Source of the DNA: Sphingobacterium sp.
GTDB lineage: Bacteria > Bacteroidota > Bacteroidia > Sphingobacteriales > Sphingobacteriaceae
Assembly: GCA_040392285.1 (NCBI GenBank)
Contig: JBEBWF010000008.1
Coordinates: forward strand, 15,962-79,961
Direction of reading: 5' to 3'
Length of the DNA stretch: 64,000 bases
Position 1 is the first letter of the stretch; each line of letters starts with the position of its first letter. Made by a program: the position numbers and the translations under genes. Of the stretch, positions 1-64,000 are shown one piece after another. The notes below the pieces were generated by a model, which was given only the letters and a program-made list of their open reading frames with translations, did no database searches and was not told the origin of the DNA.

Positions 1-130
1 AAGGTTCTTCTCGACATTTTCCCAGAATAAATATGCTTGAAATACGGTGATTTTTATAGGCTCCATTAAAATACTTACACTTTTTCTTACCAAAATACAA
101 AATAAAACTGACAAATAGCAATAAAGCAAA

Positions 131-1108
131 TTACCTTACTCTCTTCATCAGTTGATTCGCTAGCTCATATAGCTCGGCTTTACGTTGACGATCGACATCA
201 ATAGCTTCCAAACTTTTATATGCTAACGTTGTATAATATTGCTTTAGTGTATCCGCCTTTTGCTGAATAGCATATTTTTCATAAAGTGTCTTCATTCCAG
301 CTATTTTTGTCGATGAACTCGCTTCCCCTAGAGACAACAGTGTATTAAAACGTTCCCTATCCTCATCCTGAATAGCTTCGCCTAACAATATATATAGAAT
401 TGTCTTTTTATTAACAATAATATCTCCACCTACCTGCTTACCAAAGGTTTCGGGGTTTCCAAAAGCATCCAGTATATCGTCCTGCAACTGAAAGGCGATA
501 CCGAGATTTACGCCGAAATCATACAACTGTGTCCTATTTTCACGAGAAGCTTCTGCCAACACTGCACCCATTTCCAATGCCCCACCCAAAAGTACCGAAG
601 TCTTTAGACGTATCATATTCACATATGCTTCTTGCTGAATAGCATGCAAAGCTTCAAAATCCATATCCAATTGCTGTCCTTCACATACTTCCAATGCGAC
701 ACGGTTAAAAATCTGAAGTAGATCAGGAATAAGATGAGCTGGACAATGTGCCAATTGTTCATAAGCCTTGATTAACAGCGCATCTCCAGATAAGATAGCT
801 ACATTGTCATTCCACTTTTGATGGATGGTTTGTCTACCCCTCCGTAAAGGAGCCTTGTCCATAATATCATCGTGAATAAGTGAGAAATTATGAAAATATT
901 CTATCGCCACGGATGCTGGCAAAGCATCATCTATATTTTTAATGCCAAACAAATCTGCTCCTAACAAAACTAACAAAGGCCGGATACGTTTACCCGACAG
1001 ATTTAGCATATAGTCTATGGGGTCATAAAGATTTTCGGGATGATTAGGTAAAACCCTACTTTTGAGCACTTCATCAATCTTTTCAGCAAACATTCTATTT
1101 ACGTACAT
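131..1108 (-). CDS. Polyprenyl diphosphate synthase family protein (trans-isoprenyl diphosphate synthase)
   Basis: Both aspartate-rich motifs are present (LIHDDIMD and QLQDDILD). The ORF track extends to 1246, but the first 46 aa overlap the divergent GT gene start. The ATG at 1108 (MYVNRMFAEK) or at 1093 is the more plausible start. Confidence 0.9.
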   Translation of the reverse strand: MYVNRMFAEKIDEVLKSRVLPNHPENLYDPIDYMLNLSGKRIRPLLVLLGADLFGIKNIDDALPASVAIEYFHNFSLIHDDIMDKAPLRRGRQTIHQKWNDNVAILSGDALLIKAYEQLAHCPAHLIPDLLQIFNRVALEVCEGQQLDMDFEALHAIQQEAYVNMIRLKTSVLLGGALEMGAVLAEASRENRTQLYDFGVNLGIAFQLQDDILDAFGNPETFGKQVGGDIIVNKKTILYILLGEAIQDEDRERFNTLLSLGEASSSTKIAGMKTLYEKYAIQQKADTLKQYYTTLAYKSLEAIDVDRQRKAELYELANQLMKRVR

Positions 1109-1189
1109 AGTCACATTTGATCTAATGCGAAGATAAGTATTAAATTTTAGCAATTCTTTTGGTTTAGGAAGAATACCGAACGAAAAACC

Positions 1190-1197
1190 TAATTTTG
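1190..1197 (+). promoter_or_regulatory. Candidate Bacteroidota-type -7 promoter box TAATTTTG (TAnnTTTG)
   Basis: Exact match to the TAnnTTTG consensus, 17 nt upstream of the ATG at 1214. Motif match only. Confidence 0.35.
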
Positions 1198-1213
1198 TAG
1201 AAGAACACAGGGC

Positions 1214-2371
1214 ATGCGAATATTTATTATCCATAATTACTATCAATCCAAGGGAGGTGAGGATGTTGTCTTCAGGCAGGAAGCCGATGAGCTAAAAGTC
1301 TGGCATAATGTAGAGACCATGACTTTTAAAAACAAAAAAGGAATAAAAGGCCTTCTCCAATTTCTCCTTTATCCCTGGAATATATTTGCAACTAAGCGAG
1401 TCATGAAGCGGGTGGAAGCCTTCCGTCCGGATATTGTTCATATACACAATATGCATTATGCGATAGGTCCACTATTATGTAGAGCACTGTACAAAAGAAA
1501 TTTCCCAACTGTCCTAACTTTACATAATTATAGGTTATTAGACCCTTCAGCTACATTGTTCCATAACAATAAAGTCTTTACCGATAGTATAAGAGACGAG
1601 TTCCCATGGAAGTCCGTTTATCGAAAAGTGTTGGATAATTCATTAATAAAGACCTTTTGGACAGCCTTTACCTACTATATTCACAAAAAGATGGGAACCT
1701 GGCAACAGGTGGATAAGTATTTGACTTTTTCAAATTTCGCCAAGGAGCTGTTAATCGAATCATCCTTACAAATTAGGCCTGAGCAAATTGCTATAAAGCC
1801 AAATTTTGTAAAATCTGACACATCTAATAGTCAGGTGAGTAGGCAAGATTATTTTGTCTATATAGGAAGGTTTTCGATCGAAAAAGGAATTATCCCCCTC
1901 TTGAATGCTTTTGCGCAGACAACGTATCAACTGAAATTATTCGGAGACGGCCCTCTTGTGACGACGGTAGAGCATTATGCAGCTCAACATAAAAGTATAG
2001 AATACGGTGGGTTTCAGGAAAAACCGCTATTGGAAAAGATCTTACGCGAAAGCCAAGCTCTTATCGTCCCGTCCTTATGGTTCGAAGGCATGCCGATGAC
2101 AGTATTGGAGGCCTTTGCAAATGGCACACCTGTTATCGCCAGCGACATCGGTATCCTCAGCGAAATGGTTCAGGACGGAGTCTATGGACTCCATTTCGAA
2201 CCTCACAACGAAAAAAGTCTCGTGGAAACGATTCACAAATGGATGAGCTTACCGCAATCAACGAAGGAAGAGATATCTGAAAATTGTCAAAAAATTTATC
2301 TAGACAAATATTCTCCACAAAAAAACGTATTATTACTAGAGCACATATATAAAGAAACGATAAAAAGATGA
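1214..2371 (+). CDS. Glycosyltransferase, GT4 (group 1) family
   Basis: The C-terminal EGMPMTVLEAFANGTPVIASDIG block is typical of GT4/GT-B enzymes. The N-terminus MRIFIIHNYY..GGED is typical of the family. 385 aa. Confidence 0.85.
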   Translation: MRIFIIHNYYQSKGGEDVVFRQEADELKVWHNVETMTFKNKKGIKGLLQFLLYPWNIFATKRVMKRVEAFRPDIVHIHNMHYAIGPLLCRALYKRNFPTVLTLHNYRLLDPSATLFHNNKVFTDSIRDEFPWKSVYRKVLDNSLIKTFWTAFTYYIHKKMGTWQQVDKYLTFSNFAKELLIESSLQIRPEQIAIKPNFVKSDTSNSQVSRQDYFVYIGRFSIEKGIIPLLNAFAQTTYQLKLFGDGPLVTTVEHYAAQHKSIEYGGFQEKPLLEKILRESQALIVPSLWFEGMPMTVLEAFANGTPVIASDIGILSEMVQDGVYGLHFEPHNEKSLVETIHKWMSLPQSTKEEISENCQKIYLDKYSPQKNVLLLEHIYKETIKR

Positions 2372-2697
2372 GTATTATAATAATCGATCCGCTCGGTCTG
2401 GCACCTAAAATCCGAGAGGCTTTAGAAACAATTTACGATCCGGAATTAGAACCGGCTAATATCGTGGATTTGGGACTAGTCTATGAAATCATAACCAAAG
2501 AGGGAGGTATAGCGAAAGTAGTCATGACCTTGACGGCACCAGGATGTCCTGTCGCCGGTCAGATTATGGACGAGGTCCAACAAAAAGTAGCGGCTCTTGA
2601 AGGTGTAAAAGAAGCGCTTGTCGAGTTGACTTTCGATCCTCCTTGGACGAAAGATATGATGACGGAAGAAGCAAAGTTAGAACTCGGCTTGTTTTAG
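2368..2697 (+). CDS. DUF59/MIP18-family Fe-S cluster assembly protein (SufT-like)
   Basis: 109 aa with IYDPELEPANIVDLGLVY and TLTAPGCPVAG motifs characteristic of DUF59. The ATGA overlap with the upstream stop suggests translational coupling. Confidence 0.8.
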   Translation: MSIIIIDPLGLAPKIREALETIYDPELEPANIVDLGLVYEIITKEGGIAKVVMTLTAPGCPVAGQIMDEVQQKVAALEGVKEALVELTFDPPWTKDMMTEEAKLELGLF

Positions 2698-3998
2698 TCA
2701 TTTGCTGACATTTCTGCTTCTAAATCTTCGAGTGTTTTCTTGGGTTTAGAAGCCAATTTTTCTTTTCCGAACAACCTATTCCAGATATTCCTTGATTCTT
2801 TGGTCAACAAAGGCGAAATGATGGAAAGAATCAAGACATATACCACCACGAAAGACTGAACTACAGGCAATAAGCCTCCGGCTTTTCCAATATTAGCCAT
2901 GATAATCGAGAATTCTCCCCGAGCAGACAAGGTCAATCCGATATCAAATGAAGTCCGAGGTTTCAGATTCGAAAAATGAGCGGCGAAATATCCTGAAGCC
3001 ACATTTCCCAATACGGTAATCACTGCGGCTAACGTCGCCCATCCAATGGCTCCTCCTAACGAATAAATATCAATTGAAAGACCGAAGCTAAAAAAGAACA
3101 TAGCCCCAAAAAAATCCTTAAAAGGTAAAACTAAAGCTTCAATTTTCTTAATATACCTGGAGTCAGCAAACACCAGTCCGGCCATTAATGCCCCTATAGC
3201 TTCAGCAACATGTATAGTTTCAGAAAACCCTGCTATGACAAAAAGCAAACTGAATATAATCAATATAAATAACTCAGATGACTTTTCCTGCAGTATCTTA
3301 TCAATAAAGGGAACGAGCTTTCTTCCTAACAGTAGAAAAGTAAGGATAAAACCTAAGGCTAATAACGAGGTGCCCAAAACCGCACTAAAAGACGTACTTC
3401 CTGTTAATATCAAACCCGAAAGAAACGATATATGCATGGCAATAAACAAATCATCAAACATGATCATCCCCATAATGACTTCTGTCTCTGGATTAGCCGT
3501 ACGCTTCAAGTCCGTCAATACCTTTGCAACAATGACTGTCGAGGAGCTGGTCATCAAACCACAAAGAACCATCAGTTCTTTAAAAGGTAAATCCATAAGC
3601 CATCCGATCAATAGCCCAGATACAAAATTGATTACAACATACAACGTTCCGCCAGTAATGATAGACTTTCCGGATTTGATTAACCGACCGACCGAGAACT
3701 CTAACCCTAGATAAAACAACAAAAACAGCACGCCCAAGCGTCCCATAAACTCGATAAAAGGCTTACTCTCCGTAAATGTAAAGAAGTGCCAAATACTGTT
3801 AAAGGTTTCTCTTAAAGTCGAATTATCTGTTTGTCCCAACAGATTGGAGATAAAAGCTGGGTACTGTTCATTACCCAATAACATACCTATAATAATAAAA
3901 AATGGAATAACTGAAAACCGTAGCCGATTTGCAAGCAATCCGACTGATGCAACCAACAAAACAGCTATACCTATTTCTAATATTACTATATGCGACAT
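2694..3998 (-). CDS. Cation:proton antiporter (CPA2, KhtU/YhaU-like K+/H+ antiporter)
   Basis: 434 aa polytopic membrane protein with Na_H_exchanger-like composition. It lies immediately downstream of a TrkA-C regulatory subunit gene. Confidence 0.85.
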   Translation of the reverse strand: MSHIVILEIGIAVLLVASVGLLANRLRFSVIPFFIIIGMLLGNEQYPAFISNLLGQTDNSTLRETFNSIWHFFTFTESKPFIEFMGRLGVLFLLFYLGLEFSVGRLIKSGKSIITGGTLYVVINFVSGLLIGWLMDLPFKELMVLCGLMTSSSTVIVAKVLTDLKRTANPETEVIMGMIMFDDLFIAMHISFLSGLILTGSTSFSAVLGTSLLALGFILTFLLLGRKLVPFIDKILQEKSSELFILIIFSLLFVIAGFSETIHVAEAIGALMAGLVFADSRYIKKIEALVLPFKDFFGAMFFFSFGLSIDIYSLGGAIGWATLAAVITVLGNVASGYFAAHFSNLKPRTSFDIGLTLSARGEFSIIMANIGKAGGLLPVVQSFVVVYVLILSIISPLLTKESRNIWNRLFGKEKLASKPKKTLEDLEAEMSAND

Positions 3999-4007
3999 TT
4001 TATATTC

Positions 4008-4487
4008 CTATATCAATATTTCTTTTAAAAGTTTGATATTCTTTAGCTTTCCAGCTATTACGAGCGTAACACCTGGCTGGATCACGTAATCAGGACCGGG
4101 GTTGATTTTGGTCTCATCACCTCGAATAGCTGCTATGATGGACGCTCCGGTCCGCTGTCTTACCTCCAGCTCACCGATACTCTTGTTGACCCCATCATTG
4201 GAAGCTTCGACTTTGTACCACTCAATGCGGAGATCATCTAACGCAACTTCGATAGTTTCTAAGGCTTTAGGTTTATAAGACAAACCTCCGAGTATACCAG
4301 CTACCTGCCGGGACTCCTCATCAGATAAGGTCATGACACAATGTGTTTCATTATCTTCGTCGTCTCGGCGATACAATTCTCTACGGCCATCATCATGGAT
4401 AACAACGACCATGTTGTCGCCTGCGTCCGTTTCGATCTGATACTTTTTGCCAATTCCAATTAGATCACTTTCTCTAACTATCGACAT
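4008..4487 (-). CDS. Cation:proton antiporter regulatory subunit (KhtT-like, TrkA-C domain)
   Basis: 159 aa. The N-terminal LIGIGKKYQIET..G..MVVVIHDDGRRELY region and the C-terminal TrkA-C-like region (LVIAGK) match the KhtT architecture. It is paired with the antiporter gene 9 nt downstream. Confidence 0.8.
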   Translation of the reverse strand: MSIVRESDLIGIGKKYQIETDAGDNMVVVIHDDGRRELYRRDDEDNETHCVMTLSDEESRQVAGILGGLSYKPKALETIEVALDDLRIEWYKVEASNDGVNKSIGELEVRQRTGASIIAAIRGDETKINPGPDYVIQPGVTLVIAGKLKNIKLLKEILI

Positions 4488-4547
4488 GATTTATATTTTT
4501 TGATGAATACTCTGTAATAGAAGACAAACAAATATAATAAAAAACAG

Positions 4548-5330
4548 TTACCCCACTGCATCTATCAACTTATAGTTTCCATCTTCTTTAATCTCAGGTC
4601 TTCCTATAGCAATAGTTTTGCCGTGATAGAAAAGATACACCCAACCCGCTGGCGCTCCTTCTTTCCAGTACTGAGCGCGTAAATCTCTTGCTAGACGGCC
4701 GTCATAGTCATATTTCGCGATAAAACTCTTGAAAAGCTCTTCTGGTTCGGGCAAGACATCTCCACCGAAGAAAAAATGCTCACCGCCCGTCTCAATATGG
4801 AATACTTGATGATAAGGTGTATGTCCCCCATTCAATTCATAACTGATTTCTGGATTAACCACCCCATCTCCCTCGACCAACGTCAAGTTACCACTACGTT
4901 GCAACACGTCCAATGTTTCGGTATTATAGGAGGAGGAATCGGTGCTGTATGCCCGCTCCCATTCATTACGCTGAATGACATATTCCGCTTCCGGAAATGC
5001 AACACGCCCTGTACCATCCCTAAAATCCACCATTCCCCCAATATGATCTTTGTGAAGATGGGACATCAATACATACCGCACATCTTTCACATCAAAACCC
5101 AGTTTTTTGATATTGTGATGTATCAAAAGTTCATCATCTGCTGTCCGTAATCCTAAACCTGCATCGCACAAGAGTAGCCCATGACTTGATTCGATCAAAA
5201 ATGGATGAACATGGACAAATAAAGAGCCGGGTCGATCTTTAGGGTCATCTTTCTTCGGATCAAAAGGTATAAATTTTTTTGAAATATCTACCGAAAAAGA
5301 TCCTTCAAAAAGGGAGTGTGCTTGCATCAT
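4548..5330 (-). CDS. MBL-fold metallo-hydrolase
   Basis: HxHxDH metal-binding motif is present (SHLHKDHIGG). 260 aa. Confidence 0.85.
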   Translation of the reverse strand: MMQAHSLFEGSFSVDISKKFIPFDPKKDDPKDRPGSLFVHVHPFLIESSHGLLLCDAGLGLRTADDELLIHHNIKKLGFDVKDVRYVLMSHLHKDHIGGMVDFRDGTGRVAFPEAEYVIQRNEWERAYSTDSSSYNTETLDVLQRSGNLTLVEGDGVVNPEISYELNGGHTPYHQVFHIETGGEHFFFGGDVLPEPEELFKSFIAKYDYDGRLARDLRAQYWKEGAPAGWVYLFYHGKTIAIGRPEIKEDGNYKLIDAVG

Positions 5331-5446
5331 CTTTTATTTTATTGTAAATATGAGAGTTATACAAATATGGACAAATACACAGCTTCAGAATTAGGTTACT
5401 ATACCCATAAAACTGTATATTTACGACTAACATACTGCGTAAAGAT

Positions 5447-7147
5447 ATGCAAAAAAGATGGGTCCTAAAACCGAAAAACGACATTGAAAAGGTAAAGAAA
5501 CTACAAACTGAGTTAGGGACCAATACGATTATTGCAGAATTATTGATTAACCGAAAGATCGAAACATTCGATCAAGCCCGCGTATTCTTCCGGCCGAACC
5601 TAGAAGAGCTCCATGACCCTTTCCTGATGAAAGATATGGAGAAGGCTATCCTCCGGATCGAAAAGGCTATCGGTAATAAAGAAAAGATCCTTATCTATGG
5701 TGATTATGACGTGGATGGAACCACAGCAGTAGCGACGGTATTCAGTTTCTTTCGCACATTTCATTCCCGCATTGAATTTTATATTCCCGATAGATATACG
5801 GAAGGATATGGCATATCAAGACAGGGTATCGATTATGCTGCACAAAATGAATTTTCACTGGTCATCGCCCTAGATTGTGGCATCAAGGCTCTCGATAAAA
5901 TTGAATATGCCAACACGCTTGGTATCGATTTTATTATTGGTGACCATCACTTACCAGGCGATCAGATTCCACGGGCAGTTGCCGTCTTAGACCCCAAAAG
6001 ATCCGACTGTGTGTACCCTTATAAAGAACTTTCTGGTTGTGGAATAGGCTTCAAGATTATTCAAGCCTTTGTGAAGAAGAACAATATGAATCCGGATCTA
6101 CCCTACCAGTATCTCGATTTAGTAGCGGTAAGTATAGCATCAGATATTGTTCCCATAACAGGTGAAAATCGGATTTTAGCCCATGCAGGCCTAAACAAGC
6201 TCAACTCAAACCCTAGCATTGGCCTACAAGCTCTTGTCAAATTGTCGAACAATAAGACAGGCATATTTTCTGTAAGTGACATTGTCTTTCAAATTGGACC
6301 TCGGATCAATGCTGCAGGTCGAATTGACCATGCCAAGGACGCTGTAGAGTTATTGATTGCTAAGTCGATCAGCGAGGCGGCTAGCTATTCTTCCGCTGTT
6401 GACGATCAAAATAATATTCGAAAAGACTTTGATCTGCGAATCACCGAAGAGGCGCTCGCTCTGATCGACAATTGCCAGGCAAATATTAAACGCAAATCCA
6501 CCGTACTCTACAAATCCGATTGGCACAAAGGAGTCATCGGTATTGTGGCATCCAGGCTGACCGAAAAATATTACCGGCCTACCGTTATATTGACACGCAC
6601 CAATGGTCATATCGCCGGATCTGCCCGTTCCGTACTAGGCTTTGATCTCTATGAGGCGCTCAGTGAATGCAGTGAACTACTCGATCAATTCGGTGGACAT
6701 AAATATGCTGCTGGCCTCACAATGAAAGAGGAGAATATCCCGCTGTTTCAAGCAAAATTTGAGGATGTTGTTCATAGAAGTATCAAACCGGAGATGCTTC
6801 AACAGGAGATCTCTATGGAACTCACCATTAAACTCCAAGATATCGATAGCAAATTCTATCGCGTTCTCCGCCAATTTGAACCTTTTGGGCCGGATAATGA
6901 GACGCCCATATTTTTTTCCAAACAGGTTGTCCCTTATGGCAAAGCTACAATCGTCGGAAATAACCACTTGAAATTTAGTATCCATCAAGACGAATCTCCA
7001 ATTTTTGACTGTATAGCGTTTGGTCAAGCTGAACACATCGCTATCATAGATAGCAATAGACCTTTTGACATCTGCTATACCATAGAAGAAAATAATTGGA
7101 GGGGAAAGAAGAATTTACAATTAAATATCAAAGGAATACGATATTAA
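5447..7147 (+). CDS. recJ: Single-stranded-DNA-specific exonuclease RecJ
   Basis: DHH-family motifs are present (GDYDVDGTT, LDCG, GDHH) together with a DHHA1-like C-terminal half. 566 aa. Confidence 0.95.
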   Translation: MQKRWVLKPKNDIEKVKKLQTELGTNTIIAELLINRKIETFDQARVFFRPNLEELHDPFLMKDMEKAILRIEKAIGNKEKILIYGDYDVDGTTAVATVFSFFRTFHSRIEFYIPDRYTEGYGISRQGIDYAAQNEFSLVIALDCGIKALDKIEYANTLGIDFIIGDHHLPGDQIPRAVAVLDPKRSDCVYPYKELSGCGIGFKIIQAFVKKNNMNPDLPYQYLDLVAVSIASDIVPITGENRILAHAGLNKLNSNPSIGLQALVKLSNNKTGIFSVSDIVFQIGPRINAAGRIDHAKDAVELLIAKSISEAASYSSAVDDQNNIRKDFDLRITEEALALIDNCQANIKRKSTVLYKSDWHKGVIGIVASRLTEKYYRPTVILTRTNGHIAGSARSVLGFDLYEALSECSELLDQFGGHKYAAGLTMKEENIPLFQAKFEDVVHRSIKPEMLQQEISMELTIKLQDIDSKFYRVLRQFEPFGPDNETPIFFSKQVVPYGKATIVGNNHLKFSIHQDESPIFDCIAFGQAEHIAIIDSNRPFDICYTIEENNWRGKKNLQLNIKGIRY

Positions 7148-7182
7148 CATATCTTTGATAGGGTGCATCGGCTTTTAATTTT

Positions 7183-7190
7183 TAATTTTG
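7183..7190 (+). promoter_or_regulatory. Candidate -7 promoter box TAATTTTG
   Basis: TAnnTTTG match 20 nt upstream of the lptB ATG. Motif match only. Confidence 0.35.
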
Positions 7191-7209
7191 ACTTTTTACT
7201 TCACAATAG

Positions 7210-7950
7210 ATGATACTACGGGCTGAACATTTAATCAAGAAATACAAACAACGAACCGTTGTAAACAATGTTTCTTTTCAGGTAGAACAAGGAGAAATCG
7301 TTGGTTTATTAGGTCCCAACGGTGCAGGAAAAACCACTTCTTTCTATATGATTGTCGGCTTGATCAAACCCAATGATGGGCATGTATACCTGGATCAAGA
7401 AGAAATTACCAAGGATGCGATGTTTCAGCGTGCACAAAAAGGCATTGGGTATCTAGCGCAGGAAGCATCTGTATTTCGAAAATTATCTGTAGAAAATAAT
7501 ATCCTTGCGGTTTTAGAAATACATTACCCTAATAAGGAAGAGCGATTTGCCAAACTAGAAGAACTGCTTACAGAATTCAGCTTACATCGCGTACGAAAAA
7601 ATCGAGGTGATCTTTTATCCGGTGGAGAAAGAAGACGGACCGAGATTGCCCGGGCATTGGCTGCGAATCCTCATTTTATTCTCCTCGATGAACCTTTTGC
7701 TGGTGTTGACCCTATTGCCGTCGAAGAAATACAAACCATTGTCGCTAAGCTAAAATCTAAAAACATCGGTGTGTTAATTACGGATCACAATGTACAAGAA
7801 ACGCTTTCGATTACGGATAGAGCTTATTTACTGACCGAGGGGAAGATCATGCTAACAGGTACTCCGGAAGAAATTGCCGATAGTGAATTGGCACGTAAGT
7901 TCTATTTAGGGCGCAATTTTGTCTTGCGTCGAAAGAACTTTACAATTTAG
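7210..7950 (+). CDS. lptB: LPS export ABC transporter ATP-binding protein LptB
   Basis: Walker A GPNGAGKTT and ABC signature LSGGERRR are present. The 246 aa size and overall sequence are typical of LptB. Confidence 0.9.
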   Translation: MILRAEHLIKKYKQRTVVNNVSFQVEQGEIVGLLGPNGAGKTTSFYMIVGLIKPNDGHVYLDQEEITKDAMFQRAQKGIGYLAQEASVFRKLSVENNILAVLEIHYPNKEERFAKLEELLTEFSLHRVRKNRGDLLSGGERRRTEIARALAANPHFILLDEPFAGVDPIAVEEIQTIVAKLKSKNIGVLITDHNVQETLSITDRAYLLTEGKIMLTGTPEEIADSELARKFYLGRNFVLRRKNFTI

Positions 7951-7958
7951 CAGTAGTC

Positions 7959-9476
7959 ATGGCAATATTAAATTCACTCTTTACATGGATCATGAAAAAG
8001 CGCATTCACCAAATCGAGCTTTTCATGAAATACCCACATGATGTACAAGATGAATGGTTCCAGAATCTGATATCTTCTGCAGAAGCAACGGAATGGGGCA
8101 AAAAGTACGACTACAAAAGTATATTCACCTTAGAAGACTATAAAAACAGAGTTCCTATCAGCGATTATGATGACATAAAGAGCTATATCGACCGAATGAT
8201 AAAAGGCGAGCAAAATATACTGTGGCCTTCGGACATCAAATGGTTCGCCAAATCTTCGGGTACCACGTCTGATCGAAGCAAGTTTATCCCCGTCAGTATG
8301 GAAGCCTTGGAAGAATGCCATTTTCAAGGGGGAAAGGACATGCTTTCCATCTATTGCAGCAACCGACCGGATACGAAGTTATTTACAGGTAAATCGGTCG
8401 TTATCGGTGGTTCTTCGCAAATCAACAACTTCAGCCCCGACTCCTATTATGGTGATTTATCTTCCATATTAATACGCAATCTTCCTTTTTGGGCCGAATT
8501 CAAAAGAACACCGAATATCGAAGTTACACTAAACCCCAACTTTGAGGAAAAAATAGAACAAATCGCACAGATTACGATCAAAGAAGACGTCACCAGCTTG
8601 GCGGGTGTACCCACATGGAATATCGTTATGGCGAAACGCATTTTAGAAATTACCGGTAAAGACAACCTGCTGGAAGTATGGCCCAACTTGGAATTTTATG
8701 GACATGGAGGTGTAAGCTTTAAGCCATACAAAGAACAATTCAAAGCATTGATCCCTTCAGATAACATGTATTTTCTAGAAAACTACAATGCTTCTGAAGG
8801 CTATTTTGGTTTGCAAGATCGCTCTGATTCGGACGATTTGTTACTCATGTTAGATTATGGTATCTATTACGAGTTTCTCCCTACCGAATATCTCGAAGAC
8901 GAACATCCCCAAACATTAGCACTACATGAAGTTGAAATAGGTAAAAACTATGCCTTGATTATCTCGACCAATGCTGGCCTTTGGCGTTATAAGATCGGTG
9001 ATACCATAAAATTCACTTCACTATCACCTTACCGTTTCCAAATCTCAGGACGCACTAAACAATACATCAACACCTTTGGTGAGGAAGTAATTGTTGACAA
9101 TGCAGAACAAGCACTAAGTAAAGCATGTCAAGCTACCAGGGCTACTATCAGAGACTATACCGCAGGCCCTATTTATTTTCGAAAAAATGAAGCAGGCGCT
9201 CATGAATGGGTCATTGAATTTGAAAGACAGCCTTCAGATTTCCAACAATTTTGTGAAATACTGGATAATTCGCTACGCGAGCTCAACTCAGACTATGATG
9301 CTAAGCGCTATAAAGATATGGCCTTATCATTTCCGGTTATACACAATGCTCCATTAAACACCTTTTATAATTGGATGAAATCCAAAGGGAAGCTCGGTGG
9401 TCAAAATAAGGTACCCCGCCTAGCGAATAACCGCGAATACCTTGATACTCTTTTAGAAATGATGAAGGAATTATGA
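7959..9476 (+). CDS. GH3 (auxin-responsive promoter) family adenylating enzyme
   Basis: 505 aa. FAKSSGTTS (an acyl-adenylate-forming P-loop-like motif) and the overall layout are typical of bacterial GH3 family proteins. Confidence 0.85.
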   Translation: MAILNSLFTWIMKKRIHQIELFMKYPHDVQDEWFQNLISSAEATEWGKKYDYKSIFTLEDYKNRVPISDYDDIKSYIDRMIKGEQNILWPSDIKWFAKSSGTTSDRSKFIPVSMEALEECHFQGGKDMLSIYCSNRPDTKLFTGKSVVIGGSSQINNFSPDSYYGDLSSILIRNLPFWAEFKRTPNIEVTLNPNFEEKIEQIAQITIKEDVTSLAGVPTWNIVMAKRILEITGKDNLLEVWPNLEFYGHGGVSFKPYKEQFKALIPSDNMYFLENYNASEGYFGLQDRSDSDDLLLMLDYGIYYEFLPTEYLEDEHPQTLALHEVEIGKNYALIISTNAGLWRYKIGDTIKFTSLSPYRFQISGRTKQYINTFGEEVIVDNAEQALSKACQATRATIRDYTAGPIYFRKNEAGAHEWVIEFERQPSDFQQFCEILDNSLRELNSDYDAKRYKDMALSFPVIHNAPLNTFYNWMKSKGKLGGQNKVPRLANNREYLDTLLEMMKEL

Positions 9477-9481
9477 TGCCA

Positions 9482-10195
9482 TTAGCGCAGGGTTTCTAGG
9501 AATTCAGCAGCTTTCTTGCCTAACTTTCCTGTAATAGGAATTTGTTCCAAGAGTCTTATTGCCTCATCTTTTTGATCTATTTGATGGTAGGATGCCGCAA
9601 GGTAATACTTCGCCTCATCCGCAAATATGGATTTTCCGTCTGCTATCGGGGTGAGTTCTTGAATAGACAAGGACCAGTTTTGCTCACCAAAATAAGTCAA
9701 CGCCGCGTAGTATTGATATTGTAAGATCGAAGGGTCAACCGCAATGAGTGTGTTTAGCATTTCCCGAGCCTCCTCATAAGATTTAGCATTGAATGCCTTC
9801 ACCGCATTTTCGTAGCGCACATTTTCTTCCTGACCGCGAACCACTTCCGATTGCATAGTTGGCAGATCGTATAGGCTATTATCATTCGAGTAAAAGAAAA
9901 ACAAAGAAAAGAACACCAATAAACAAGCCGCTGCTACAATAGGGAGGTATAACTTATATATGTTGGTCGAACTTTTTCTCGACTGTAACACCGCCTGGGC
10001 ATTCTTCAGACTCTTACGCAGCTCGTCTTCCTTCGAATCTAATCTATGCTGAATTATCCCTTGCACCTCCTGCTGCATGCTAACCTCCTGCCTCAATGCC
10101 TCATCTTCCAACAGCTGTTTTTCAAATTGGATTAACTCATCGCCCTCCAAAAGCCCGTCAATATAATCCTGAATTTTGTCTATTTTATTTTCCAT
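9482..10195 (-). CDS. Putative anti-sigma factor with a single TM segment and an extracytoplasmic TPR-like domain
   Basis: The N-terminal helix region (IQDYIDGLLEGDELIQFEKQLLED) is typical of anti-sigma N-domains. There is one TM segment (LYLPIVAAACLLVFFSLFFFY) and a TPR-like C-terminus. It starts 12 nt downstream of the ECF sigma gene. Confidence 0.6.
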   Translation of the reverse strand: MENKIDKIQDYIDGLLEGDELIQFEKQLLEDEALRQEVSMQQEVQGIIQHRLDSKEDELRKSLKNAQAVLQSRKSSTNIYKLYLPIVAAACLLVFFSLFFFYSNDNSLYDLPTMQSEVVRGQEENVRYENAVKAFNAKSYEEAREMLNTLIAVDPSILQYQYYAALTYFGEQNWSLSIQELTPIADGKSIFADEAKYYLAASYHQIDQKDEAIRLLEQIPITGKLGKKAAEFLETLR

Positions 10196-10207
10196 TGCCC
10201 TATCTTT

Positions 10208-10765
10208 TTAAAAAACACCGCTTTGTTTGATTTTCTGTACCAAAGAAGCCATACACTCACTTTTCTTTTTCCGCAGGTAAGCGTAAGAAATACCCATCGA
10301 TTCTGCAATCTGTTCTTGATGCTTCTCGACCAAGCAACGCTTGATGATTTCCTGGCAGCTTTTTCCCAGTGTATCCAACATAGCCATCACTTTGTTTTCT
10401 TTATCCACCTGATGTAAGAGCTGCTCCCACTCCTGCTGTGAATGATCTTCAATATGAAATAAATCATCCGTCGCTTTTGTTACCTGCATTTTTTGATTTT
10501 TTTTCAAAACATTCAGCCATTTGCGTTTGCACACTAAAGCTAAAAAGGCACCAAAGTTGGTTGTTAATTCAAAATCACGATCCCGGGCCATATGGTAGAT
10601 ATCCACCAACGCTTCTTGAAGAATATCATAACCATCATCCGCTGTCCCACTATTCCGCTGAATGAGGGTAACAATTTGCTTGGCATATTTATTATATATA
10701 AGTTGGATGCCCTTACTATTATTTTCTTTTAGATATTGAATATAAATTTGGTCTATGTGCATCAA
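10208..10765 (-). CDS. RNA polymerase sigma factor, ECF (sigma-70 group 4) family
   Basis: 185 aa. A region 2-like segment (DILQEALVDIY) and a region 4 HTH (QEQIAESMGISYAYLRKKKSEC) are present. Confidence 0.8.
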   Translation of the reverse strand: MMHIDQIYIQYLKENNSKGIQLIYNKYAKQIVTLIQRNSGTADDGYDILQEALVDIYHMARDRDFELTTNFGAFLALVCKRKWLNVLKKNQKMQVTKATDDLFHIEDHSQQEWEQLLHQVDKENKVMAMLDTLGKSCQEIIKRCLVEKHQEQIAESMGISYAYLRKKKSECMASLVQKIKQSGVF

Positions 10766-10845
10766 AAAAGAAGTTTATTTGTAAATTTAACAATATTTGT
10801 ATAATTCAAGGAGAATACCTTATTAATATTAATAGAGCGACTACC

Positions 10846-12858
10846 ATGAGACCAATTATGTGCTTGATAACCCTTCTTGCCTGTATCCAGTCCCTTTTTG
10901 CACAAGAGATCGTACCTCCGCCAACGGAAGATACTTTTGAAAGCAAAATCCATACAGAGCTCGTGGAAAACCAGCTGTTGTTCAAGCCTGAATTGAGACC
11001 GTTGGTTCAAATTCCAGGAGGACGTGCGCCCTATTATAGCTATTTATGGGATTTCGGTGATGGCCATTTCAGCACGCAACCAGAACCGTTGCATCAATAT
11101 GCCCAACCCGGCGAATACAATGTGACCTTATATGCCGTTAATAACTACGATTTTGGGCCAAAACCTAAACGGCCCAAAAAAACGGTCGAGGTCACATCTG
11201 CCATTGCTTCAAACACCTCTCCTAACTTATTCGAACAAAATTTCTTCTCGTCCAATGGAACCTTCCAGATTTTCAAGCTATCGGACGCTAAGCCCGGCGA
11301 GGATATCTCGCTCGTCGTAGGTGTCAACACCGCAGGAAAAAGAGGCAAGATCTACATTCTTTCCAACGAAAAAATTGCGGGATTAGATGGCTTTAAGTTT
11401 GCTAACCAAAGTACGTATTACCGAGAGCAAGTAGATAGTTTGCCCCAGCGAAATGATCTTCATAGTATGTGGGCGAATGTCAAGCAATCGACCTTTACCA
11501 AAACTGGAAGTCCCGATTATGGGATAAAAGAAGTTTCTCTTTTTAATAATAGTAATCAAGCTATTAACTATTTCAAAGATCTTTACGGTGCTTACAACAG
11601 CCTAACTGCTTATGATATAGCACCACAAAATACTGATCAACAATTTTCGCTGATTAATTTAGATGTCACGGAAGATATGCTCGCAGATACCAATGCGATC
11701 GTGACTATCACAGGCGTTTTCATTCCCGAGGATGGTATAGCCAATGTGCATCAGGTCGACATACCTGTAGTAAAGTCACATGATCCAAACAAAATGTCAG
11801 TGAAACCGGCGCGTATGAGCTATAGGTTCCAAAGTAAAAATAAAACGCTAACTTATAAGGTCCAATTTCAGAACGATGGGGAAGGTGATGCTCGGAATGT
11901 GCGCTTAGAAATGGCTCTGCCTCCGGAAATCAATAAGGAGACTTTTAGGTTAAGGGCGCTATATCCCCAATGTGACACCTGCCAAACGGCAGGTTCCATG
12001 GGCTGTTATCAGTATTACATCAAGGACGATGGAACATTTGTTTTTCATTTCAAAGATATTGCGCTACCTGGCACTGCTGCCAAAAACATAACGGACATGG
12101 ATAGTACTAAAGGTTTTGTCCTGTTCGATGTAGACATGGAAAAGAAAAAGTTCAGAAACAAATCGTTTAAGTCTTATACCAATATCTATTTCGACAACAA
12201 TCCTCCCATTAAAACCAACATTTCTACCTCAAGGTTTAGACAAATTTTTTCTCCCATCGTTACGGTTGGAGCTACCACGACTTTTGGTACACCTCAGGAA
12301 CATGACGTCAAATACCAATTCAAACCCGGCATGCAAATTGGCTTTGGATTAGCTCCAATGGCCCCGTATAAACGTCCATTTTGGCAAGCAGAAATTTACA
12401 CGAGTTATTACGAACAGAACGGCTCTGTAAACATAAGGGGGATGAAACAAGAAATGTCCTTACCCATAGGAGATGGAGGGAGAATGATGGATGTAATTAT
12501 AAATGCGTACGACAGTTTGGAAACTAGGAAATACCTTTCTGTACAAGTGCCGCTGCAAATAAGATACAATATCAACGCTTGGGTATCTATAGGTGCAGGG
12601 GTATCTTTGCGAAAAGACTTCAATACCTCATATAGTAATACCGTGAATTATCATTATACGGCTGCACAAGGGACGATAGACAATACGCTCTCCCGTGAGA
12701 ACGAGAACATTCAAGCCAAGGATAGCCCAATTAAATATAACCCCTTCTTTGACATTAATATCGGTCGCGTATATATGGGGCCTGCTATAGGTTTTCGAGT
12801 AGCTTATGATAAAAATCAAAAATCTCATAGCGGTATCTATGGTCTTTGGCGTTTCTAA
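10846..12858 (+). CDS. Secreted PKD-domain protein with a C-terminal beta-barrel-like region
   Basis: Signal peptide MRPIMCLITLLACIQSLFAQE is present, as is the PKD signature YLWDFGDGHFS..HQYAQPGEYNVTLYAVN. A beta-sandwich region follows HDPNKMSV. The C-terminus ends in GLWRF (terminal aromatic residue). Confidence 0.75.
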   Translation: MRPIMCLITLLACIQSLFAQEIVPPPTEDTFESKIHTELVENQLLFKPELRPLVQIPGGRAPYYSYLWDFGDGHFSTQPEPLHQYAQPGEYNVTLYAVNNYDFGPKPKRPKKTVEVTSAIASNTSPNLFEQNFFSSNGTFQIFKLSDAKPGEDISLVVGVNTAGKRGKIYILSNEKIAGLDGFKFANQSTYYREQVDSLPQRNDLHSMWANVKQSTFTKTGSPDYGIKEVSLFNNSNQAINYFKDLYGAYNSLTAYDIAPQNTDQQFSLINLDVTEDMLADTNAIVTITGVFIPEDGIANVHQVDIPVVKSHDPNKMSVKPARMSYRFQSKNKTLTYKVQFQNDGEGDARNVRLEMALPPEINKETFRLRALYPQCDTCQTAGSMGCYQYYIKDDGTFVFHFKDIALPGTAAKNITDMDSTKGFVLFDVDMEKKKFRNKSFKSYTNIYFDNNPPIKTNISTSRFRQIFSPIVTVGATTTFGTPQEHDVKYQFKPGMQIGFGLAPMAPYKRPFWQAEIYTSYYEQNGSVNIRGMKQEMSLPIGDGGRMMDVIINAYDSLETRKYLSVQVPLQIRYNINAWVSIGAGVSLRKDFNTSYSNTVNYHYTAAQGTIDNTLSRENENIQAKDSPIKYNPFFDINIGRVYMGPAIGFRVAYDKNQKSHSGIYGLWRF

Positions 12859-12863
12859 ATGGT

Positions 12864-15473
12864 ATGAGAGCAAACTGGTTCCTATACGCAGCATATTGCA
12901 TGAGTTTAATGACTACCTTTCGGTGTACCACCTCAATACCAAAAGAAAACTCTACCGCCGAACTTTCACAAAAAATCACCGTTAATCTCGATTCGATTTT
13001 CGAGTATTTTGAAAATACAGCTGATACATGTCCCCAAAAATACGTAACCAATCCTGATTCCTTCTTTTACAGTTTCGATCTCAATCCTCAATCTTTTGCA
13101 CAAAAAGAGATGTATGCTTATGGATTGATTTTCATGGCTTATGGACTCCGGGAATATGGCGATCATTACAACAGCATAAAATATTACGAAAAGGCATTAA
13201 ATTTCATTCATGAAAACAAACTCGAGGATATTGACACGCAGATTTACATCATCAAGCCCTTAGCCGCTCTTTACACACTGATCGACGATAATCAAAAGGC
13301 CATTCGTCTACTGGAGCAGGTACTGCACAACATCCCGGAGAGCCAACCCATACAGCGCATTGGCTTTGCCAACAATCTGGCCAATGCGTACCTCTATAAT
13401 CGAGATATGGCCCAGGCCAAAGAACTGCTATTAGAGACGCTGGAAATGCCAACACAGTCTTTATCCAGAGCGTTGCTATACAACACACTCTCCACGGTTT
13501 ACAAAGAAGACAACGACGTCGATAACAGTATCAAATACAATAAGCTCGCTTTACAGGAATTTGCGAAAAACAAGCTGTATGGGGACACTTTGGTTTGGTA
13601 CGCATCGGCTTTGGGACAGTATGGCGAAATCCATCACGATTACGCTTCGATCCAACAAGCATGGCAGATCTTAAATGCTAATTTCCCCCATACACAACAT
13701 CGGACAAAGGCTAGCTTACAGCTTGCCAGAGCAAATATCCTTTTTACTAAAAACGAAATTCCGAAAGCGCAAAACACCTATCAGCAGGTCGTCGATATCT
13801 TATCCACCAAAATTGATGATGCTTATACGCTAGACTATACCTATACCCAAGCGCTAGTGGGGCTGGCAAAATGCTCCAGCTTACGGAATAAAATTGATTC
13901 TTCACTTTACTATTTTCAATGGGCGATCGAAAATGACTTTCGTACACAGCAGCTCATTACTAGTAAGATAAACCAAATCGCCAACAATATTTGGAACAGA
14001 GAGATCATCGAAGAAATGGTTGCTTTAGTCGATCGACTATTAATGCAAGAACCGGATAGTCAAGAGGTATTAGAAACATTGCTCTGGTGCATCGAATTAA
14101 GTAAAGGACGGCTCCTCATCAATGAAATCAACCGATCGGAAAATTGGGATAAAGCAGATCCGGCAATAAAAGATGCCATCCGAACGATCCGAAATCTATA
14201 TCAAAAAATCAGTGAATCGAACAGCGAAAGCCAACAACGAGCTCTCCAGCAGCAAATCGATCAACTGATGATCGACTTTCAACTATCCGAACGTTACTTT
14301 GAAACCTACAACTATTCACCAGATAAAATTTCGTTCTTAAAAAACCTAAATGGCCCTAAAAAAAATTACTACAGTTATTTTGTCCATAAGGATAAAACAA
14401 TCACCGTTCTCGGCAGATTGAACAACAGATATGTGTACCACAAAGTTATTGATACGACATTTATGGATCATATCGGACAATTTAAAATCCTATATTTTGG
14501 TGATTCACCAAATAATTACAATCTTGATCCAGTACAGTATTTCGACCAATCACGCCAAATCATACACGAGTTATTACCTGAGATACAGACCGTAAGAAAT
14601 GATATTTGCCTTTCTTTGGATGGACAGTTATACGGTCTTCCCTTTGATGCCTTGTATGAAAATGACTTTCTCGTCAATACGCACAATTTCGCTTATCTCA
14701 ACTCTTTCATTCTATATGATCTGCTGAAAGCGCCGGCAGCAGATCAAACGGATATTACATTATTATATCGATCGACCTTCCCCAAACCCTTGCCCGATTT
14801 GCATTTTGTACATGATGAAGTAAAAAATATAAGTAGAAATTTTAAAAGTCAACAAATTGGGCCAGAAAATCAACAAGACTCTACTATTGTCCAACAATTT
14901 GCTGGCTCTCACATCATTCATATTGCCTCCCATACCGTCTTAGATGGTGAAGACAATCCTATCATCTACCTTCAGCACCCCATATCGACCAAACAATTAC
15001 GCTTTTATCACATTTACTCACCAATGGTATTTTTATCGGCATGCAATACGGGTAGTGGCATATCCCTACCTTCTGAAGGTATGGAAAGTATCCAACGTGT
15101 TTTTCTAGGAAAGGGCGTGCCTTCTGTTATTTCTACCTATTGGTTTGCCAACGATGAGGCGATGCTTCAGCTGACTTCCTTATTTTATCAACAGCTTTAT
15201 CAGACCAAGAGCCCCATAGAGGCGTTAGCTTCCGCAAAAAGAATATTTTTAGCAAGAGCCTCTAATGAACAACAAAACCCCTGGTACTGGGCCAACATCA
15301 ATTATGCTGGTATTGGTAATGAGATAGGCTTGAGGAAAACCTCAAACCTATCGATCTACATCTGTATTAGTGTATTGGTTTTATTGATCTTTATGTGGCT
15401 ATACATCACCTATTCAAGGTCGAATAGCCCTACGGTAAAGAAAGACAAAAAATCCAAAGACAAAACTCACTAA
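12864..15473 (+). CDS. TPR-repeat / CHAT-domain (caspase-fold) protease-like protein with a C-terminal TM segment
   Basis: A long TPR-like helical N-terminal region is followed by the CHAT hallmarks IIHIASHT (His codon 14931-14933) and VFLSACNTGSG (Cys codon 15042-15044). A hydrophobic segment LSIYICISVLVLLIFMWLYITY lies near the C-terminus. The ATG at 12864 is preferred over the TTG at 12846. Confidence 0.85.
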   Translation: MRANWFLYAAYCMSLMTTFRCTTSIPKENSTAELSQKITVNLDSIFEYFENTADTCPQKYVTNPDSFFYSFDLNPQSFAQKEMYAYGLIFMAYGLREYGDHYNSIKYYEKALNFIHENKLEDIDTQIYIIKPLAALYTLIDDNQKAIRLLEQVLHNIPESQPIQRIGFANNLANAYLYNRDMAQAKELLLETLEMPTQSLSRALLYNTLSTVYKEDNDVDNSIKYNKLALQEFAKNKLYGDTLVWYASALGQYGEIHHDYASIQQAWQILNANFPHTQHRTKASLQLARANILFTKNEIPKAQNTYQQVVDILSTKIDDAYTLDYTYTQALVGLAKCSSLRNKIDSSLYYFQWAIENDFRTQQLITSKINQIANNIWNREIIEEMVALVDRLLMQEPDSQEVLETLLWCIELSKGRLLINEINRSENWDKADPAIKDAIRTIRNLYQKISESNSESQQRALQQQIDQLMIDFQLSERYFETYNYSPDKISFLKNLNGPKKNYYSYFVHKDKTITVLGRLNNRYVYHKVIDTTFMDHIGQFKILYFGDSPNNYNLDPVQYFDQSRQIIHELLPEIQTVRNDICLSLDGQLYGLPFDALYENDFLVNTHNFAYLNSFILYDLLKAPAADQTDITLLYRSTFPKPLPDLHFVHDEVKNISRNFKSQQIGPENQQDSTIVQQFAGSHIIHIASHTVLDGEDNPIIYLQHPISTKQLRFYHIYSPMVFLSACNTGSGISLPSEGMESIQRVFLGKGVPSVISTYWFANDEAMLQLTSLFYQQLYQTKSPIEALASAKRIFLARASNEQQNPWYWANINYAGIGNEIGLRKTSNLSIYICISVLVLLIFMWLYITYSRSNSPTVKKDKKSKDKTH

Positions 15474-15548
15474 CCCGAGTTTTTCTCGCTCATCACTTTT
15501 TACAACTGGTTTGTTGGTATTCTTTTTCATATTAAGGTAGTTTTATTT

Positions 15549-17303
15549 TTAAAAATCCAAGACTTTTATTTCAGTACGTCTATTTTCTTGATGTTGTTCT
15601 TCTCGGCAGTCTATACCATTACTACAATTATTTTTAAGTTTAGTTTCACCATATCCTTTTGCAATCAATCGATTTCTCGAAATACCATTGGTGATTAAAT
15701 AGTCAACCGCAGCATCGGCACGACGTTGAGACAGCTTCAAGTTGTAACCATCATTTCCCCGACTGTCCGTATGGGACGATAGTTCAATACGAAGCGATGG
15801 ATTTTGTTTCAGGATCGATACGACATTATCGAGTATCAACGCCGCATCTGGACGGATATCACTTTTATCAAAATCATACAGGATATTTTTTAATTCCCAC
15901 GAACTGTCTTTTGCCAGATCACATACACCCAGTTTCAAGGTTACATATAACGTTTGGCTACGCACTAAACCTACGGTAGACACCATCTCGGTCTGCGAGT
16001 ATTTCGCTTGCTGATTGGCTACGACCGTAAATTCACTTTGTGGCTCCAACTGGTAAATAAATTTACCCTCCACATCAGAGATTTGACTTACATTCACTTT
16101 GCTCATCCTGTTTGTCAGCATGGTATTAACACCACCCATATTCTGCTGGCTTACACAGTCAAAAGTTTCTCCGACCAGCGTAAACCGTGGATCATCGTGA
16201 TAGATTTCTTTAAAAATCACTGTAGAATTACTTTGAAAGTCGGTTTCAGTCAGCACCAATACAGGCGTTCTAATTCCATTTTTTTCACCGACGACTTCGT
16301 AGCGTCCTGGTTTGATATCCGCAATCTTACTCGCTTGACCATTTGCATCGGAAAGCGACTTTTCACTTCGACCATTTCCGTCAATGGATACGACTACCCC
16401 ACTCAACGCCAAATTTGTTTGTTTATCCTTCACAACAATCTGCAATCCTTTTGCCGCCGCTGCAGGTTTAGGGACATCGTCATACTTAACGGGCTCTTCC
16501 TTAATGAGCGGAGCGACAGGTATAGACCTACCAAACACCATCTTCACCCCAACGCCAGCTTGTATTGTCTTGTGAAGCGTTCTGTCCACCGTCTGCTGCT
16601 CTTCGTAATGATCTAAGAAGCGTGTTACAAGTGTCGTCTCATCCACCGGAAGGATTTCCACACTATTACGCACCGTAAACTGACTAGGCTTATTACCGAA
16701 TTTACTACCAAAGGTTTGCACATAATCCACATGGGCAAACAAAGCAATCTTGGGGTTGATCTGATAATTGAATCGTAAACCTCCTAATCCCGCCCAGCTA
16801 TTCACTTTATTTGTTGAATCATTTTCCGTCCACTTCGGATCATAAAGCACCTGATTTCCGGTGCCATCATTATAGGTCATGGTCCTGACATATTCCGGAA
16901 AGTACTGCAACATCACACCTCCTCGCACATAGGCTTCCACATGAAACTTATTTTTGCTCCATTTATATGTTGGACCTATAGTAAAAAGGTAATCCTTGAA
17001 CCGAGCCGGGTTACGATAGTCCGTTCCAAAATGGCCATTTTCAAACTTAAAACTATCTTGCTTGTTGATTCCATTGTAGATATAACGGGCATCCACCCCT
17101 AACCCAAACTTATTCCCCGAAAAATATTTATCGACGAAGAATCCTCTGTAGTACCCTATCTTGGCTTCCCCGATTTTCTTATAGCTGTCCATGGCCACAC
17201 TAGTACCACCTTGAATACCCACTTGAAAGTCTCCTGTTGCACGCTCCTGGGCAAACGACAAAAAGTGGCTCAATAGCATTAAAACAAGTAAAAATCTTTT
17301 CAT
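15549..17303 (-). CDS. OmpA family protein (N-terminal barrel-like, central carboxypeptidase-regulatory-like, C-terminal OmpA/MotB domains)
   Basis: Signal peptide MKRFLLVLMLLSHFLSFAQE is present. The C-terminal OmpA motif is ILYDFDKSDIRPD...SHTDSRGNDGYNLKLSQRRADAAVDYL. Confidence 0.9.
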   Translation of the reverse strand: MKRFLLVLMLLSHFLSFAQERATGDFQVGIQGGTSVAMDSYKKIGEAKIGYYRGFFVDKYFSGNKFGLGVDARYIYNGINKQDSFKFENGHFGTDYRNPARFKDYLFTIGPTYKWSKNKFHVEAYVRGGVMLQYFPEYVRTMTYNDGTGNQVLYDPKWTENDSTNKVNSWAGLGGLRFNYQINPKIALFAHVDYVQTFGSKFGNKPSQFTVRNSVEILPVDETTLVTRFLDHYEEQQTVDRTLHKTIQAGVGVKMVFGRSIPVAPLIKEEPVKYDDVPKPAAAAKGLQIVVKDKQTNLALSGVVVSIDGNGRSEKSLSDANGQASKIADIKPGRYEVVGEKNGIRTPVLVLTETDFQSNSTVIFKEIYHDDPRFTLVGETFDCVSQQNMGGVNTMLTNRMSKVNVSQISDVEGKFIYQLEPQSEFTVVANQQAKYSQTEMVSTVGLVRSQTLYVTLKLGVCDLAKDSSWELKNILYDFDKSDIRPDAALILDNVVSILKQNPSLRIELSSHTDSRGNDGYNLKLSQRRADAAVDYLITNGISRNRLIAKGYGETKLKNNCSNGIDCREEQHQENRRTEIKVLDF

Positions 17304-17612
17304 AACATATCATTTTTAATTCCTACAATATTTATACAGGTGCATTTTTCTGATGTGCCTGTAATTTGTAATCAAGAAGAATGATGAATTGTTACCCTTG
17401 GTTTTTTCTAACAATTATTTGGGAAAATAAAAAAGGTGTTTCGAGGAATATAGGGTAAAATCCTGCCAAAATAGGAAAACTACTAAAAACTTTTTGGCGG
17501 AATATTACCCCTTTTTAAAAAGAAAATTCAATCTTTCATTCGTAAAAACATCTCTTTACAGCGCCTAAACCACGTTTTCACTATTCATCACGCCCATTTC
17601 GGACAATCGAGC

Positions 17613-18116
17613 AACCTTAAGGGGATTTTGTTTTCCCCGAAGTATATTCTGAAAAACCTGAAGGGTTTCCTGTTTACCCTTTGAAGGATTTTGGTACCCA
17701 TGAGGGAACTTATGGAATCCCCTTGGTGTATTAAAAAAAACGTCAAGGAAAGTCCATTTATCCTTTGGCATGTCCTGAAAACCTTTAAGGGAATTTTGTA
17801 TCCCCATTGGAATATTTTAAAATCCTTTAAGGGAATCCTACTTTCTCTTCGATAGATTCTGAAAATCCTCAAGGAGTTTCTGCATTCGCTTTGGTGCAAA
17901 GCAAAATCCCTAAAGCGAATCACGCTTATCCTTTAAAGGATTGTGGAAACCCTTGAGACGCTCCTATGTATACTTCGGTATATTAAAAAAACCTTTAAGG
18001 GAATATTATTTATCCCTTTAGCATATCCTGAAAACCTTTAAGGGAATACGGACTATTCTTTGGGAGATATGGAAAAGCCTCGGAGTTTTGCGAACAATTA
18101 TTGGATAAAACATTTG
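17613..18116. repeat. Degenerate tandem array, 12 units of 41-43 nt (mean 42.0), each with an imperfect inverted repeat AAGGGA/TCCCTT
   Basis: Unit starts read off the sequence are 17613, 17655, 17696, 17739, 17780, 17821, 17864, 17905, 17948, 17990, 18033 and 18075. The best copies share AAyCCTTTAAGGGAAT. The exact 22-mer TCCTGAAAACCTTTAAGGGAAT occurs twice. Confidence 0.8.
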
Positions 18117-18157
18117 TTTCCCAATCAGGAAATTACCACCTTTGTATAAAATTTAGA

Positions 18158-18505
18158 ATGAAGCCGAATTTTGACATTGAGTTATTACCCAAAGCTATTG
18201 AGTTTTTGGAAAACCTTGACGAAAAAACGAGAGAGAAGGTTTATTACAACATCAAAAAATCTCAATTCGTAAACAATAAAGAACTTTTTAAAAAGTTGAA
18301 CGACTTTATTTGGGAGTTTCGAACACTGTACAACAACAGAGCATATCGGCTTTTTTCCTTTTGGGACAAAACGGAGGGCAAAGAAACTTTGATAATTGCC
18401 ACCCATGGTATTTTGAAAAAGACACAGAAAACACCGCCAAAAGAAATTAAGAAAGCCGAAGAAATAAGAAAAGAATACTTGGATAATAAACTAAAAAAGA
18501 AATAA
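18158..18505 (+). CDS. Type II toxin, RelE/ParE superfamily (phage Gp49-like / HigB-like)
   Basis: The sequence MKPNFDIELLPKAIEFLENLDEKTREKVYYNI...WEFRTLYNNRAYRLFSFWDK...IIATHGILKKTQKTPPKEI fits the Gp49-like toxin pattern. The ATG at 18158 is preferred over the TTG at 18101. An HTH gene follows 2 nt later. Confidence 0.85.
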   Translation: MKPNFDIELLPKAIEFLENLDEKTREKVYYNIKKSQFVNNKELFKKLNDFIWEFRTLYNNRAYRLFSFWDKTEGKETLIIATHGILKKTQKTPPKEIKKAEEIRKEYLDNKLKKK

Positions 18506-18507
18506 TT

Positions 18508-18828
18508 ATGGCAGATAAATTCAAAACCGTTTCACTTGACACAATGATTGACAAGCACATTGGACAACGTGGCACAGAAAGACGTGAAGCGTTTGAAAAC
18601 GAGTTACGTATCGACCTGCTGGGGCAGGCCATAAAGCAAGCCCGCCAAGAACGTAATCTTACACAGGAGCAATTAGGCAAGCTTGTAGGCGTACAAAAAG
18701 CTCAAATCTCAAAAATTGAAAATAGCGTAAAAAATGCAAGATTTGAAACTATCTTAAAAGTGTTTGAAGCGTTAGGAGCAAAAGTAAATTTCAACGTAGA
18801 ACTAAACGAGCAAAAAGTGGCTTACTAA
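18508..18828 (+). CDS. XRE-family HTH antitoxin (HigA-like)
   Basis: The HTH_XRE core LTQEQLGKLVGVQKAQISKIENS is present. 106 aa, immediately downstream of the toxin gene (toxin-first order as in HigBA). Confidence 0.85.
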   Translation: MADKFKTVSLDTMIDKHIGQRGTERREAFENELRIDLLGQAIKQARQERNLTQEQLGKLVGVQKAQISKIENSVKNARFETILKVFEALGAKVNFNVELNEQKVAY

Positions 18829-18912
18829 GTAGTATCTTAAAATTATTTCGATGATTTTGAGCTTGCTCTTGATCTTTTTTCCTAAATTGCAGGTCTTAAA
18901 TTACATACAGAA

Positions 18913-19980
18913 ATGAGCGCGACAGATCAATTTTCAATTCGCGTAGAGCCAACACGACAATCAAGACTCTCGCAGGTAGACTTTAACAACTTAAAATTTG
19001 GACAAATCATGTCTGACCACATGCTTGTGGCAGAATACGACAACGGCGAATGGGTGGACGTCAGTATCGTCCCTTACGGCGAATTGTCCATTAGCCCTTC
19101 CATGTCTGCGCTGCACTACGGACAAGCGATATTTGAAGGAATCAAAGCCTATAAATATGCGGATGGAACCGTCAGTATATTTCGCCCGGACAAGAACTGG
19201 GAGCGATTCAACAAATCCGCTACCCGTCTCCAAATGCCTGAAGTCCCGGAAGGAATATTTCTGGATGGATTGAAACAATTGTTAGCTATAGATCGGGATT
19301 GGGTTCCTTCCAGAGAAGGTACATCGCTGTACATCCGCCCTTTTATGTTTGCCACGGAGTCGGCACTGGGCGTACATCCTTCTGTTTCTTATAAATTTAT
19401 TGTGATAACCTGTCCTGTAGGGGCATATTATAGCAAGCCTATTAGTCTGAAAGTAGAAACCCATTACACACGCGCTGCTGAAGGTGGTGTAGGTTTTTCT
19501 AAAAATGCAGGTAACTATGCATTATCGTTGTACCCTACCCAACTTGCAAATAACGAGGGCTATGACCAGATTATGTGGACAGATGCCAAAGAACATAAGT
19601 ATATTGAAGAGGCAGGAACGGCTAATTTAATATTCCGTATCGGCGATACGATCATCACGCCACACGGTGACACGATCTTACACGGTGTAACGCGTCGTAC
19701 GATTATGGAACTTGCCGAAAAATGGGGCTTTAAGGCGGAACAACGAAAAGTTTCCGTCCAGGAGCTGATTGATGGGATCAAAGCAGGTAAGGTTACTGAA
19801 GCCTTTGCTGCCGGAACTGCCGCTACAATTACCCATATCGACAGAATAGGTTTTGAAGGTCAAGATTACACACTTCCTCCTGTTGAAGGACGTGAATTCT
19901 CGAATAAAGTACTTGATTACCTTAATCAATTGCGCTATGGCAAGGTTGAAGATCCTTTTGGATGGAATTTTATCGTTTAG
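18913..19980 (+). CDS. ilvE: Branched-chain amino acid aminotransferase
   Basis: 355 aa class IV aminotransferase. It has HYGQAIFEGIKAYK and the typical C-terminal EAGTANLF-like motif (EEAGTANLIF). Confidence 0.93.
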   Translation: MSATDQFSIRVEPTRQSRLSQVDFNNLKFGQIMSDHMLVAEYDNGEWVDVSIVPYGELSISPSMSALHYGQAIFEGIKAYKYADGTVSIFRPDKNWERFNKSATRLQMPEVPEGIFLDGLKQLLAIDRDWVPSREGTSLYIRPFMFATESALGVHPSVSYKFIVITCPVGAYYSKPISLKVETHYTRAAEGGVGFSKNAGNYALSLYPTQLANNEGYDQIMWTDAKEHKYIEEAGTANLIFRIGDTIITPHGDTILHGVTRRTIMELAEKWGFKAEQRKVSVQELIDGIKAGKVTEAFAAGTAATITHIDRIGFEGQDYTLPPVEGREFSNKVLDYLNQLRYGKVEDPFGWNFIV

Positions 19981-20002
19981 AATTTATGCTATGTCAAGTA
20001 TT

Positions 20003-20037
20003 AAAAAAATGAGGGTCATAGATACCCTCATTTTTTT
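20003..20037 (+). terminator. Rho-independent terminator after ilvE
   Basis: The hairpin ATGAGGGT (loop CATAGAT) ACCCTCAT is flanked by an A-run and a T-run (AAAAAAATGAGGGT...ACCCTCATTTTTTT). Confidence 0.7.
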
Positions 20038-20066
20038 GTTCCTGCAAATTAAAACAAATCATTTCG

Positions 20067-20501
20067 ATGAAAATAATTGAAGTAACAGTCTATAGTCCCG
20101 AAGTCCATCATCGTATAGAGGCTCTCTTGGAGGTATTATTAGCAAAGAAAACCGAGATTACTGACGGATTTTTACAAAAGATTATTGCTAGTGATGACAC
20201 CTATTTATTCTTAGCTATCGACAATAATGATGCTGTCTTAGGCATGCTCACATTAGCTATATATTCTTCACCTTCGGGAACAAAATCCTGGATCGAAGAT
20301 GTTGCTGTCCATAGCGCTTACCAAGGACAGGGATTGGGTCGCAAACTAATGCAGTTTGCGATACAGTTTGCCAAACAGAAAGAAACCGACATGATCATGT
20401 TGACGAGCAATCCACATCGTATCGCAGCAAACAAACTTTATCAAAGTTTAGATTTTGAACGAAAGGAAACCAACGTCTATAAGCTAAAAGTAGGAGAATA
20501 A
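20067..20501 (+). CDS. GNAT family N-acetyltransferase
   Basis: The acetyl-CoA binding motif YQGQGLGRKLM is present. 144 aa. Confidence 0.85.
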   Translation: MKIIEVTVYSPEVHHRIEALLEVLLAKKTEITDGFLQKIIASDDTYLFLAIDNNDAVLGMLTLAIYSSPSGTKSWIEDVAVHSAYQGQGLGRKLMQFAIQFAKQKETDMIMLTSNPHRIAANKLYQSLDFERKETNVYKLKVGE

Positions 20502-20507
20502 CTGTTG

Positions 20508-21194
20508 TTAATCTCTCCTACCCAATAAAATACTTGCATAATACAACAAGGTAACCAAAGCAGACAAAGCAGCGATTACATAAGTCATGGCAGCCCATTT
20601 CAAGGCATCCTTTGCACCGTCATGTTCTGCCGCATAGTGTGTGATGTTGGCATTATTTAACCAAGCCAGCGCACGTCTGGAGGCATCAAATTCTACCGGA
20701 AGGGTAACAAAGCTAAACACAGTCGTCACGGCCAAAGCCCCTACTCCAATCGTCAACAGCATATAGCTTCCCGAAAAAATGGCCAACATGACACCGATCA
20801 TCAGTGTAAAAGAAGTGATCTTAGATGAAAAGCTGACTATAGGTACCATCGCCGAACGAAATTGCAACCAGGTATAAGCTGCAGCGTGTTGCACTGCATG
20901 TCCACATTCATGTGCAGCAACGGCAGCTGCCGCAACACTACGTCCATGATATACTTCAGGACTTAGGTTTACAGTTCTATTTGCGGGATTATAATGATCT
21001 GTAAGTTGTCCTTCGACAGAAATGACACTCACATCATAAATACCGTTGTCATTTAACATCTTCTGCGCAATCTCAGCACCCGACATTCCCGAGGTTAGGG
21101 CCATTTCGGAATATTTCTTAAATTTATTCTTGAACCTCGTCTGGACAATCATGCTGACGATACCTATACCAATTAACAAAAACCAAATAGTCAT
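20508..21194 (-). CDS. Membrane zinc metallopeptidase (YugP-like, putative neutral zinc metallopeptidase family)
   Basis: The HExxH motif HECGHAVQH is present, with an N-terminal TM segment and C-terminal TM segments. 228 aa. Confidence 0.85.
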   Translation of the reverse strand: MTIWFLLIGIGIVSMIVQTRFKNKFKKYSEMALTSGMSGAEIAQKMLNDNGIYDVSVISVEGQLTDHYNPANRTVNLSPEVYHGRSVAAAAVAAHECGHAVQHAAAYTWLQFRSAMVPIVSFSSKITSFTLMIGVMLAIFSGSYMLLTIGVGALAVTTVFSFVTLPVEFDASRRALAWLNNANITHYAAEHDGAKDALKWAAMTYVIAALSALVTLLYYASILLGRRD

Positions 21195-21405
21195 ATCTTT
21201 CCTTTTTTATTTTTCTATTTTCGAATACATTGCCAAATATTGTTCCACTTCCCCACAAATGACATTGCTACGTTATAAAGATATTCAAAATAGTCAAAAT
21301 GGCTTTATCGAAATTGAAAAACAATCATTTTTGTGACAAAATGACTGAACAGACTTTCTCCTTTTTTATAAAACTAATATTTCTTAACATTGTTAAGTTA
21401 TCACC

Positions 21406-21774
21406 ATGAAGACTCCACAAATTCATATCAAACGAATCTACGATGCTGTTGAAAAGAAGGACGACTTTCGTGTTTTGGTAGACCGGTTATGGCCTAGAGG
21501 AATTAAAAAGGAAAATGCTCATCTGGATGAATGGGCAAAAGATATCGCTCCATCAACAGAAATCCGCGTCGCCTATGACCACATTCCCGAACGTTGGGAA
21601 ACATTCAAAAGACAGTATCTCCGTGAACTCCAAGGTAATGAGCATATGCTATCCTATTTAGACAAATGGGAAGAACATCCTGTCATTACACTGCTATATG
21701 CAGCCAAAGATCAGCAGCATGCGCATGTATTGGTTTTACAAAAATATCTACAAGACTGTTATAAGAGTAGATAA
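21406..21774 (+). CDS. DUF488 (YeaO-like) family protein
   Basis: IKRIYD...DRLWPRGIKKE...WAKDIAPS and LLYAAKD motifs are typical of DUF488. 122 aa. Confidence 0.8.
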   Translation: MKTPQIHIKRIYDAVEKKDDFRVLVDRLWPRGIKKENAHLDEWAKDIAPSTEIRVAYDHIPERWETFKRQYLRELQGNEHMLSYLDKWEEHPVITLLYAAKDQQHAHVLVLQKYLQDCYKSR

Positions 21775-21818
21775 GATACCCTATCTTTATACATTAAAAA
21801 CTGTAAAGAAGCTTAAAA

Positions 21819-22256
21819 ATGGGAGTATTTTCCAAAACTTGTGAGTATGCCTTACGGGCTGTTTTTTACATTGCCCAAAGTTCGTATGAAGGAAGACGCG
21901 TGGGAATTGTAGAGATCGCTGAAAAAATAAAATCACCACAAGCCTTTCTAGGAAAGATACTACAGCAGTTAAGCAGAGAGGGAATTATTCAATCTGCTAA
22001 AGGGCCTAATGGCGGTTTCTTTATGGATGGAATAGGCCTTACACGTCCGCTATCGGATGTCGTAGAGGCCATCGATGGCAAAGAAATCTTTGAAGGCTGC
22101 GGCCTAGGATTGGACTTCTGTTCTGAGAAACAACCTTGCCCCTTACACCATGAATTCAAAAAAATCAGAAATGAACTGACCCGAATGTTAAAGGAAACCA
22201 GTATTGGACAATTTAATCAAGAACTTATTCTGGGCACTTTCTCGCTTCATAAATAA
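21819..22256 (+). CDS. Rrf2 family transcriptional regulator
   Basis: The N-terminal winged-helix CEYALRAVFYIA...IAEKIKSPQAFLGKILQQL is present, together with C-terminal Cys residues (CGLGLDFCSEKQPCPLH). Confidence 0.9.
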   Translation: MGVFSKTCEYALRAVFYIAQSSYEGRRVGIVEIAEKIKSPQAFLGKILQQLSREGIIQSAKGPNGGFFMDGIGLTRPLSDVVEAIDGKEIFEGCGLGLDFCSEKQPCPLHHEFKKIRNELTRMLKETSIGQFNQELILGTFSLHK

Positions 22257-22275
22257 GCAAGTCCCGAACGCCGGT

Positions 22276-24882
22276 CTAGTTCTTTAACAACCGTTGGATT
22301 TCATCCAACTTCATGAGTGCCTCCACCGGAGTCAATGTATTGACATCCAAATTATTCAGCATATCGCGAATTTTCTCCAAAACGGGATCATCAATAGCAA
22401 ACATCTGCAGTTGATAGGCTTGCTTCTGAATTTTGCGCATGCTGTCTTTTATTTTTTCGCCACCTGTTCGCTCTTGTTCTAAGCGGCTCAATATTTCCGA
22501 AGCTCGCCCAATTAGTTTGGAAGGCATTCCTGCCATCCGGGCTACGTGGATACCAAAGCTATGTTCCGATCCCCCCGGCACCAATTTACGCAGGAAAATG
22601 ACCCTATTGTTAACTTCTTTTACAGTCACATTGAAGTTCTTGATCCGCGGCATAGAATTGCTCAGCTCATTCAGCTCATGGTAATGTGTAGCAAAGAGTG
22701 TTTTGGCTCTTGCGGAGGGATGATTATGTAAAAACTCGGCAATGGCCCAAGCGATAGAAATACCGTCATAGGTACTTGTACCCCGCCCTATCTCATCCAA
22801 TAAAATCAGGCTTCGATCCGACAGGTTGTTCATAATACTGGCGGTCTCATTCATCTCCACCATAAAGGTCGATTCGCCCGAGGAAAGATTATCGGATGCC
22901 CCTACGCGAGTAAAGATCTTATCCACCAAGCCAATACGAGCTTCTTTGGCGGGAACAAACGAACCGATTTGCATCATCAAAACGATCAAGCCTGTCTGAC
23001 GCAACAAAGCCGACTTACCTGCCATATTAGGTCCCGTAATAATGATAATTTGCTGATTATCGGGATCGAGATAGGTATCATTGGTGATATAATCCTCACC
23101 GATAGGCAAGTTTCTTTCAATGACAGGGTGCCTACCTCCTTTGATATCTAGTATTTTGCTTTCCGAAACTTCAGGTTTGACGTAATAGTTTTTCTCCGCT
23201 ATTACCGCAAAATTGAGCAAGACATCCAACTTGGCGATAAGTTGCGCATTAAGTTGTATAGGTTTGATATATTCCGCTATTGCCAACAATAACTCAGCAT
23301 AAATCCTGTTCTCGATAACCTGAATTTTTTCCTCCGCACCCAGAATTTGTTCTTCATACTCTTTCAGTTCCTCCGTAATATAACGTTCGGCATTCACCAA
23401 GGTTTGCTTGCGGATCCACCCGTCAGGTACTTTATCCTTATGTGTGTTCGTTACCTCCAAATAATAGCCAAAGACATTGTTAAAAGCTATTTTTAAGGAT
23501 GGAATACCCGTAGCTTCTGATTCACGACGCTGGATTTCCAATAGATAGCCCTTACCACCAAAAGCAACTTTCCGCAACTTATCCAGATCTTCGTCTACAC
23601 CTTCCGCAATGACATTCCCTTTATTCAAAGCAACAGGCGGCTCTGCTTGTATCGTCTTTTCAATTTTGTCTCGTATGATCGTACACGGGTTCAACTGTTC
23701 GGCTATCATAGACAACGATTCCGACTCGGCAATACGGGTCAGTTCTTTCAGCTTTTCTGTAGCGTACAGTGATCTCTTCAGTTGCATAACCTCCCGTGGG
23801 CTAGCTTTTTGTAAACCGATCTTACTGATTAACCGTTCTAAATCACCAACATGCTTGATTTCCCGAATTAATTCATCCCTCAAGTCCTTATGTTGATAAA
23901 AATACTCCACAACATCCAGCCTTTCCTGAATAGATTTTTTATCCTTCAAGGGCATGACAATCCATCGCTTCAATAATCGGGCTCCCATCGGGGAGGACGT
24001 TTCGTCCAACACATCCGATAAGGTGATGGCGTTTTCATTAGCAGAACCGATTAGCTCCAAATTACGAATAGTAAAACGGTCCAACCACATGTGGTGATCC
24101 TCCTCTATCCGAGCGATATGCGATATATGCTGCAAATTACGGTGCTCGGTCTCGTTGAGGTAATGTAAAGCCACACCTGCGGCTATGATACCTACCGGCA
24201 TCCGCTCTATACCGAAACCTTTCAGGGAATTGACTTCGAAATGCTTTAATAAAGCTTCTTCGGCATAATCACCTGTATAAGGCCACTCATCGAGAAAATA
24301 GGTATAATATTGAGTGCCAAAATGCTCCAAGAAATCTTTGGATTGTTTGCGTGGCATGATAATCTCGGTAGGTTTAAAACCTTGCAGCAATTTATCGATA
24401 TAGCTTATGTGGCCTTGCGCAACTAAAAATTCACCGGTAGAGATATCTAGAAATGAAATACCTACTGTAGTCTTCTCAAAGAAAAGTGAAGCGAGGTAAT
24501 TGTTGGACTTTTGCTGCACAATATTGTCACTGTAGGACACCCCAGGTGTCACCAACTCGGTAACTCCCCGCTTAACAATAGTCTTGGTCTGCTTCGGGTC
24601 TTCCAACTGATCGCAAATGGCTACCCGTTGTCCAGCGCGGACTAACTTAGGAAGATAAGTTTCCAGTGAATGGTGTGGAAAACCTGCCAAGGCCGTTTCC
24701 GATTCGGAACCGTTGCCACGCTTGGTCTGTACGATCCCCAGAATACTTGCAGCCTTAATCGCATCCTCACCAAATGTTTCATAAAAATCACCTACACGAA
24801 ACAGCAGCAATGCACCGGGGTATTTCGCTTTTATGCTATTATACTGCTGCATTAAAGGAGTTTCTTTCTTCTCTTTAGCCAA
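22276..24882 (-). CDS. mutS: DNA mismatch repair protein MutS
   Basis: 868 aa. The N-terminal TPLMQQY..K......[10 protein letters not shown], Walker [10 protein letters not shown] and [12 protein letters not shown] motifs are present. Confidence 0.97.
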
Positions 24883-24985
24883 TGGTATCAGTTTTTAGTT
24901 GCGTCGTAAAAATAAGACAATTGAAGGGAAATGGCAAGGTTGTATTTCTTTCATTATTTTACTTGACAACTTGACACGAATAATG

Positions 24986-24993
24986 TATATTTG
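24986..24993 (+). promoter_or_regulatory. Candidate -7 promoter box TATATTTG
   Basis: TAnnTTTG match just upstream of the antitoxin ATG at 25000. It is preceded by the direct repeat TTGACAACTTGACAC. Confidence 0.4.
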
Positions 24994-24999
24994 TTTATT

Positions 25000-25233
25000 A
25001 TGAAGACGATGACTGTAGGTGAGTTTAAAACACAATTTTCCGAAGTGTTGGAACAGGTAAAAACCGGTATAGGTTTCGCAGTGACCTACGGCCGAAAAAA
25101 GGAAATCGTTGGTTATTTTTTACCGAAAGAGCAAGTTGACAAACCGATGCGCAAACTCGGCTTATTAGAGGGAAAAGCAAAGGCTATATTCAAACCCGAC
25201 TTCAAAATAACCGAAGAAGAGCTACTAGGATGA
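25000..25233 (+). CDS. Type II antitoxin, Phd/YefM-like
   Basis: 77 aa. The sequence MKTMTVGEFKTQFSEVLEQV is typical of Phd/YefM N-termini. The 4-nt ATGA overlap with the downstream PIN gene supports an operon. The ATG at 25000 is preferred over the TTG at 24991. Confidence 0.75.
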   Translation: MKTMTVGEFKTQFSEVLEQVKTGIGFAVTYGRKKEIVGYFLPKEQVDKPMRKLGLLEGKAKAIFKPDFKITEEELLG

Positions 25234-25628
25234 ATTATCTGTTGGATTCACACACGTTTCTCTGGGCATTGTTGGAGCAAAAAAAATTGTCTCCCAAAGT
25301 TTTAGATGTGTTGCAGGATATTAAACATAAGGTATTTATAAGCTCGGTAAGTTTCTGGGAGATTTCGTTGAAGTTTCGTTTAGGCAAACTTAATTTGGCA
25401 GGTGTTTCACCTGAAGAACTCCCAGCTCTTGCACAAGAAAGTGGGTTTGACTTTCTTCCGCTTAGCCCATCAGAAGCCGCTGAATATCATTTATTGGAAG
25501 CCGAATGGCATCGAGATCCCTTTGATCGAATGCTGATATACCAAGCGATCACACATAATTTGATCCTATTGAGCAAAGACACAACTATCCGGCAATATTG
25601 CTCTTCCGGCCTAAAACTGTTATGGTAA
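25230..25628 (+). CDS. vapC: PIN-domain toxin (VapC family)
   Basis: 132 aa. The N-terminal YLLDSH (first acidic residue), SFWEISLK, and C-terminal DPFDRMLIYQA motifs are typical of PIN-domain toxins. Confidence 0.85.
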   Translation: MNYLLDSHTFLWALLEQKKLSPKVLDVLQDIKHKVFISSVSFWEISLKFRLGKLNLAGVSPEELPALAQESGFDFLPLSPSEAAEYHLLEAEWHRDPFDRMLIYQAITHNLILLSKDTTIRQYCSSGLKLLW

Positions 25629-25639
25629 AAAATGTAAAA

Positions 25640-25647
25640 TAATTTTG
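25640..25647 (+). promoter_or_regulatory. Candidate -7 promoter box TAATTTTG
   Basis: TAnnTTTG match 29 nt upstream of the mtgA ATG. Confidence 0.35.
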
Positions 25648-25675
25648 TTTCCTTTGCAGTAAAGTTATCCGAAGA

Positions 25676-26410
25676 ATGGCCATCCGCCGAAAGACAAACA
25701 CAAAAAAGACAAAGCACAACACACATTGGGCATCCCGATGGAAGACATGGGCTATCCGAATTATCCTAGCTTTCTTCGGTATAACGGTGTTTTGGGTGGT
25801 AGCTTTAAAATTTATCAATCCGCCAATTACTTATTTAATGATTAAGCGCGGTTTCGAATGGAAAGCTGCCGGCAAAGGTTTTAAAATAGAAAAAGACTGG
25901 CTAAGCTATCAGGATCTTTCCGATAATCTCAAAAGAGCAGCTATTGCTGGGGAAGATGCTCGTTTTCTGAGTCATCATGGTTTTGATACAGACGCCATTA
26001 TGGATGCCATTAAGCGAAACAGACAGAGTGAAAAATTAAGAGGCGGAAGTACAATAAGTCAACAAGTAGCAAAAAATGTATTCTTATGGCCGGAACGATC
26101 GTGGCTTAGAAAAGGCTTAGAAACCTATTTTACCTTTCTGATCGAAATATTTTGGAGCAAAAAACGTATCCTGGAAGTATATCTCAATGTCATCGAAATG
26201 GGTCAGGGTATATATGGGGCTGAGGCTGCGGCTCACTATTATTTTTATAAATCTGCCAAAAGTTTATCTAAAAAACAAGCAGCACTTATTATTGCCATCT
26301 TGCCTAACCCCCGAAAATGGGACGCACGCAGACCCTCGAATTATGTCAATAGCCGAGCAAATAGTATCGTTCGATATCTGGGACATTATGATATTCCGGG
26401 AGAGAAATAG
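25676..26410 (+). CDS. mtgA: Monofunctional biosynthetic peptidoglycan transglycosylase
   Basis: GT51 motifs EDARFLSHHGFD and RGGSTISQQVAKN are present, with an N-terminal TM anchor. 244 aa. Confidence 0.9.
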   Translation: MAIRRKTNTKKTKHNTHWASRWKTWAIRIILAFFGITVFWVVALKFINPPITYLMIKRGFEWKAAGKGFKIEKDWLSYQDLSDNLKRAAIAGEDARFLSHHGFDTDAIMDAIKRNRQSEKLRGGSTISQQVAKNVFLWPERSWLRKGLETYFTFLIEIFWSKKRILEVYLNVIEMGQGIYGAEAAAHYYFYKSAKSLSKKQAALIIAILPNPRKWDARRPSNYVNSRANSIVRYLGHYDIPGEK

Positions 26411-26473
26411 CAGCTGCTGACAAGAAAATGGAAAAAATTCTTTTTAACAAAGAAAAAATCCTAAATTAGTGAT

Positions 26474-26950
26474 ATGGAAAAAAAACACAAGAAAAAGTCC
26501 GAAAAGCTATATACATCCCAGCAGGATAGCATGTTCCTAGCAGAAGAAGCCATCGTACATTATGGCAGTATGTATCAAAATCCTATATCACTGCTGACAA
26601 GCTCCAAGCATGGCCTACATGCAAAGGCGGCTTTAGACTTTATTGCTCTTTCTGGCTTCACGTATGAAGAGTTTCAGGAAACCTTTAAAACAACTGTCAA
26701 AACTATCCAGAATTATGCTGTTCAGGACTTAAAACTGGATGCGCCTTTAAGCGAAAAACTACTTAAATCGTTTGCACTCTTTAATAAAGGAGCAGAGGTT
26801 TTTGGTTCCATAAAAGCCTTTCAAGAGTGGTTAAACACCTCTTCGGTCGGTTTAGGCAATCGGATTCCTTTTGATTTAATGGATACTATTACCGGTATTA
26901 ACCTTATAGAAGAAGAGCTTGTTCGTATAGAATACGGTGCTTTAGCTTAA
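26474..26950 (+). CDS. Xre/MbcA/ParS-like antitoxin (DUF2384 toxin-binding domain)
   Basis: The C-terminal region AFQEWLNTSSVGLGNRIPFDLMDTITGINLIEEELVRIEYG fits the DUF2384 pattern. A RES-domain gene follows 7 nt downstream. Confidence 0.8.
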   Translation: MEKKHKKKSEKLYTSQQDSMFLAEEAIVHYGSMYQNPISLLTSSKHGLHAKAALDFIALSGFTYEEFQETFKTTVKTIQNYAVQDLKLDAPLSEKLLKSFALFNKGAEVFGSIKAFQEWLNTSSVGLGNRIPFDLMDTITGINLIEEELVRIEYGALA

Positions 26951-26957
26951 TAGCAGC

Positions 26958-27407
26958 GTGGAGGTTTACAGGATTGCATTAGCAAAATTTTCAACGGAGT
27001 TAAGGGCTTCAGGACGGGCTGCCCGTTGGAACACTAACGATGTGCAGCTAATCTATACTGCTTCTTCGCGGTCTCTGGCCTGTCTGGAAAATGTCGTGCA
27101 CCGTAATCAATTGGGATTAAGCGGACTTTTCAGGCTCATGACCATAGAAATCCCTGATACTGTCCAGATAAGAACCATAAACCTAAGCGGACTAGAAGAC
27201 GATTGGAAAAATTTTGACAACATGTATCTCACACAAAAGATAGGCGATATATGGGTATCAACAATGGAGACAGTTGTACTCAGAGTGCCGTCATCCATCA
27301 TCGAAATGGAGTATAATTATCTGATTAACCCCCTACATCCTGATTTCAAAAGGATAAAGCTTCTTCAAATCGAACCTTTTGTTTTTGACGAGCGGATCAA
27401 ACGGTAA
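26958..27407 (+). CDS. RES-domain toxin (NAD+-targeting RES family)
   Basis: 149 aa with a GTG start. GRAARWN, YTASSRSLACLE and the overall length are typical of RES toxins, and it is paired with the DUF2384 antitoxin. Confidence 0.85.
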   Translation: MEVYRIALAKFSTELRASGRAARWNTNDVQLIYTASSRSLACLENVVHRNQLGLSGLFRLMTIEIPDTVQIRTINLSGLEDDWKNFDNMYLTQKIGDIWVSTMETVVLRVPSSIIEMEYNYLINPLHPDFKRIKLLQIEPFVFDERIKR

Positions 27408-27568
27408 ACCAATACGGTATCCTCCTTTCCTTCTCATTTTGCTTGTCGTTAAAAATCGTTAAACTACCAGCTCTGTCTCAGATTAGTTTTATATTCGTAA
27501 AACTTAATTGAAGAATAAGTCAGATATAATATTTGGTCTTAAAAATAGCTAAATACAAAATATTCTAA

Positions 27569-27576
27569 TATTTTTG
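27569..27576 (+). promoter_or_regulatory. Candidate -7 promoter box TATTTTTG
   Basis: TAnnTTTG match 27 nt upstream of the ATG at 27603. Confidence 0.35.
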
Positions 27577-27602
27577 TAACAGATCTTTTGAATAGTATTT
27601 TC

Positions 27603-28967
27603 ATGAAAAAATATATTACCGTTGTATTTTTAGTATTAACGTCTTTTACCCTCACTTTTGGACAAGCTCCTCAGTTGGTAGATCGCATAATTGCTACTGT
27701 GGGCACAAGCTACATCTTACAGTCTGACTTGGAGATGGAATACACCCAATACCTTGCCAGCGGAAATGCCCCGAGCGATGAGGTTAAATGCTATATTGTA
27801 CAGCAATTATTAACATCCAAGCTTCTTTCCCAACAAGCAGTGATCGATTCGATTGAGGTCTCCGAAAATGAAGTCGATGATAACCTGAACCAACGTATCC
27901 GTGTGATGACACAGCGTGCGGGAGGAAGAGAACGTTTGGAAGAGTTTTTAAACAGATCCATCTTACAACATAAGGAAGAAATGCGCCCAATGGTTGCGGA
28001 GCAACTTAAAGGCAACAAGATGCAGCAGCAGCTAGTCTCTAATATTGATGTTACTCCGCAAGAGGTAAAAAACTATTTCGAAAGTCTCAACCAAGATTCA
28101 CTGCCTTATTTTGATACCGAAATTGAGTATTCTCAACTGGTATTAAAGCCACAGCTGACACGGGAGGAGAAAGAACAATTTCGGGAAAAAGCCGAAGGCT
28201 ACCGGACGCAAATCATAAATGGTTCTGATTTTGGAACGATAGCGCGTTTCTATTCCGAGGATGGATCTGCTCCATTCGGTGGAGAATTGGACTATTCCAC
28301 ACGAGACGCTTGGGTAAAAGAATTTTCAGCACAAGCTTTCAAGCTCAAAGAAGGGGAAATATCTCCTGTATTTGAAACACAATTTGGCTACCACTTTTTA
28401 CAGGTTCTCGATAGAAGAGGTGAAGAGGTGAAAGTAAGACACCTTTTAATCCGGATAAAACCAACTGCGGCTTCATTAGAACGCACGAAACTAAAGATGG
28501 ATAGTATAGCCACACAGATTGCAAACAAGAAAATAGATTTCAATACGGCAGCTTCTATCTATTCTGACGATAATAACACCAAGTACAATGGAGGCGTAGT
28601 CACGAATATGGAAGACCGTTCATCCTTGATTCCGGTCAATCAACTGGATGATGTCTCTGTTTTTAATGCTATCGACCCACTAAAAGCTGGAGAGGTCTCT
28701 AAACCCGTACTTTATACCGATAAAGCAAGTGGAGACGTAACGTACCGCATCTATTATCTAAAATCCCGCATAGCACCTCACAAAGCTAATCTTGATCAAG
28801 ATTTTGCGAAAATCAAGGAAGCTGCAAGACAAGATAAAGTCAATAGAACGCTAAGTGAGTGGTTTGAAACTCGCCGGGAAAGCACCTATATTGCTATCAA
28901 TCCGGATTTTCTATCCTGTGGCGAACTCAAAATATGGACGTCAGATAACGAGGTAGCCGCTAAATAA
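27603..28967 (+). CDS. Periplasmic peptidylprolyl isomerase (SurA/parvulin type)
   Basis: Signal peptide MKKYITVVFLVLTSFTLTFGQA is present. A SurA-N-like region and the parvulin motif FGYHFLQV are present. The ATG at 27603 is preferred over the TTG at 27588. Confidence 0.85.
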   Translation: MKKYITVVFLVLTSFTLTFGQAPQLVDRIIATVGTSYILQSDLEMEYTQYLASGNAPSDEVKCYIVQQLLTSKLLSQQAVIDSIEVSENEVDDNLNQRIRVMTQRAGGRERLEEFLNRSILQHKEEMRPMVAEQLKGNKMQQQLVSNIDVTPQEVKNYFESLNQDSLPYFDTEIEYSQLVLKPQLTREEKEQFREKAEGYRTQIINGSDFGTIARFYSEDGSAPFGGELDYSTRDAWVKEFSAQAFKLKEGEISPVFETQFGYHFLQVLDRRGEEVKVRHLLIRIKPTAASLERTKLKMDSIATQIANKKIDFNTAASIYSDDNNTKYNGGVVTNMEDRSSLIPVNQLDDVSVFNAIDPLKAGEVSKPVLYTDKASGDVTYRIYYLKSRIAPHKANLDQDFAKIKEAARQDKVNRTLSEWFETRRESTYIAINPDFLSCGELKIWTSDNEVAAK

Positions 28968-28973
28968 CAAACA

Positions 28974-29843
28974 TTATCTTTCAAATAGCATTTCTAATGC
29001 TACTTTCCATTGAAAGTCTTCGTTTAATTGCCAAATACGGATGTAGTTAAATTTAACTGCCTTTTCTTTCGTATGAATAGTAGCTGTTCCCTGTGAATAA
29101 GCATATTCACCACTATATGCTCTACCAACGGAAACCGGTTCCGTGACAATATCTATCCGCTGCTTTTTCAAAAAAGCCATGACATTAGCTTTCCCAACAA
29201 TTTCTTCTTGCCAAGGATAATAAAAACGAGCATCTTCAGTCAGAAATTCCCGGTATCCGGCTTGATTGTCCGCTTTTAATATAGTAGAGAAAAGCTCATC
29301 TGTGGAGAATATAATATCTTCCCGTTGCTTTAATCGTTCGCGTGAACGATGTTTAAGATACCAAGAATCATCCGGCTCAAAATAAACGAGATCGGCTGAC
29401 TTTTCTTTTCCAAAATTCTCTACCTCCGCCCGAATAGCCACCTTCCAGGCCCCCTTTTTATCTCGTTTCCAAACGGTAAGGTAATGACCATGTCTCTTGA
29501 TAGCTCCCATTTTCTGAAACTCCATCTTACCAGAAGTCACTCCCCAATCCAGACTTTTGGAAACCAACGCAAAATTAGGTTCCCAAGACATCACATCTGC
29601 GATATTGGGTCGATTGGTTAGGTAATTGAATGCATTGACGGCTGAAGGAACATAAAAAGTCGATTCTTTATCGATGATCGACATAAACGCGGCATGTGGA
29701 CTTTGACTTTTCGCAATTCGGGCAGCAGTGCGGTCAGCAGATATCAACCCTCCAACCTTCTCAGGTAATTGGGCATGGGTTGGATGAACAAAGAAAATAG
29801 TGCAGACGACACATAAAATATAAACCAGCTTTTTCGAATTCAT
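28974..29843 (-). CDS. Secreted protein with two tandem NTF2-like (DUF4440-like) domains
   Basis: A signal peptide is present. There are two copies of the ...YLTVWKRDKKGAWKV / ...YIRIWQLNEDFQWKV pattern typical of DUF4440/SnoaL-like folds. Function unknown. Confidence 0.55.
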   Translation of the reverse strand: MNSKKLVYILCVVCTIFFVHPTHAQLPEKVGGLISADRTAARIAKSQSPHAAFMSIIDKESTFYVPSAVNAFNYLTNRPNIADVMSWEPNFALVSKSLDWGVTSGKMEFQKMGAIKRHGHYLTVWKRDKKGAWKVAIRAEVENFGKEKSADLVYFEPDDSWYLKHRSRERLKQREDIIFSTDELFSTILKADNQAGYREFLTEDARFYYPWQEEIVGKANVMAFLKKQRIDIVTEPVSVGRAYSGEYAYSQGTATIHTKEKAVKFNYIRIWQLNEDFQWKVALEMLFER

Positions 29844-29867
29844 TTAATCTATTTTGCAATGCACCTA

Positions 29868-31340
29868 TCAAATCTTATTCCAAAGTGTTCCGTCTTTACT
29901 ATCTTTTAGTTGAATACCTATTGCTGAAAGTTCGTGACGAATACGATCAGAGGTCGTAAAGTCCTTATTCTTCTTCGCTTCATTACGAATACCGATAATG
30001 AGATCCATTAACCGCTCGGTACTTTCATTGTCGCTCCCGAGCTGCTCATCTTTCAACCCCATCACGTCAAATACAAAATGCTGTATGACTTCTTTAATCA
30101 TCGACAGTGTAGTTCCATCAATCTGTTGATTCCCATCATAGATAGAGTTAATCAAGCGTACCAGCTCAAATAATTCCGCCATCAGCACGGGGCTATTAAA
30201 ATCATCGTCCATGGCCGCATAGCAACGTTGACGCAAAGCTTGGATATCTACATCGATTTTATTGTGCGCTGCCGGCACGATCTTATCCAGTAGGCCAATA
30301 GCTGCCATCAGTCTTTTGTAGCCCTTATCTGCAGCTTCTAACGCTTCATTAGAGAAATCTAACGTGCTTCTATAATGTGCCTGTAACATAAAGAAGCGCA
30401 CAGCCATCGGTGAATACCCTCGTGTTAAAAGCGGATGATTTCCGGTAAACAATTCCTCTGGCAGAAACCCATTACCTGCAGACTTGGACATACGTGCTCC
30501 ATTAACGGTAAGCATGTTCGTATGCATCCAATATTTAGCGGGCTGAATATGGTTACAAGCCTCAGATTGAGCAATCTCGTTGGTATGGTGTGTAGCGGCC
30601 AGATCCATCCCTCCACCATGAATGTCGAATTGATCTCCTAAGTATTTTCGACTCATCGCCGAACATTCGATATGCCAACCGGGGAAACCAACGCTCCAAG
30701 GGGAAGGCCAACGCATGATATGCTCCGGCTTCGCCTTAATCCATAGTGCAAAATCCAAACGTCCACGCTTCTCATCCTGTCCACCAAGTTCCCGGGTATT
30801 ATTCAATAGATCCTCCAGCTTCCTATTGGTCAGAATGGTGTAGTTGTGCTCCTTGACATATTTATCCACGTCAAAATATACCGTACCATTGACTTCATAA
30901 GCATATCCATTTGCCATGATCTGCTTGACCATTTCTATCTGTTCCGAAATGTGTCCAGTAGCCGTAGGCTCTATACTAGGCGGCAATGTATTGAACAGCT
31001 TTAGCACCTCGTGAAAACCCAACGTATATTTTTGGACGATCTCCATCGGCTCCAGTTGTTCTATCTTTGCCTTCTTTGCAAACTTGTCATCACCCTCGTC
31101 ACTATCACCTTCGAGATGCCCCGCATCGGTAATATTCCGTACATAACGGACTCTATACCCTAAATGCAATAGATAACGAAATATCAAATCAAAAGACACA
31201 AAAGTTCGGCAATTGCCAAGGTGTACATCACTGTAGACAGTAGGCCCACAGACATACATACCCACAAGATTAGGGTGTATAGGTTCAAACTTTTCTTTTA
31301 CGCGCGTTAATGTGTTATAGATGGTCAGGTTATGTTTCAT
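29868..31340 (-). CDS. cysS: Cysteine--tRNA ligase
   Basis: A HIGH-type motif (VHLGNCRT) and a KMSKS-type motif (RMSKSAGN) are present. 490 aa class I aaRS. Confidence 0.97.
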   Translation of the reverse strand: MKHNLTIYNTLTRVKEKFEPIHPNLVGMYVCGPTVYSDVHLGNCRTFVSFDLIFRYLLHLGYRVRYVRNITDAGHLEGDSDEGDDKFAKKAKIEQLEPMEIVQKYTLGFHEVLKLFNTLPPSIEPTATGHISEQIEMVKQIMANGYAYEVNGTVYFDVDKYVKEHNYTILTNRKLEDLLNNTRELGGQDEKRGRLDFALWIKAKPEHIMRWPSPWSVGFPGWHIECSAMSRKYLGDQFDIHGGGMDLAATHHTNEIAQSEACNHIQPAKYWMHTNMLTVNGARMSKSAGNGFLPEELFTGNHPLLTRGYSPMAVRFFMLQAHYRSTLDFSNEALEAADKGYKRLMAAIGLLDKIVPAAHNKIDVDIQALRQRCYAAMDDDFNSPVLMAELFELVRLINSIYDGNQQIDGTTLSMIKEVIQHFVFDVMGLKDEQLGSDNESTERLMDLIIGIRNEAKKNKDFTTSDRIRHELSAIGIQLKDSKDGTLWNKI

Positions 31341-31386
31341 AAAAATAATTATGAATTACGAATTAGGGATTAGAAAATCATCTCAA

Positions 31387-31517
31387 GTCTAATATCTCAT
31401 GTCTAAAATCTAACATCTCATATCTAATATCTAGTGTCTAATATCTAACACCTCATGTCTAATATCTCATGTCTAAAATCTAACATCTCATATCTAATAT
31501 CTAGTGTCTAATATCTA
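31387..31517. repeat. AT-rich 14-nt satellite (about 10 units, TCTCATGTCTAATA-like) with an exact 61-nt duplication at 70-nt offset
   Basis: 31387..31447 and 31457..31517 are letter-for-letter identical. An internal 14-nt periodicity is visible. The repeat fills the der-cysS intergenic gap, and its last 3 nt are the der stop codon. Confidence 0.9.
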
Positions 31518-32819
31518 TTTCTGTCTAAAGTATATTTGAATAGGAACACCTGTAAAATCAAAATTCTCACGCAATTTATTCTCTACAAAACGCTTGTATG
31601 GATCTTTGATATACTGAGGTAGATTGCAGAAAAAAGCAAACATAGGTGACCTCCCTGGTATTTGTGTGACATATTTGATTTTAATGTATTTCCCTTTGAT
31701 AGACGGCGGCGGATAGCTTTCAATCACGTTCAACATGATATCATTTAGCTTGGATGTAGAAATTCGCTTGGTCTTATTCTGATAAACTTCCATGGCGGTT
31801 TCCACGATTTTGAAAATACGCTGCTTTTCGGTAACAGAGGTAAAGATGACAGGTATATCCGTAAAAGGAGCTACTTTCTCCTTAATACGAGCTTCAAACT
31901 CTTTCGCAGTTTTGTGATCTTTTTCTATCGTATCCCATTTGTTGACGACAATGACTATTCCCTTTTTATTTTTCTCCGCCAAATGGAAGATATTAATATC
32001 TTGTGCTTCGATACCATCGTTGGCATCTAACATTAAAATAACAACGTCCGAATCCTCTAAAGCCTTAATGGTACGCATGACAGAATAGAATTCGATGTCC
32101 TCGTTTACCTTAGCTTTTCTACGTAAGCCTGCGGTATCCACCAACAAAAACTCATGCCCAAACTGGTTATAATGTATACGTATCGAATCCCGCGTAGTAC
32201 CCGCAATTGACGTCACAATATTTCGGTCAACTCCCAAGAGGGCGTTCGTTAAAGAAGATTTACCCACATTCGGTCTACCTACAATAGTAATTTTTGGAAG
32301 TGTATTCTCTTCTTCTTCCTCGGGTTCCGGAAAATGAGAAACAACGGCGTCCAGCAACTCTCCCGTACCGGATCCTGTAACAGACGAAATATTGTATACC
32401 TCCTTAAGACCAAATGCATAAAACACGGCGGAATCATGATGTAATTTAGCATGATCAACTTTGTTGGCCACAACATATACCGGTTTCGAACTGCGTCGCA
32501 AGATCTTCGCAATATCATCGTCTAAATCGGTAATCCCTGTCGTCACATCGACCATAAAAAGTATAACGGAGGCTTCCTCTATAGCAATATGTACCTGGTC
32601 GCGTATCGCTTCTTCAAAAACATCGTCCGAACCGTGAACAAAACCTCCTGTATCAATCACCGTAAACTTCTTACCAATCCATTCTGCTGTTTCATAATGA
32701 CGATCGCGGGTCACCCCGCTAAAGTTGTCTACTATGGCCTTTCGGCTTTCTGTCAAACGGTTGAATAGGGTTGATTTGCCTACATTTGGGCGACCTACAA
32801 TCGCTACGATATTTGCCAT
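31515..32819 (-). CDS. der: Ribosome biogenesis GTPase Der (EngA)
   Basis: There are two tandem G domains, each with GRPNVGKS(T/S). A KH-like C-terminus is present. 434 aa. Confidence 0.97.
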
Positions 32820-32917
32820 ATTTGTTTGTCTTAATGCTCAAATGTTACTCACAGTAACATTTTTTGTTAAAGCCTACAAAGTTACGTAATAAAGTTGGTA
32901 AAAACAGGGAAAACAAT

Positions 32918-32943
32918 AAAGGGTTGCCACATGACAACCCTTT
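32918..32943 (-). terminator. Putative terminator hairpin after the HEAT/DUF1080 gene
   Basis: The 9-bp stem AAAGGGTTG/CAACCCTTT has an 8-nt loop and lies 20 nt past the stop. A moderately U-rich tract follows on the minus strand. Confidence 0.55.
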
Positions 32944-32962
32944 AGAAAATTCCAAAAGAAGT

Positions 32963-35900
32963 TTATAATTTTTTAATTCGGATATTCCGATAAAAGACTT
33001 CCGAACCGTGTCCTAGGAAACCAATATGTCCCGAAGTCTGGTTCAGGCCCGGATGATTCTTTTTGTCCAAGGTACCATTCTTAGAAGCTTCCTGGATATC
33101 ACCATCAACGATGACCTGTCCATTTAACGTCACCTTGATCTTACTTCCCTGGATCCGGATTTCCTCTTCGTTCCAGTCACCCATGGATTTTAACGCACCC
33201 CTCTTCGCAGGAATGATACCATATACAGAGCCATGATATTGGTAAGGTGCCAACTTCTTATATACCTCTGCATCATCATCCAGCACCTGAATCTCATAAC
33301 CTAAATAAGCAGCATCACCCTCCAATGGAGCGCGGATACCGATCCCGTTGTTCGCACCAGGGGTTAACTTAAACTCAAACCTATAAACAAAATCCCCAAA
33401 CTCATCTTTGGTATACATATTCTTACCAAATTTCGCATTTGGATTGGCACGTATAGCCCCTTCTTCATTGATTTCATAAGCAGGTGTCGATGTCCATTTG
33501 TCCAGATTAGTACCATCGAACAACATCTCAAAGCCTTCTTTTTTCTCCTGATCACTCAGCGAAAAGACTTGCTTTCTAGGTAATTCTTTGATGAAGATAT
33601 TTCTGTACCACACGGTTGAACCATGTGCTTGAAGTTCAATCTGCTCCATCGGGAAAATAGGAAGTTCACGGTCCCAGAAGTTTTCCAGCGTAACATTATC
33701 TACCACCAATTCACCATTTAACCACACCCACACTTTATCTTCTACCATCCTAATTTTAAAAGTATTCCAATCGCCCAATGGATTGTCTGCTACCTTCAAT
33801 GGTTTGGACTCGTGTACCTTATTATTATAAAGACCTCCAGATCCCACTTCCGCACCTACATTTGTCCGGGAAATATCCCAAATCTGCACCTGAGGAGTTC
33901 CCCTTAAATAAATTCCAGCATCCGGTTCCTTGCCATTTTTATCTAGCTTCCAATCGACCAACATCTCGAAATCGCCATATTGTTTCACAGTGGCGATATT
34001 TTTTCCATGCCCACTAAACACCAATTCTCCATTCGCTGCAGACCACGTCTCCCGCATTTCCTTGTCGGCGATAACTTGCTTTTCCGCGAGCTCTTTTGCT
34101 GACATTTTTGCACGTTTGATAGGGTTCTCTACCAACCCTTTCCATCCGGTCAAATCCTTACCGTTGAAAACAGACACGTAACCTTCACCACTTGGCATCT
34201 CTGCCAGATGACGTACAATAGCCTCTTTCAAATAGGAGCTTTCGCTTCCTGATAAGTTACCTTGTGCCTTTTCTAGCCAATCGCGGACATCCTTACCAAC
34301 GAAAGATGCATTATCCGTAGCAATATTCATTACCACGTCTGTCGCTACACCTTTCAGTTTCTCGTCCTCCAAGAATGTACTAGCAAAGGCCAAAGCCTGA
34401 TAAGTACCCGTTGCCTTTAGGCTGCTCAATGCAGATTTTCTTTGTGCATCTGTTTTGGCCAACTCAAAAGCCTCTCGCAACAATAATGTCTTTTGTTCGT
34501 CTGCTAGGGTACTTACATTGAGTTGTTTGATAAAACCACCAAAAACAACATTAAAGTTCTTTTCATCGGTCTCGGTACGCAACAACTTCGTAAGTGCTTC
34601 CAGTGATGACGTGTTAGACCACGAAGCAAGTGCCTGAATAGCCGGAGTTTTCAAAGCGTTGTCCCCTCCTAAATAATTTTCGACTGTTTTCAATGATACA
34701 GCTCCCCCCTCACCCGCAAAAATAGGGAAGTACTTCGCCGCTGACGGAGCTGCGGATTTAGAAATATTAGCCGAAAGACGACCTACTTTTGCTTCTTTGT
34801 CATTCGCATACAGCAGTGAGCCAACTGCCGCTTGCTGTGCATATTTCACTTGGTCGCCCTCGGCCTTTCCAAGCAATTCAATGACTTTCTCAAAATCACT
34901 ATCGTTAGCTACATTCGGTAAAGCTTGGAAAGCCGCCGATTTCACCTTTGCATCGGTCGTCTTCTCCATCAACTCAAAAACAACTTTGGACGATTCGGGA
35001 TTCGAACGTTGGCTTAGAACCTCCAATAACACCAATTGCGTATTGGCATCCGCCGATCCTAATGCCTGATTGATCTGATTAACCACATCTGTACCTTTCG
35101 AGGTCAATAGGATTGTTTTAATAGCCTGCTGCTCTTCATTATTCGCTTTGGGCAATTGGGCTAACAAAAATCCCGTATTGTTTCCTTTGGACAATACAGA
35201 CAATGTTTTGATCGCGGCAATCCTCGCCTCTGAGTCCGTTAACGATTTATAGCTTTTCTCCACGACAGGAATCGTAGCTTCGGCATTTTTATTCGCTAAG
35301 AACAGTAGTACACTCTCTTGTGCTTCAGGGCTAAGCTTTTTCAGTGACGAAGCCAATTTCTTGACCTCTGACGTAGAAGCTTGGTCTTTCAGCAAGTCCA
35401 AGGCTACATTTCGCAATACAGGATCGGGGCTGGCTGTAAGTTGTATTAGTTGCTTTTTTAGCTTTTTTGTAGGGTTTATTTTGGCCAAAAGCTCCAATGC
35501 CCCGACTTTGGCACCTATCGCCTGTGGACCTGTTGCTTCAGTATAGAACCCGGTCGCCAGTTTGATTGCAGCATCCTCATTGCCTGTTGTTGCCAAATGC
35601 TCCGCATAATTCAAGGCCAAAGCCGCAGCGTTCGCTTTATCGAATGTATAGTTTACGGCTTTTGCTTTGTTCACAAATACATCGTAAGATTTGACCGTAC
35701 CTACCTTGCTTAAAGTCGTTAACGCAACACGTTGGAAGTTTTCGGAATTATATTGCTGCAATAGCTCCAATATTCTGTCCTCCGCACCTTGGCCGTTCAC
35801 CTCTCCTATTGCTCCGATGATTGCCGTAGCAACTTTCTCACTGACGGCTTGTTGCAAACCTTGGTTAAGTGCTTCAGCAGCTTTATCCGAATGGATTCCA

Positions 35901-36367
35901 CTGAGGACACGGGCTGCCTTTTCGGCCAAATAATCATCCGAAAGATAAGCAGATACCGGAGCTACCGATTCATCTTTTGCACAAAACTTCAGCAGCTCTA
36001 ACACGTAGCCCTTATTGTTCGCATCTTTCAGCTGTCCCAAAGCTTGTAGCAACCCTTGTACGTATGTTGCTCTTAATTGTTCCTTACCCGACTGCATCAC
36101 ATATAGTGCATACGAGTTACTTGCAAATTCAATGGATGCATTGTTGCCCCCTTGCGGTTTTAATCCAGATAGCAAAGCCGCAACGTCTCCCTCCGTAAAA
36201 CCCTCAAGTTGTTTCATGGCCTCCAGGAATTTGGACACCTCTTCGGCAGGCTGTTGTGCCAACACGTCAGCAATTTTCGTGGCACTGGTCCTATGGGCAG
36301 GTTGCTGTGCGTATACTGCTGTCTGCAGCAGTAGTAAGACGGATATAGTATTAAAAATCTTTTTCAT
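32963..36367 (-). CDS. Secreted HEAT-repeat protein with two C-terminal DUF1080 (3-keto-disaccharide hydrolase-like) domains
   Basis: Signal peptide MKKIFNTISVLLLLQTAVYAQQ is present. About 700 aa of Ala/Leu/Lys-rich HEAT-like repeats follow. Two DUF1080 modules begin at FNGKDLTGW and FDGTNLDKW and end in VWYRNIFIKEL and VFYRNIRIKKL. Confidence 0.8.
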   Translation of the reverse strand: MKKIFNTISVLLLLQTAVYAQQPAHRTSATKIADVLAQQPAEEVSKFLEAMKQLEGFTEGDVAALLSGLKPQGGNNASIEFASNSYALYVMQSGKEQLRATYVQGLLQALGQLKDANNKGYVLELLKFCAKDESVAPVSAYLSDDYLAEKAARVLSGIHSDKAAEALNQGLQQAVSEKVATAIIGAIGEVNGQGAEDRILELLQQYNSENFQRVALTTLSKVGTVKSYDVFVNKAKAVNYTFDKANAAALALNYAEHLATTGNEDAAIKLATGFYTEATGPQAIGAKVGALELLAKINPTKKLKKQLIQLTASPDPVLRNVALDLLKDQASTSEVKKLASSLKKLSPEAQESVLLFLANKNAEATIPVVEKSYKSLTDSEARIAAIKTLSVLSKGNNTGFLLAQLPKANNEEQQAIKTILLTSKGTDVVNQINQALGSADANTQLVLLEVLSQRSNPESSKVVFELMEKTTDAKVKSAAFQALPNVANDSDFEKVIELLGKAEGDQVKYAQQAAVGSLLYANDKEAKVGRLSANISKSAAPSAAKYFPIFAGEGGAVSLKTVENYLGGDNALKTPAIQALASWSNTSSLEALTKLLRTETDEKNFNVVFGGFIKQLNVSTLADEQKTLLLREAFELAKTDAQRKSALSSLKATGTYQALAFASTFLEDEKLKGVATDVVMNIATDNASFVGKDVRDWLEKAQGNLSGSESSYLKEAIVRHLAEMPSGEGYVSVFNGKDLTGWKGLVENPIKRAKMSAKELAEKQVIADKEMRETWSAANGELVFSGHGKNIATVKQYGDFEMLVDWKLDKNGKEPDAGIYLRGTPQVQIWDISRTNVGAEVGSGGLYNNKVHESKPLKVADNPLGDWNTFKIRMVEDKVWVWLNGELVVDNVTLENFWDRELPIFPMEQIELQAHGSTVWYRNIFIKELPRKQVFSLSDQEKKEGFEMLFDGTNLDKWTSTPAYEINEEGAIRANPNAKFGKNMYTKDEFGDFVYRFEFKLTPGANNGIGIRAPLEGDAAYLGYEIQVLDDDAEVYKKLAPYQYHGSVYGIIPAKRGALKSMGDWNEEEIRIQGSKIKVTLNGQVIVDGDIQEASKNGTLDKKNHPGLNQTSGHIGFLGHGSEVFYRNIRIKKL

Positions 36368-36378
36368 GGATAGATAAA

Positions 36379-37647
36379 TTAGATAGTCCAGGGACCTCTC
36401 AGGGGTTGATAAATTAGTCTATTAGCTGCTTCATCATTCACAAACTCTTGTTTGGTCGAATCGAAATGCAATGTCCTGTTCAGCCGTAACGCGGCCAGGC
36501 CCAGATTGACCAATGTACAGGAATAGTATCCATTCTGCTCATTCAGTGCAAACTTCTGGCGTGTACGGACAGCCTCCACAAAATCCGTCATCTGCGGTGC
36601 TGGATCGGGGTATTGCGCCAGCTTTCTTTCCAAATCAGGGATATCCGACACAAAGCCGCGGTATAGCTTCCCCTTAGGACCTTCGACATAGGCCTTGCCA
36701 ACTTCCGTCCCTGCACCGTCTAAGATAATCTGACATCCATCGGCATAGGTATACGTGATCTTACGCCAAGTTCCTACGGCATCAGAATGTTGTTGTGGAG
36801 CATCTACCTCTATCTTAACAGGACTTTCGTTGTCTTTACCTAGGAAATACTGTACCGGATCGAGATAATGTTGTCCCATATCACCTAAACCTCCTCCGTC
36901 ATAATCCCAATAACCACGGAAGGTTGTGTGTACACGGTGCGCACTATAAGGTTTATGGGGGGCCGGGCCTAACCACATGTCGTAATCCAATTCCTTAGGT
37001 ACTTCCTGTACAGGCAAATTCTCTTTACCTACCCAATAGAATTTCCAGTCAAAACCCGTATGCTTACTGATCGTCACCTTAAGTGGCCATCCGAGCATAC
37101 CCGTATCCACGACTTTCTTAATTTTCTTTACTGGGACATTCATGCCATAGAAGTTGGCATCGAACCGGAACCAAGTGTTCAGCCTAAAGATATTGCCATG
37201 CTGCGCGACGGCCTCTTTCACCTTTTTCCCTTCACCAATTGTTCTGGTCATCGGTTTCTCACACCAAATATCTTTTCCCGAACGGGCCGCCTCAATAGCC
37301 ATTACCCCATGCCAATGTGGTGGGGTCGCTATGTGGACAATATCTACTTCAGGATTCTGGATAAGTTCGCGGAAATCGTGATGCTCCTTAACCCCTCCAC
37401 CCAATGCCTTTTGAGCTATGGCTAAATGGCGGGTATCTACATCACATATAGCCACCGTCTTTGTTCCTGCATATTTAAAGTGTCCACGTCCCATGGAACC
37501 AACTCCAATTACCCCTTTGGTCAAATGGTCACTCGGTGCCAAATAACCTTTTCCAAGAACATGTCTCGGAACGATTGCAAACGACGCTGCGGCGAGCATA
37601 GACTTCTTTAAGAAGTCGCGTCTAGAAGATAAATTAGGTTTAAACAT
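36379..37647 (-). CDS. Gfo/Idh/MocA family oxidoreductase with twin-arginine signal
   Basis: The TAT motif SRRDFLKKSMLAAASFAI is present. The Rossmann motif is GVIGVGSMGRGH. 422 aa. Confidence 0.9.
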   Translation of the reverse strand: MFKPNLSSRRDFLKKSMLAAASFAIVPRHVLGKGYLAPSDHLTKGVIGVGSMGRGHFKYAGTKTVAICDVDTRHLAIAQKALGGGVKEHHDFRELIQNPEVDIVHIATPPHWHGVMAIEAARSGKDIWCEKPMTRTIGEGKKVKEAVAQHGNIFRLNTWFRFDANFYGMNVPVKKIKKVVDTGMLGWPLKVTISKHTGFDWKFYWVGKENLPVQEVPKELDYDMWLGPAPHKPYSAHRVHTTFRGYWDYDGGGLGDMGQHYLDPVQYFLGKDNESPVKIEVDAPQQHSDAVGTWRKITYTYADGCQIILDGAGTEVGKAYVEGPKGKLYRGFVSDIPDLERKLAQYPDPAPQMTDFVEAVRTRQKFALNEQNGYYSCTLVNLGLAALRLNRTLHFDSTKQEFVNDEAANRLIYQPLRGPWTI

Positions 37648-37733
37648 TTATAAAAAATTTTAATGTATTAAAAAAATTAACCACACTTCCCATCCCCTTC
37701 TCCTTAATTATTGCACAGTTCTTCTCCAAAAAA

Positions 37734-38981
37734 TTAGTTCAATAAATCCAAGTTTTGTTCAAAATATTTTTCAAAGGTATACCTGACCAAGCCCTTGGCA
37801 TATCCATTGTTATCTAGTGGTGACAGCTCCACCACTGTATTTTTACGTATCGCATTCATCGTATAGGTGTTGAGGCTTTGCTGAATAGGTATGGTAATAA
37901 GCGATCCCGCCTTAGCAAATTTACCACTCAACACAATAGATTCAGGATTTAAAATCTGCATGAGCATCGAAATGGCTTTTCCCAAATTTCTTCCTAAGGA
38001 GGAAATTAAATCAATCGCATATTGATCGCCTTTATTGGCCACTTCTATAATATGCTGGGGCTGCAAATCATCTAAATCCACCAACCCATTTAATAGTGTG
38101 GGCACACCAGCACTAATATCTGCCTTTGCCTGATTGACCAAATATACCCCTGAAGCAATCGTTTCAAGACATCCACGTTTACCACAATAACACAAATCCC
38201 CATCTTCAACGAAAACCATATGCCCCATCTCACCCGAAAAACCATCATTCCCCATATACACCATACCATTGCTAATGATCCCCAAACCAATCCCCCAATC
38301 CATCAGAATTACTAACACATTCTTCTTATCCCGCGCAGCCCCATAAACAAGTTCACTTAAAGCAGCTACTTTAACATCATTGGCCACAGTGACATATTTG
38401 TTATACCTGTCGCTAAGATATGCACTGATATCAAACCCAGCCCCCTCCCCCGTATAGAAGGTTTGGTTAGTCGACGTATTGGAATTGACCAAACCAGGCA
38501 TATTGAGACCTATGGCTGAAATCTTCTCCAGGTCTACTTTCAGTTCTGTGAGATATGTATTTATAATAGACACCAAATCTTCAATCTTCGAAGAATCGAC
38601 ATGAATTTCAAATGCATATGATTTTGGCTGATAAACAATATTATTATTATTGTCCAAAACAACCACTCTTATTGAAAACCGCTCGATTTCAACACACAAA
38701 ACATTAAATATGCCATCATTAATCTGATAAAGCACAGGCCTTCTACCTCCAATGGACTCGCCTTTTTCCTTCGCAACGACCAACCCCCTCTCCAATAGAT
38801 CAAGAACAATGGTGTTGATTGTCGGAAAACTAAACCCCATCTCCAGTGATAAATCGCTTACCGCAGCCATCTCTCTTTTGAAAACAACCTTTAACAGCTT
38901 TACTTTATTTAGTACAGCCTTTTTATTCTTTGTCGAATCCGAATCATTTCTTTGTTCCAATAACTCCTCTAGCTTGCGCAT
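37734..38981 (-). CDS. ROK family transcriptional regulator
   Basis: An N-terminal winged-helix domain is present. The ROK zinc motif is GHMVFVEDGDLCYCGKRGCLE. The ATG at 38981 (MRKLEELLEQ) is preferred over 39011. Confidence 0.85.
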   Translation of the reverse strand: MRKLEELLEQRNDSDSTKNKKAVLNKVKLLKVVFKREMAAVSDLSLEMGFSFPTINTIVLDLLERGLVVAKEKGESIGGRRPVLYQINDGIFNVLCVEIERFSIRVVVLDNNNNIVYQPKSYAFEIHVDSSKIEDLVSIINTYLTELKVDLEKISAIGLNMPGLVNSNTSTNQTFYTGEGAGFDISAYLSDRYNKYVTVANDVKVAALSELVYGAARDKKNVLVILMDWGIGLGIISNGMVYMGNDGFSGEMGHMVFVEDGDLCYCGKRGCLETIASGVYLVNQAKADISAGVPTLLNGLVDLDDLQPQHIIEVANKGDQYAIDLISSLGRNLGKAISMLMQILNPESIVLSGKFAKAGSLITIPIQQSLNTYTMNAIRKNTVVELSPLDNNGYAKGLVRYTFEKYFEQNLDLLN

Positions 38982-39193
38982 AATCCAAGTTTGAGTTAAA
39001 ATTAAGAACATTCAGCACTAAAAACAAGAATAATTTTAAAAAAAAATACAAGTTTATTTATTTTTTTAATAAAGTATATTAAGTTAACATATATTTGACG
39101 CGATGTCAAATTTGTTACACGCCCAACAGATAAGTCAGCTAACGTTTCCTTCTAAAATCAACAACAAGGTATTGAATATTAAACATTTTTTAT

Positions 39194-39201
39194 TACTTTT
39201 G
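39194..39201 (+). promoter_or_regulatory. Candidate -7 promoter box TACTTTTG
   Basis: TAnnTTTG match 36 nt upstream of the rplY ATG. Confidence 0.4.
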
Positions 39202-39236
39202 CAGCTCAAAAAATTATTATATTAATAATATTACAC

Positions 39237-39827
39237 ATGAAATCAATTGCTATTAGCGGTTCTGTAAGACAGAACGTAGGGAAAAGAGATGCAAAAGAAT
39301 TGCGTTATCAGGGAAAAGTTCCTGCAGTCCTTTATGGAGGTAAAGAACAAACACACCTTTCTGTATCCGCAGCTGATTTGAAACCTGTTCTTTATACTGC
39401 CGATATGGTTCTTATAGAATTAGACATCGACGGTAAAAAAGCAAAAGCAGTCGTTCAAGAAGCACAATTCCATCCTTTGACCGATCAAATCAGACATGTA
39501 GACTTTTTAGAGTTATTTGATGACAAAGAAGTTTCCATCAATATCCCGATTAAATTAACCGGGACTTCTCCAGGTGTTAAATTGGGTGGTAAGTTAGTTC
39601 AAAAACTTCGTAAACTACGTGTAAGGGCATTGCCTGCCAACTTACCACAAGAAGTAGAAGTTCCTTTGGAATCGCTTGAAGTAGGTAAATCATTCCGCGT
39701 GAATCAAGTAAAACTAGAAAATGCCAAGGTATTAAACAATGCAGATGACACCATCGTGTCTGTAGTTATGTCTCGTGCTTTACGTCAAGCCGAACAAGAA
39801 GCTGCAAAAGTTGCTGCAAAAAAATAA
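39237..39827 (+). CDS. rplY: 50S ribosomal protein L25 / general stress protein Ctc
   Basis: R.NVGKRDAKELRYQGKVPAVLYG and a Ctc-type C-terminal extension are present. 196 aa. Confidence 0.93.
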   Translation: MKSIAISGSVRQNVGKRDAKELRYQGKVPAVLYGGKEQTHLSVSAADLKPVLYTADMVLIELDIDGKKAKAVVQEAQFHPLTDQIRHVDFLELFDDKEVSINIPIKLTGTSPGVKLGGKLVQKLRKLRVRALPANLPQEVEVPLESLEVGKSFRVNQVKLENAKVLNNADDTIVSVVMSRALRQAEQEAAKVAAKK

Positions 39828-39850
39828 TCAGTTTCTTAAAACAAGAGAAG

Positions 39851-39883
39851 AAGGCGTCAGTTTTGGCGCCTTTTCCTTTTTTT
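39851..39883 (+). terminator. Rho-independent terminator after rplY
   Basis: Stem AAGGCGTC/GGCGCCTT with a 6-nt loop, followed by TTCCTTTTTTT. Confidence 0.65.
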
Positions 39884-39916
39884 GCCTTTTTACTTTTTAC
39901 TTTTTACTTTTACGGC

Positions 39917-40480
39917 ATGAACTTTTTGATTGTTGGTCTTGGAAATATCGGTAAAGAATATGCAGACACACGCCATAATATAGGCTTCATGGTAGCCGAC
40001 GAGTTAGCCAATCAAGCGGGCTCTTCTTGGTCTATCCTTAAACATGCCTATTATACGGAGTTTAAACAGCGAGGCCACCATGTGTACGTCATTAAACCCA
40101 CCACGTACATGAATCTCAGCGGTAAAGCTGTCAATTACTGGATGCAACAATTGAAAGTGCCTATAGAAAACGTATTGGTGATCGTCGATGACCTCGCCAT
40201 TCCTTTTGGCTCGCTACGTCTCAAACCCAAAGGATCCGCAGCTGGCCATAACGGACTGAAATCAATCGAAGCAGTATGTGGAGGGCAAAACTACCCACGC
40301 CTTCGTTTTGGTATCGGGGACAACTACCCCAAAGGTAGACAAGTCGATTATGTATTAGGGCCTTTTGACGCCGAGGAAGCCCGCGAGCTCCCTGCACTGA
40401 TTGCACATGCCGTAAAAATGGCTCACAGCTTTATTAATATTGGTATTGAGCTGACCATGACGAATATGAACACCAAGTAG
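39917..40480 (+). CDS. pth: Aminoacyl-tRNA (peptidyl-tRNA) hydrolase
   Basis: MNFLIVGLGNIGKEYADTRHNIGF and GHNGLKS motifs are present. The ATG at 39917 is preferred over the ORF-track start at 39863. Confidence 0.95.
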   Translation: MNFLIVGLGNIGKEYADTRHNIGFMVADELANQAGSSWSILKHAYYTEFKQRGHHVYVIKPTTYMNLSGKAVNYWMQQLKVPIENVLVIVDDLAIPFGSLRLKPKGSAAGHNGLKSIEAVCGGQNYPRLRFGIGDNYPKGRQVDYVLGPFDAEEARELPALIAHAVKMAHSFINIGIELTMTNMNTK

Positions 40481-40622
40481 TCTTTGCTGACCCACCCCTC
40501 TTCATCTGCCGCAATCGTTATCGGCAACGTTTGCGGAAATTTGTACGATCTTTCTGTTTGATCTCGGCAATCTTGTCCTTATTATTGTTAAAAGTTATAA
40601 ACAACTCTAAAATAAGGAATCC

Positions 40623-41444
40623 ATGATTAGGCATTATCTTTTTTTAAGTGCTCTCTTATTGTTGGGCACAAAATCAGTTTTTTCACAAGAAAATATCGCT
40701 GAGCTGAGCATTAAGAAAAATAAACAAATCCAAGTAACCTTGGACAATTATTACAACAACGAATTTAAAAAATCACCTTCCGGAGAGCTGAAACCTTATC
40801 ATTACTTATGGGATGGTCAAGATATCAACGGCTTTTCGCTATTCGGTAGCGTATTCGAACAACAAGGCTGCACGCTTCAAACCCTGACTTCGGCCCCAAC
40901 AGGTCAGAACTTAGACAATACGGACATTTACATCATTGTCGACCCTGATACGGAGAAAGAGACGGAGAAACCGAACTTCATGAATGCGGCTGATGCAGCC
41001 GAAATCGCAGCTTGGGTAAAAAGAGGAGGTGTGTTGGTTTTAATGCTCAATGACGTTGGTAATTGTGAAATCTCAAAATTCAACATGCTACCTGCCCATT
41101 TTGGAATTACTTTCAACGAAGACAGCCGCAACCGTGTAAAAGGGCATGAATTTGCCACCGGGGGCATTGACATTCCTCCAGGAACCAAGATCTTCCACAA
41201 GACAAAACGCATATACATCAAAGAGATATCTACCCTCTCTGTAAAAAAGCCGGCCAAAGCATTGGTCAAAGACAAAGGGGATGTCATTATGGCGACAGCC
41301 AAATATGGAAAAGGTACTGTATTCGCTATTGGTGATCCATGGCTATACAACGAATATGTCGATGGTAAAAGGTTACCCGTTGAATATCAAAATTACGAGG
41401 CTGCACAAGAGCTTGTAACTTGGCTTATAAAGCAAGTAAAATAA
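40623..41444 (+). CDS. Secreted hypothetical protein (possible class I glutamine-amidotransferase-like / DUF4350-like fold)
   Basis: A signal peptide (LLLLGTKSVFSQE) and a clean 273-aa ORF are present. The fold guess rests only on the motifs IYIIVDPD and GGVLVLMLND. Function unknown. Confidence 0.5.
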   Translation: MIRHYLFLSALLLLGTKSVFSQENIAELSIKKNKQIQVTLDNYYNNEFKKSPSGELKPYHYLWDGQDINGFSLFGSVFEQQGCTLQTLTSAPTGQNLDNTDIYIIVDPDTEKETEKPNFMNAADAAEIAAWVKRGGVLVLMLNDVGNCEISKFNMLPAHFGITFNEDSRNRVKGHEFATGGIDIPPGTKIFHKTKRIYIKEISTLSVKKPAKALVKDKGDVIMATAKYGKGTVFAIGDPWLYNEYVDGKRLPVEYQNYEAAQELVTWLIKQVK

Positions 41445-41455
41445 ATCCAAAGAAG

Positions 41456-42961
41456 ATGTTACTTTCAAAGCAAAATTTGACGGAGATAAAATCTCCCCTT
41501 GTAGAATTACCTACTCCCGAATCTTTTGATTTACCCGAACGTGTGCTTCAGTTTGGTACAGGTGTACTTTTGAGAGGCCTGCCTGACTATTTTATCGACA
41601 AGGCAAATAAGCAAAATATCTTCAATGGGCGCATATTGGTAGTTAAATCGACAAATACCAATGGAACAGATGCTTTCACAGAGCAAAACAATCTTTATAC
41701 ACTTTGTACCAAAGGGATAGAAAAAGGTCAGGAAGTTGAAAATTATAGTATTAACAATTCGATTTCAAGAGTCCTAACTGCCCAGCAAGATTGGAAACAG
41801 CTATTGAACGCAGCCTGCAATCCCGATCTTCAGATCGTGATATCCAACACTACGGAAGTCGGCATTACCCTGAGTAATGATACGGTAAATGACAGTCCTC
41901 CATCCTCCTTTCCAGGGAAATTGTTGACTTTTCTATACGAGAGATATCGGTTTTTCGATGGCTCCCCAGATGCTGGACTAGTAATTCTCCCCACTGAACT
42001 CATAGCCGGAAATGCATCCAAGCTAAAAGATATCCTTTTAACTCTGGCCGATCAAAATGGACTAGAAACGGCATTTAGACAATGGCTGAATGATGCCAAT
42101 GATTTCTGCAATACGCTAGTAGATCGGATCGTGCCAGGACGTTTACCGCAGGATGAGTTGGAAGCTACGGGAAAAAAGCTAGGCTATGAAGACCAACTGA
42201 TGATTATGGCCGAACCCTTTCGTCTATGGGCGATTGAGAGTGACTCAAGTCGTGTAAAAGAAATCCTGAGCTTTGCACAGGTAGATAGCGGTGTTGTCAT
42301 CGTACCCTCAATCGAGAAGTTCAAAGAAATAAAGCTTCGGCTACTCAACGGAACACATACCTTGAGCTGTGGTGTTGCTTTGTTAGCCGGCCTCGAGGTG
42401 GTCAAGCAGGCGATGGCAAACGATACATTTCAAACCTTCGTCAATATATTGATGAAAAACGAAATAGGTAAAGCCATAATCGATCCATCTATCCAACAAC
42501 AAGATGTTGATGATTTCGCAGCGAGCGTCATCGATCGTTTTCGCAATCCCTTCTTGGATCACCGCTGGGAAAATATAGCTTTAAATTTTTCCTCTAAAAT
42601 GAACATGCGTGCTATTCCTCTCTTAGACAAATGGTACAATAAAAATGGAACACCTCCAACCTATTTTGCTTTGGGATTTGCGGCTTATCTCACGATTATG
42701 AACAGCGAGAAGTCCGAAGACCAGTATATATACCTTCTTAATGGACGAGCAGTGGTCCTGCAGGACGAGTTTGCCTCATTGCTCTATACCTATTGGCAGG
42801 AGCCAACGACAGCTGTCCATAATATATTAAGGGACACCACGCTATGGAGTACTGACCTTACTAAATATCCCGGTCTGGAAGACAGTATTCGCAAGTACGT
42901 GGAGGCCTACAGCGCCACAAGCGTATTAGAAACTATAAAAAAACGAACACACCATGGTTAG
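41456..42961 (+). CDS. uxaB: Tagaturonate reductase (altronate oxidoreductase)
   Basis: Mannitol dehydrogenase family layout (VLQFGTGVLLRG NAD-binding N-terminus). It is located directly upstream of uxaA-uxaC. The ATG at 41456 is preferred. Confidence 0.85.
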   Translation: MLLSKQNLTEIKSPLVELPTPESFDLPERVLQFGTGVLLRGLPDYFIDKANKQNIFNGRILVVKSTNTNGTDAFTEQNNLYTLCTKGIEKGQEVENYSINNSISRVLTAQQDWKQLLNAACNPDLQIVISNTTEVGITLSNDTVNDSPPSSFPGKLLTFLYERYRFFDGSPDAGLVILPTELIAGNASKLKDILLTLADQNGLETAFRQWLNDANDFCNTLVDRIVPGRLPQDELEATGKKLGYEDQLMIMAEPFRLWAIESDSSRVKEILSFAQVDSGVVIVPSIEKFKEIKLRLLNGTHTLSCGVALLAGLEVVKQAMANDTFQTFVNILMKNEIGKAIIDPSIQQQDVDDFAASVIDRFRNPFLDHRWENIALNFSSKMNMRAIPLLDKWYNKNGTPPTYFALGFAAYLTIMNSEKSEDQYIYLLNGRAVVLQDEFASLLYTYWQEPTTAVHNILRDTTLWSTDLTKYPGLEDSIRKYVEAYSATSVLETIKKRTHHG

Positions 42962-44600
42962 CAGCGTATTAAAAATCAACCCGAAAGATAATGTGCTAGT
43001 TGCACTACAAGATCTATCCAAGGGGGAAGAAATTATCCATGATGGACAAGTTTACCTGTTGCACGATAATATTCCCGCTAAACACAAATTTTTCATGCAG
43101 GATATGCATGTGGGCGACGAAATCATCATGTACGGCGTGTTGGTTGGAAAAGCACAATATACTATCCCTAAAGGGGGGATAATGAATACCGATAATACGA
43201 AACATGCATCAGACCCTTATACTTTCCGTCCCTATAATTATCACTGGGAATCCCCGGATATTTCACGATTTGCGGGTCGGACATTCCAGGGCTATGTCCG
43301 TAAAGATGGACGCGTCGGGACAGCCAACCATTGGCTTTTTATTCCGACCGTATTTTGTGAAAACAGAAATCTGGACGTAATCAAAGAAGCATTGTACCAT
43401 GAACTTGGCTATTCGGTCACAGACAAATACCGTGCTTTTACACACGAGCTGTTAGCTGCATATCAAGAGGGCAAAAGCTTAGATTCACTATCCCTGGACG
43501 AATTGAGTGTCACCACCTATAAAAAAGACCGGGTATTCAAAAATGTCGATGGTATTAAATTCTTAAACCACCAAGGTGGATGCGGAGGAATACGTCAGGA
43601 CGCCGAAGTGCTGGGCAAGCTGTTGGCTGCTTATGCAGATCACCCCAATGTCGCAGGAGTAACGATACTGAGCTTGGGCTGCCAAAACCTTCAGTTGAAA
43701 GATCTATTGGATGAGATAAAAACCCGTAACCCTCAATTTGACAAACCTCTTTTTATCTTCGAGCAACAACAAGCCAAAAGTGAAGAAATTTTAATCAAGG
43801 AGGCTATTCAAAAGACATTTATAGGATTGACAGAAATCAACAAATTCGAACGGACTCCGGTCCCATTAAGCAAGCTAACATTAGGTGTAAAATGCGGAGG
43901 CAGCGACGGATTTAGTGGTATATCGGCCAATCCTGCGGTAGGTTACACTTCTGACCTCCTAGTCGCTTTAGGCGGCAAGGTATTACTGGCAGAATTTCCG
44001 GAATTATGCGGTGCCGAACAAAACCTTATTGATAGGACCATCGACCCTGATGCTGCCCATAAATTTATCCATTTAATGCGGGCGTACAGCCAAGCCGCAG
44101 AAAATGTCGGATCGGGATTCCACATGAACCCCTCCCCCGGAAATATTCGTGACGGCCTTATTACAGATGCTATCAAAAGTACTGGCGCAGCAAAAAAAGG
44201 CGGCAACTCCCCTGTAACAGACGTACTAGATTATACCGAAGAAGCCACCAAAGCCGGATTGAACTTGGTGTGTACCCCCGGGAATGATGTAGAAGCAACA
44301 ACAGGAAAAACTGCCGCCGGTGCCACGTTGATACTATTTACGACCGGCTTAGGAACACCAACAGGAAATCCGATTTGTCCTGTTATCAAGGTAGCAACAA
44401 ATAATGCCTTAGCGCAACGCATGTCTGATATTATCGACATCAATACCGGTCCTATTATCGATGGGAAGAAAACCCTACAAGAAATGGGTGAAGACATCCT
44501 GGAATACTGCATTAAAGCAGCAAGCGGAGAAGTTATCCCCAAAGCTGTACAATTAAATCAAGATGATTTTATTCCTTGGAAACGAGGAGTTAGCTTATAA
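42954..44600 (+). CDS. uxaA: Altronate dehydratase (UxaA family)
   Basis: An N-terminal SAF-like domain (NPKDNVLVALQDL) is present. The large C-terminal domain carries GCGG and GVKCGGSDGFSG motifs. The 8-nt overlap with uxaB suggests coupling. Confidence 0.9.
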   Translation: MVSSVLKINPKDNVLVALQDLSKGEEIIHDGQVYLLHDNIPAKHKFFMQDMHVGDEIIMYGVLVGKAQYTIPKGGIMNTDNTKHASDPYTFRPYNYHWESPDISRFAGRTFQGYVRKDGRVGTANHWLFIPTVFCENRNLDVIKEALYHELGYSVTDKYRAFTHELLAAYQEGKSLDSLSLDELSVTTYKKDRVFKNVDGIKFLNHQGGCGGIRQDAEVLGKLLAAYADHPNVAGVTILSLGCQNLQLKDLLDEIKTRNPQFDKPLFIFEQQQAKSEEILIKEAIQKTFIGLTEINKFERTPVPLSKLTLGVKCGGSDGFSGISANPAVGYTSDLLVALGGKVLLAEFPELCGAEQNLIDRTIDPDAAHKFIHLMRAYSQAAENVGSGFHMNPSPGNIRDGLITDAIKSTGAAKKGGNSPVTDVLDYTEEATKAGLNLVCTPGNDVEATTGKTAAGATLILFTTGLGTPTGNPICPVIKVATNNALAQRMSDIIDINTGPIIDGKKTLQEMGEDILEYCIKAASGEVIPKAVQLNQDDFIPWKRGVSL

Positions 44601-44609
44601 ATTACAACG

Positions 44610-46010
44610 ATGAAAACATTTTTAGACGATAATTTTCTTTTACAAACAAGAACAGCCCAAGAATTATATCAAAATTATTCAAAAGGCTTACCTATCATTG
44701 ATTACCATAACCATTTAATCCCTGAGCAAATCGCTAATGACAGCAAATTTGAAAATATCAGTCAGGTATGGTTAAATGGTGATCATTATAAGTGGCGCGC
44801 TATGCGTACCCAAGGTGTAAACGAGCATTATATCACCGGAGATGCGTCTGACCGGGACAAGTTTTTGAAATGGGCCGAAACTGTCCCGTATACGTTGCGC
44901 AATCCCATTTATCATTGGACCCACTTGGAACTGCAACGGTATTTTGGCATCACAGATCTCTTGTCATCAAAGACCGCAGAAAAAATCTACGAGCAGACCG
45001 CAGAAAAATTAGCGCAACCTAACTACTCGGCCCGTGGATTACTGCGCATGATGAATGTAGAAGTCATCTGTACTACCGACGATCCCATAGACAGTCTTCA
45101 TTTTCATCAGCAGTTTGCAAAGGAGCATGAGACATTCAAAATGTTGCCGGCTTTCCGACCGGACAAAGCCATGAACGCTGACGACATCATCGGCTTGAAC
45201 GAATATATTGATCAAGTAGAAGCCGTAACCAATACGTCGATTAATTCATTTTCGACCTATCTACAAGCTTTAAAGAGCAGACACGACTTCTTTGCCGACA
45301 ATGGCTGTTACATTTCTGATCATGGTTTAGAGCAAATATATGCCGAAGACTATACAGAACAGGAAATTGCACATATCTTTCAAAAAATCAGAGCAAATCA
45401 GGAGATTACCTATCAAGAAAACCTAAAATTCAAATCCGCTATGCTTGTACATTTTGCAGAATGGGATCATGAAAAGGGTTGGGTACAGCAATACCATTTA
45501 GGTGCACTCCGGAACAACAACAGCCGTATGCTCCGTATAAATGGACCCGACACCGGCTGGGATTCCGTTGGAGATTTTAGTCAGGCAAAAGCGCTATCCA
45601 AATTTTTAAATCGATTGGACAATAACGACAAGTTGACCAAAACCATTCTTTACAACCTCAACCCGGCAGATAACGAATTGATGGCGACGATGATCGGCAA
45701 CTTTAATGATGGCTCTGTACGCGGTAAAATTCAATTTGGCTCCGCATGGTGGTTTCTCGATCAAAAAGACGGTATGACCAAGCAGATAAATGCCTTGTCG
45801 AATATGGGACTGTTAAGCTGCTTCGTGGGTATGCTGACGGATTCTCGCAGCTTCCTCTCTTTCCCTCGTCACGAGTATTTCAGGCGCCTAATCTGTGATA
45901 TTTTCGGACAGGATATCGAAAACGGTGAATTGCCGGGAGACATCGAATGGATCGGGAAAATTATAGGTGATATCAGTTATCATAACGCTAAAAACTATTT
46001 TCCTTTTTAA
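44610..46010 (+). CDS. uxaC: Glucuronate isomerase
   Basis: FLDDNFLL....A..LY and IIDYHNHL motifs are present. 466 aa. Confidence 0.95.
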   Translation: MKTFLDDNFLLQTRTAQELYQNYSKGLPIIDYHNHLIPEQIANDSKFENISQVWLNGDHYKWRAMRTQGVNEHYITGDASDRDKFLKWAETVPYTLRNPIYHWTHLELQRYFGITDLLSSKTAEKIYEQTAEKLAQPNYSARGLLRMMNVEVICTTDDPIDSLHFHQQFAKEHETFKMLPAFRPDKAMNADDIIGLNEYIDQVEAVTNTSINSFSTYLQALKSRHDFFADNGCYISDHGLEQIYAEDYTEQEIAHIFQKIRANQEITYQENLKFKSAMLVHFAEWDHEKGWVQQYHLGALRNNNSRMLRINGPDTGWDSVGDFSQAKALSKFLNRLDNNDKLTKTILYNLNPADNELMATMIGNFNDGSVRGKIQFGSAWWFLDQKDGMTKQINALSNMGLLSCFVGMLTDSRSFLSFPRHEYFRRLICDIFGQDIENGELPGDIEWIGKIIGDISYHNAKNYFPF

Positions 46011-46084
46011 GGAAAAACTCGTTCAGAAAAGCCACGATTCTATTTTTAAAGCCATATGGGTATTTATTACGTATATTTACTCCT

Positions 46085-47092
46085 ATGGCTTTTGAGAACT
46101 ATACCATAAAAGATATCGCTAAAACACTCAACTTGTCCCCCTCGACGGTTTCCAGAGCTTTGCGGGATAGTTACGAAATCAGCACTGAGACAAAACGGAT
46201 CGTGTTGGAATATGCGGAGAAAATAAACTACCGTGCCAACCCTATAGCACGAAGCCTCAAAGAACGAAAGAGTAATAGTATAGGTATTATCATCAGTGAG
46301 ATAGCGAACACTTTCTTCTCCCAGGTTATCGATGGCATTGAGTCGGTTGCCCAAGAAAAGAACTATCAGGTCGTCATCTCACAGACCAATGAATCATCGG
46401 AGCGGGAACGACTAAATATTGAGTATCTCTATTCCCGTTCCACGGATGGGCTTTTGATGACTTTATCATCAGAGATTACCGATCTGTCTTATTTAGAAAG
46501 TTTAATCAGCAGGGGGTTTCCTATCGTCTTCTTCGATCGTGTGCCTAGTCAGATAGACGCATTCAAGGTTATTGCTGACAATAAACAAGGGGCTTTCGAT
46601 GCCGTTCAATATCTTATCGATATGGGCAAAAAAAGAATAGCTCACCTTACCGGATCACAAAGGCTCTCCATTACTAAAGAACGACTTGAAGGCTATAAAA
46701 ATGCATTATTGGTGAACAATCTTCTTTTTAATCCAAACTTAATTAAATACTGCGAGTATGGCGGCCTTCACTTAGAAGAAATACAAACGGCTATAGCTGA
46801 CCTTGTTAAAGAGAATTACGATGCTATCTTTATTTCCGGAGACAAGTTATCCACAGGATATCTACAGACGATAAAAAATCACTCCTATTTGGCGAACAAC
46901 GCGATCGAGATAGCCGGATTCACAAACTCCAAAGTCGTTGATTTGTTCTCGCCCACCATTACAGCCGTACGCCAACCGGCCTTTGAAATGGGTAAACAAT
47001 CTGCCGAACTATTAATCCGGCAAATCGAATCAAAATACCCCATCGAAGAATTTGAGACGATTATGCTACCCACATCACTAGTCAAGAAGTAA
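46085..47092 (+). CDS. LacI family transcriptional regulator
   Basis: The N-terminal HTH TIKDIAKTLNLSPSTVSRALRD and a periplasmic-binding-protein-like core are present. 335 aa. Confidence 0.9.
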   Translation: MAFENYTIKDIAKTLNLSPSTVSRALRDSYEISTETKRIVLEYAEKINYRANPIARSLKERKSNSIGIIISEIANTFFSQVIDGIESVAQEKNYQVVISQTNESSERERLNIEYLYSRSTDGLLMTLSSEITDLSYLESLISRGFPIVFFDRVPSQIDAFKVIADNKQGAFDAVQYLIDMGKKRIAHLTGSQRLSITKERLEGYKNALLVNNLLFNPNLIKYCEYGGLHLEEIQTAIADLVKENYDAIFISGDKLSTGYLQTIKNHSYLANNAIEIAGFTNSKVVDLFSPTITAVRQPAFEMGKQSAELLIRQIESKYPIEEFETIMLPTSLVKK

Positions 47093-47299
47093 TTCTTTTA
47101 CACCCGTTAATCGACACTTTTAGCCTGTTTTTTGGGTAATGGCGATAAAGTTGGCATTTTTGAACAACACGAAGTCTCTTTTGAATAAATCAACCGAAAG
47201 ACACACGAATTACGAAAACGTATCCGTAGTAAAAGTTGCAAAAATGTCTTTGTTATGTAATATATATTTAGCGGTAATTCGTATATTGAGGCACATTTT

Positions 47300-47307
47300 T
47301 ATATTTG
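47300..47307 (+). promoter_or_regulatory. Candidate -7 promoter box TATATTTG
   Basis: TAnnTTTG match 23 nt upstream of the gltA ATG. Confidence 0.35.
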
Positions 47308-47329
47308 TGTAAGTATACTATAGAAAATT

Positions 47330-48616
47330 ATGTCTGAAAAAGCGTTTATTAAATTAGACAATACGGAACTCGAACTGCCTATATTAACGGGAACAGAAAA
47401 TGAAAAGGCCATTGATATCACGAAATTAAGGGATCAAAGTGGTTATATTACATTAGATGCTGGTTTCAAAAATACGGGAGCAACGAAAAGCGCGATTACC
47501 TTTCTCGATGGCGAGCATGGAATATTGAGATATAGAGGATACCCTATTGAACAGTTGGCAGAGAAAGCCACTTTTCTAGAAGTTGCCTACCTTTTGATAT
47601 ACGGAGACCTTCCCTCTACGGAAACATTAGCAAAATTCAGGGGTAAGATCAAATCGCAGATGATGGTACACGAGGATATGAAAATGTTTTTCGCTGGTTT
47701 TCCATCAAAAGCCCATCCTATGGGACAGTTATCGTGTCTTGTGGGAGCTCTTTCTGCCTTCTATCCCGAATCGTTAAACCCTAATCAATCAGAGGAAGAG
47801 GAAAACGAAACGATTATTAACCTATTAGGCAAGATGCCTACCATCGTTTCTTGGATTCAAAAAAAATCACTGGGTCATCCTGTCATCTATCCGAAAAAAG
47901 ACTTTGGTTATATTGAAAACTTCCTCAATATGATATTTGGCGAAGTCAATTGTGAAAAGACATTCGATCCGGTAGTTATCGATGCCATGCACAAGTTGTT
48001 GATCCTACATGCCGACCATGAACAAAATTGTTCAACATCGACCGTCCGTATCGTAGGTTCTTCTAATGCCAATTTATATGCATCCGTTTCTGCGGGTATC
48101 AATGCACTATGGGGACCTCTCCATGGAGGAGCTAATCAAGCTGTGATTGAAATGTTGGAAGATATTAAAAACGATGGTGGAGATGTAGAAAAGTATCTGG
48201 CTAAAGCAAAGGATAAGAATGATCCATTCCGCCTCATGGGCTTTGGGCACCGGGTTTATAAAAACTTCGACCCACGGGCTAAAATTATCAAAAAAGCCTG
48301 TGACGATGTCTTGGAAAAACTAGGCGTCAATGACTCTATATTGGATATCGCCAAACAATTAGAACACGCCGCATTAAATGACTCCTACTTTATTGATCGG
48401 AAGCTTTATCCAAATGTAGACTTCTATTCGGGCATTATCTATCGGGCGCTAGGCTTTAAATCAGACATGTTTACGGTCCTTTTTGCTTTAGGTCGTCTTC
48501 CCGGATGGATCGCGCAATGGAAAGAAATGCGGGACAATAAAGAACCTATCGGTCGTCCGAGACAACTATATGTCGGAGAAACCGAGCGAGAATATGTCCC
48601 TATAGATAATAGATAA
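47330..48616 (+). CDS. gltA: Citrate synthase
   Basis: The citrate synthase signature GFGHRVYKNFDPRA and the HADHEQNCSTS motif are present. 428 aa. Confidence 0.95.
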   Translation: MSEKAFIKLDNTELELPILTGTENEKAIDITKLRDQSGYITLDAGFKNTGATKSAITFLDGEHGILRYRGYPIEQLAEKATFLEVAYLLIYGDLPSTETLAKFRGKIKSQMMVHEDMKMFFAGFPSKAHPMGQLSCLVGALSAFYPESLNPNQSEEEENETIINLLGKMPTIVSWIQKKSLGHPVIYPKKDFGYIENFLNMIFGEVNCEKTFDPVVIDAMHKLLILHADHEQNCSTSTVRIVGSSNANLYASVSAGINALWGPLHGGANQAVIEMLEDIKNDGGDVEKYLAKAKDKNDPFRLMGFGHRVYKNFDPRAKIIKKACDDVLEKLGVNDSILDIAKQLEHAALNDSYFIDRKLYPNVDFYSGIIYRALGFKSDMFTVLFALGRLPGWIAQWKEMRDNKEPIGRPRQLYVGETEREYVPIDNR

Positions 48617-48624
48617 TATCCTAT

Positions 48625-48656
48625 AAAAAATGGAAACTTGAAGGTTTCCATTTTTT
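48625..48656. terminator. Bidirectional terminator between convergent gltA and the S4-domain gene
   Basis: AAAAAATGGAAAC (loop TTGAAG) GTTTCCATTTTTT is a symmetric A-run/T-run hairpin. Confidence 0.7.
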
Positions 48657-49065
48657 ATGTCTCATTTTCCCACCAGTCTTCTTTCAAATCATCTATTTCA
48701 CGACGATCCTTCTTTGTAGGTCTACCGGATCCCCGGTCTCTTTTCAACACTGGCGCATGAAATACCGACTTAAAACCATACGTTTCTTCTACAGGAGTAT
48801 GGTCTTCATAAAATTGCACCGCTGTCTTAGCATCCACCCTTCGTTCCAATAGCCCCGTAACCAAAATTTCCTTCCGTTCGACACCTTTTTGAACCGTATA
48901 ACGCTCCCCTATCTTTACCACATACGAAGGCTTCACATTCTGACCGTTCAATTTTACCCGGCCAGCCCGACATGCTTCCGTAGCCAAACTCCGTGTTTTA
49001 AAAATACGGATTGCCCATAGGTATTTGTCTATCCGGAGTTTTTCAATCTCATTTGCCATAAACAA
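48655..49065 (-). CDS. RNA-binding S4-domain protein (Hsp15/HslR-like)
   Basis: The S4 motif IDKYLWAIRIFKTRSLATEACRAGRVKLNG is present. 136 aa. Confidence 0.85.
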   Translation of the reverse strand: MFMANEIEKLRIDKYLWAIRIFKTRSLATEACRAGRVKLNGQNVKPSYVVKIGERYTVQKGVERKEILVTGLLERRVDAKTAVQFYEDHTPVEETYGFKSVFHAPVLKRDRGSGRPTKKDRREIDDLKEDWWENET

Positions 49066-49165
49066 AATTAAAGATATAAAGTGAAATTATGAACCTCCAC
49101 CGAGATTAGTTCTCAATAAAAATCAGCATATTTGTAAGTCACAACAAATAAGAAGATAAAACAAA

Positions 49166-49987
49166 ATGGATTTACAAAAAGCTAAGAAACTCGTTGAGGA
49201 AGCTTGGGAAGACAGGCAACTTTTGGAATACAAAGAGTATTTCGAAACCATTCAGAGTGTTATCATGAAACTGGATACTGGCGATCTTCGCGTGGCAGAA
49301 CCTATTGGAGACCGCTGGCATGTAAACGACTGGATCAAGAAAGCAGTCATTCTGTATTTCCCTATTCGTGAGATGAAAGAAATCGAAAACAAACCTTTCG
49401 TCTATCACGACAAAATGAAATTAAAAACCAACTATAAAGCGCAAGGCGTTCGTGTTGTTCCAGGTGCTTCTGCCCGCTACGGTGCTTACTTAGCCAAGGG
49501 CGTGATCATGATGCCTTCCTACGTAAACATTGGGGCCTATGTCGACGAAGGTACGATGGTAGATACTTGGGCGACCGTAGGATCATGTGCACAGATTGGC
49601 AAGAATGTACATCTTTCAGGAGGTGTCGGTATTGGTGGTGTATTAGAACCCGTACAGGCGGCTCCGGTCATCATTGAAGATAATGTTTTTGTGGGTTCAC
49701 GTGCTATTGTCGTAGAAGGTATACGTGTCGAAACCGAAGCGGTATTGGGTGCGAATGTGGTATTGACGGCCTCTACAAAAATCATCGATGTCTCAGGTCC
49801 CGAACCTGTGGAATATAAAGGTTATGTCCCAGCTCGCTCTGTGGTCATTCCGGGTTCCTATACTAAAAAGTTTCCCGCAGGAGAATATCAGGTACCTTGT
49901 GCACTAATTATCGGCCAGCGTAAAGCATCAACCGATAAAAAAACATCCCTAAACGATGCTTTACGTGAGCATAACGTGGCGGTATAA
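49166..49987 (+). CDS. dapD: 2,3,4,5-tetrahydropyridine-2,6-dicarboxylate N-succinyltransferase
   Basis: Left-handed beta-helix hexapeptide repeats (GAYVDEGTMVDTWATVGSCAQIGKNVHLSGGVGIGG) are present. The 273-aa size is typical. Confidence 0.93.
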   Translation: MDLQKAKKLVEEAWEDRQLLEYKEYFETIQSVIMKLDTGDLRVAEPIGDRWHVNDWIKKAVILYFPIREMKEIENKPFVYHDKMKLKTNYKAQGVRVVPGASARYGAYLAKGVIMMPSYVNIGAYVDEGTMVDTWATVGSCAQIGKNVHLSGGVGIGGVLEPVQAAPVIIEDNVFVGSRAIVVEGIRVETEAVLGANVVLTASTKIIDVSGPEPVEYKGYVPARSVVIPGSYTKKFPAGEYQVPCALIIGQRKASTDKKTSLNDALREHNVAV

Positions 49988-49990
49988 CTG

Positions 49991-50572
49991 ATGGCACATA
50001 CTCCCATCAACAGCGAAGATATCCGCCAAGCCTTAGAAACGCTCAAGCGCGGAGGTTTGATCCTTTATCCAACCGATACCATTTGGGGTATTGGTTGTGA
50101 TGCAACCAATGCAGAAGCTGTAGAAAAAGTATTTGCCTTAAAAGGGCGCGATCAAGGCAAAAGCATGATCGTGCTCTTACATAACGACAACCAATTAGCT
50201 AGCTATGTACAGGACATACCGGAAGTCGCCTATGAATTGATCGAAGTGGCTGACAGGCCCTTGACCATCGTCTATTCAAAAGCGAAGAACCTCGCGCCAA
50301 ATGCGGTCGCAGCAGATGGGTCTATTGGTATTCGCATCGTTAATCACGCCTTCTGTCAGCAACTCTTGCAGCGTTTCAGGAAGCCCCTTATATCGACATC
50401 GGCAAACCTGAGTGGCATGCCGACGGCAAAGGATTTCGACGAAATCAGTCCTAAAATTAAAGAGGGGGTAGATTATATCGCAGAATTTGGGCAACAAGAT
50501 AAAAGTGATGGAAGGCCATCCGTCATCATGAAGTTAGATCCAAGCGGTAAGTTTGAATTTATCCGAAAATGA
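49991..50572 (+). CDS. tsaC: L-threonylcarbamoyladenylate synthase (YrdC/TsaC family)
   Basis: YrdC-domain motifs ILYPTDTIWGIGCDA and ISTSANLSG are present. 193 aa. Confidence 0.9.
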   Translation: MAHTPINSEDIRQALETLKRGGLILYPTDTIWGIGCDATNAEAVEKVFALKGRDQGKSMIVLLHNDNQLASYVQDIPEVAYELIEVADRPLTIVYSKAKNLAPNAVAADGSIGIRIVNHAFCQQLLQRFRKPLISTSANLSGMPTAKDFDEISPKIKEGVDYIAEFGQQDKSDGRPSVIMKLDPSGKFEFIRK

Positions 50573-50573
50573 C

Positions 50574-51413
50574 ATGAAAAGGTTCCAATCTCATCCTTCA
50601 CAAACTATCCGGGTCAAAAGTAAATTGCTGACATTCGAGCGTCCCCTTATTATGGGCATTTTGAATGTTACACCGGATTCTTTTTATGATGGTGGGCAAC
50701 ACGATACCGTGGAGAGAGCCCTACAACACACGCAAAGAATACTCGATGAGGGAGGCGATATCATTGATATTGGTGCTTTCTCTTCCAGACCCGGAGCAGC
50801 CCTGATTAGCAGCCAGGAAGAAATCGATCGATCGGTGCCGGTAATCGAACGTTTAATCCATGAATTCCCTCATGCCGTCTTTTCCATAGACACTTTTCGG
50901 GCAGATGTCGCTAAAGCTTGTATACATGCCGGAGCACACATCATCAACGATATCTCGGGAGGCAATCTCGACGAAGATATGTTTTCGGTCGTAGCCGAAC
51001 TGCAAGTGCCTTACATCCTGATGCATATGCGTGGCCGTCCGGACACCATGCAACAGCTTACAGATTATGACGATATCGCTACTGATGTAGCCGTAGAACT
51101 GGGGGAACGCATTGCTAAACTTCGCGCATTGGGAGTCCGGGATATTATTCTAGATCCCGGTTTTGGTTTTGCGAAGACCATAGCACAAAACTATGAGCTA
51201 TTATTGCGAGTAGATGAACTGCATTACTTCGGTCTACCGATACTGGGTGGCATTTCGAGAAAGTCCATGATCTATAAAAAACTCGGCATCACACCTCAGG
51301 AAGCCTTAAATGGAACTACGGCATTAAATACACTATTGCTTGAGCGAGGCGTACAGATTCTCCGCGTACATGATGTGAAAGAAGCCAGACAATTGGTGGA
51401 TATGTTTTTCTGA
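50574..51413 (+). CDS. folP: Dihydropteroate synthase
   Basis: IMGILNVTPDSFYDGG, DIGAFSSRPG and GISRKS motifs are present. The ATG at 50574, 2 nt after the tsaC stop, is preferred over the TTG at 50553. Confidence 0.93.
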   Translation: MKRFQSHPSQTIRVKSKLLTFERPLIMGILNVTPDSFYDGGQHDTVERALQHTQRILDEGGDIIDIGAFSSRPGAALISSQEEIDRSVPVIERLIHEFPHAVFSIDTFRADVAKACIHAGAHIINDISGGNLDEDMFSVVAELQVPYILMHMRGRPDTMQQLTDYDDIATDVAVELGERIAKLRALGVRDIILDPGFGFAKTIAQNYELLLRVDELHYFGLPILGGISRKSMIYKKLGITPQEALNGTTALNTLLLERGVQILRVHDVKEARQLVDMFF

Positions 51414-51433
51414 TACATCTTACCTCTACCCAA

Positions 51434-52639
51434 TTACCTCACAACTTTCTCGCCGTTCAAAAAACATTCATCCCTAAAATCCTGTGGTGTCTTACCCAGA
51501 TATTTTTTAAAAACCCGAAAAAAAGATGCTCTGGAATTAAAGCCGGACATTTCAGCAATATACTCGACCTTATAAAGTCGATAATCCTCATGGATCAGCA
51601 TCAACTTGGCTTCTTCAACACGATAACGATTTACCATCTCAAAAAAAGTCATCTTTAAATGTGTATTGATGAAAGCGGATAGCACTGCCGGACGGATATG
51701 TAGCAGCGCAGCGACATCATATAGTTTTAATCCTGTTTTGGTATGTATTTTTTCAATAATAAAAAGCTGTTCCAGTTTTGCTTGCAGATTGCTTTCATTA
51801 TTCCATTCATCGCTACGCCCTATTCGAGCTTTTTTTAATAGCTCGACCTCCTCTATAAAATGATTAAGCGGTGCCACAGCTTTAGCAAAAGTTTGGTATT
51901 CAGGCTTGTTAAATATCACATGGTATGACAACCCTTTATATAGCATAAAACCATACATCAAAAGGGATGCGACAGGCACAGCGATCAAATCCAGATAAAT
52001 ATGTGATTTTCCTGTGATGAGTACCGGTATGAAATAGGCTAACAACAGAAACACGTTCAGCGATAGGAGACATCGTAGAAATACTCTTTGCCATCTTACA
52101 GATATCTCCGCCTCATACATTCCTAACTCCTTCGCTCTGTCTTTGTACAGACTTACTCTTTTCCAGCCCACATATAGATAATAACAGAGGTGGATAAGCA
52201 ACAGCAGGGACATTGTATTGAAAAAGGGTTCTTCGCCTGCATGCACCTTGTCCATGACAAGCACTTTCTCCTTGTACGGAATCATCATATAATATCCGGC
52301 ACTCGAAAGAGTCAATACTGCCGGCACAAAATGCCACAAACTATGTAGTGCCGATCGGATGCTTTTGCCTTGTATCAGCGACAAATACACCAACAATACA
52401 GGACCAAATGTAAAATTGATACCACCATTTACCGAATTTAGAAACAGCAGTTCCGGTTTACCCAAAAAAATAGAAACAACATTATGGGCAACAGTAGACA
52501 CCGGATACAGCACCAAAATTGCGAGGAAAACATTCGCTTTTGCATTATTCTTCCTAAGCAGCAAACTGCCAGCCATTGTGAATAGTACAATAATTGACAA
52601 CAGATTTATTTGTAAGATAAGCGAATCTGAAATATGCAT
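51434..52639 (-). CDS. AraC family transcriptional regulator with a polytopic N-terminal membrane domain
   Basis: About 230 aa with 6-7 hydrophobic segments are followed by the AraC HTH pair (IAEMSGFNSRASFFRVFKKYLGKTPQDFR). Confidence 0.85.
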   Translation of the reverse strand: MHISDSLILQINLLSIIVLFTMAGSLLLRKNNAKANVFLAILVLYPVSTVAHNVVSIFLGKPELLFLNSVNGGINFTFGPVLLVYLSLIQGKSIRSALHSLWHFVPAVLTLSSAGYYMMIPYKEKVLVMDKVHAGEEPFFNTMSLLLLIHLCYYLYVGWKRVSLYKDRAKELGMYEAEISVRWQRVFLRCLLSLNVFLLLAYFIPVLITGKSHIYLDLIAVPVASLLMYGFMLYKGLSYHVIFNKPEYQTFAKAVAPLNHFIEEVELLKKARIGRSDEWNNESNLQAKLEQLFIIEKIHTKTGLKLYDVAALLHIRPAVLSAFINTHLKMTFFEMVNRYRVEEAKLMLIHEDYRLYKVEYIAEMSGFNSRASFFRVFKKYLGKTPQDFRDECFLNGEKVVR

Positions 52640-52949
52640 CGGATCTGTCTTGGTAAGTTATGCTAAGTATCTTCTCTATGTAGGTTAATAGTACGAAAAT
52701 AAAAAATAAAAAATCGAAATGCAAAACTTTGCACTTGTACAAAATCAGACGGCTCCACAGCATTTAAAAAACACTTATTTACAACTACTTAAGAAAAACT
52801 GGGACTACTTTATTGGTAAGTTGAGACAAGCTTGTCGCTCTTTTATAGCTTATTTATTCTGTTTTATTGGTTTATTAGACTATTCATAAAATTCAGACAA
52901 TCCAGAAAATGTCGATATTTTTTAGAGACCACGCTAATTTATAAAAACC

Positions 52950-53990
52950 ATGAATACATTAATCAAAAAGTTAACAAGCTCTGCATTCCTTATTATCGCT
53001 ATCAGCTTCGTTAGTACCCTACAGGCGCAACAACCTACTGAAAAAGAAGTCAAACAGGCATTTGCGCCAAAAGGAACGCACCGCGCGCCGTTCAAAAAAG
53101 CCACCGAAGTAGCACTCACAAGCGTTAATTTACAATTCAAGCTAGCCACCCGTCAGGAACAGGAAAAACGTAAGGTAGGCAATGTGATTACTTGGGGTTT
53201 CCTCGAAGGTATAGATGATGCTCTCTTTCAGGAAATAACAGACGAATATTACAAAAATCTGGAGGCAAAGCTTAGAGCAAACGGTTTTTCGCTGAACAAC
53301 GGCTACAAAGATCATAAATCTTATCAAAAACTAGTAGAAAGTAACACTGATCTGCAAAGGGAGACAAATAAAAAAAATTGGGGAGCGTCCAAAATTTTCA
53401 CGGCAAACAATGCACCATATATCGAGTATCCCACGGGAATGATGGGAGCTCACGCTTCATTAGGCAACGACCTAAAAATACCTGTTGGACAGCTGTTTAT
53501 TACCATAGATTTTATCGAAATTATACAAAATATCAATCGCGGGCTTTCGAGTTTTACGTTAATGGGCAACAGTGACCGTACGGACAAATTCGAAACTGAT
53601 ATGCGACCTATTGTCCGCATCGAGGGTATCACAGCTGCATCTATGGGCAAACAGTTCAAGGGTGACGGCACGTATGCTAAATTCACAGGCGACAATTGGA
53701 GTTTTTGCAATGCCATCCTTCAGCCCGGGGTTACAATCACATCAGACGTTACGTACGCCAATGATGTAGAGACAGCAGAAGGAATACCCGAGAGCATGAA
53801 GAAATTTAAAAGTGCAGTGGTCGGGGACCTGGTAGGCATTTTTTCACGTGGTACCGTCAAAAGCGGACGTGGCAATCTGGAAGCGACCTACACCATTCAA
53901 GCTAATCCACAGGCTTATAAAAAAGCTGTACTAAATGCGTTAGACAAATACAACGATTATCTGATCGCTTATATCAAAGCGAATAATTGA
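52950..53990 (+). CDS. Secreted hypothetical protein
   Basis: Signal peptide MNTLIKKLTSSAFLIIAISFVSTLQAQQ is present. Clean 346-aa ORF, first gene of a tightly spaced co-directional cluster. I recognise no family. Confidence 0.6.
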   Translation: MNTLIKKLTSSAFLIIAISFVSTLQAQQPTEKEVKQAFAPKGTHRAPFKKATEVALTSVNLQFKLATRQEQEKRKVGNVITWGFLEGIDDALFQEITDEYYKNLEAKLRANGFSLNNGYKDHKSYQKLVESNTDLQRETNKKNWGASKIFTANNAPYIEYPTGMMGAHASLGNDLKIPVGQLFITIDFIEIIQNINRGLSSFTLMGNSDRTDKFETDMRPIVRIEGITAASMGKQFKGDGTYAKFTGDNWSFCNAILQPGVTITSDVTYANDVETAEGIPESMKKFKSAVVGDLVGIFSRGTVKSGRGNLEATYTIQANPQAYKKAVLNALDKYNDYLIAYIKANN

Positions 53991-54021
53991 TCCACGATGG
54001 ATTAAAAATTATTTTCCGCTT

Positions 54022-55335
54022 ATGAAAGCTATACACATACTCCTCCTCCTGCTATTGGTATCCTGCGGCAAGAACGAAGTTCCGGGTGAAACAGGAGATG
54101 ACACTCCCAGCACCTCCGATCCTGCACTGAGCAACAGTGGCAGCACCCGACTGAACCAGCCTATACCTAATTTTGAGTGGATTGGTGCATACAATGATCA
54201 TATCTATGGTTGTGATGTGTACACCGGTACTTATCTGGCCCGCTTCAGCACTGTCGACCGTAAAATGGATATGCTTAAAAAATATGGTTCAGCAGAGACC
54301 TTTCAGGCGATAGCCCATTCGGTAGACTCAAAGGGTAATATCTATTACTACGCTAAAGCAGGCGGGGGAAATGTAGGACTTATGAAAATAGAAGCTAATG
54401 GGAATGTACAATGGAAGAAAAAACTAAAAATGACCTTAAGCCCCTACAATGATCCAAGTGATATGCAACCTGTTGCCGTAAAACATATCAACGGCTACCT
54501 TTGGGCCTTATCAAGTCTGTACTTATTCAAGGTAGATCCGGAAAATGGTGAAGTCCTGAATACAATTGGAATTAGCAGTACCGGGGAGCGTTGGACGCCC
54601 GGGCAGGATATTATCAAAGCAGGCGACAATATTATGGTACAGATGGGGGGCGGGCAATTGCATTTTCATATCCTGCGAACTTCCGACTTGAAACCCCTTA
54701 AATCCGTGAAAACTCCTTTCACGATATTTCCCACTTCAGGATTTCCGACTAATACCATTCTAGATGTAGCAGCCAATCGTTTTTTTGCCGTAACACATTA
54801 CCGTGAACAATCCTCTTTATTTCCCAGAGGAGTCCTCATTGAATTTGATTCCGATGGGAAAATCCTGAACAGTGCTATCCTAAAAGACGGGTTGGACCAG
54901 TTTGAAGTAACCCGTATGCACCGTGACAAAGCGGGGAACTATGCCGTTGCTTTTAATACAATTATCGAGCTGGGCAGCAACTTAAAAACAAAAGATGTAT
55001 TAATATTCAACAAAGATCTGGAGCTGATCCACAAAGTAAGCCTCCCACCGAACCTGAAAAGATCAGCCATTTCGTTCAATATATCTATGGTAGCTTTAGT
55101 CAATGAAAACAACTTTAACAATACAATCATCGAATGGGTAGACACCAAAAATCCAGGTTGCAAATCCAACAGCAGATTAACGAATATCAAACTCGAAACG
55201 CTGGCTTTTAATGCGGCAGAAGTAAACACGGATGTACAGCCTTTCACTTCTTTAATGAGTTATGCTGGGAGCGAAGATATGACCTATACTGTGGAGGATA
55301 TAAACTTTAGCCAGACTGTTTCGGCATGCAATTAA
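54022..55335 (+). CDS. Hypothetical lipoprotein, beta-propeller-like
   Basis: A lipobox-like N-terminus (LLLLLLVSCGKNE) is present. Repeated short beta-strand/turn segments (NGNVQWKK, NGYLWAL, ENGEVLN) are reminiscent of PQQ/BamB-like propellers. Fold not verified. Confidence 0.6.
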   Translation: MKAIHILLLLLLVSCGKNEVPGETGDDTPSTSDPALSNSGSTRLNQPIPNFEWIGAYNDHIYGCDVYTGTYLARFSTVDRKMDMLKKYGSAETFQAIAHSVDSKGNIYYYAKAGGGNVGLMKIEANGNVQWKKKLKMTLSPYNDPSDMQPVAVKHINGYLWALSSLYLFKVDPENGEVLNTIGISSTGERWTPGQDIIKAGDNIMVQMGGGQLHFHILRTSDLKPLKSVKTPFTIFPTSGFPTNTILDVAANRFFAVTHYREQSSLFPRGVLIEFDSDGKILNSAILKDGLDQFEVTRMHRDKAGNYAVAFNTIIELGSNLKTKDVLIFNKDLELIHKVSLPPNLKRSAISFNISMVALVNENNFNNTIIEWVDTKNPGCKSNSRLTNIKLETLAFNAAEVNTDVQPFTSLMSYAGSEDMTYTVEDINFSQTVSACN

Positions 55336-55342
55336 TCCGTTT

Positions 55343-56413
55343 ATGATGAAAGTATTTATTAGCATCGATCTTCTGCCCAACAACTATATAGGACTACTCC
55401 TGTTTCTTTGTCCTCTACTATGGGCGTGTCCCGGAAAAAAAGAAGATCCGCAGCCCGATAAACAACCTACTGCCGAAGAAGTCATGACCGATTGGGCAAA
55501 GGAGGTGAGTTTTGGAAAAATCAGCGTTTCACCCGGAACATGGAGCTACAAAGATATTATTTTCAATAAGGACAACGCTGCTTTGCTGGACAACGATAAT
55601 CGGATATTCGTTTCCTATGACAACGGCGACAGCTGGGTCGAAAAACTGAAAATCACTGGGGCAACACTGAAAAGCATTGCACTGAAACCAGACGGCGAGA
55701 AACTGTTTATCGGTGGTGTTAGTGTAGGTCCCTACACCTTTGGGGCAAAATTCTGGGTGTACCATACACCAAAAAATGGCACCATTAGCCTAGATTACGA
55801 TGGCGAAGCTATTCTTGCACAGCTCAACGATCCGATTAACCACGATTTTCAACGTACGCAATGGAATGACGATGGCTCGGTCTACGCTAGTTTTGGTCGC
55901 ACGACCAAAATGGATGGATTTTTCGGAAACATCACACCGGATGGACGGAAGACTTTTAATCGTCGTACTCCTTCCTTTTCACGTATAGATGACAGAGAGC
56001 CTGCACGGCAGCCTAGCCATTGTGCGGGTTTTTATATACAGAACAATAGCGCAACGACTGTTTTGTGTGTCTACGAATATAATCCTACTGCTATGATGGG
56101 TATCGTTTCTCCCTATCAATCGGGCAGTAAAGGGGGTGGCAACAGTTGGTTGCGCCTCGCCCTCTATTGGAAAGCCGACCTAGTGTACCATATCGGACAG
56201 GATCTGACGGGCAAACACGCCGTTTATGTGTCGCAGGCCAACAGGCTGTTTTACGATGGCAAATACCTTATCAACCACAAAAACCTGCAAGGCGAACTGC
56301 AATGTGCTTCGATAGATAACAACGGCTACCTGTGGGTGGGTACCAGCAACGGCCTCTACAAAGCCACCAAGAAGATGCCGGAGCTGCCGAAAACGGTGTT
56401 TGACAAGGAATAA
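55343..56413 (+). CDS. Hypothetical lipoprotein with a BNR/Asp-box motif (propeller-like)
   Basis: A hydrophobic N-terminus ends in LLWAC. One Asp-box-like motif is SYDNGDSW. The C-terminal NGYLWVGTSNGLYK resembles propeller repeats. Confidence 0.6.
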   Translation: MMKVFISIDLLPNNYIGLLLFLCPLLWACPGKKEDPQPDKQPTAEEVMTDWAKEVSFGKISVSPGTWSYKDIIFNKDNAALLDNDNRIFVSYDNGDSWVEKLKITGATLKSIALKPDGEKLFIGGVSVGPYTFGAKFWVYHTPKNGTISLDYDGEAILAQLNDPINHDFQRTQWNDDGSVYASFGRTTKMDGFFGNITPDGRKTFNRRTPSFSRIDDREPARQPSHCAGFYIQNNSATTVLCVYEYNPTAMMGIVSPYQSGSKGGGNSWLRLALYWKADLVYHIGQDLTGKHAVYVSQANRLFYDGKYLINHKNLQGELQCASIDNNGYLWVGTSNGLYKATKKMPELPKTVFDKE

Positions 56414-56438
56414 TGGAGAATTGATTAATAATACAGCT

Positions 56439-58550
56439 ATGAAAACCTTACAATCAGTACTACTGTCAATCGTCTTTGCCCTGCTTGCGGTGGCAAGCTA
56501 TGCGCAATCACCTATCAGCTCCTGCCGCAGGTCCTTTGACCCCGAAGGAAAAGGTATAAGCCGCGAACAACATGACGAAGCGTACCGCCAAATATATATG
56601 CAGTTCAGCAAGTTCCGAGAAAAAAGCAAGTCAGGTCTCGACCCCGGCGGCATAGAAATAAAAAGCAGGAACCCCAAATACAGCAAGATGTACCTCTACG
56701 CCGATTACATCTTGTCTCACGAGATGAAACCGGACATTAACATGGTCATCGACCTGAAGTCGCCCAATAGCGGTAAGCACGCCTACCTATATATGGCTTA
56801 TGTAGAGCTTGCCCCCGATGCGCAGGGCAACAAAAAAGAACTGGTACTGTTCTTTTTCTCCGGCTACAACATCAGGGCAAAGAAAAAGTACAACACAGAC
56901 ACCAAAACCGCATATGTGAAAGAAATAGCGGCGGACATAGACAAAAATCCCATCGTGGTGGCAGAAACGCAACCCGATGTTGTCCTTGAGGTGGACGAAT
57001 ACGCCAGCGGCGGAAGCCCGAAAATAAAAGCTTTCGGCACCACCACCTATATCTACGACATCAACAGCCTGCACCCCAACAAAATCCCGCTCACCATCGG
57101 GAAGCTGTTCCAGTACAAATCCGGCTTAAAGAGCATCAAAAATTATGAAACAGCAATGCTCGTCAACTACAGCCAAAACGGCAAAACTACCGGTACAATC
57201 GAATATATTCCAAAAGAAGGTGGCAAAGCTTTGGTACTCGAACACATCAAAAAGTTCGATGAAAACGGACAGCTTACGGAAGCAGGTTTTGAAATCAGTA
57301 CCTCTGTGAAGACAGGCGAAAAAATTGTGGGAACCTGGAATAATTCCACAAAAATAAACATCTATACCGACAAAAAAACACTTTCATTCGGAATGGACTT
57401 ACACAACGGCAAGACCTATTTCACTACTGTCTTCAGCTTGCCCGCAGGCATAGAAAAAAATTGGAAGAATGATGTTCGCAAGTTCAACATCGAACCAGAC
57501 CTGCTGGAGGAGCTGCGCCAAAACCTGGGCAGAGAACCCGTAGAAGACCGGGAACAGTTTCAGGAGTTTCTGACCAATTTTCAGCGGCTCAATGAATACG
57601 TCATCATAGACGAGACAGCAAAAAACATACACGGTATGCCTGTGAAATATATCTACAAAGGCACCTACAACAAGGACGGCCAACCCCACGGCTGGGGCCT
57701 AATGTATGCCGTCAACCACTATGATGACGAATACTACATCGGGCAGTTCAAAAATGGCATGCCCGATGGTCTGGGCATACGACAAGATTTTAAGCTAGAC
57801 AAGCCCGAAATCAGGTACAGTAGTCGGGGTATGCACGTCGGAAACACACTGGTATACGGAACACGAATAGCACGCCCGGCCCCCGTGTATGACCCTAACT
57901 ACGCATCCAACAACGGATATTACCAACCTCACGGATACTATGTAACCCACGGCGATTTCAGGCAGGGTGAGCTCAACGGCAAGGGAAGCCATATCTGGTA
58001 TCAAGGATTTGACAATGGCATAGGAGACTTGTCCTATGGAAATTTCCAAAACGGCAAGTTGCACGGCACAGGGAGCTATTATGACAATGATGAGAAGAAA
58101 GTCGGCGAATTTGAAAACGGCAATTTTTTGTCGGGCAACAGCGTAACCGATAAAATGTATGACAACAACTTTTACCCTGGCGCAGTGGTGCTGTACAATG
58201 GTAAAAAATACGTAATTATGAATAAAGCAAACGGCCGGATTTATTTAGACGGAATAGATGTAGCCAGCACGGCAAATCTATCGCTGACAGGCGAACGTTC
58301 TGTACAAAGAAAAGTCTGCAATATTTGCAACGGAACCGGATTTTTAAACCCGACCAGCAATACCGTTTTCTCTGGTGTAACCCAAACACAAAAAAGCTAC
58401 CAAACAGGCCCCACAGGTTACGTCGTGTGGGAAAAAACCACGACTACCACTACAGCCCCGGTTACTACACACCGGACGAACAGATGTACAGCCTGTACCG
58501 GAGGATCGTCAGGAAATGCCCCTGTGCCGCTAAAATCAGACCAAAGGTGA
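56439..58550 (+). CDS. Secreted MORN-repeat protein with C-terminal CxxCxGxG zinc-ribbon-like motifs
   Basis: Signal peptide MKTLQSVLLSIVFALLAVASYAQS is present. MORN-like repeats include GQPHGWGLMY, GMPDGLGIRQ, GELNGKGSHIW and GKLHGTGSYY. The C-terminal motifs are CNICNGTG and CTACTGG. The ATG at 56439 is preferred over the TTG at 56400. Confidence 0.7.
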   Translation: MKTLQSVLLSIVFALLAVASYAQSPISSCRRSFDPEGKGISREQHDEAYRQIYMQFSKFREKSKSGLDPGGIEIKSRNPKYSKMYLYADYILSHEMKPDINMVIDLKSPNSGKHAYLYMAYVELAPDAQGNKKELVLFFFSGYNIRAKKKYNTDTKTAYVKEIAADIDKNPIVVAETQPDVVLEVDEYASGGSPKIKAFGTTTYIYDINSLHPNKIPLTIGKLFQYKSGLKSIKNYETAMLVNYSQNGKTTGTIEYIPKEGGKALVLEHIKKFDENGQLTEAGFEISTSVKTGEKIVGTWNNSTKINIYTDKKTLSFGMDLHNGKTYFTTVFSLPAGIEKNWKNDVRKFNIEPDLLEELRQNLGREPVEDREQFQEFLTNFQRLNEYVIIDETAKNIHGMPVKYIYKGTYNKDGQPHGWGLMYAVNHYDDEYYIGQFKNGMPDGLGIRQDFKLDKPEIRYSSRGMHVGNTLVYGTRIARPAPVYDPNYASNNGYYQPHGYYVTHGDFRQGELNGKGSHIWYQGFDNGIGDLSYGNFQNGKLHGTGSYYDNDEKKVGEFENGNFLSGNSVTDKMYDNNFYPGAVVLYNGKKYVIMNKANGRIYLDGIDVASTANLSLTGERSVQRKVCNICNGTGFLNPTSNTVFSGVTQTQKSYQTGPTGYVVWEKTTTTTTAPVTTHRTNRCTACTGGSSGNAPVPLKSDQR

Positions 58551-58571
58551 AAAAGTAAAAATTTAGATAAT

Positions 58572-58603
58572 TTGAAAATGATTGTTTAAAGTTACTGATA
58601 ACT
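58572..58603 (+). repeat. Intergenic motif copy 1: TTGAAAATGATTGTTTAAAGTTACTGATAACT
   Basis: It begins 21 nt after the stop of the MORN gene. It is nearly identical to 60596..60627 (2 mismatches by eye). Confidence 0.85.
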
Positions 58604-58691
58604 GTACGGGCTGCCTTTGTGGCTGCCCAACAAAAGGGCCGCCAAATATAAATTAAGGATTGCCACAAGGGTGATCCCTACTAATAAAAAA

Positions 58692-59609
58692 ATGAAACAA
58701 CTCCGTCACATAGACATCCTGACTATATTGGTCATCACCATCTGGGGTATACTCCGGAGGGAGGTGACCGTATTCTATATCATTTACCTATTCTGGTTTC
58801 AGGAAGCCATCCGGACATTGGTTGACTTCATTTATCTGTTGTTGCACAAAAAAACCTTAGCAGATAGAAAACTGCTCCTTGCGCAGACGTTCGGCGCAGG
58901 TTTTCTGCTGTTTATCTATCTGGTATTTATCGTCTTGCTGTTCGGTTTTATGCTGAATTGGGAACAATCTGAGCTCCTTGGCGCAAATGCGCGGATGCTT
59001 TTCTTCCAAAACACGTTTTTTAACGTCAATATCCTACTGTTTCTAATAGAATACACCTATTTCCGCATTAAAGTGGAGGACAATAATCTGCAAATCCAGA
59101 CCTTCAACCGCCGCCATATCATCCTGCATATTTCCATTATCGTAGGTGCATTCATCCAGCTCGTCGTTGTGCAGCATTATGATATGACAGGCCTGTGGGG
59201 TTCCGTGGCGGTGATTGCCCCTTTTTTGTTGCTGAAAATATGGATTGACAAATCGGAAAATAATCGCCACGAAGTCACAAATAAAACCTTAGTGCCTTGG
59301 GGAATTAATGCTGAAAGAAATCGAACAAGAAATAAAAAAATGAAAATAACAAAAAACGACATGCTGTTTACGCTCGCACTTGTATTTGCCCTATGGTTTA
59401 CCACTACGGGTATTTTCTGGGTGTATTGGACGGCATTGTTCGTGGCCTATCCCTTTGGTATCGCTTCACTTTTTATCTGGCAGAATATCAGGAAAGACGG
59501 GAGGAAAAGAAATGCCATAATTCCAGTCATACTCATTGCAGGCTTGTTGCTTTCATTGGGGATGCTGTTGCCCTCGCTCATAAACAGGTTAGGAATAGAC
59601 TGTTGTTGA
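58692..59609 (+). CDS. Polytopic membrane protein, unknown function
   Basis: About 8 hydrophobic segments. The ATG at 58692 (MKQLRHIDIL) is preferred over the TTG at 58617. A basic linker and an internal ATG at 59340 split it into two hydrophobic blocks. Confidence 0.6.
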   Translation: MKQLRHIDILTILVITIWGILRREVTVFYIIYLFWFQEAIRTLVDFIYLLLHKKTLADRKLLLAQTFGAGFLLFIYLVFIVLLFGFMLNWEQSELLGANARMLFFQNTFFNVNILLFLIEYTYFRIKVEDNNLQIQTFNRRHIILHISIIVGAFIQLVVVQHYDMTGLWGSVAVIAPFLLLKIWIDKSENNRHEVTNKTLVPWGINAERNRTRNKKMKITKNDMLFTLALVFALWFTTTGIFWVYWTALFVAYPFGIASLFIWQNIRKDGRKRNAIIPVILIAGLLLSLGMLLPSLINRLGIDCC

Positions 59610-59633
59610 TATGGATAACTAACTTTTGGCACA

Positions 59634-60590
59634 ATGAAGAAAATAATCTATTTCACATGTTATCTGTTGGCACTGTCCAATATAGGGTATGCACAGCAGA
59701 CCGCTGGAGATTGGTACCGCAAAGCACAGGAAGCAAGAACTGCGGGAGACCACAGCAATATGCTGCACTATCTGAACGAAGCCGTAACACTTGGCCATAC
59801 CGATGCGACGAACAGTCTCGGCTATCTGTACCACAAAGGCAAAGTAGTGCCGGAAGACTTGGGCAAAGCTATGGAGCTATACAATATGGCCGCCAAAAAA
59901 GGCAATCCCGACGCACAGTTCAACCTATCGCTACTCTATAAGTACGGAATGGGCACTGCCGAAAATCCCGAAAAAGCATTTTACTGGCAACATCTGGCTG
60001 CCCAAAACGGTATTACCGAGGCTATGTCCAATCTAGGCGAAGATTATTACAGCGGCTACGGAACGACACCCAACGACAGCCTTGCATTTTTATGGATGTC
60101 CCGGGCTGTCTCCCATGACCTGAGAGGAGCTTACAGCAAACTTGGTTTTTTCTATCAATACGGTATAGGTACACCTATCTCGATAGACAGTGCCATCAGC
60201 TATTACCAAAAAGGTATAGCTAAAGACGACCATTATGCGATGCAAAATCTCGCCAACCTGTACTACACAGGTTCAGGTGTGGCAAAAGATGCGGAAAGAG
60301 CTTTGCACTATTACAGCCTTGCCGCCGACAAAGGTAATATCGACTGCGTATATTATAAAGCGACGATGTTATACGATGGTCTCGGTACAGTAAAGGATAT
60401 ACCAGGAGCATTCCGACTGTATCACAAAGCCGCATCGGCAGGACAAGTCGGAGCTATGTACGAAATAGGGATGGCCTATTACAACGGGGATGGCGTGGAT
60501 CAGAATCGAACGGAAGCCCTATACTGGCTCCGCAAAGCCGCAAAAGCCGGACATCAAAAAGCCATCACTTTTGTGGGGAAAGAGGATTAA
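59634..60590 (+). CDS. Secreted Sel1-like (SLR) tetratricopeptide repeat protein
   Basis: A signal peptide is present. There are about 7 Sel1 repeats, for example A..LG.LY..G.GV..D..KA...Y..AA..G...A. 318 aa. Confidence 0.85.
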   Translation: MKKIIYFTCYLLALSNIGYAQQTAGDWYRKAQEARTAGDHSNMLHYLNEAVTLGHTDATNSLGYLYHKGKVVPEDLGKAMELYNMAAKKGNPDAQFNLSLLYKYGMGTAENPEKAFYWQHLAAQNGITEAMSNLGEDYYSGYGTTPNDSLAFLWMSRAVSHDLRGAYSKLGFFYQYGIGTPISIDSAISYYQKGIAKDDHYAMQNLANLYYTGSGVAKDAERALHYYSLAADKGNIDCVYYKATMLYDGLGTVKDIPGAFRLYHKAASAGQVGAMYEIGMAYYNGDGVDQNRTEALYWLRKAAKAGHQKAITFVGKED

Positions 60591-60594
60591 AGAA

Positions 60595-60627
60595 TTTGGA
60601 AATGATTGTTTAAAGTTACTGACAACT
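60595..60627 (+). repeat. Intergenic motif copy 2: TTTGGAAATGATTGTTTAAAGTTACTGACAACT
   Basis: It begins 4 nt after the stop of the Sel1 gene. See copy 1. Confidence 0.85.
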
Positions 60628-60735
60628 AACCACTAATAACTAACAACGATGAAAACAAAAACTACTATATTGACCGCAAAGGCGAAAAAATTAAATAGAA
60701 AAGCGATTCCATAAAAAACTGGACGACCTGTAAAA

Positions 60736-61326
60736 ATGAACCATTCGGAAACATACCATTCACAAGCCTACAACCTGCGGGATCTGCTGACATCGGCTAC
60801 ATGGGAATTACATACGGACCATTTCCTCCGCACCTCGAAGAGACATATCACAGCGCAATTTCCCTATTCTCGGATAGATGCCATACGCCTGTGCTTCCAC
60901 ATGGGCGGCAGAGGTTCTGCCGCAAAATTCTGCTGTTATTTTTCCATAAACGGTCATTGGAACAATAAACAGATGCTGAGCAGTGCCAACAGCGACACCA
61001 AAACCGAAGATTATAAGACGTACCGCAACTTTGTTGTCGAATTTATCCGTCGGATCAAACAGAGCAATCCTGCAGTTCGGCTCATTATCGGACATAGCCA
61101 GACTTCCTGGTTGTTTTATCTGGCTACTGTTGTCTTTTTGTTGTGTGTGCCTATTTTTACCTACAGGCAACATATCTCAAGCGGTAAAGAAAGTTTCTGG
61201 ATCGGTCTGGTTTTATTGCTGCTGAGTAGTCCATTGGTGGCAAGCTTGGTTAAGTATTTTCCCAAAGCGCTCCAATGGGGGGAGACTATCCCCGAAAGCG
61301 TATTACCGACTCCAAAAACACCGTAA
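60736..61326 (+). CDS. Hypothetical membrane protein (soluble N-domain plus 2 C-terminal TM segments)
   Basis: 196-aa ORF. Hydrophobic segments are WLFYLATVVFLLCVPIF and FWIGLVLLLLSSPLVASLV. I recognise no family. Confidence 0.5.
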   Translation: MNHSETYHSQAYNLRDLLTSATWELHTDHFLRTSKRHITAQFPYSRIDAIRLCFHMGGRGSAAKFCCYFSINGHWNNKQMLSSANSDTKTEDYKTYRNFVVEFIRRIKQSNPAVRLIIGHSQTSWLFYLATVVFLLCVPIFTYRQHISSGKESFWIGLVLLLLSSPLVASLVKYFPKALQWGETIPESVLPTPKTP

Positions 61327-61327
61327 T

Positions 61328-61810
61328 ATGAAAAAAAGAACCAAACAAAAGTACGCTGTAGCCTATATCAACCGACGGACGCCAACATTGTATATGGTAA
61401 CCCTCATCACCGTAGCATTGTCCATATTCACTTTTTATATGATCTTCTTCGATCTGGACAATTTCTTTATAGAATACTCTTCCAAGCTGTCCGGTATCTT
61501 TTGGATGATCTACTTTGTGATTTTCGGCAACATCCTATTGATATGCATGTTATGGTTGAGCGGTCGCTACATCCTGAAAATTGAAGAAGCAGAAGAAGGA
61601 TTTGTATATATAAAAACATGGTCCATTATCGGTCTGCACCGGACAAAAAGATACCCCAAAGCAATCACCACCTCCGGCACTTATTACCACGGCAGAGCGA
61701 ATCTGCCCAGCACCCCCGTAGTCAATGCCCCTTTTTCGGTCTTGCGTACCCCGAGCGGAAAAAGATTGATATTGGATGAAGCCGGAGGCAGCATACCAAA
61801 AACCATCTGA
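61328..61810 (+). CDS. Hypothetical membrane protein (2 N-terminal TM segments)
   Basis: 160-aa ORF that starts 1 nt after the previous stop. TM segments are LYMVTLITVALSIFTFYMIFF and IFWMIYFVIFGNILLICMLWL. Confidence 0.5.
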   Translation: MKKRTKQKYAVAYINRRTPTLYMVTLITVALSIFTFYMIFFDLDNFFIEYSSKLSGIFWMIYFVIFGNILLICMLWLSGRYILKIEEAEEGFVYIKTWSIIGLHRTKRYPKAITTSGTYYHGRANLPSTPVVNAPFSVLRTPSGKRLILDEAGGSIPKTI

Positions 61811-61846
61811 TTTTCCGACAATGCTATAAAACACAACGAGACTGTC

Positions 61847-61880
61847 TCTTCTATTTTTGAGACAGTCTCGGTTGAAGTCT
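61847..61880. terminator. Perfect 12-bp inverted repeat, putative bidirectional terminator
   Basis: CGAGACTGTCTC (loop TTCTATTTTT) GAGACAGTCTCG lies between convergent genes ending at 61810 (+) and 61933 (-). Confidence 0.7.
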
Positions 61881-61932
61881 GAAGAATTTCTTCAACGGAG
61901 TCTTCAATTACATGCCTTATACCGTCATGCAG

Positions 61933-63051
61933 CTATTCTCCATAAAAGTTGATATCGCCATAAACTGCATAGGCATTAGTTGCTCCACGGACAAAATCAA
62001 CACGCACGTAACGCGCTGTATGGGTCTTCGGCAATAGATACAATTGCTCACCATCTATGGTCCGATTAAATTCCTTTACAAAGACGGGATTAGGATCTGC
62101 CTGTGCTGCATTTTTATACATATAGGGTGTAGTGTACACAACACCATCCTCACTAAAAGAAATATTGATATCCCAGGAAGAGTTTTCTCCATCTCCCCAT
62201 TTTCTGTGAATCGTTAGCGCGGAAAACCGGCGTATTCGATTAAAATCTACAATCACATGTTGTCCTGTCGGCGCCCCGCTAACGGTCACATATTGACTTG
62301 AGCGCCAATAGGTGGAGGGGTCATTGTCCAAGAGATCTATTGCAGATAGCCCACTTTGCGTAGAGGAAGCCGTAATGTTCCAATTATCATTCTTTAATTT
62401 GGAAAAACCTGCCAAAGGAGTAACGGCAAACGTCTTTACACTGGTACTAAATGCATCTGCATATAAAACATCGGCCGTAAATGTATACACTCGGTTCAGA
62501 TCCAAGCCCCGCAATGAATATTCCTGCCTTAAACTATTGGCATTTATTTCCAATTCCTGATCATCATATCTCAAACGGATAACTGCCGGAATAGCCTGTG
62601 GATTTTCCCAGAGTACACGCACCCCTCCATCGCCACCGTTGATCACAATGCTATTCAGCATATCTAACAATTCATCTTCTGGGTCTGATGGAGCAATTTT
62701 CCGACTCTTTACGCTTTGTTCCCGTGCAACCTTACTGTTTGTAGAAGAAAAAGCTTGTATGTAAAACTTATAAACCTCCGTATCCGGCAACATAATCTCC
62801 ACCGAACTACTTCTTTCATTCACCGCTTCCGTAATCGTAATCTTTTCTCCTTCTATTGTATACGAAATCTCTACTTTGTCGTACAGCCGATCATCTGGAT
62901 TTTCCCAAGACAACAGAACACCTTCTGCGTCTGAGGTGGCGATCAGCTTCTCTACCCCTGGAATAGATGTATCTACGACCATAACCTCTTCATCTTTACA
63001 CGCTCCGAGAACGAGAATCGTGAACAAAAAAACTACTATATATTTTTTCAT
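61933..63051 (-). CDS. Surface lipoprotein with Fn3-like repeats and a C-terminal F5/8 type C (discoidin) domain, PUL-associated type
   Basis: A lipobox (LVLGACKDEE) is present. Two LSWENP / VLWENP Fn3-like modules are present. The C-terminal discoidin-like region is NWNITASS...LLDNDPSTYWRS. Confidence 0.8.
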   Translation of the reverse strand: MKKYIVVFLFTILVLGACKDEEVMVVDTSIPGVEKLIATSDAEGVLLSWENPDDRLYDKVEISYTIEGEKITITEAVNERSSSVEIMLPDTEVYKFYIQAFSSTNSKVAREQSVKSRKIAPSDPEDELLDMLNSIVINGGDGGVRVLWENPQAIPAVIRLRYDDQELEINANSLRQEYSLRGLDLNRVYTFTADVLYADAFSTSVKTFAVTPLAGFSKLKNDNWNITASSTQSGLSAIDLLDNDPSTYWRSSQYVTVSGAPTGQHVIVDFNRIRRFSALTIHRKWGDGENSSWDINISFSEDGVVYTTPYMYKNAAQADPNPVFVKEFNRTIDGEQLYLLPKTHTARYVRVDFVRGATNAYAVYGDINFYGE

Positions 63052-63056
63052 AATAA

Positions 63057-64000
63057 CTAGTCAATTTTAATAAACTGAACTTTCATACTCTTGATATCCA
63101 ATATAATCTGATATCGACCTGTTTCTCCAGGCTGTACACGCCATTTCCAGTCCGGACTATTGCCAGCTGCTAGAACATCTAAATCCGTTTGAATAGACGC
63201 TTCTGCTTTCCATGGCCTCAACTGCAATGTCGCCGCTGAAAAATTTGCCTCCGTCGAAAACTTAAATTCCCCACCTGTCGTACCCACCACTTGTGTCAAG
63301 AATAAGGTGATCATACCTATATTGGGGCTGTACACATCCCATTCCAAAGGAAAGGGAGCTCCTGCAAAAGAACCAGCCGGGGTAGCTCCTCCTCCTATAT
63401 AGATATTCAAATAAGGAACTTCCTGTATATCGATTCTTTGGTTGATCCGATCCAACACAATTGCATAAAAACCTGCCTCATCTATCGTAAAATCTTCACC
63501 GGATTGATCCTCAGAATCCATAAGTACAATACCATCTCCATCTCCTTTACCATATGCCGGATAAGGCTGATCCATGATTGTCGCTATCTTGAACGAACCC
63601 GGATTCAATTTACCACGCCAAGAATAGATCTCTCCAGCCACGACCTCCCTCATCTCGATCATGTTAGCTCCTTCGGTTGCATTGCCATAGATAAATATAG
63701 AACTAGACTCAATATGGTATGGAGTCACCGATACAGGGCGTGTCGAATACAAAGGTTTGATAAACTTTTCTTCCGAGCTTACTTGTGCAATAACCCGAAC
63801 ACTGATTGATACTGCATCGGATTCGATTCTTTTCCAATGGCTACGGATCAATTTCTCCAGTTCATCATGAGTATACGTCTTGAAATACACTCCTTCCGGC
63901 ATCTCGATAGCTGGAATGGCGGTTGTAAAATCATTCTCCGTTACATCCATTTTGAACAAGTATTTGACCGGATAATGTGCCTCTATCTCTTTCAGTGGCT
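63057..64000 (-). CDS. SusE/SusF-like surface glycan-binding protein, partial (N-terminus beyond window edge)
   Basis: The reading frame stays open upstream of the ATG at 63959 to the window end, so the gene is probably truncated by the window. It sits 5 nt upstream of the discoidin lipoprotein gene, as in PUL accessory genes. The family call is weak. Confidence 0.45.
   Translation of the reverse strand, partial: PLKEIEAHYPVKYLFKMDVTENDFTTAIPAIEMPEGVYFKTYTHDELEKLIRSHWKRIESDAVSISVRVIAQVSSEEKFIKPLYSTRPVSVTPYHIESSSIFIYGNATEGANMIEMREVVAGEIYSWRGKLNPGSFKIATIMDQPYPAYGKGDGDGIVLMDSEDQSGEDFTIDEAGFYAIVLDRINQRIDIQEVPYLNIYIGGGATPAGSFAGAPFPLEWDVYSPNIGMITLFLTQVVGTTGGEFKFSTEANFSAATLQLRPWKAEASIQTDLDVLAAGNSPDWKWRVQPGETGRYQIILDIKSMKVQFIKID

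Follow-up and report, generated by a model that had tools for sequence, protein, structure and literature searches.

A conserved Bacteroidota gene module combining an ECF sigma/anti-sigma pair with a predicted periplasmic TPR-CHAT peptidase and outer-membrane proteins

Within the 64,000 nucleotides of Sphingobacterium DNA analyzed here (the window), an ECF sigma factor and its putative anti-sigma factor lie head-to-head with genes for a PKD-domain protein and a caspase-like TPR-CHAT protease, raising the question of whether such a protease serves conflict and cell death or signalling across the cell envelope. The original prediction had described four genes, whose coordinates, gaps, and strands were confirmed by the open reading frame (ORF) list and domain searches, and had proposed that they form a self-contained module. 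Neighbourhood analysis bore this out, with synteny across genera and changing flanks, and added a fifth member, an OmpA-like gene, that had been missed. The genes are listed below.

9482..10195, minus strand: single-pass anti-sigma-like protein, 237 aa (ORF, family alignments, weak domain matches)
10208..10762, minus strand: ECF-type (group IV) sigma-70 factor, 184 aa from ATG (TIGR02937 match)
10846..12858, plus strand: secreted PKD / beta-sandwich / DUF7619 protein with C-terminal DUF7849, 670 aa (Pfam, AlphaFold model)
12864..15473, plus strand: TPR-CHAT caspase-fold peptidase, 869 aa (CHAT match, conserved dyad, structure model)
15549..17303, minus strand: OmpA-family outer-membrane protein, 584 aa (OmpA match, synteny, promoter motif)

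The sigma factor was correctly called as ECF-type, matching the TIGR02937 sigma70-ECF model over residues 23-178 with 46.0 bits (cut-off 42.9); it also matches Sig70_bacteroi1 (E=1e-14) and, slightly below the cut-off of 24, Pfam Sigma70_r2 (22 bits). Its ORF extends to a TTG at 10765, but translation more likely begins at the ATG at 10762. Orthologues occur in all module loci, with 38-94% identity, and the anti-sigma gene adjoins the sigma gene in all related loci. The anti-sigma protein begins with a helical domain of ~80 aa, predicted to be cytoplasmic, that carries a conserved IQDYIDGLL...FE signature, lacks the Zn-binding HxxxCxxC (CHCC) motif, and gave no significant match to solved anti-sigma domains; anti-sigma models match the protein weakly (NF052375, E=4e-4). 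Its predicted single-pass topology stands, with one hydrophobic helix at about residues 84-103, followed by a periplasmic linker and a C-terminal domain of ~110 aa whose TPR-like assignment comes from weak matches (TPR_19, E=1.8e-5). Family alignments show conservation of the transmembrane helix and of an LPxMxSxxxRG motif. The linker is variable apart from one near-invariant arginine, R120, which is at least 90% conserved across distant members. Profile searches of the module proteins found no FecR, RseB, or PDZ domains.

The anticipated CHAT domain was recovered at residues 566-815 of the TPR-CHAT protein (PF12770, E=9.5e-35), and the catalytic residues are indeed intact: H686, H690, and C727 do not vary among 21 homologues, with H690/C727 as the candidate dyad. 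The HIAAHT and FLSACNTG motifs around them are likewise unchanged in sequences down to 29% overall identity, which argues for selection on catalysis, and the Cys motif is also kept in distant homologues. The structure model (pLDDT 87.9, pTM 0.85) places a disordered tether at residues 21-40, a TPR superhelix of ~450 aa at about residues 42-495, rather than the ~600 aa of repeats first claimed, and a terminal helix at 829-853; its best PDB folds are Csx29, DdvA, and separase, each with probability 1.00. The protein starts with a signal peptide whose Cys21 is conserved and which in most homologues is of the lipoprotein type, and ends with a transmembrane helix (~829-853) and a Lys-rich basic tail. 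A signal peptide or lipobox Cys together with a C-terminal transmembrane helix and basic tail was found in 21 of 21 aligned homologues and in five distant ones. These export and anchoring signals predict a periplasmic TPR-CHAT protein that is anchored in the inner membrane, a location that tells against the earlier analogy with craspase and gasdermin-activating proteases and the conflict or cell-death device built on it.

The other partner proteins are also predicted to be extracytoplasmic. The PKD gene, which adjoins the sigma gene in divergent orientation in every related locus, encodes a protein with a signal peptide, PKD (residues 64-100, E=1e-9), DUF7619 (313-461, E=4e-19), and DUF7849 (468-670, E=3e-41) domains, and a C-terminal end ...WRF. 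Its AlphaFold model (pLDDT 82.5) shows beta-sandwich domains, the N-terminal part of which matches adhesin/pilin-type Ig-like domains in Foldseek, followed by an all-beta domain (468-669) with long antiparallel strands that is a putative outer-membrane barrel anchor. In the OmpA-like protein, a signal peptide and a barrel-like N-terminal region precede a CarboxypepD_reg Ig-like domain. Its C-terminus is an OmpA domain of the peptidoglycan-binding kind (PF00691, E=2.7e-20), and only in the C-terminal part do CHU_0125-family and PorE-like models match. By prediction, then, the PKD/Ig-like protein resides in the outer membrane, the TPR-CHAT protein faces the periplasm from the inner membrane, and the OmpA-like protein tethers the outer membrane to peptidoglycan.

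This set of a sigma/anti-sigma pair, a periplasm-facing CHAT protease, and two outer-membrane proteins is conserved and chromosomal in soil and gut Bacteroidota. In all fetched loci with enough flank, with one exception, the sigma/anti-sigma pair lies head-to-head with the PKD-barrel and TPR-CHAT genes. All four genes are complete in 56 loci, and they are adjacent in 30 of 30 complete loci from Sphingobacterium and Parapedobacter and in 26 of 26 metagenome loci with sufficient flank. They are also adjacent, amid unrelated flanks, in L039, L041, L042, and L044, one of which represents Terrimonas (Chitinophagaceae); the module spans Sphingobacterium, Parapedobacter, Terrimonas-like, and other lineages with differing flanks, and the OmpA-like gene is convergent with CHAT in the three named. 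In the window, 12 nt separate the sigma and anti-sigma genes, the sigma and PKD genes diverge across 80-83 nt, and the TPR-CHAT start lies 5 nt after the PKD stop; elsewhere, overlaps of these last two genes occur. The surroundings in the window are housekeeping genes (recJ, lptB, ilvE-like), and within a genus the module keeps one chromosomal position among such genes, where mobile-element hallmarks were not found. Identity to the window in Parapedobacter is ~31% for CHAT and the anti-sigma factor versus 47-50% for sigma and PKD, and the former two evolve at about twice the rate of the latter. The module looks like a vertically inherited, previously uncharacterized envelope-signalling device built around an ECF sigma factor and a single-pass anti-sigma factor. 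Locus L038 keeps the sigma, anti-sigma, PKD, and lipoprotein genes, with CHAT absent within 7 kb, and this presence of the pair away from CHAT was counted against the mechanism proposed below.

A bipartite ECF-type motif, GGGTAACA-N15-TGATAT(A), is common to module genes across clades. It was observed 78 times in 1.63 Mb versus 4.35 expected (mean of simulations), and the positions left free by the search pattern are conserved as well. The genes 3′ of it encode the OmpA-like protein (38 loci plus the window), the PKD protein (14), and one family of lipoproteins of ~320-360 aa found in other clades (19). A perfect GGGTAACA-N15-TGATAT stands at the orthologous OmpA-like position in 38 other loci, including Sphingobacterium and Parapedobacter, and the OmpA-like gene is assigned to the module because this motif precedes it. 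Co-localization is the basis for suggesting that the motif is recognized by the module's own sigma factor. The window contains two candidate copies:

17366..17398, minus strand: candidate ECF-type promoter of the OmpA-like gene, AGGGTAACA-ATTCATCATTCTTCT-TGATTAC (motif match)
10665..10698, plus strand: candidate sigma-dependent promoter for PKD-CHAT, AGGGTAACA-N15-TTATTATA (PWM match)

The OmpA-like site lies ~65 nt upstream of the ATG at 17303, with TGATTA as its −10 block; between the window and L001 both blocks are kept and the spacer has changed. The PKD-CHAT site is embedded antisense in sigma codons ~22-33, is the best PWM match in the 64-kb window, and has a −35 block identical to that of the OmpA-like site, predicting a transcription start near 10700 and a leader of ~145 nt. 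Synonymous variation across 24 sigma genes of Sphingobacterium is approximately zero at codons 22-26 and 30-32, while the spacer and flanking codons vary, and the lowest 10-codon window of synonymous variation in the gene coincides with this site (0.44 vs a mean of 1.02). Both window copies have a degenerate −10 block and PWM scores below all training sites. In clade D the motif is directly upstream of PKD-CHAT, and in Terrimonas-like loci it is upstream of lipoprotein-CHAT; a sigma-type motif ahead of CHAT in these two clades is no less compatible with an output enzyme than with a sensor. Control of the divergent neighbours by the sigma factor, as originally proposed, is probable: the PKD-CHAT pair probably belongs to the regulon because the motif stands upstream of PKD in one clade and the window carries a degenerate copy under suppressed synonymous variation.

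Classical proteolysis of membrane anti-sigma factors pairs RseA with DegS and then RseP, RsiW with PrsW, and FecR with Prc, and trans-envelope signalling of the FecA/FecR/FecI type includes the SusC-like/anti-sigma/ECF sets of Bacteroides. The window module shares with the RseA, RsiW, and FecR systems an anti-sigma factor that spans the membrane once and carries an extracytoplasmic domain and, in the proposed model, a first step in which a dedicated envelope protease is gated by the signal, with outer-membrane proteins as both cue and regulon. It differs in that its candidate site-1 protease would be a caspase-fold cysteine peptidase rather than a serine or metalloprotease and is encoded within the module, and in having none of their FecR, RseB, or PDZ domains. 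Like FecA, the PKD protein is an apparent outer-membrane beta-barrel protein with a probably periplasmic N-terminal extension, encoded divergently from the sigma/anti-sigma pair, and could plausibly be both sensor and target; unlike FecA, its barrel is a DUF7849 domain of ~200 aa rather than a 22-strand TonB-dependent transducer, Plug, STN, and FecR domains are absent from the window module, and an extra protease gene is present.

Closer precedents come from TPR-CHAT proteins themselves. The statement that no characterized system has this architecture holds for the split form and fails for the fused one, since DdvA of Myxococcus xanthus joins an anti-sigma domain, a transmembrane helix, and a periplasmic TPR-CHAT in one protein (PMC11506125). 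DdvA was proposed to be its own site-1 protease, with CHAT-mediated autoproteolysis itself unproven, and its authors report the fusion from Myxococcota and one Comamonas only (PMC11506125). DdvA/DdvS is the closest precedent, of which the window module is a two-polypeptide form: both have an ECF sigma factor adjoining a single-pass anti-sigma factor, a periplasmic, inner-membrane-tethered TPR-CHAT with a His-Cys dyad (by prediction in the window), and an expected stepwise anti-sigma proteolysis with CHAT as site-1 protease. In a fold search the window model matched the DdvA structure with E ~6e-11 and probability 1.00; overall TM-scores are low (~0.25), so the TPR arrangement differs. In the window, moreover, the anti-sigma factor (237 aa, bearing a small TPR domain of its own but no zinc-binding CHCC/HxxxCxxC motif) is separate from the TPR-CHAT protein (869 aa), CHAT is anchored in reverse, with the signal peptide or lipid N-terminal and the transmembrane helix C-terminal, the partners are outer-membrane proteins (PKD-barrel, OmpA-like) rather than a CBASS/CRISPR island, and the phylum is Bacteroidota. 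The best structural match is Csx29 of the type III-E craspase (PDB 8EEY, 8EEX; E=5e-13, TM 0.44-0.51), an established case in which a TPR-CHAT protease lifts the inhibition of an ECF-type sigma factor: it cleaves Csx30, the inhibitor of CASP-sigma (PMC10028731). Craspase is cytoplasmic, RNA-guided, and Cas7-11-bound, and Csx29 has none of the export and membrane-anchor signals of the window protein; no cas genes, CRISPR array, or Csx30/Csx31 homologues were found at the window module. We infer that the module may be a periplasmic counterpart of the step in which Csx29 cuts Csx30.

Tentatively, with a probability somewhat short of even, CHAT is a regulated protease acting on the anti-sigma factor in an envelope-signalling pathway. 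At rest, the anti-sigma factor would hold sigma at the inner membrane. An envelope cue, sensed by TPR surfaces and/or the outer-membrane PKD-barrel protein, would activate CHAT, which would cut the periplasmic linker of the anti-sigma factor, perhaps at Arg120, arginine being the residue after which many clan CD peptidases cut. This site-1 cut would be the first of the standard two steps of membrane anti-sigma proteolysis; intramembrane proteolysis would then free sigma to transcribe the OmpA-like gene, PKD-CHAT, and, in other clades, the lipoprotein gene, so that the envelope is remodelled or reinforced. Cleavage of the anti-sigma factor by CHAT is suggested by gene neighbourhood and the fused DdvA. 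A linkage of CHAT to the sigma/anti-sigma pair independent of the PKD gene is supported: in other Bacteroidota, distant homologues of this anti-sigma family adjoin membrane-anchored TPR-CHAT genes in Roseivirga (L045), L125, L126, and L127, and one lies within 5.4 kb of such a gene in L035. Co-evolution offers a weak hint: the anti-sigma periplasmic part and the CHAT domain have a partial correlation of 0.32, compared with at most 0.15 for other pairs, a value without a valid significance test.

CHAT might instead be one of the products of the regulon rather than its trigger: a peptidase that processes, matures, or checks the quality of proteins in the periplasm or, like some clan CD enzymes, a transpeptidase. 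Its substrates would be co-regulated envelope proteins, namely the PKD-barrel, the OmpA-like protein, the lipoprotein of 320-360 aa, or, in Lentimicrobium-type loci, the Ig-like proteins that are T9SS cargo, and the anti-sigma factor would be inactivated by another route. This is rather unlikely, yet has several points in its favour: the tight coupling of CHAT to PKD (a 5-nt gap in the window, overlaps elsewhere), the sigma-type motif before it in clade D and Terrimonas-like loci, its last place in L125 and L127 operons that start with two secreted Ig-like proteins, and the persistence of sigma and anti-sigma without it in L038. It sits poorly with the neighbour of CHAT varying by clade (PKD-barrel, lipoprotein, T9SS cargo, or none) beside a constant sigma/anti-sigma pair, with L045 and L126, where sigma, anti-sigma, and CHAT occur with no other module genes, and with the fusion of TPR-CHAT in DdvA to an anti-sigma domain rather than to a cargo protein (PMC11506125). 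The invariance of the His/Cys residues and their motifs speaks against a further reading, a mainly non-catalytic scaffold whose dyad is conserved yet seldom or never used. Such a scaffold might bind to the TPR domain of the anti-sigma factor and keep site-2 proteolysis from occurring until it is displaced, or it might link the inner membrane with the outer-membrane PKD-barrel. Such a role is improbable, even though the DdvA dyad is in a resting geometry, dyad mutants behave like wild type, and a bulky domain blocks RseP (PMC11506125), and although the window protein offers ~450 aa of TPR surface and anchors at both ends.

Least probable is a conflict, anti-phage, or cell-death device, cell death being among the roles first envisaged, in which the caspase-like protease, once switched on, kills or arrests the cell as craspase or gasdermin-activating proteases do. 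In its favour, defence systems do employ TPR-CHAT proteases (PMC10028731), a CBASS/CRISPR island is under DdvA/DdvS control (PMC11506125), and the faster evolution of CHAT and anti-sigma would fit; yet none of the four proteins matches PADLOC models, cas, gasdermin, CBASS, and other effector genes are absent in or beside the module in all loci examined, the CHAT domain is predicted to be periplasmic, the chromosomal position is conserved among housekeeping genes without mobile-element hallmarks, and the motif-bearing genes encode structural envelope proteins. The module looks like an envelope-signalling device rather than a cell-suicide or anti-phage system.

Additional conserved elements lie near the sigma and OmpA-like genes:

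10781-10798, no strand assigned: conserved AT-rich block GTAAATTTAACAATATTT in the divergent intergenic region 10763..10845 (comparison of loci)
17335..17363, minus strand: 12-bp stem-loop in the OmpA-like gene's 5′ leader (hairpin search)

The AT-rich block has no significant repeat elsewhere in the window; it lies a fixed ~18 nt from the sigma start, stays beside sigma when the spacer reaches ~250 nt, and probably marks the sigma gene's own promoter or leader. The hairpin, between the promoter and the start codon of the OmpA-like gene, is kept in L001 and L016.

To our knowledge, a substrate is known for almost none of the abundant caspase-fold CHAT proteases of bacteria, and no pathway of the RpoE/DegS type has been characterised in Bacteroidota. 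In both CHAT cases that are understood, the type III-E CRISPR system craspase and the still unproven Myxococcus anti-sigma factor DdvA, the pathway leads to an ECF sigma factor. The gene set studied here comprises the following five genes, the first four of which were reproduced in the ORF table at the coordinates of the original prediction:

9482..10195, minus strand: anti-sigma-like protein, 237 aa, one hydrophobic helix
10208..10762/5, minus strand: sigma factor, TIGR02937 match above cut-off
10846..12858, plus strand: PKD-barrel protein, with signal peptide, PKD, DUF7619 and DUF7849
12864..15473, plus strand: TPR-CHAT protein, TPR repeats and CHAT domain
15549..17303, minus strand: OmpA-like protein (OmpA PF00691), convergent with CHAT

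The predicted gaps also hold, at 12 nt between sigma and anti-sigma, 80-83 nt between the divergent genes, and 5 nt between PKD and CHAT.

The sigma gene product is assigned by profile to the ECF (group IV) sigma-70 factors; over residues 23-178 of its 184 it matches TIGR02937 at 46.0 bits (cut-off 42.9). Of the domains originally named, CHAT, PKD and TPR were recovered in profile searches, the exception being the individual sigma regions, with Pfam Sigma70_r2 just under its cut-off (22 vs 24) and no r4 match listed. A re-classification of ECF factors (PMC7826278) makes no mention of CHAT, TPR, PKD, or Sphingobacteria. The anti-sigma protein is a candidate class I (single-pass) anti-sigma factor, in which an N-terminal cytoplasmic domain would bind sigma-2 and sigma-4; its gene position, size, single TM helix, and conserved N-terminal helix motif fit. 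The family alignment gives a layout of ∼80 cytoplasmic residues, one TM helix, a juxtamembrane LPxMxSxxxRG motif, and a small TPR domain, and profile searches found weak TPR matches in the C-terminal third. Anti-sigma models were matched weakly and far below cut-off (NF052375, E=4e-4; NF047528, E=6e-4), the N-terminal domain matched none of the solved anti-sigma domains, and a PDB sequence search with the anti-sigma profile returned TPR proteins only. In no family member do residues 1-80 contain a His/Cys motif of the HxxxCxxC zinc type, which places the protein outside the zinc-binding anti-sigma factors (ZAS). In the linker between TM helix and TPR domain, one arginine (R120 in the window's numbering) is near-invariant across the wide anti-sigma family.

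The PKD-barrel protein is classed by profile as a DUF7849/DUF7619 protein, with matches to PKD (E=1e-9), DUF7619 (PF24595, 69.6 bits, E=4e-19), and DUF7849 (PF25233, 141.9 bits, E=3e-41); a PDB sequence search with its profile returned PKD domains only. Its AlphaFold model (pLDDT 82.5) has beta-sandwich domains resembling the Ig-like domains of adhesins and pilins, and a C-terminal all-beta domain with long hairpins (468-669) that ends in WRF. This all-beta fold, the WRF end, and a faint OMP_b-brl match (E=0.14) suggest that DUF7849 would anchor the protein in the outer membrane as a barrel. The N-terminal domains probably lie in the periplasm rather than exposed at the surface, given that the ends of barrels normally face the periplasm and that a linker helix is not predicted. 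An autotransporter identity was considered and rejected, as there is no autotransporter beta-domain match and the model shows no helix ahead of the barrel. Neither this protein nor the anti-sigma protein had a Pfam or NCBIfam match to TonB-dependent receptor, Plug, or signalling domains or to FecR/DUF4880, a difference from FecA/FecR/FecI systems.

The 12864..15473 product is predicted to be a proteolytic CHAT peptidase (clan CD, caspase-haemoglobinase fold) from its PF12770 match (120.9 bits, cut-off 24, E=9.5e-35) and its dyad. The His/Cys pair noticed originally bore scrutiny, H690 and C727 being invariant, together with H686, in 21 aligned homologues. The alignment also shows conservation at both termini. 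At the N-terminus, a hydrophobic stretch runs up to a conserved Cys, which sits in a canonical lipobox in most homologues (LLA-SC, VG-AC) and in an atypical one (TF-RC) in the clade of the window; at the C-terminus, 21/21 have a hydrophobic helix and, after it, a tail rich in Lys/Arg. The positive-inside rule would put the tail in the cytoplasm and the TPR-CHAT body, fastened at its two ends, in the periplasm. An AlphaFold model (pLDDT 87.9, pTM 0.85) agrees with this two-end tether and is arranged as follows:

residues 3-19: signal helix
residues 21-40: disordered tether
residues 42-495: TPR helices
residues 500-823: alpha/beta CHAT domain
residues 829-853: terminal helix

The TPR-like region is thus present as predicted, at a modelled length of ∼450 aa instead of ∼600. 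Foldseek returned Csx29 (E=5e-13), gRAMP-TPR-CHAT, DdvA (E=6e-11), and separases as the top PDB folds, each with probability 1.00, and the modelled architecture is of the TPR-CHAT/separase type. A PDB sequence search with the CHAT profile returned TPR proteins only, and kinship to Csx29, DdvA, and separase appears, on the model, to be visible only at the level of the fold. The predicted periplasmic location is supported by sequence and model alike.

That these genes form a module was checked in their neighbourhoods. A scan of one genome per GTDB species with an alignment of CHAT homologues gave 32 Sphingobacterium and Parapedobacter loci, and tblastn with the window's proteins found anti-sigma, sigma, PKD, and CHAT in identical order in every complete locus. 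Since the flanks (recJ, lptB, GH3, ilvE-like) are also kept within Sphingobacterium, synteny there is weak proof. Parapedobacter has another upstream flank, yet its module genes stay together, and searching from PKD homologues added four loci that bear the set between unrelated flanks (L039, L041, L042, and L044), one lineage being Terrimonas (Chitinophagaceae). Metagenomes were scanned with the PKD alignment and the loci analysed with HMMs from our own alignments; every locus with enough flank has sigma and anti-sigma upstream, and 26/26 have CHAT downstream, displaced by inserted genes in three. Four complete genes are present in 56 loci, 45 of them non-redundant, so that the four-gene module claimed originally persists across genera with changed flanks. 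In one fetched locus, L038, a CHAT gene is missing from the surrounding 7 kb; it may be displaced rather than lost, as in L063, where CHAT lies 5.4 kb downstream of PKD. The module proteins have evolved at very different rates, with identities to the window in Parapedobacter of ∼50% for sigma, 48% for OmpA-like, 47% for PKD, and 31% each for CHAT and anti-sigma. The metagenome contig L047 (PJTO01000017.1, 359,814 bp) contains the module and shares 99% identity with the window across its PKD gene; it probably derives from the window's own strain or a sister strain, in a Sphingobacteriaceae lineage near Sphingobacterium sp. SGG-5. In Terrimonas-like loci the sigma-PKD spacer has grown to ∼200-300 nt (L043:6748-7001, L063, L064) and is full of short direct repeats, GTCAAAAG / TTGACTTTTGACTTATTAC.

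The anti-sigma profile extends the family further, to relatives ∼20% identical in Roseivirga, Lentimicrobium, and other Bacteroidota. Six such distant loci were sampled for a CHAT neighbour, and five were positive:

L045 (Roseivirga): sigma, anti-sigma, and TPR-CHAT in one direction
L126: TPR-CHAT head-to-head with sigma and anti-sigma
L127 and L125 (Lentimicrobium-type): two Ig-like T9SS-cargo proteins, then TPR-CHAT, arranged head-to-head with sigma and anti-sigma
L035: TPR-CHAT 5.4 kb from a sigma/anti-sigma pair

In all five, the CHAT protein has a signal peptide, contains the Cys motif LSACNTGSG, and ends in a TM helix with basic tail. These contexts leave a constant trio of sigma, TPR-type anti-sigma, and membrane-anchored periplasmic TPR-CHAT, and the secreted or outer-membrane Ig-like partners vary between lineages. 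In L125 (3960-6914, minus strand) and L127 (4112-6954, minus strand), a tandem pair of ∼404-aa proteins stands in place of PKD-barrel; both have CarboxypepD_reg/SdrD_B domains and, at the C-terminus, a T9SS sorting domain. The OmpA-like protein of the window has an Ig-like domain of this kind.

A shared promoter motif emerged when the intergenic regions between the divergent genes were compared from clade to clade. Directly upstream of PKD in clade D, the most distant one (PKD 34-40% identical), lies a bipartite element consisting of GGGTAACA, a variable 15-nt spacer, and TGATAT. A regular-expression search of 1.63 Mb of fetched DNA, covering the 64-kb window and flanks of up to 8 kb (fetched loci of up to ∼18 kb), gave 78 matches, against which first-order Markov simulations yielded a mean of 4.35 and a maximum of 8; beside module genes, GGGTAACA-N15-TGATAT(A) shows an 18-fold enrichment. 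Conservation reaches bases outside the search pattern, with the G before GTAACA invariant and the A after TGATAT nearly so. The -35 block contains AAC, which is typical of ECF promoters. The gene immediately 3′ of the match is OmpA-like in 38 loci and PKD in 14, and 19 of the 23 remaining matches precede a lipoprotein family of 320-360 aa that has no Pfam match. Its gene follows anti-sigma in Parapedobacter, lies between PKD and CHAT in Terrimonas-like loci, and follows CHAT in clade D; the family is absent from the Sphingobacterium loci and the 64-kb window. Motif-bearing examples are as follows:

L025:3542-4516, minus strand: lipoprotein of the 320-360 aa family
L064:10218-11180, plus strand: lipoprotein of the same family
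L071:12638-13711, plus strand: lipoprotein of the same family

An anti-sigma-like gene 12 nt downstream of sigma and a promoter motif of ECF type are both as expected for an ECF factor, and the module's sigma factor would be the reader of the motif.

A position-weight scan of the 64-kb window gave two best sites:

17366-17398, minus strand: OmpA-like promoter, GGGTAACA-ATTCATCATTCTTCT-TGATTAC, ∼65 nt before the ATG
10665-10698, plus strand: candidate PKD-CHAT promoter, AGGGTAACA-ATTTGCTTGGCATAT-TTATTATA, antisense in sigma codons ∼22-33 and directed toward PKD

Owing to degenerate -10 blocks, the scores of both fall short of every training site; in the window's clade, TGATTA stands in place of TGATAT at the OmpA-like promoter. 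The close relative L001 keeps both blocks of that promoter with a changed spacer, and the -35 block at 10665-10698 is identical to that of the OmpA-like site. As coding constraint could explain conservation of the site within the sigma gene, synonymous variation was measured in 24 unique Sphingobacterium sigma genes. Codons 22-26 (ATA TAT AAT AAA TAT) and 30-32 (ATT GTT ACC) show essentially zero codon variation, with a rare Ile codon in 24/24, Val GTT in 24/24, and Thr ACC in 17/17. Variation is free in the spacer (codons 27-29) and in codons 19-21 and 33 on its flanks. Within the whole gene, the 10-codon window with the least variation spans codons 20-31 (0.44 vs a mean of 1.02). Judged from sequence, this is how a bipartite element embedded in the opposite strand would be expected to look. 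Nine bases off, the sigma genes of Terrimonas-like loci have GGTAACA-N15-TTATCT. A putative sigma-type promoter for PKD-CHAT is therefore likely to lie inside the sigma gene, in which case the PKD-CHAT transcript would run antisense over the 5′ end of the sigma gene. A second, shallower trough of synonymous variation (windowed codon entropy ∼0.6 vs a mean of 1.02) lies at codons ∼84-108 of the sigma gene (window 10208-10762, minus strand). The AT-rich intergenic block GTAAANNTAANAATATTT showed no enrichment in the window as a regulon motif and no convincing fit to the Bacteroidetes TAnnTTTG consensus; its fixed distance to the sigma start suggests that it is part of the sigma gene's own promoter or leader. 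A generic sigma-70 promoter/terminator scan, uninformative for Bacteroidota, gave fewer matches than shuffled sequence.

The 15549..17303 gene is counted as a fifth module member because the conserved promoter element precedes it. Its product is assigned to the OmpA family by a predicted C-terminal peptidoglycan-binding domain (PF00691, 73 bits, cut-off 27.2, residues 476-563), and was kept out of the CHU_0125 and PorE equivalogs, which matched over the C-terminal part only and far below cut-off. In its 5′ leader, a 12-bp hairpin (window 17335-17363, minus strand), kept in the close relatives L001 and L016 and without an Rfam match, could be a post-transcriptional control element.

The nearest relative in likely function is DdvA, a Myxococcus anti-sigma factor whose TPR-CHAT domain lies in the periplasm and blocks RseP; its authors proposed, and did not demonstrate, that this domain acts as a site-1 protease on its own linker, and they reported the fused form only from Myxococcota and one Comamonas (PMC11506125). 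The window's module has an equal domain inventory spread over two genes, from which, by gene-fusion logic, a functional interaction of anti-sigma and CHAT is predicted. The anti-sigma (9482..10195) and CHAT (12864..15473) genes are separate, with sigma and PKD between them, and the CHAT protein has no anti-sigma domain. The module falls outside the DdvA family because these domains do not form a single polypeptide; it is plausibly a functional analogue or split variant that works in a DdvA-like manner. In the corresponding pathway, an envelope cue would activate CHAT, activated CHAT would cleave the periplasmic linker of the anti-sigma factor, intramembrane proteolysis would follow and free sigma, and free sigma would transcribe the OmpA-like, PKD-CHAT, and lipoprotein genes. 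We infer all steps from cue to cleavage, and the motif supports the regulon step. In a mirror-tree comparison, the periplasmic part of anti-sigma and the CHAT domain were the highest pair (partial r 0.32), which is a hint only because pairwise distances are not independent.

In the main alternative, CHAT would be an output enzyme that works on co-regulated envelope proteins, which fits the motif upstream of CHAT-containing operons and the exceptional L038. Such a role fits less well with the minimal three-gene loci and with the changing identity of the CHAT-adjacent gene. A conflict or cell-death role, the analogy drawn in the original prediction, is unlikely. A PADLOC scan of the five proteins matched only the OmpA domain, to generic MotB-like ZorB models, and gave no defence assignment; effector genes are lacking in or beside the module, the context is core chromosome, and the protease is predicted to be periplasmic. 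Gasdermin systems differ in their neighbours, which here are PKD-barrel, OmpA-like, sigma, and anti-sigma, and sigma, anti-sigma, PKD-barrel, and TPR-CHAT matched no PADLOC model, those for gasdermin systems among them. In type III-E systems, Csx29 cleaves Csx30, an inhibitor of CASP-sigma (PMC10028731), whereas the module has no Cas7-11 or Csx30, no cas-like ORFs occur in 5000-22000 or in related loci, and the window's CHAT has a signal peptide and TM anchor, unlike the cytoplasmic Csx29.

With cleavage of anti-sigma by CHAT as the preferred reading, the module is tentatively proposed, with more doubt than confidence, to represent a phylum-wide and hitherto undescribed envelope stress or sensing pathway of Bacteroidota. 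Periplasmic TPR-CHAT would take the DegS/PrsW/Prc role and, in a signal-gated step, be the first to cleave a TPR-type anti-sigma factor, possibly behind its linker Arg, with the outer-membrane Ig-like/barrel protein as sensor or pseudo-substrate. A literature search returned no description of periplasmic Bacteroidota CHAT, CHAT in Sphingobacterium, DUF7849, or this gene set. If the proposal is true, then together with craspase and DdvA it would make gating of ECF sigma factors by TPR-CHAT a general, ancient principle at work on either side of the inner membrane. Categorically, the module adds no new principle; what it provides is a widespread and experimentally accessible form, simpler and genetically separable, with protease, anti-sigma, sigma, candidate sensor, and candidate targets in distinct genes. 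Its hosts are culturable and non-fastidious (Sphingobacterium, Parapedobacter), and it offers a defined motif for use in a reporter and, as a target for mutation, one invariant Arg. Work on it could settle the site-1 role of periplasmic TPR-CHAT, which the DdvA work was unable to do for want of an inducing signal, and could reveal how Bacteroidota monitor the outer membrane.

Further features lie around the module in the window. An Rfam scan of 9000-18200 gave 0 matches, and a search at 17300-18150 found no tandem repeats. A GH3-family gene (acyl-acid amido synthetase-like; 7959-9476, plus strand) is convergent with the anti-sigma gene, and the two stops lie 5 nt apart; the GH3 gene is kept in the Sphingobacterium flanks and lies outside the module elsewhere. 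Between the OmpA-like promoter and the ilvE-like gene, a ∼1.6 kb stretch contains a toxin-antitoxin-type cassette (18101-18828, plus strand), a pair of HigB-like (Gp49/DUF891, E=1.4e-15) and HTH_3 (E=7e-14) genes. In the other Sphingobacterium loci this stretch is missing, and the ilvE-like gene comes after at most ∼200 nt.

Follow-up and report, generated by a model that had tools for sequence, protein, structure and literature searches.

The window analysed here, a 64-kb stretch of a Sphingobacterium contig from an insect-associated metagenome, carries eight plus-strand genes (G1 to G8), and their open reading frames reproduce exactly the gaps of 31, 7, 25, 141, 24, 145 and 1 nt that the original prediction had given for a co-directional cluster. 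The host lies near S. lumbrici, the name borne by cluster members, and synteny with the S. lumbrici contig was confirmed. Divergent to G1 (52950..53990, 346 aa), on the minus strand, lies the gene of a 401-aa AraC-family regulator (51434..52639), whose N-terminal hydrophobic segments and C-terminal HTH_18/HTH_AraC domain (HTH_18, 55 bits in Pfam) indicate a membrane-anchored protein. The 310-nt, AT-rich region between the two genes (52640..52949, 30% GC) is the presumed control region and the least conserved stretch relative to S. lumbrici (58% identity). Scanned upstream of G1, G5 and G7, the sequence shows no TAnnTTTG promoter box of the Bacteroidetes type, and there is no strong plus-strand terminator internal to the cluster. 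G1 to G8 may be co-transcribed as one unit, and internal promoters could lie in the two widest gaps (141 and 145 nt). The perfect 12-bp hairpin thought to close the cluster does exist, but at 61837..61870 (arms 61837-61848 and 61859-61870; -22.9 kcal/mol), 10 nt to the left of the proposed 61847-61880. It is placed between convergent genes, with its T-rich tail on the minus strand, and is likely a bidirectional terminator.

Each of the eight products has a signal peptide, a lipobox or transmembrane (TM) segments, as originally predicted, but export does not extend to G7 and G8. Sequence and hydropathy place N-terminal signal peptides on G1, G4 (56439..58550, 703 aa) and G6 (59634..60590, 318 aa), and lipoboxes mark G2 (54022..55335, 437 aa; LVSC) and G3 (55343..56413, 356 aa; LWAC). 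Hydropathy further gives seven hydrophobic segments in G5 (58692..59609, 305 aa) and two each in G7 (60736..61326, 196 aa) and G8 (61328..61810, 160 aa). G7 and G8 have no signal peptide on their soluble domains, which are predicted to lie in the cytoplasm, and both proteins are thus predicted to be membrane-anchored rather than exported.

Profile searches of the eight products found no enzyme, transporter or mobility domain, in agreement with what had been noticed; the repeats that make up the products are of the binding type, and no catalytic domain is present. G2 and G3 had been described as propeller-like lipoproteins, of which the lipoboxes and the SYDNGDSW Asp-box, located in G3, stand, while the propeller rests on sub-threshold matches only (Reg_prop, 19 bits against a cut-off of 20.4). 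G2 is beta-rich, its sole profile match being a sub-threshold one to DUF5050 (E=0.02), has no sequence match in the PDB and, among the 44 loci fetched, is confined to this species and S. lumbrici. The secreted MORN-repeat protein G4, whose ATG start sits within a longer TTG open reading frame, begins with a beta-rich domain of ~330 aa, continues with MORN repeats at about residues 386-570 and an SH3-like segment, and ends in a CxxCxGxG...CxxCxGG pair with four invariant cysteines. The MORN assignment passes marginally in Pfam (PF02493, 23.1 bits against 22.5) and is clear by Foldseek, with a probability of 1.0 to the MORN proteins MORN1, radial-spoke and junctophilin. The family is rare (18 clusters among 5.8 billion), as is its C-terminal SH3-like and Cys4 module (10 representatives among 1.84 billion proteins).

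G5 joins in frame a polytopic DUF6498 membrane part (residues 1-197; PF20108 at residues 11-187, 30.6 bits against 23.7) and, at residues 214-299, a small 2-TM protein. At three other loci (L001, L006 and L031) each half has a gene of its own, and the fusion is retained in a sister strain with a dN/dS of 0.16; a literature search found no papers on DUF6498. G6 is solidly identified as a secreted Sel1-repeat protein, as had been proposed (PF08238, 175.3 bits in Pfam, seven repeats), and the PDB entries it matches best are Sel1 proteins of a generic kind. S. lumbrici offers no clear counterpart of G6; tblastn finds there only a different, broken Sel1-like stretch (62 residues, 27%). Gene callers start G7 at Met80 (117 aa), but conservation in S. 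lumbrici (70.6% identity) and in L031 (24%) supports the 196-aa form, with a predicted cytoplasmic N-terminal domain and two C-terminal TM helices, as the probable one; this family has only 2 clusters in the protein collection. G8 consists of an N-terminal TM hairpin followed by a TMEM70-like domain predicted to be cytoplasmic. Against the TMEM70/TMEM186/TMEM223 profile (PF06979, cut-off 22 bits) it scores 14.1 bits, its sister-strain allele 17.5 and the L043 homologue 24.5.

The ends of the cluster form a recurring frame, in which a membrane AraC regulator is divergent from G1, the interior is variable and G8 comes last. This frame was found in five lineages from two orders with four different interiors, namely this species, S. 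lumbrici, Pseudopedobacter beijingensis (L019), an Agriterribacter MAG (L031) and another MAG (L043); the regulator divergent to G1 is of the same family in all of them (78% identity in L043), which bears out the suggested tie to the neighbouring AraC gene, a putative regulator of the cluster. G1 itself belongs to a conserved, unnamed family (70 clusters, 47-98% identity, Sphingobacteriia and Chitinophagia), and its AF2 model (pLDDT 80.7) has no fold match in the PDB or among viral structures. At 29 genome loci G1 lies nearly always beside a TPR sensor kinase and a LuxR regulator or beside AraC, and G8 occurs in none of the about 19 sensor-kinase-linked loci. In the Agriterribacter MAG, which belongs to a different order, the gene adjoining G1 is 75% identical to G3. 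G1 is mostly found without the remaining cluster genes and G4 homologues also stand alone in unrelated contexts (L004, L005, L007 and L008), and therefore the eight genes are not an obligate system.

The interior was compared with that of a near-clonal sister strain (98.5-98.9% DNA identity), in which the G4 slot holds an unrelated 548-aa secreted protein. The replacement is clean, running from 18 nt past the G3 stop to 5 nt ahead of the G5 start, and the alternative protein has weak WG and Sel1 matches and the same twin CxxCxGxG C-terminus as G4. The sister strain lacks G7, and G8 is allelic and an intragenic mosaic (76% identity to the sister strain, 54% to S. lumbrici), so that the right-hand part of the cluster does behave as a set of exchangeable cassettes, as had been suspected. 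G5 and G6 were unchanged where G4 was swapped. Between the two strains, synonymous differences amount to 2 in 1307 codons in the housekeeping flanks and to 29 in 1757 codons in G1, G2, G3, G5 and G6. Towards S. lumbrici, the flanking housekeeping genes are saturated (pS 0.79-0.84), whereas G4 has a dS of 0.031, with a gradient around it (G1 0.63, G2 0.48, G3 0.28, G5N 0.12, G7 0.60, G8 0.79). A plus-strand tract at 56521..58320 matches S. lumbrici DNA at 99.3-99.7% by sliding identity, which we take as evidence of recent inter-species exchange, and near-identical copies of the G4 tract occur in two unrelated metagenomes (X3 and X5). A chimeric assembly is unlikely as the cause, because the source run has one contig of uniform depth and no second strain. 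All cluster genes have a dN/dS below 0.5 and are therefore functional, and the ratios give no sign of positive selection.

Two of the cassette borders carry a 41-nt direct repeat on the plus strand, the first copy lying directly 3' of the G4 stop (58563..58603) inside a 125-nt stretch absent from S. lumbrici, and the second overlapping the G6 stop (60587..60627). Two copies are present in 64 kb where none is expected by chance. The motif AATTTGGAAATGA is also found in the sister strain, after the slot gene and after G6; in the window the repeat occupies two of the seven gaps, with a related motif in the sister strain and none in other species. Composition agrees with the impression that the coding parts are somewhat GC-richer than much of the window (0.444 for the cluster versus 0.415 for the window). 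GC3 is ordinary in G1 (0.42) and G2 (0.45), takes its first foreign value in G3 (0.50) and reaches 0.50-0.56 over G3 to G8, compared with 0.410±0.035 for 33 other ORFs of the window, and this foreign GC3 is seen in both hosts. A division of the block into two parts had been proposed and is upheld, although the break falls at ~55.3 kb and not at 56.4 kb: by composition G1 and G2 look native, and G3 to G8 look acquired and variable. Whole genes swap between strains and between species, which makes the cluster a rapidly exchanging, uncharacterised locus of the envelope and not a fixed operon; it evolves like a conflict locus.

Given these properties, we tentatively favour a composite accessory locus of the envelope that is set on the conserved frame, in which AraC-controlled, cassette-variable binding proteins would act with inner-membrane partners at the envelope. 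The frame is made up of the membrane AraC regulator divergent to G1 and of the hairpin-anchored, cytoplasm-facing G8 at the end, while recombination would fill the interior with the exported, binding-type G2, G3, G4 and G6 and with the inner-membrane DUF6498, 2-TM and G7 proteins. The AraC sensor might turn on the co-directional unit, upon which the exported beta- and alpha-repeat proteins could engage a ligand, either periplasmic or at the cell surface, and the membrane proteins could anchor them or relay a signal. Whole-gene swaps would then alter the ligand that is bound, and the selective agent would most likely attack the envelope or dock to it, as would a competitor toxin, a bacteriocin or a phage. 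The anatomy, export signals, frame, cassette replacement, inter-species transfer and purifying selection are seen directly, and co-transcription, AraC control, ligand binding and a defensive role are what we infer.

It is possible, though doubtful, that the cluster is instead one regulon of housekeeping type under AraC that serves the envelope or stress, for instance by maintaining lipoproteins or the outer membrane, with the variation being neutral turnover of dispensable passengers. The conservation of G1 (47-98%) over two orders, nearly always beside a regulator, the tight gaps with no strong internal plus-strand terminator and the purifying selection throughout the cluster would all suit such a regulon. 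However, neutral turnover leaves unexplained the 99.5% identity of G4 across species with saturated flanks, the roughly tenfold synonymous excess inside the cluster between near-clonal strains and the clean, like-for-like swap of one secreted protein for another with the same Cys4 C-terminus, and the extreme rarity of the G4, G7 and G8 families is unlike that of core envelope functions.

Distinctly unlikely is a strict orphan-immunity island of the rAID, AID-1 or heterogeneous polyimmunity type, in which each of G4 to G8 would neutralise a specific T6SS or polymorphic toxin. The cassette-like exchange that had been anticipated for the second half was indeed found, and the genes share one orientation, turn over between strains, have moved between species and carry a repeated motif in their gaps; elsewhere, one G4 homologue (L007) has an Ntox23-domain gene 2 kb away, and at three loci (L001-L003) the G4/DUF6498/G8 module lies beside a tyrosine integrase. 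Yet none of the eight products matched the immunity families Imm, SUKH, SuFu or MORN_2/YwqK in Pfam/NCBIfam at E<=1, or PADLOC models at E<=0.1, and no gene for a tyrosine recombinase, a toxin, a T6SS or an Rhs protein turned up in the 64-kb window (the scan covered the cluster and those ORFs of the window that reach 200 aa, with 42.9-52.6 kb read via the sister-strain annotation). The label of a rAID or polyimmunity island was rejected because no family of immunity, toxin, defence or mobility proteins is matched by any product and no recombinase, T6SS or Rhs gene was seen in the window. The species-specific motif in two of seven gaps, the predicted cytoplasm-facing G7 and G8, the lack of a known cognate toxin family and the host, a Sphingobacterium and not one of the Bacteroidales invoked by the original prediction, also speak against it. 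The supposition that MORN and Sel1 repeats point to immunity proteins finds no support in Zhang et al. 2012 (PMC3482391), as far as its available text goes: Sel1 is named there as a repeat of Sec-exported toxins, not an immunity family, and MORN is absent.

An effector-immunity module, with G4 or its 548-aa alternative as a Sec-exported antibacterial protein and DUF6498, the 2-TM protein, G7 and G8 as the immunity set, seems improbable enough to be given little credence. Its appeal lies in the large swappable secreted protein followed by small membrane proteins, in the recurrence at L001-L003 of adjacent genes for a G4 homologue, a 2-TM protein, a G7-like protein, DUF6498 and G8, and in the contribution of the membrane PH-domain proteins YdbS/YdbT to bacteriocin resistance in Bacillus subtilis. 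However, G4 offers only MORN/beta-hairpin repeats and a Cys4 knuckle and no pore-forming or enzymatic domain, the constancy of G5 and G6 upon the G4 swap is unexpected for cognate immunity, and four G4 homologues lack such neighbours. That the cluster supplies surface glycan-binding lipoproteins to the adjacent polysaccharide-utilisation genes, as the Asp-box of G3 and the downstream genes for a DUF4945 and F5/8 type C protein and a SusE/F-like protein might suggest, is hardly credible, as those genes are convergent, the cluster has no SusC/SusD or glycoside hydrolase, and in S. lumbrici and the sister strain it adjoins metG instead.

The cluster can be compared with several known systems. The centre of G4 is a MORN beta-hairpin array as in MORN1, junctophilins and radial-spoke proteins, but unlike these G4 is Sec-exported, with an N-terminal beta domain and a C-terminal SH3-like and Cys4 module. 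G6 resembles HcpC, EsiB, AlgK and SEL1L in its seven canonical Sel1 repeats and signal peptide, although the likeness is at repeat level only, with no orthology to characterised members. YwqK-type MORN immunity proteins are short and cytoplasmic, carry MORN_2 repeats and lie beside a toxin gene, in contrast to G4 with its 703 aa, signal peptide, PF02493 repeats only and no toxin neighbour. Like rAID, the cluster is a co-oriented Bacteroidota array whose gene content varies among close strains, with identical genes across species and a repeated intergenic motif. However, rAID arrays are defined by short genes of about 100-300 codons (PMC12247911), compared with 160-703 here (five of the eight counted above 300, at 346, 437, 356, 703 and 305), and have a predicted tyrosine recombinase, known immunity domains, a motif between cassettes and Bacteroidales hosts. 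The cluster, by comparison, has no such recombinase, no immunity domain detected in G1 to G8 and a motif in two gaps only; most of its products are exported or membrane-embedded, an AraC regulator is dedicated to it, and its end genes, G1 and G8, are constant. Heterogeneous polyimmunity loci (PMC3482391) likewise combine structurally unrelated small to medium proteins in one orientation with lateral exchange, but none of their roughly 85 immunity superfamilies was detected here, and the surroundings are free of toxin cassettes and trafficking genes. If the favoured reading is true, the locus would act like an immunity or shielding system that lies outside every known one.

Comparison with a sister strain, a near-clonal metagenome-assembled genome (L038/L039), showed that the content of the block differs between strains: in the sister strain the slot gene is swapped, G7 is missing and G8 is divergent. 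The two sequences are collinear over 42950-56431 (98.5%) and 58687-60606 (98.9%), and between these blocks the sister strain carries an unrelated 548-aa gene (L039:13495-15141) in place of G4 (56439-58550, 703 aa) and its downstream spacer, the exchange reaching from 18 nt past the stop codon of G3 (55343-56413) to 5 nt ahead of the start codon of G5 (58692-59609). The replacement protein starts with a signal peptide and matches WG and Sel1 weakly, and no sequence similarity between its gene and G4 was detected (tblastn, E<=1e-3). Its C-terminus, ...CVYCYGSGK-(about 50 aa)-CHRCNGTGK, resembles the CNICNGTG-(about 50 aa)-CTACTGG of G4. Both proteins end with an SH3-like stretch, CxxCxGxG, about 50 aa and a second CxxCxGxG; one C-terminal module common to different repeat bodies is suggested. 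We discarded the notion that many N-termini carry the G4 C-terminus as a common module for sorting or anchoring, given that a search of 1.84 billion proteins gave 10 representatives of it, almost all from the G4 family. Beyond the slot, G7 (60736-61326) is absent from the sister strain, and its G8 is a mosaic, 76% identical to that of the window (61328-61810), of which the N-terminal two thirds equal the window gene and the C-terminal third is S. lumbrici-like. The housekeeping flanks of the two strains differ at 2 synonymous positions in 1307 codons, and G1 (52950-53990), G2 (54022-55335), G3, G5 and G6 (59634-60590) together at 29 in 1757 codons. At the downstream border, the window has a DUF4945 and F5/8 type C gene and a SusE/F-like gene (61933-63959), and the sister strain retains a 103-nt remnant of the F5/8-type gene (L039:17585-17687) followed by metG, as in S. 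lumbrici.

The cluster proteins fall with Sphingobacterium lumbrici entries in both exact and 90% clusters, and the comparison with that species shows transfer across the species boundary. The flanking genes share 73% DNA identity with S. lumbrici and their synonymous sites are saturated (pS 0.79-0.84), whereas pS falls inward through G1 (0.63), G2 (0.48) and G3 (0.28) to 0.030 in G4, and climbs again through the N-part of G5 (0.12) and G7 (0.60) to G8 (0.79). Within 56521-58320, G4 is 99.3-99.7% identical to its S. lumbrici counterpart. S. lumbrici, a cultured relative, has G1-G5 and G7-G8. Since the identity of G3 and G5 to S. lumbrici is similarly raised in the sister strain, an older exchange must have spanned G3-G5, and a very recent one put G4 into the window lineage or took it from the other. 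The S. lumbrici-type G3-G4-G5 arrangement was also found in bovine gut and one other metagenome, with G4 more than 99% identical. An assembly chimera as the source of the G4 identity was judged unlikely, because in the source run, an insect metagenome, the region is a single contig of uniform depth with no second strain; the junction sequences were also considered. In alignment A3 (columns about 640-700, G4 residues about 570-635), the distant homologue P0032, at 55-57% overall, has an almost identical stretch, DKMYDNNFYPGAVVLYNGKKYVIM...GRIYLDGIDVASTANL, that is common only to it and the window and S. lumbrici proteins, and this local near-identity suggests recombination inside G4-family genes. 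Upstream of the cluster, between a Sua5/YrdC-like gene and folP, S. lumbrici carries a DUF4920 gene (L006:3676-4110) that is missing from the window (49991-51413) and the sister strain.

The composition of the cluster had been described by eye as more GC-rich, and the computed values agree (0.444 for the cluster vs 0.415 for the window). Compared with 33 other window ORFs (GC3 0.410±0.035), G1 (0.42) and G2 (0.45) are ordinary, and G3-G8 (0.50-0.56) lie 2.4 to 4.3 standard deviations higher; the same contrast is seen in S. lumbrici (flanks 0.31-0.43, cluster 0.45-0.58). As the contrast is seen in both hosts, the window species and S. lumbrici would each have taken up this DNA from a donor richer in GC. 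In an Agriterribacter MAG (L031), G1, G3, DUF6498, a 2-TM gene, G7 and G8 are present with GC3 values of 0.47-0.62, and the G3 there is 75% identical to that of the window. A 41-nt repeat occurs in two 90% identical copies, after the G4 stop codon (58563-58603) and at and after the G6 stop codon (60587-60627), with no further copy in the 64 kb and none expected by chance. The first copy lies within a 125-nt stretch missing from S. lumbrici, and in the sister strain the core, AATTTGGAAATGA, likewise follows both G6 and the slot gene, and supplies the G8 start codon. We read this repeat as a putative marker of cassette borders in this species only. Sigma-70 and terminator scans gave no excess over shuffles, TAnnTTTG promoter boxes were lacking from the relevant gaps, and Rfam had no match in the whole window.

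The locus recurs as a frame with a variable interior. The G1 family (70 clusters) is found in Sphingobacteriia and Chitinophagia, and at 29 genome loci G1 is almost always divergent from a TPR sensor kinase and LuxR-type response regulator or from an AraC gene, with differing downstream neighbours. Wherever a membrane-anchored AraC regulator of the window type (51434-52639, minus strand) is divergent from G1, a G8 homologue ends the cluster, as in this species, S. lumbrici, Pseudopedobacter beijingensis (L019), Agriterribacter L031 and a further MAG (L043, AraC 78% identical), and of the about 19 G1 loci that are linked to a kinase and have sufficient flank, none has G8. The interior is G2-G7 in the window; in L031, G3, a 386-aa lipoprotein, DUF6498, a 2-TM gene and G7; and, in L019 and L043, an unnamed 268-aa protein with a lipocalin-like protein and a DUF6252 lipoprotein. 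In another organism (L001-L003), a WG-repeat protein, a G4 homologue, a 2-TM gene, a G7-like protein, DUF6498 and a G8 homologue stand with another AraC gene, and in L001 and L002 this module adjoins a tyrosine integrase and a LinB-like gene. At L001:6122-8274 the neighbours of the G4-homologue/DUF6498/G8 module are a LinB-like nucleotidyltransferase and a tyrosine integrase that is split; in this organism the module may be carried by a mobile element. Four further G4 homologues stand alone. One of these, at L007 (2385-7552, 14337-15245; 70% identical), lies among defence-type genes (AAA_21 with RloB; a UvrD-like helicase with DUF2290) and at 2 kb from an Ntox23-domain gene. These families are rare: G4 forms 18 clusters in 5.8 billion, the G7 search gave 2 clusters, and a metagenome scan with the G8 alignment gave 4 loci, 2 of them new. 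The contig index had no entry for the G8 of the window itself.

The architecture of the cluster is largely as predicted. The eight plus-strand ORFs have exactly the expected coordinates, with gaps of 31, 7, 25, 141, 24, 145 and 1 nt, and the closing hairpin between convergent genes does have perfect 12-bp arms, placed at 61837-61848 and 61859-61870, 10 nt left of the predicted site (-22.9 kcal/mol). Export or membrane signals were likewise seen in every product by sequence reading and hydropathy: signal peptides on G1, G4 and G6, lipoboxes in G2 (LVSC) and G3 (LWAC), and seven, two and two hydrophobic segments in G5, G7 and G8, respectively. The soluble domains of G7 and G8 have no signal peptide and are predicted to be cytoplasmic. 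Public-collection gene callers begin G7 at Met80 (117 aa), leaving out 60736-60972; the longer form is probably right, because S. lumbrici and L031 show protein-level conservation of the 79 codons ahead of Met80. In G5, a DUF6498 protein (30.6 vs a cut-off of 23.7 bits) and a small 2-TM protein are joined in frame; the fusion is kept in the sister strain, and S. lumbrici, L001 and L031 have the two parts as individual genes in differing order. The Sel1 assignment of G6 is solid (175 bits), and the MORN assignment of G4, marginal in Pfam (23.1 vs 22.5), is supported by its AlphaFold model (pLDDT 77), which matches the MORN arrays of MORN1, radial-spoke proteins and junctophilin with probability 1.0. 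For the propeller-like character ascribed to G2 and G3, the matches were sub-threshold. NCBIfam (generic Sel1/TPR models far under their cut-offs), PADLOC (noise-level matches) and PHROGs (repeat-level matches for G4 and G6) added nothing specific for the cluster products, and PDB sequence searches (G1 and G4 profiles, G2 and G3 singly) gave nothing beyond MORN. G1 folds confidently (pLDDT 80.7), and its model had no significant match in PDB and viral structures, the best being HpaA, CsgG and tail-tube proteins (E about 0.1, TM <0.3). A single family of G2, G3, lipoprotein c4 and the L031 386-aa lipoprotein was also rejected, apart from a weak full-length relation between the last two (hhalign probability 36%). 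Elsewhere, the window holds a PKD/DUF7619/DUF7849 protein (670 aa) and a TPR/CHAT (caspase-like) protein (869 aa) with a convergent minus-strand OmpA-family protein (584 aa; 10846-17303), as well as a 1134-aa protein (32966-36367) that combines HEAT repeats with two domains of the 3-keto-disaccharide hydrolase type, adjoining a GFO/IDH/MocA oxidoreductase and a ROK regulator.

We tentatively favour the view that this is an AraC-framed, cassette-variable envelope locus, in which exported repeat proteins would bind something at the envelope and membrane proteins would anchor them or relay a signal. Genes have been exchanged between strains and species, the slot has been refilled like for like, and every variant is under purifying selection (dN/dS <0.5 for all values computed); together this points to selection for a diversity of binding specificities, as in defence and immunity loci. 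A stress regulon whose genes turn over neutrally is the somewhat less probable alternative. A bolder form of the envelope-locus reading, which we consider rather unlikely, is a recombinase-free and so far undescribed cassette-exchange system of Sphingobacteriia and Chitinophagia that gives strain-specific envelope protection. Here, the membrane AraC sensor and the constant genes G1 and G8 would frame the slot array, and exported binding proteins of MORN-, WG- or Sel1-repeat type, sharing a C-terminal Cys4 knuckle, would be swapped by homologous recombination along with small membrane partners, forming a shield against competitors' toxins or phages that would be immunity-like and unrelated to known immunity families. 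Interbacterial and anti-phage defence is far less charted in soil- and insect-associated Bacteroidota than in gut Bacteroidales, and the locus offers a concrete testable case, with a defined slot, near-clonal strains with different secreted proteins, a regulator dedicated to it and a gene that has only just passed between species. If slot genes alter competition or phage outcomes, the G1, G4, G7 and G8 families, DUF6498 and the Cys4 module would gain a role and a new organisation of exchangeable envelope defences would be defined; if they have no effect, the locus would be a clean case of accessory envelope genes being turned over by recombination.

Known systems resemble the envelope locus in part. 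The original prediction of an orphan-immunity island, taken strictly, is improbable: no Imm, SUKH or SuFu domain of the polyimmunity type (PMC3482391) was detected in the cluster products. An effector-immunity module is slightly more doubtful still, and an accessory to polysaccharide utilisation is very improbable. The window ORFs of at least 200 aa, with the sister-strain annotation used for 42.9-52.6 kb, include no T6SS, Rhs or recognisable toxin gene, nor any recombinase or transposase. The recombinase-associated orphan-immunity arrays (rAID) are defined by short immunity genes with conserved motifs in the intergenic gaps and a tyrosine recombinase, in Bacteroidales hosts (PMC12247911). The cluster departs from them in its genes, in the recombinase and in its host; as for the motifs, the 41-nt repeat is present in 2 of its 7 gaps.
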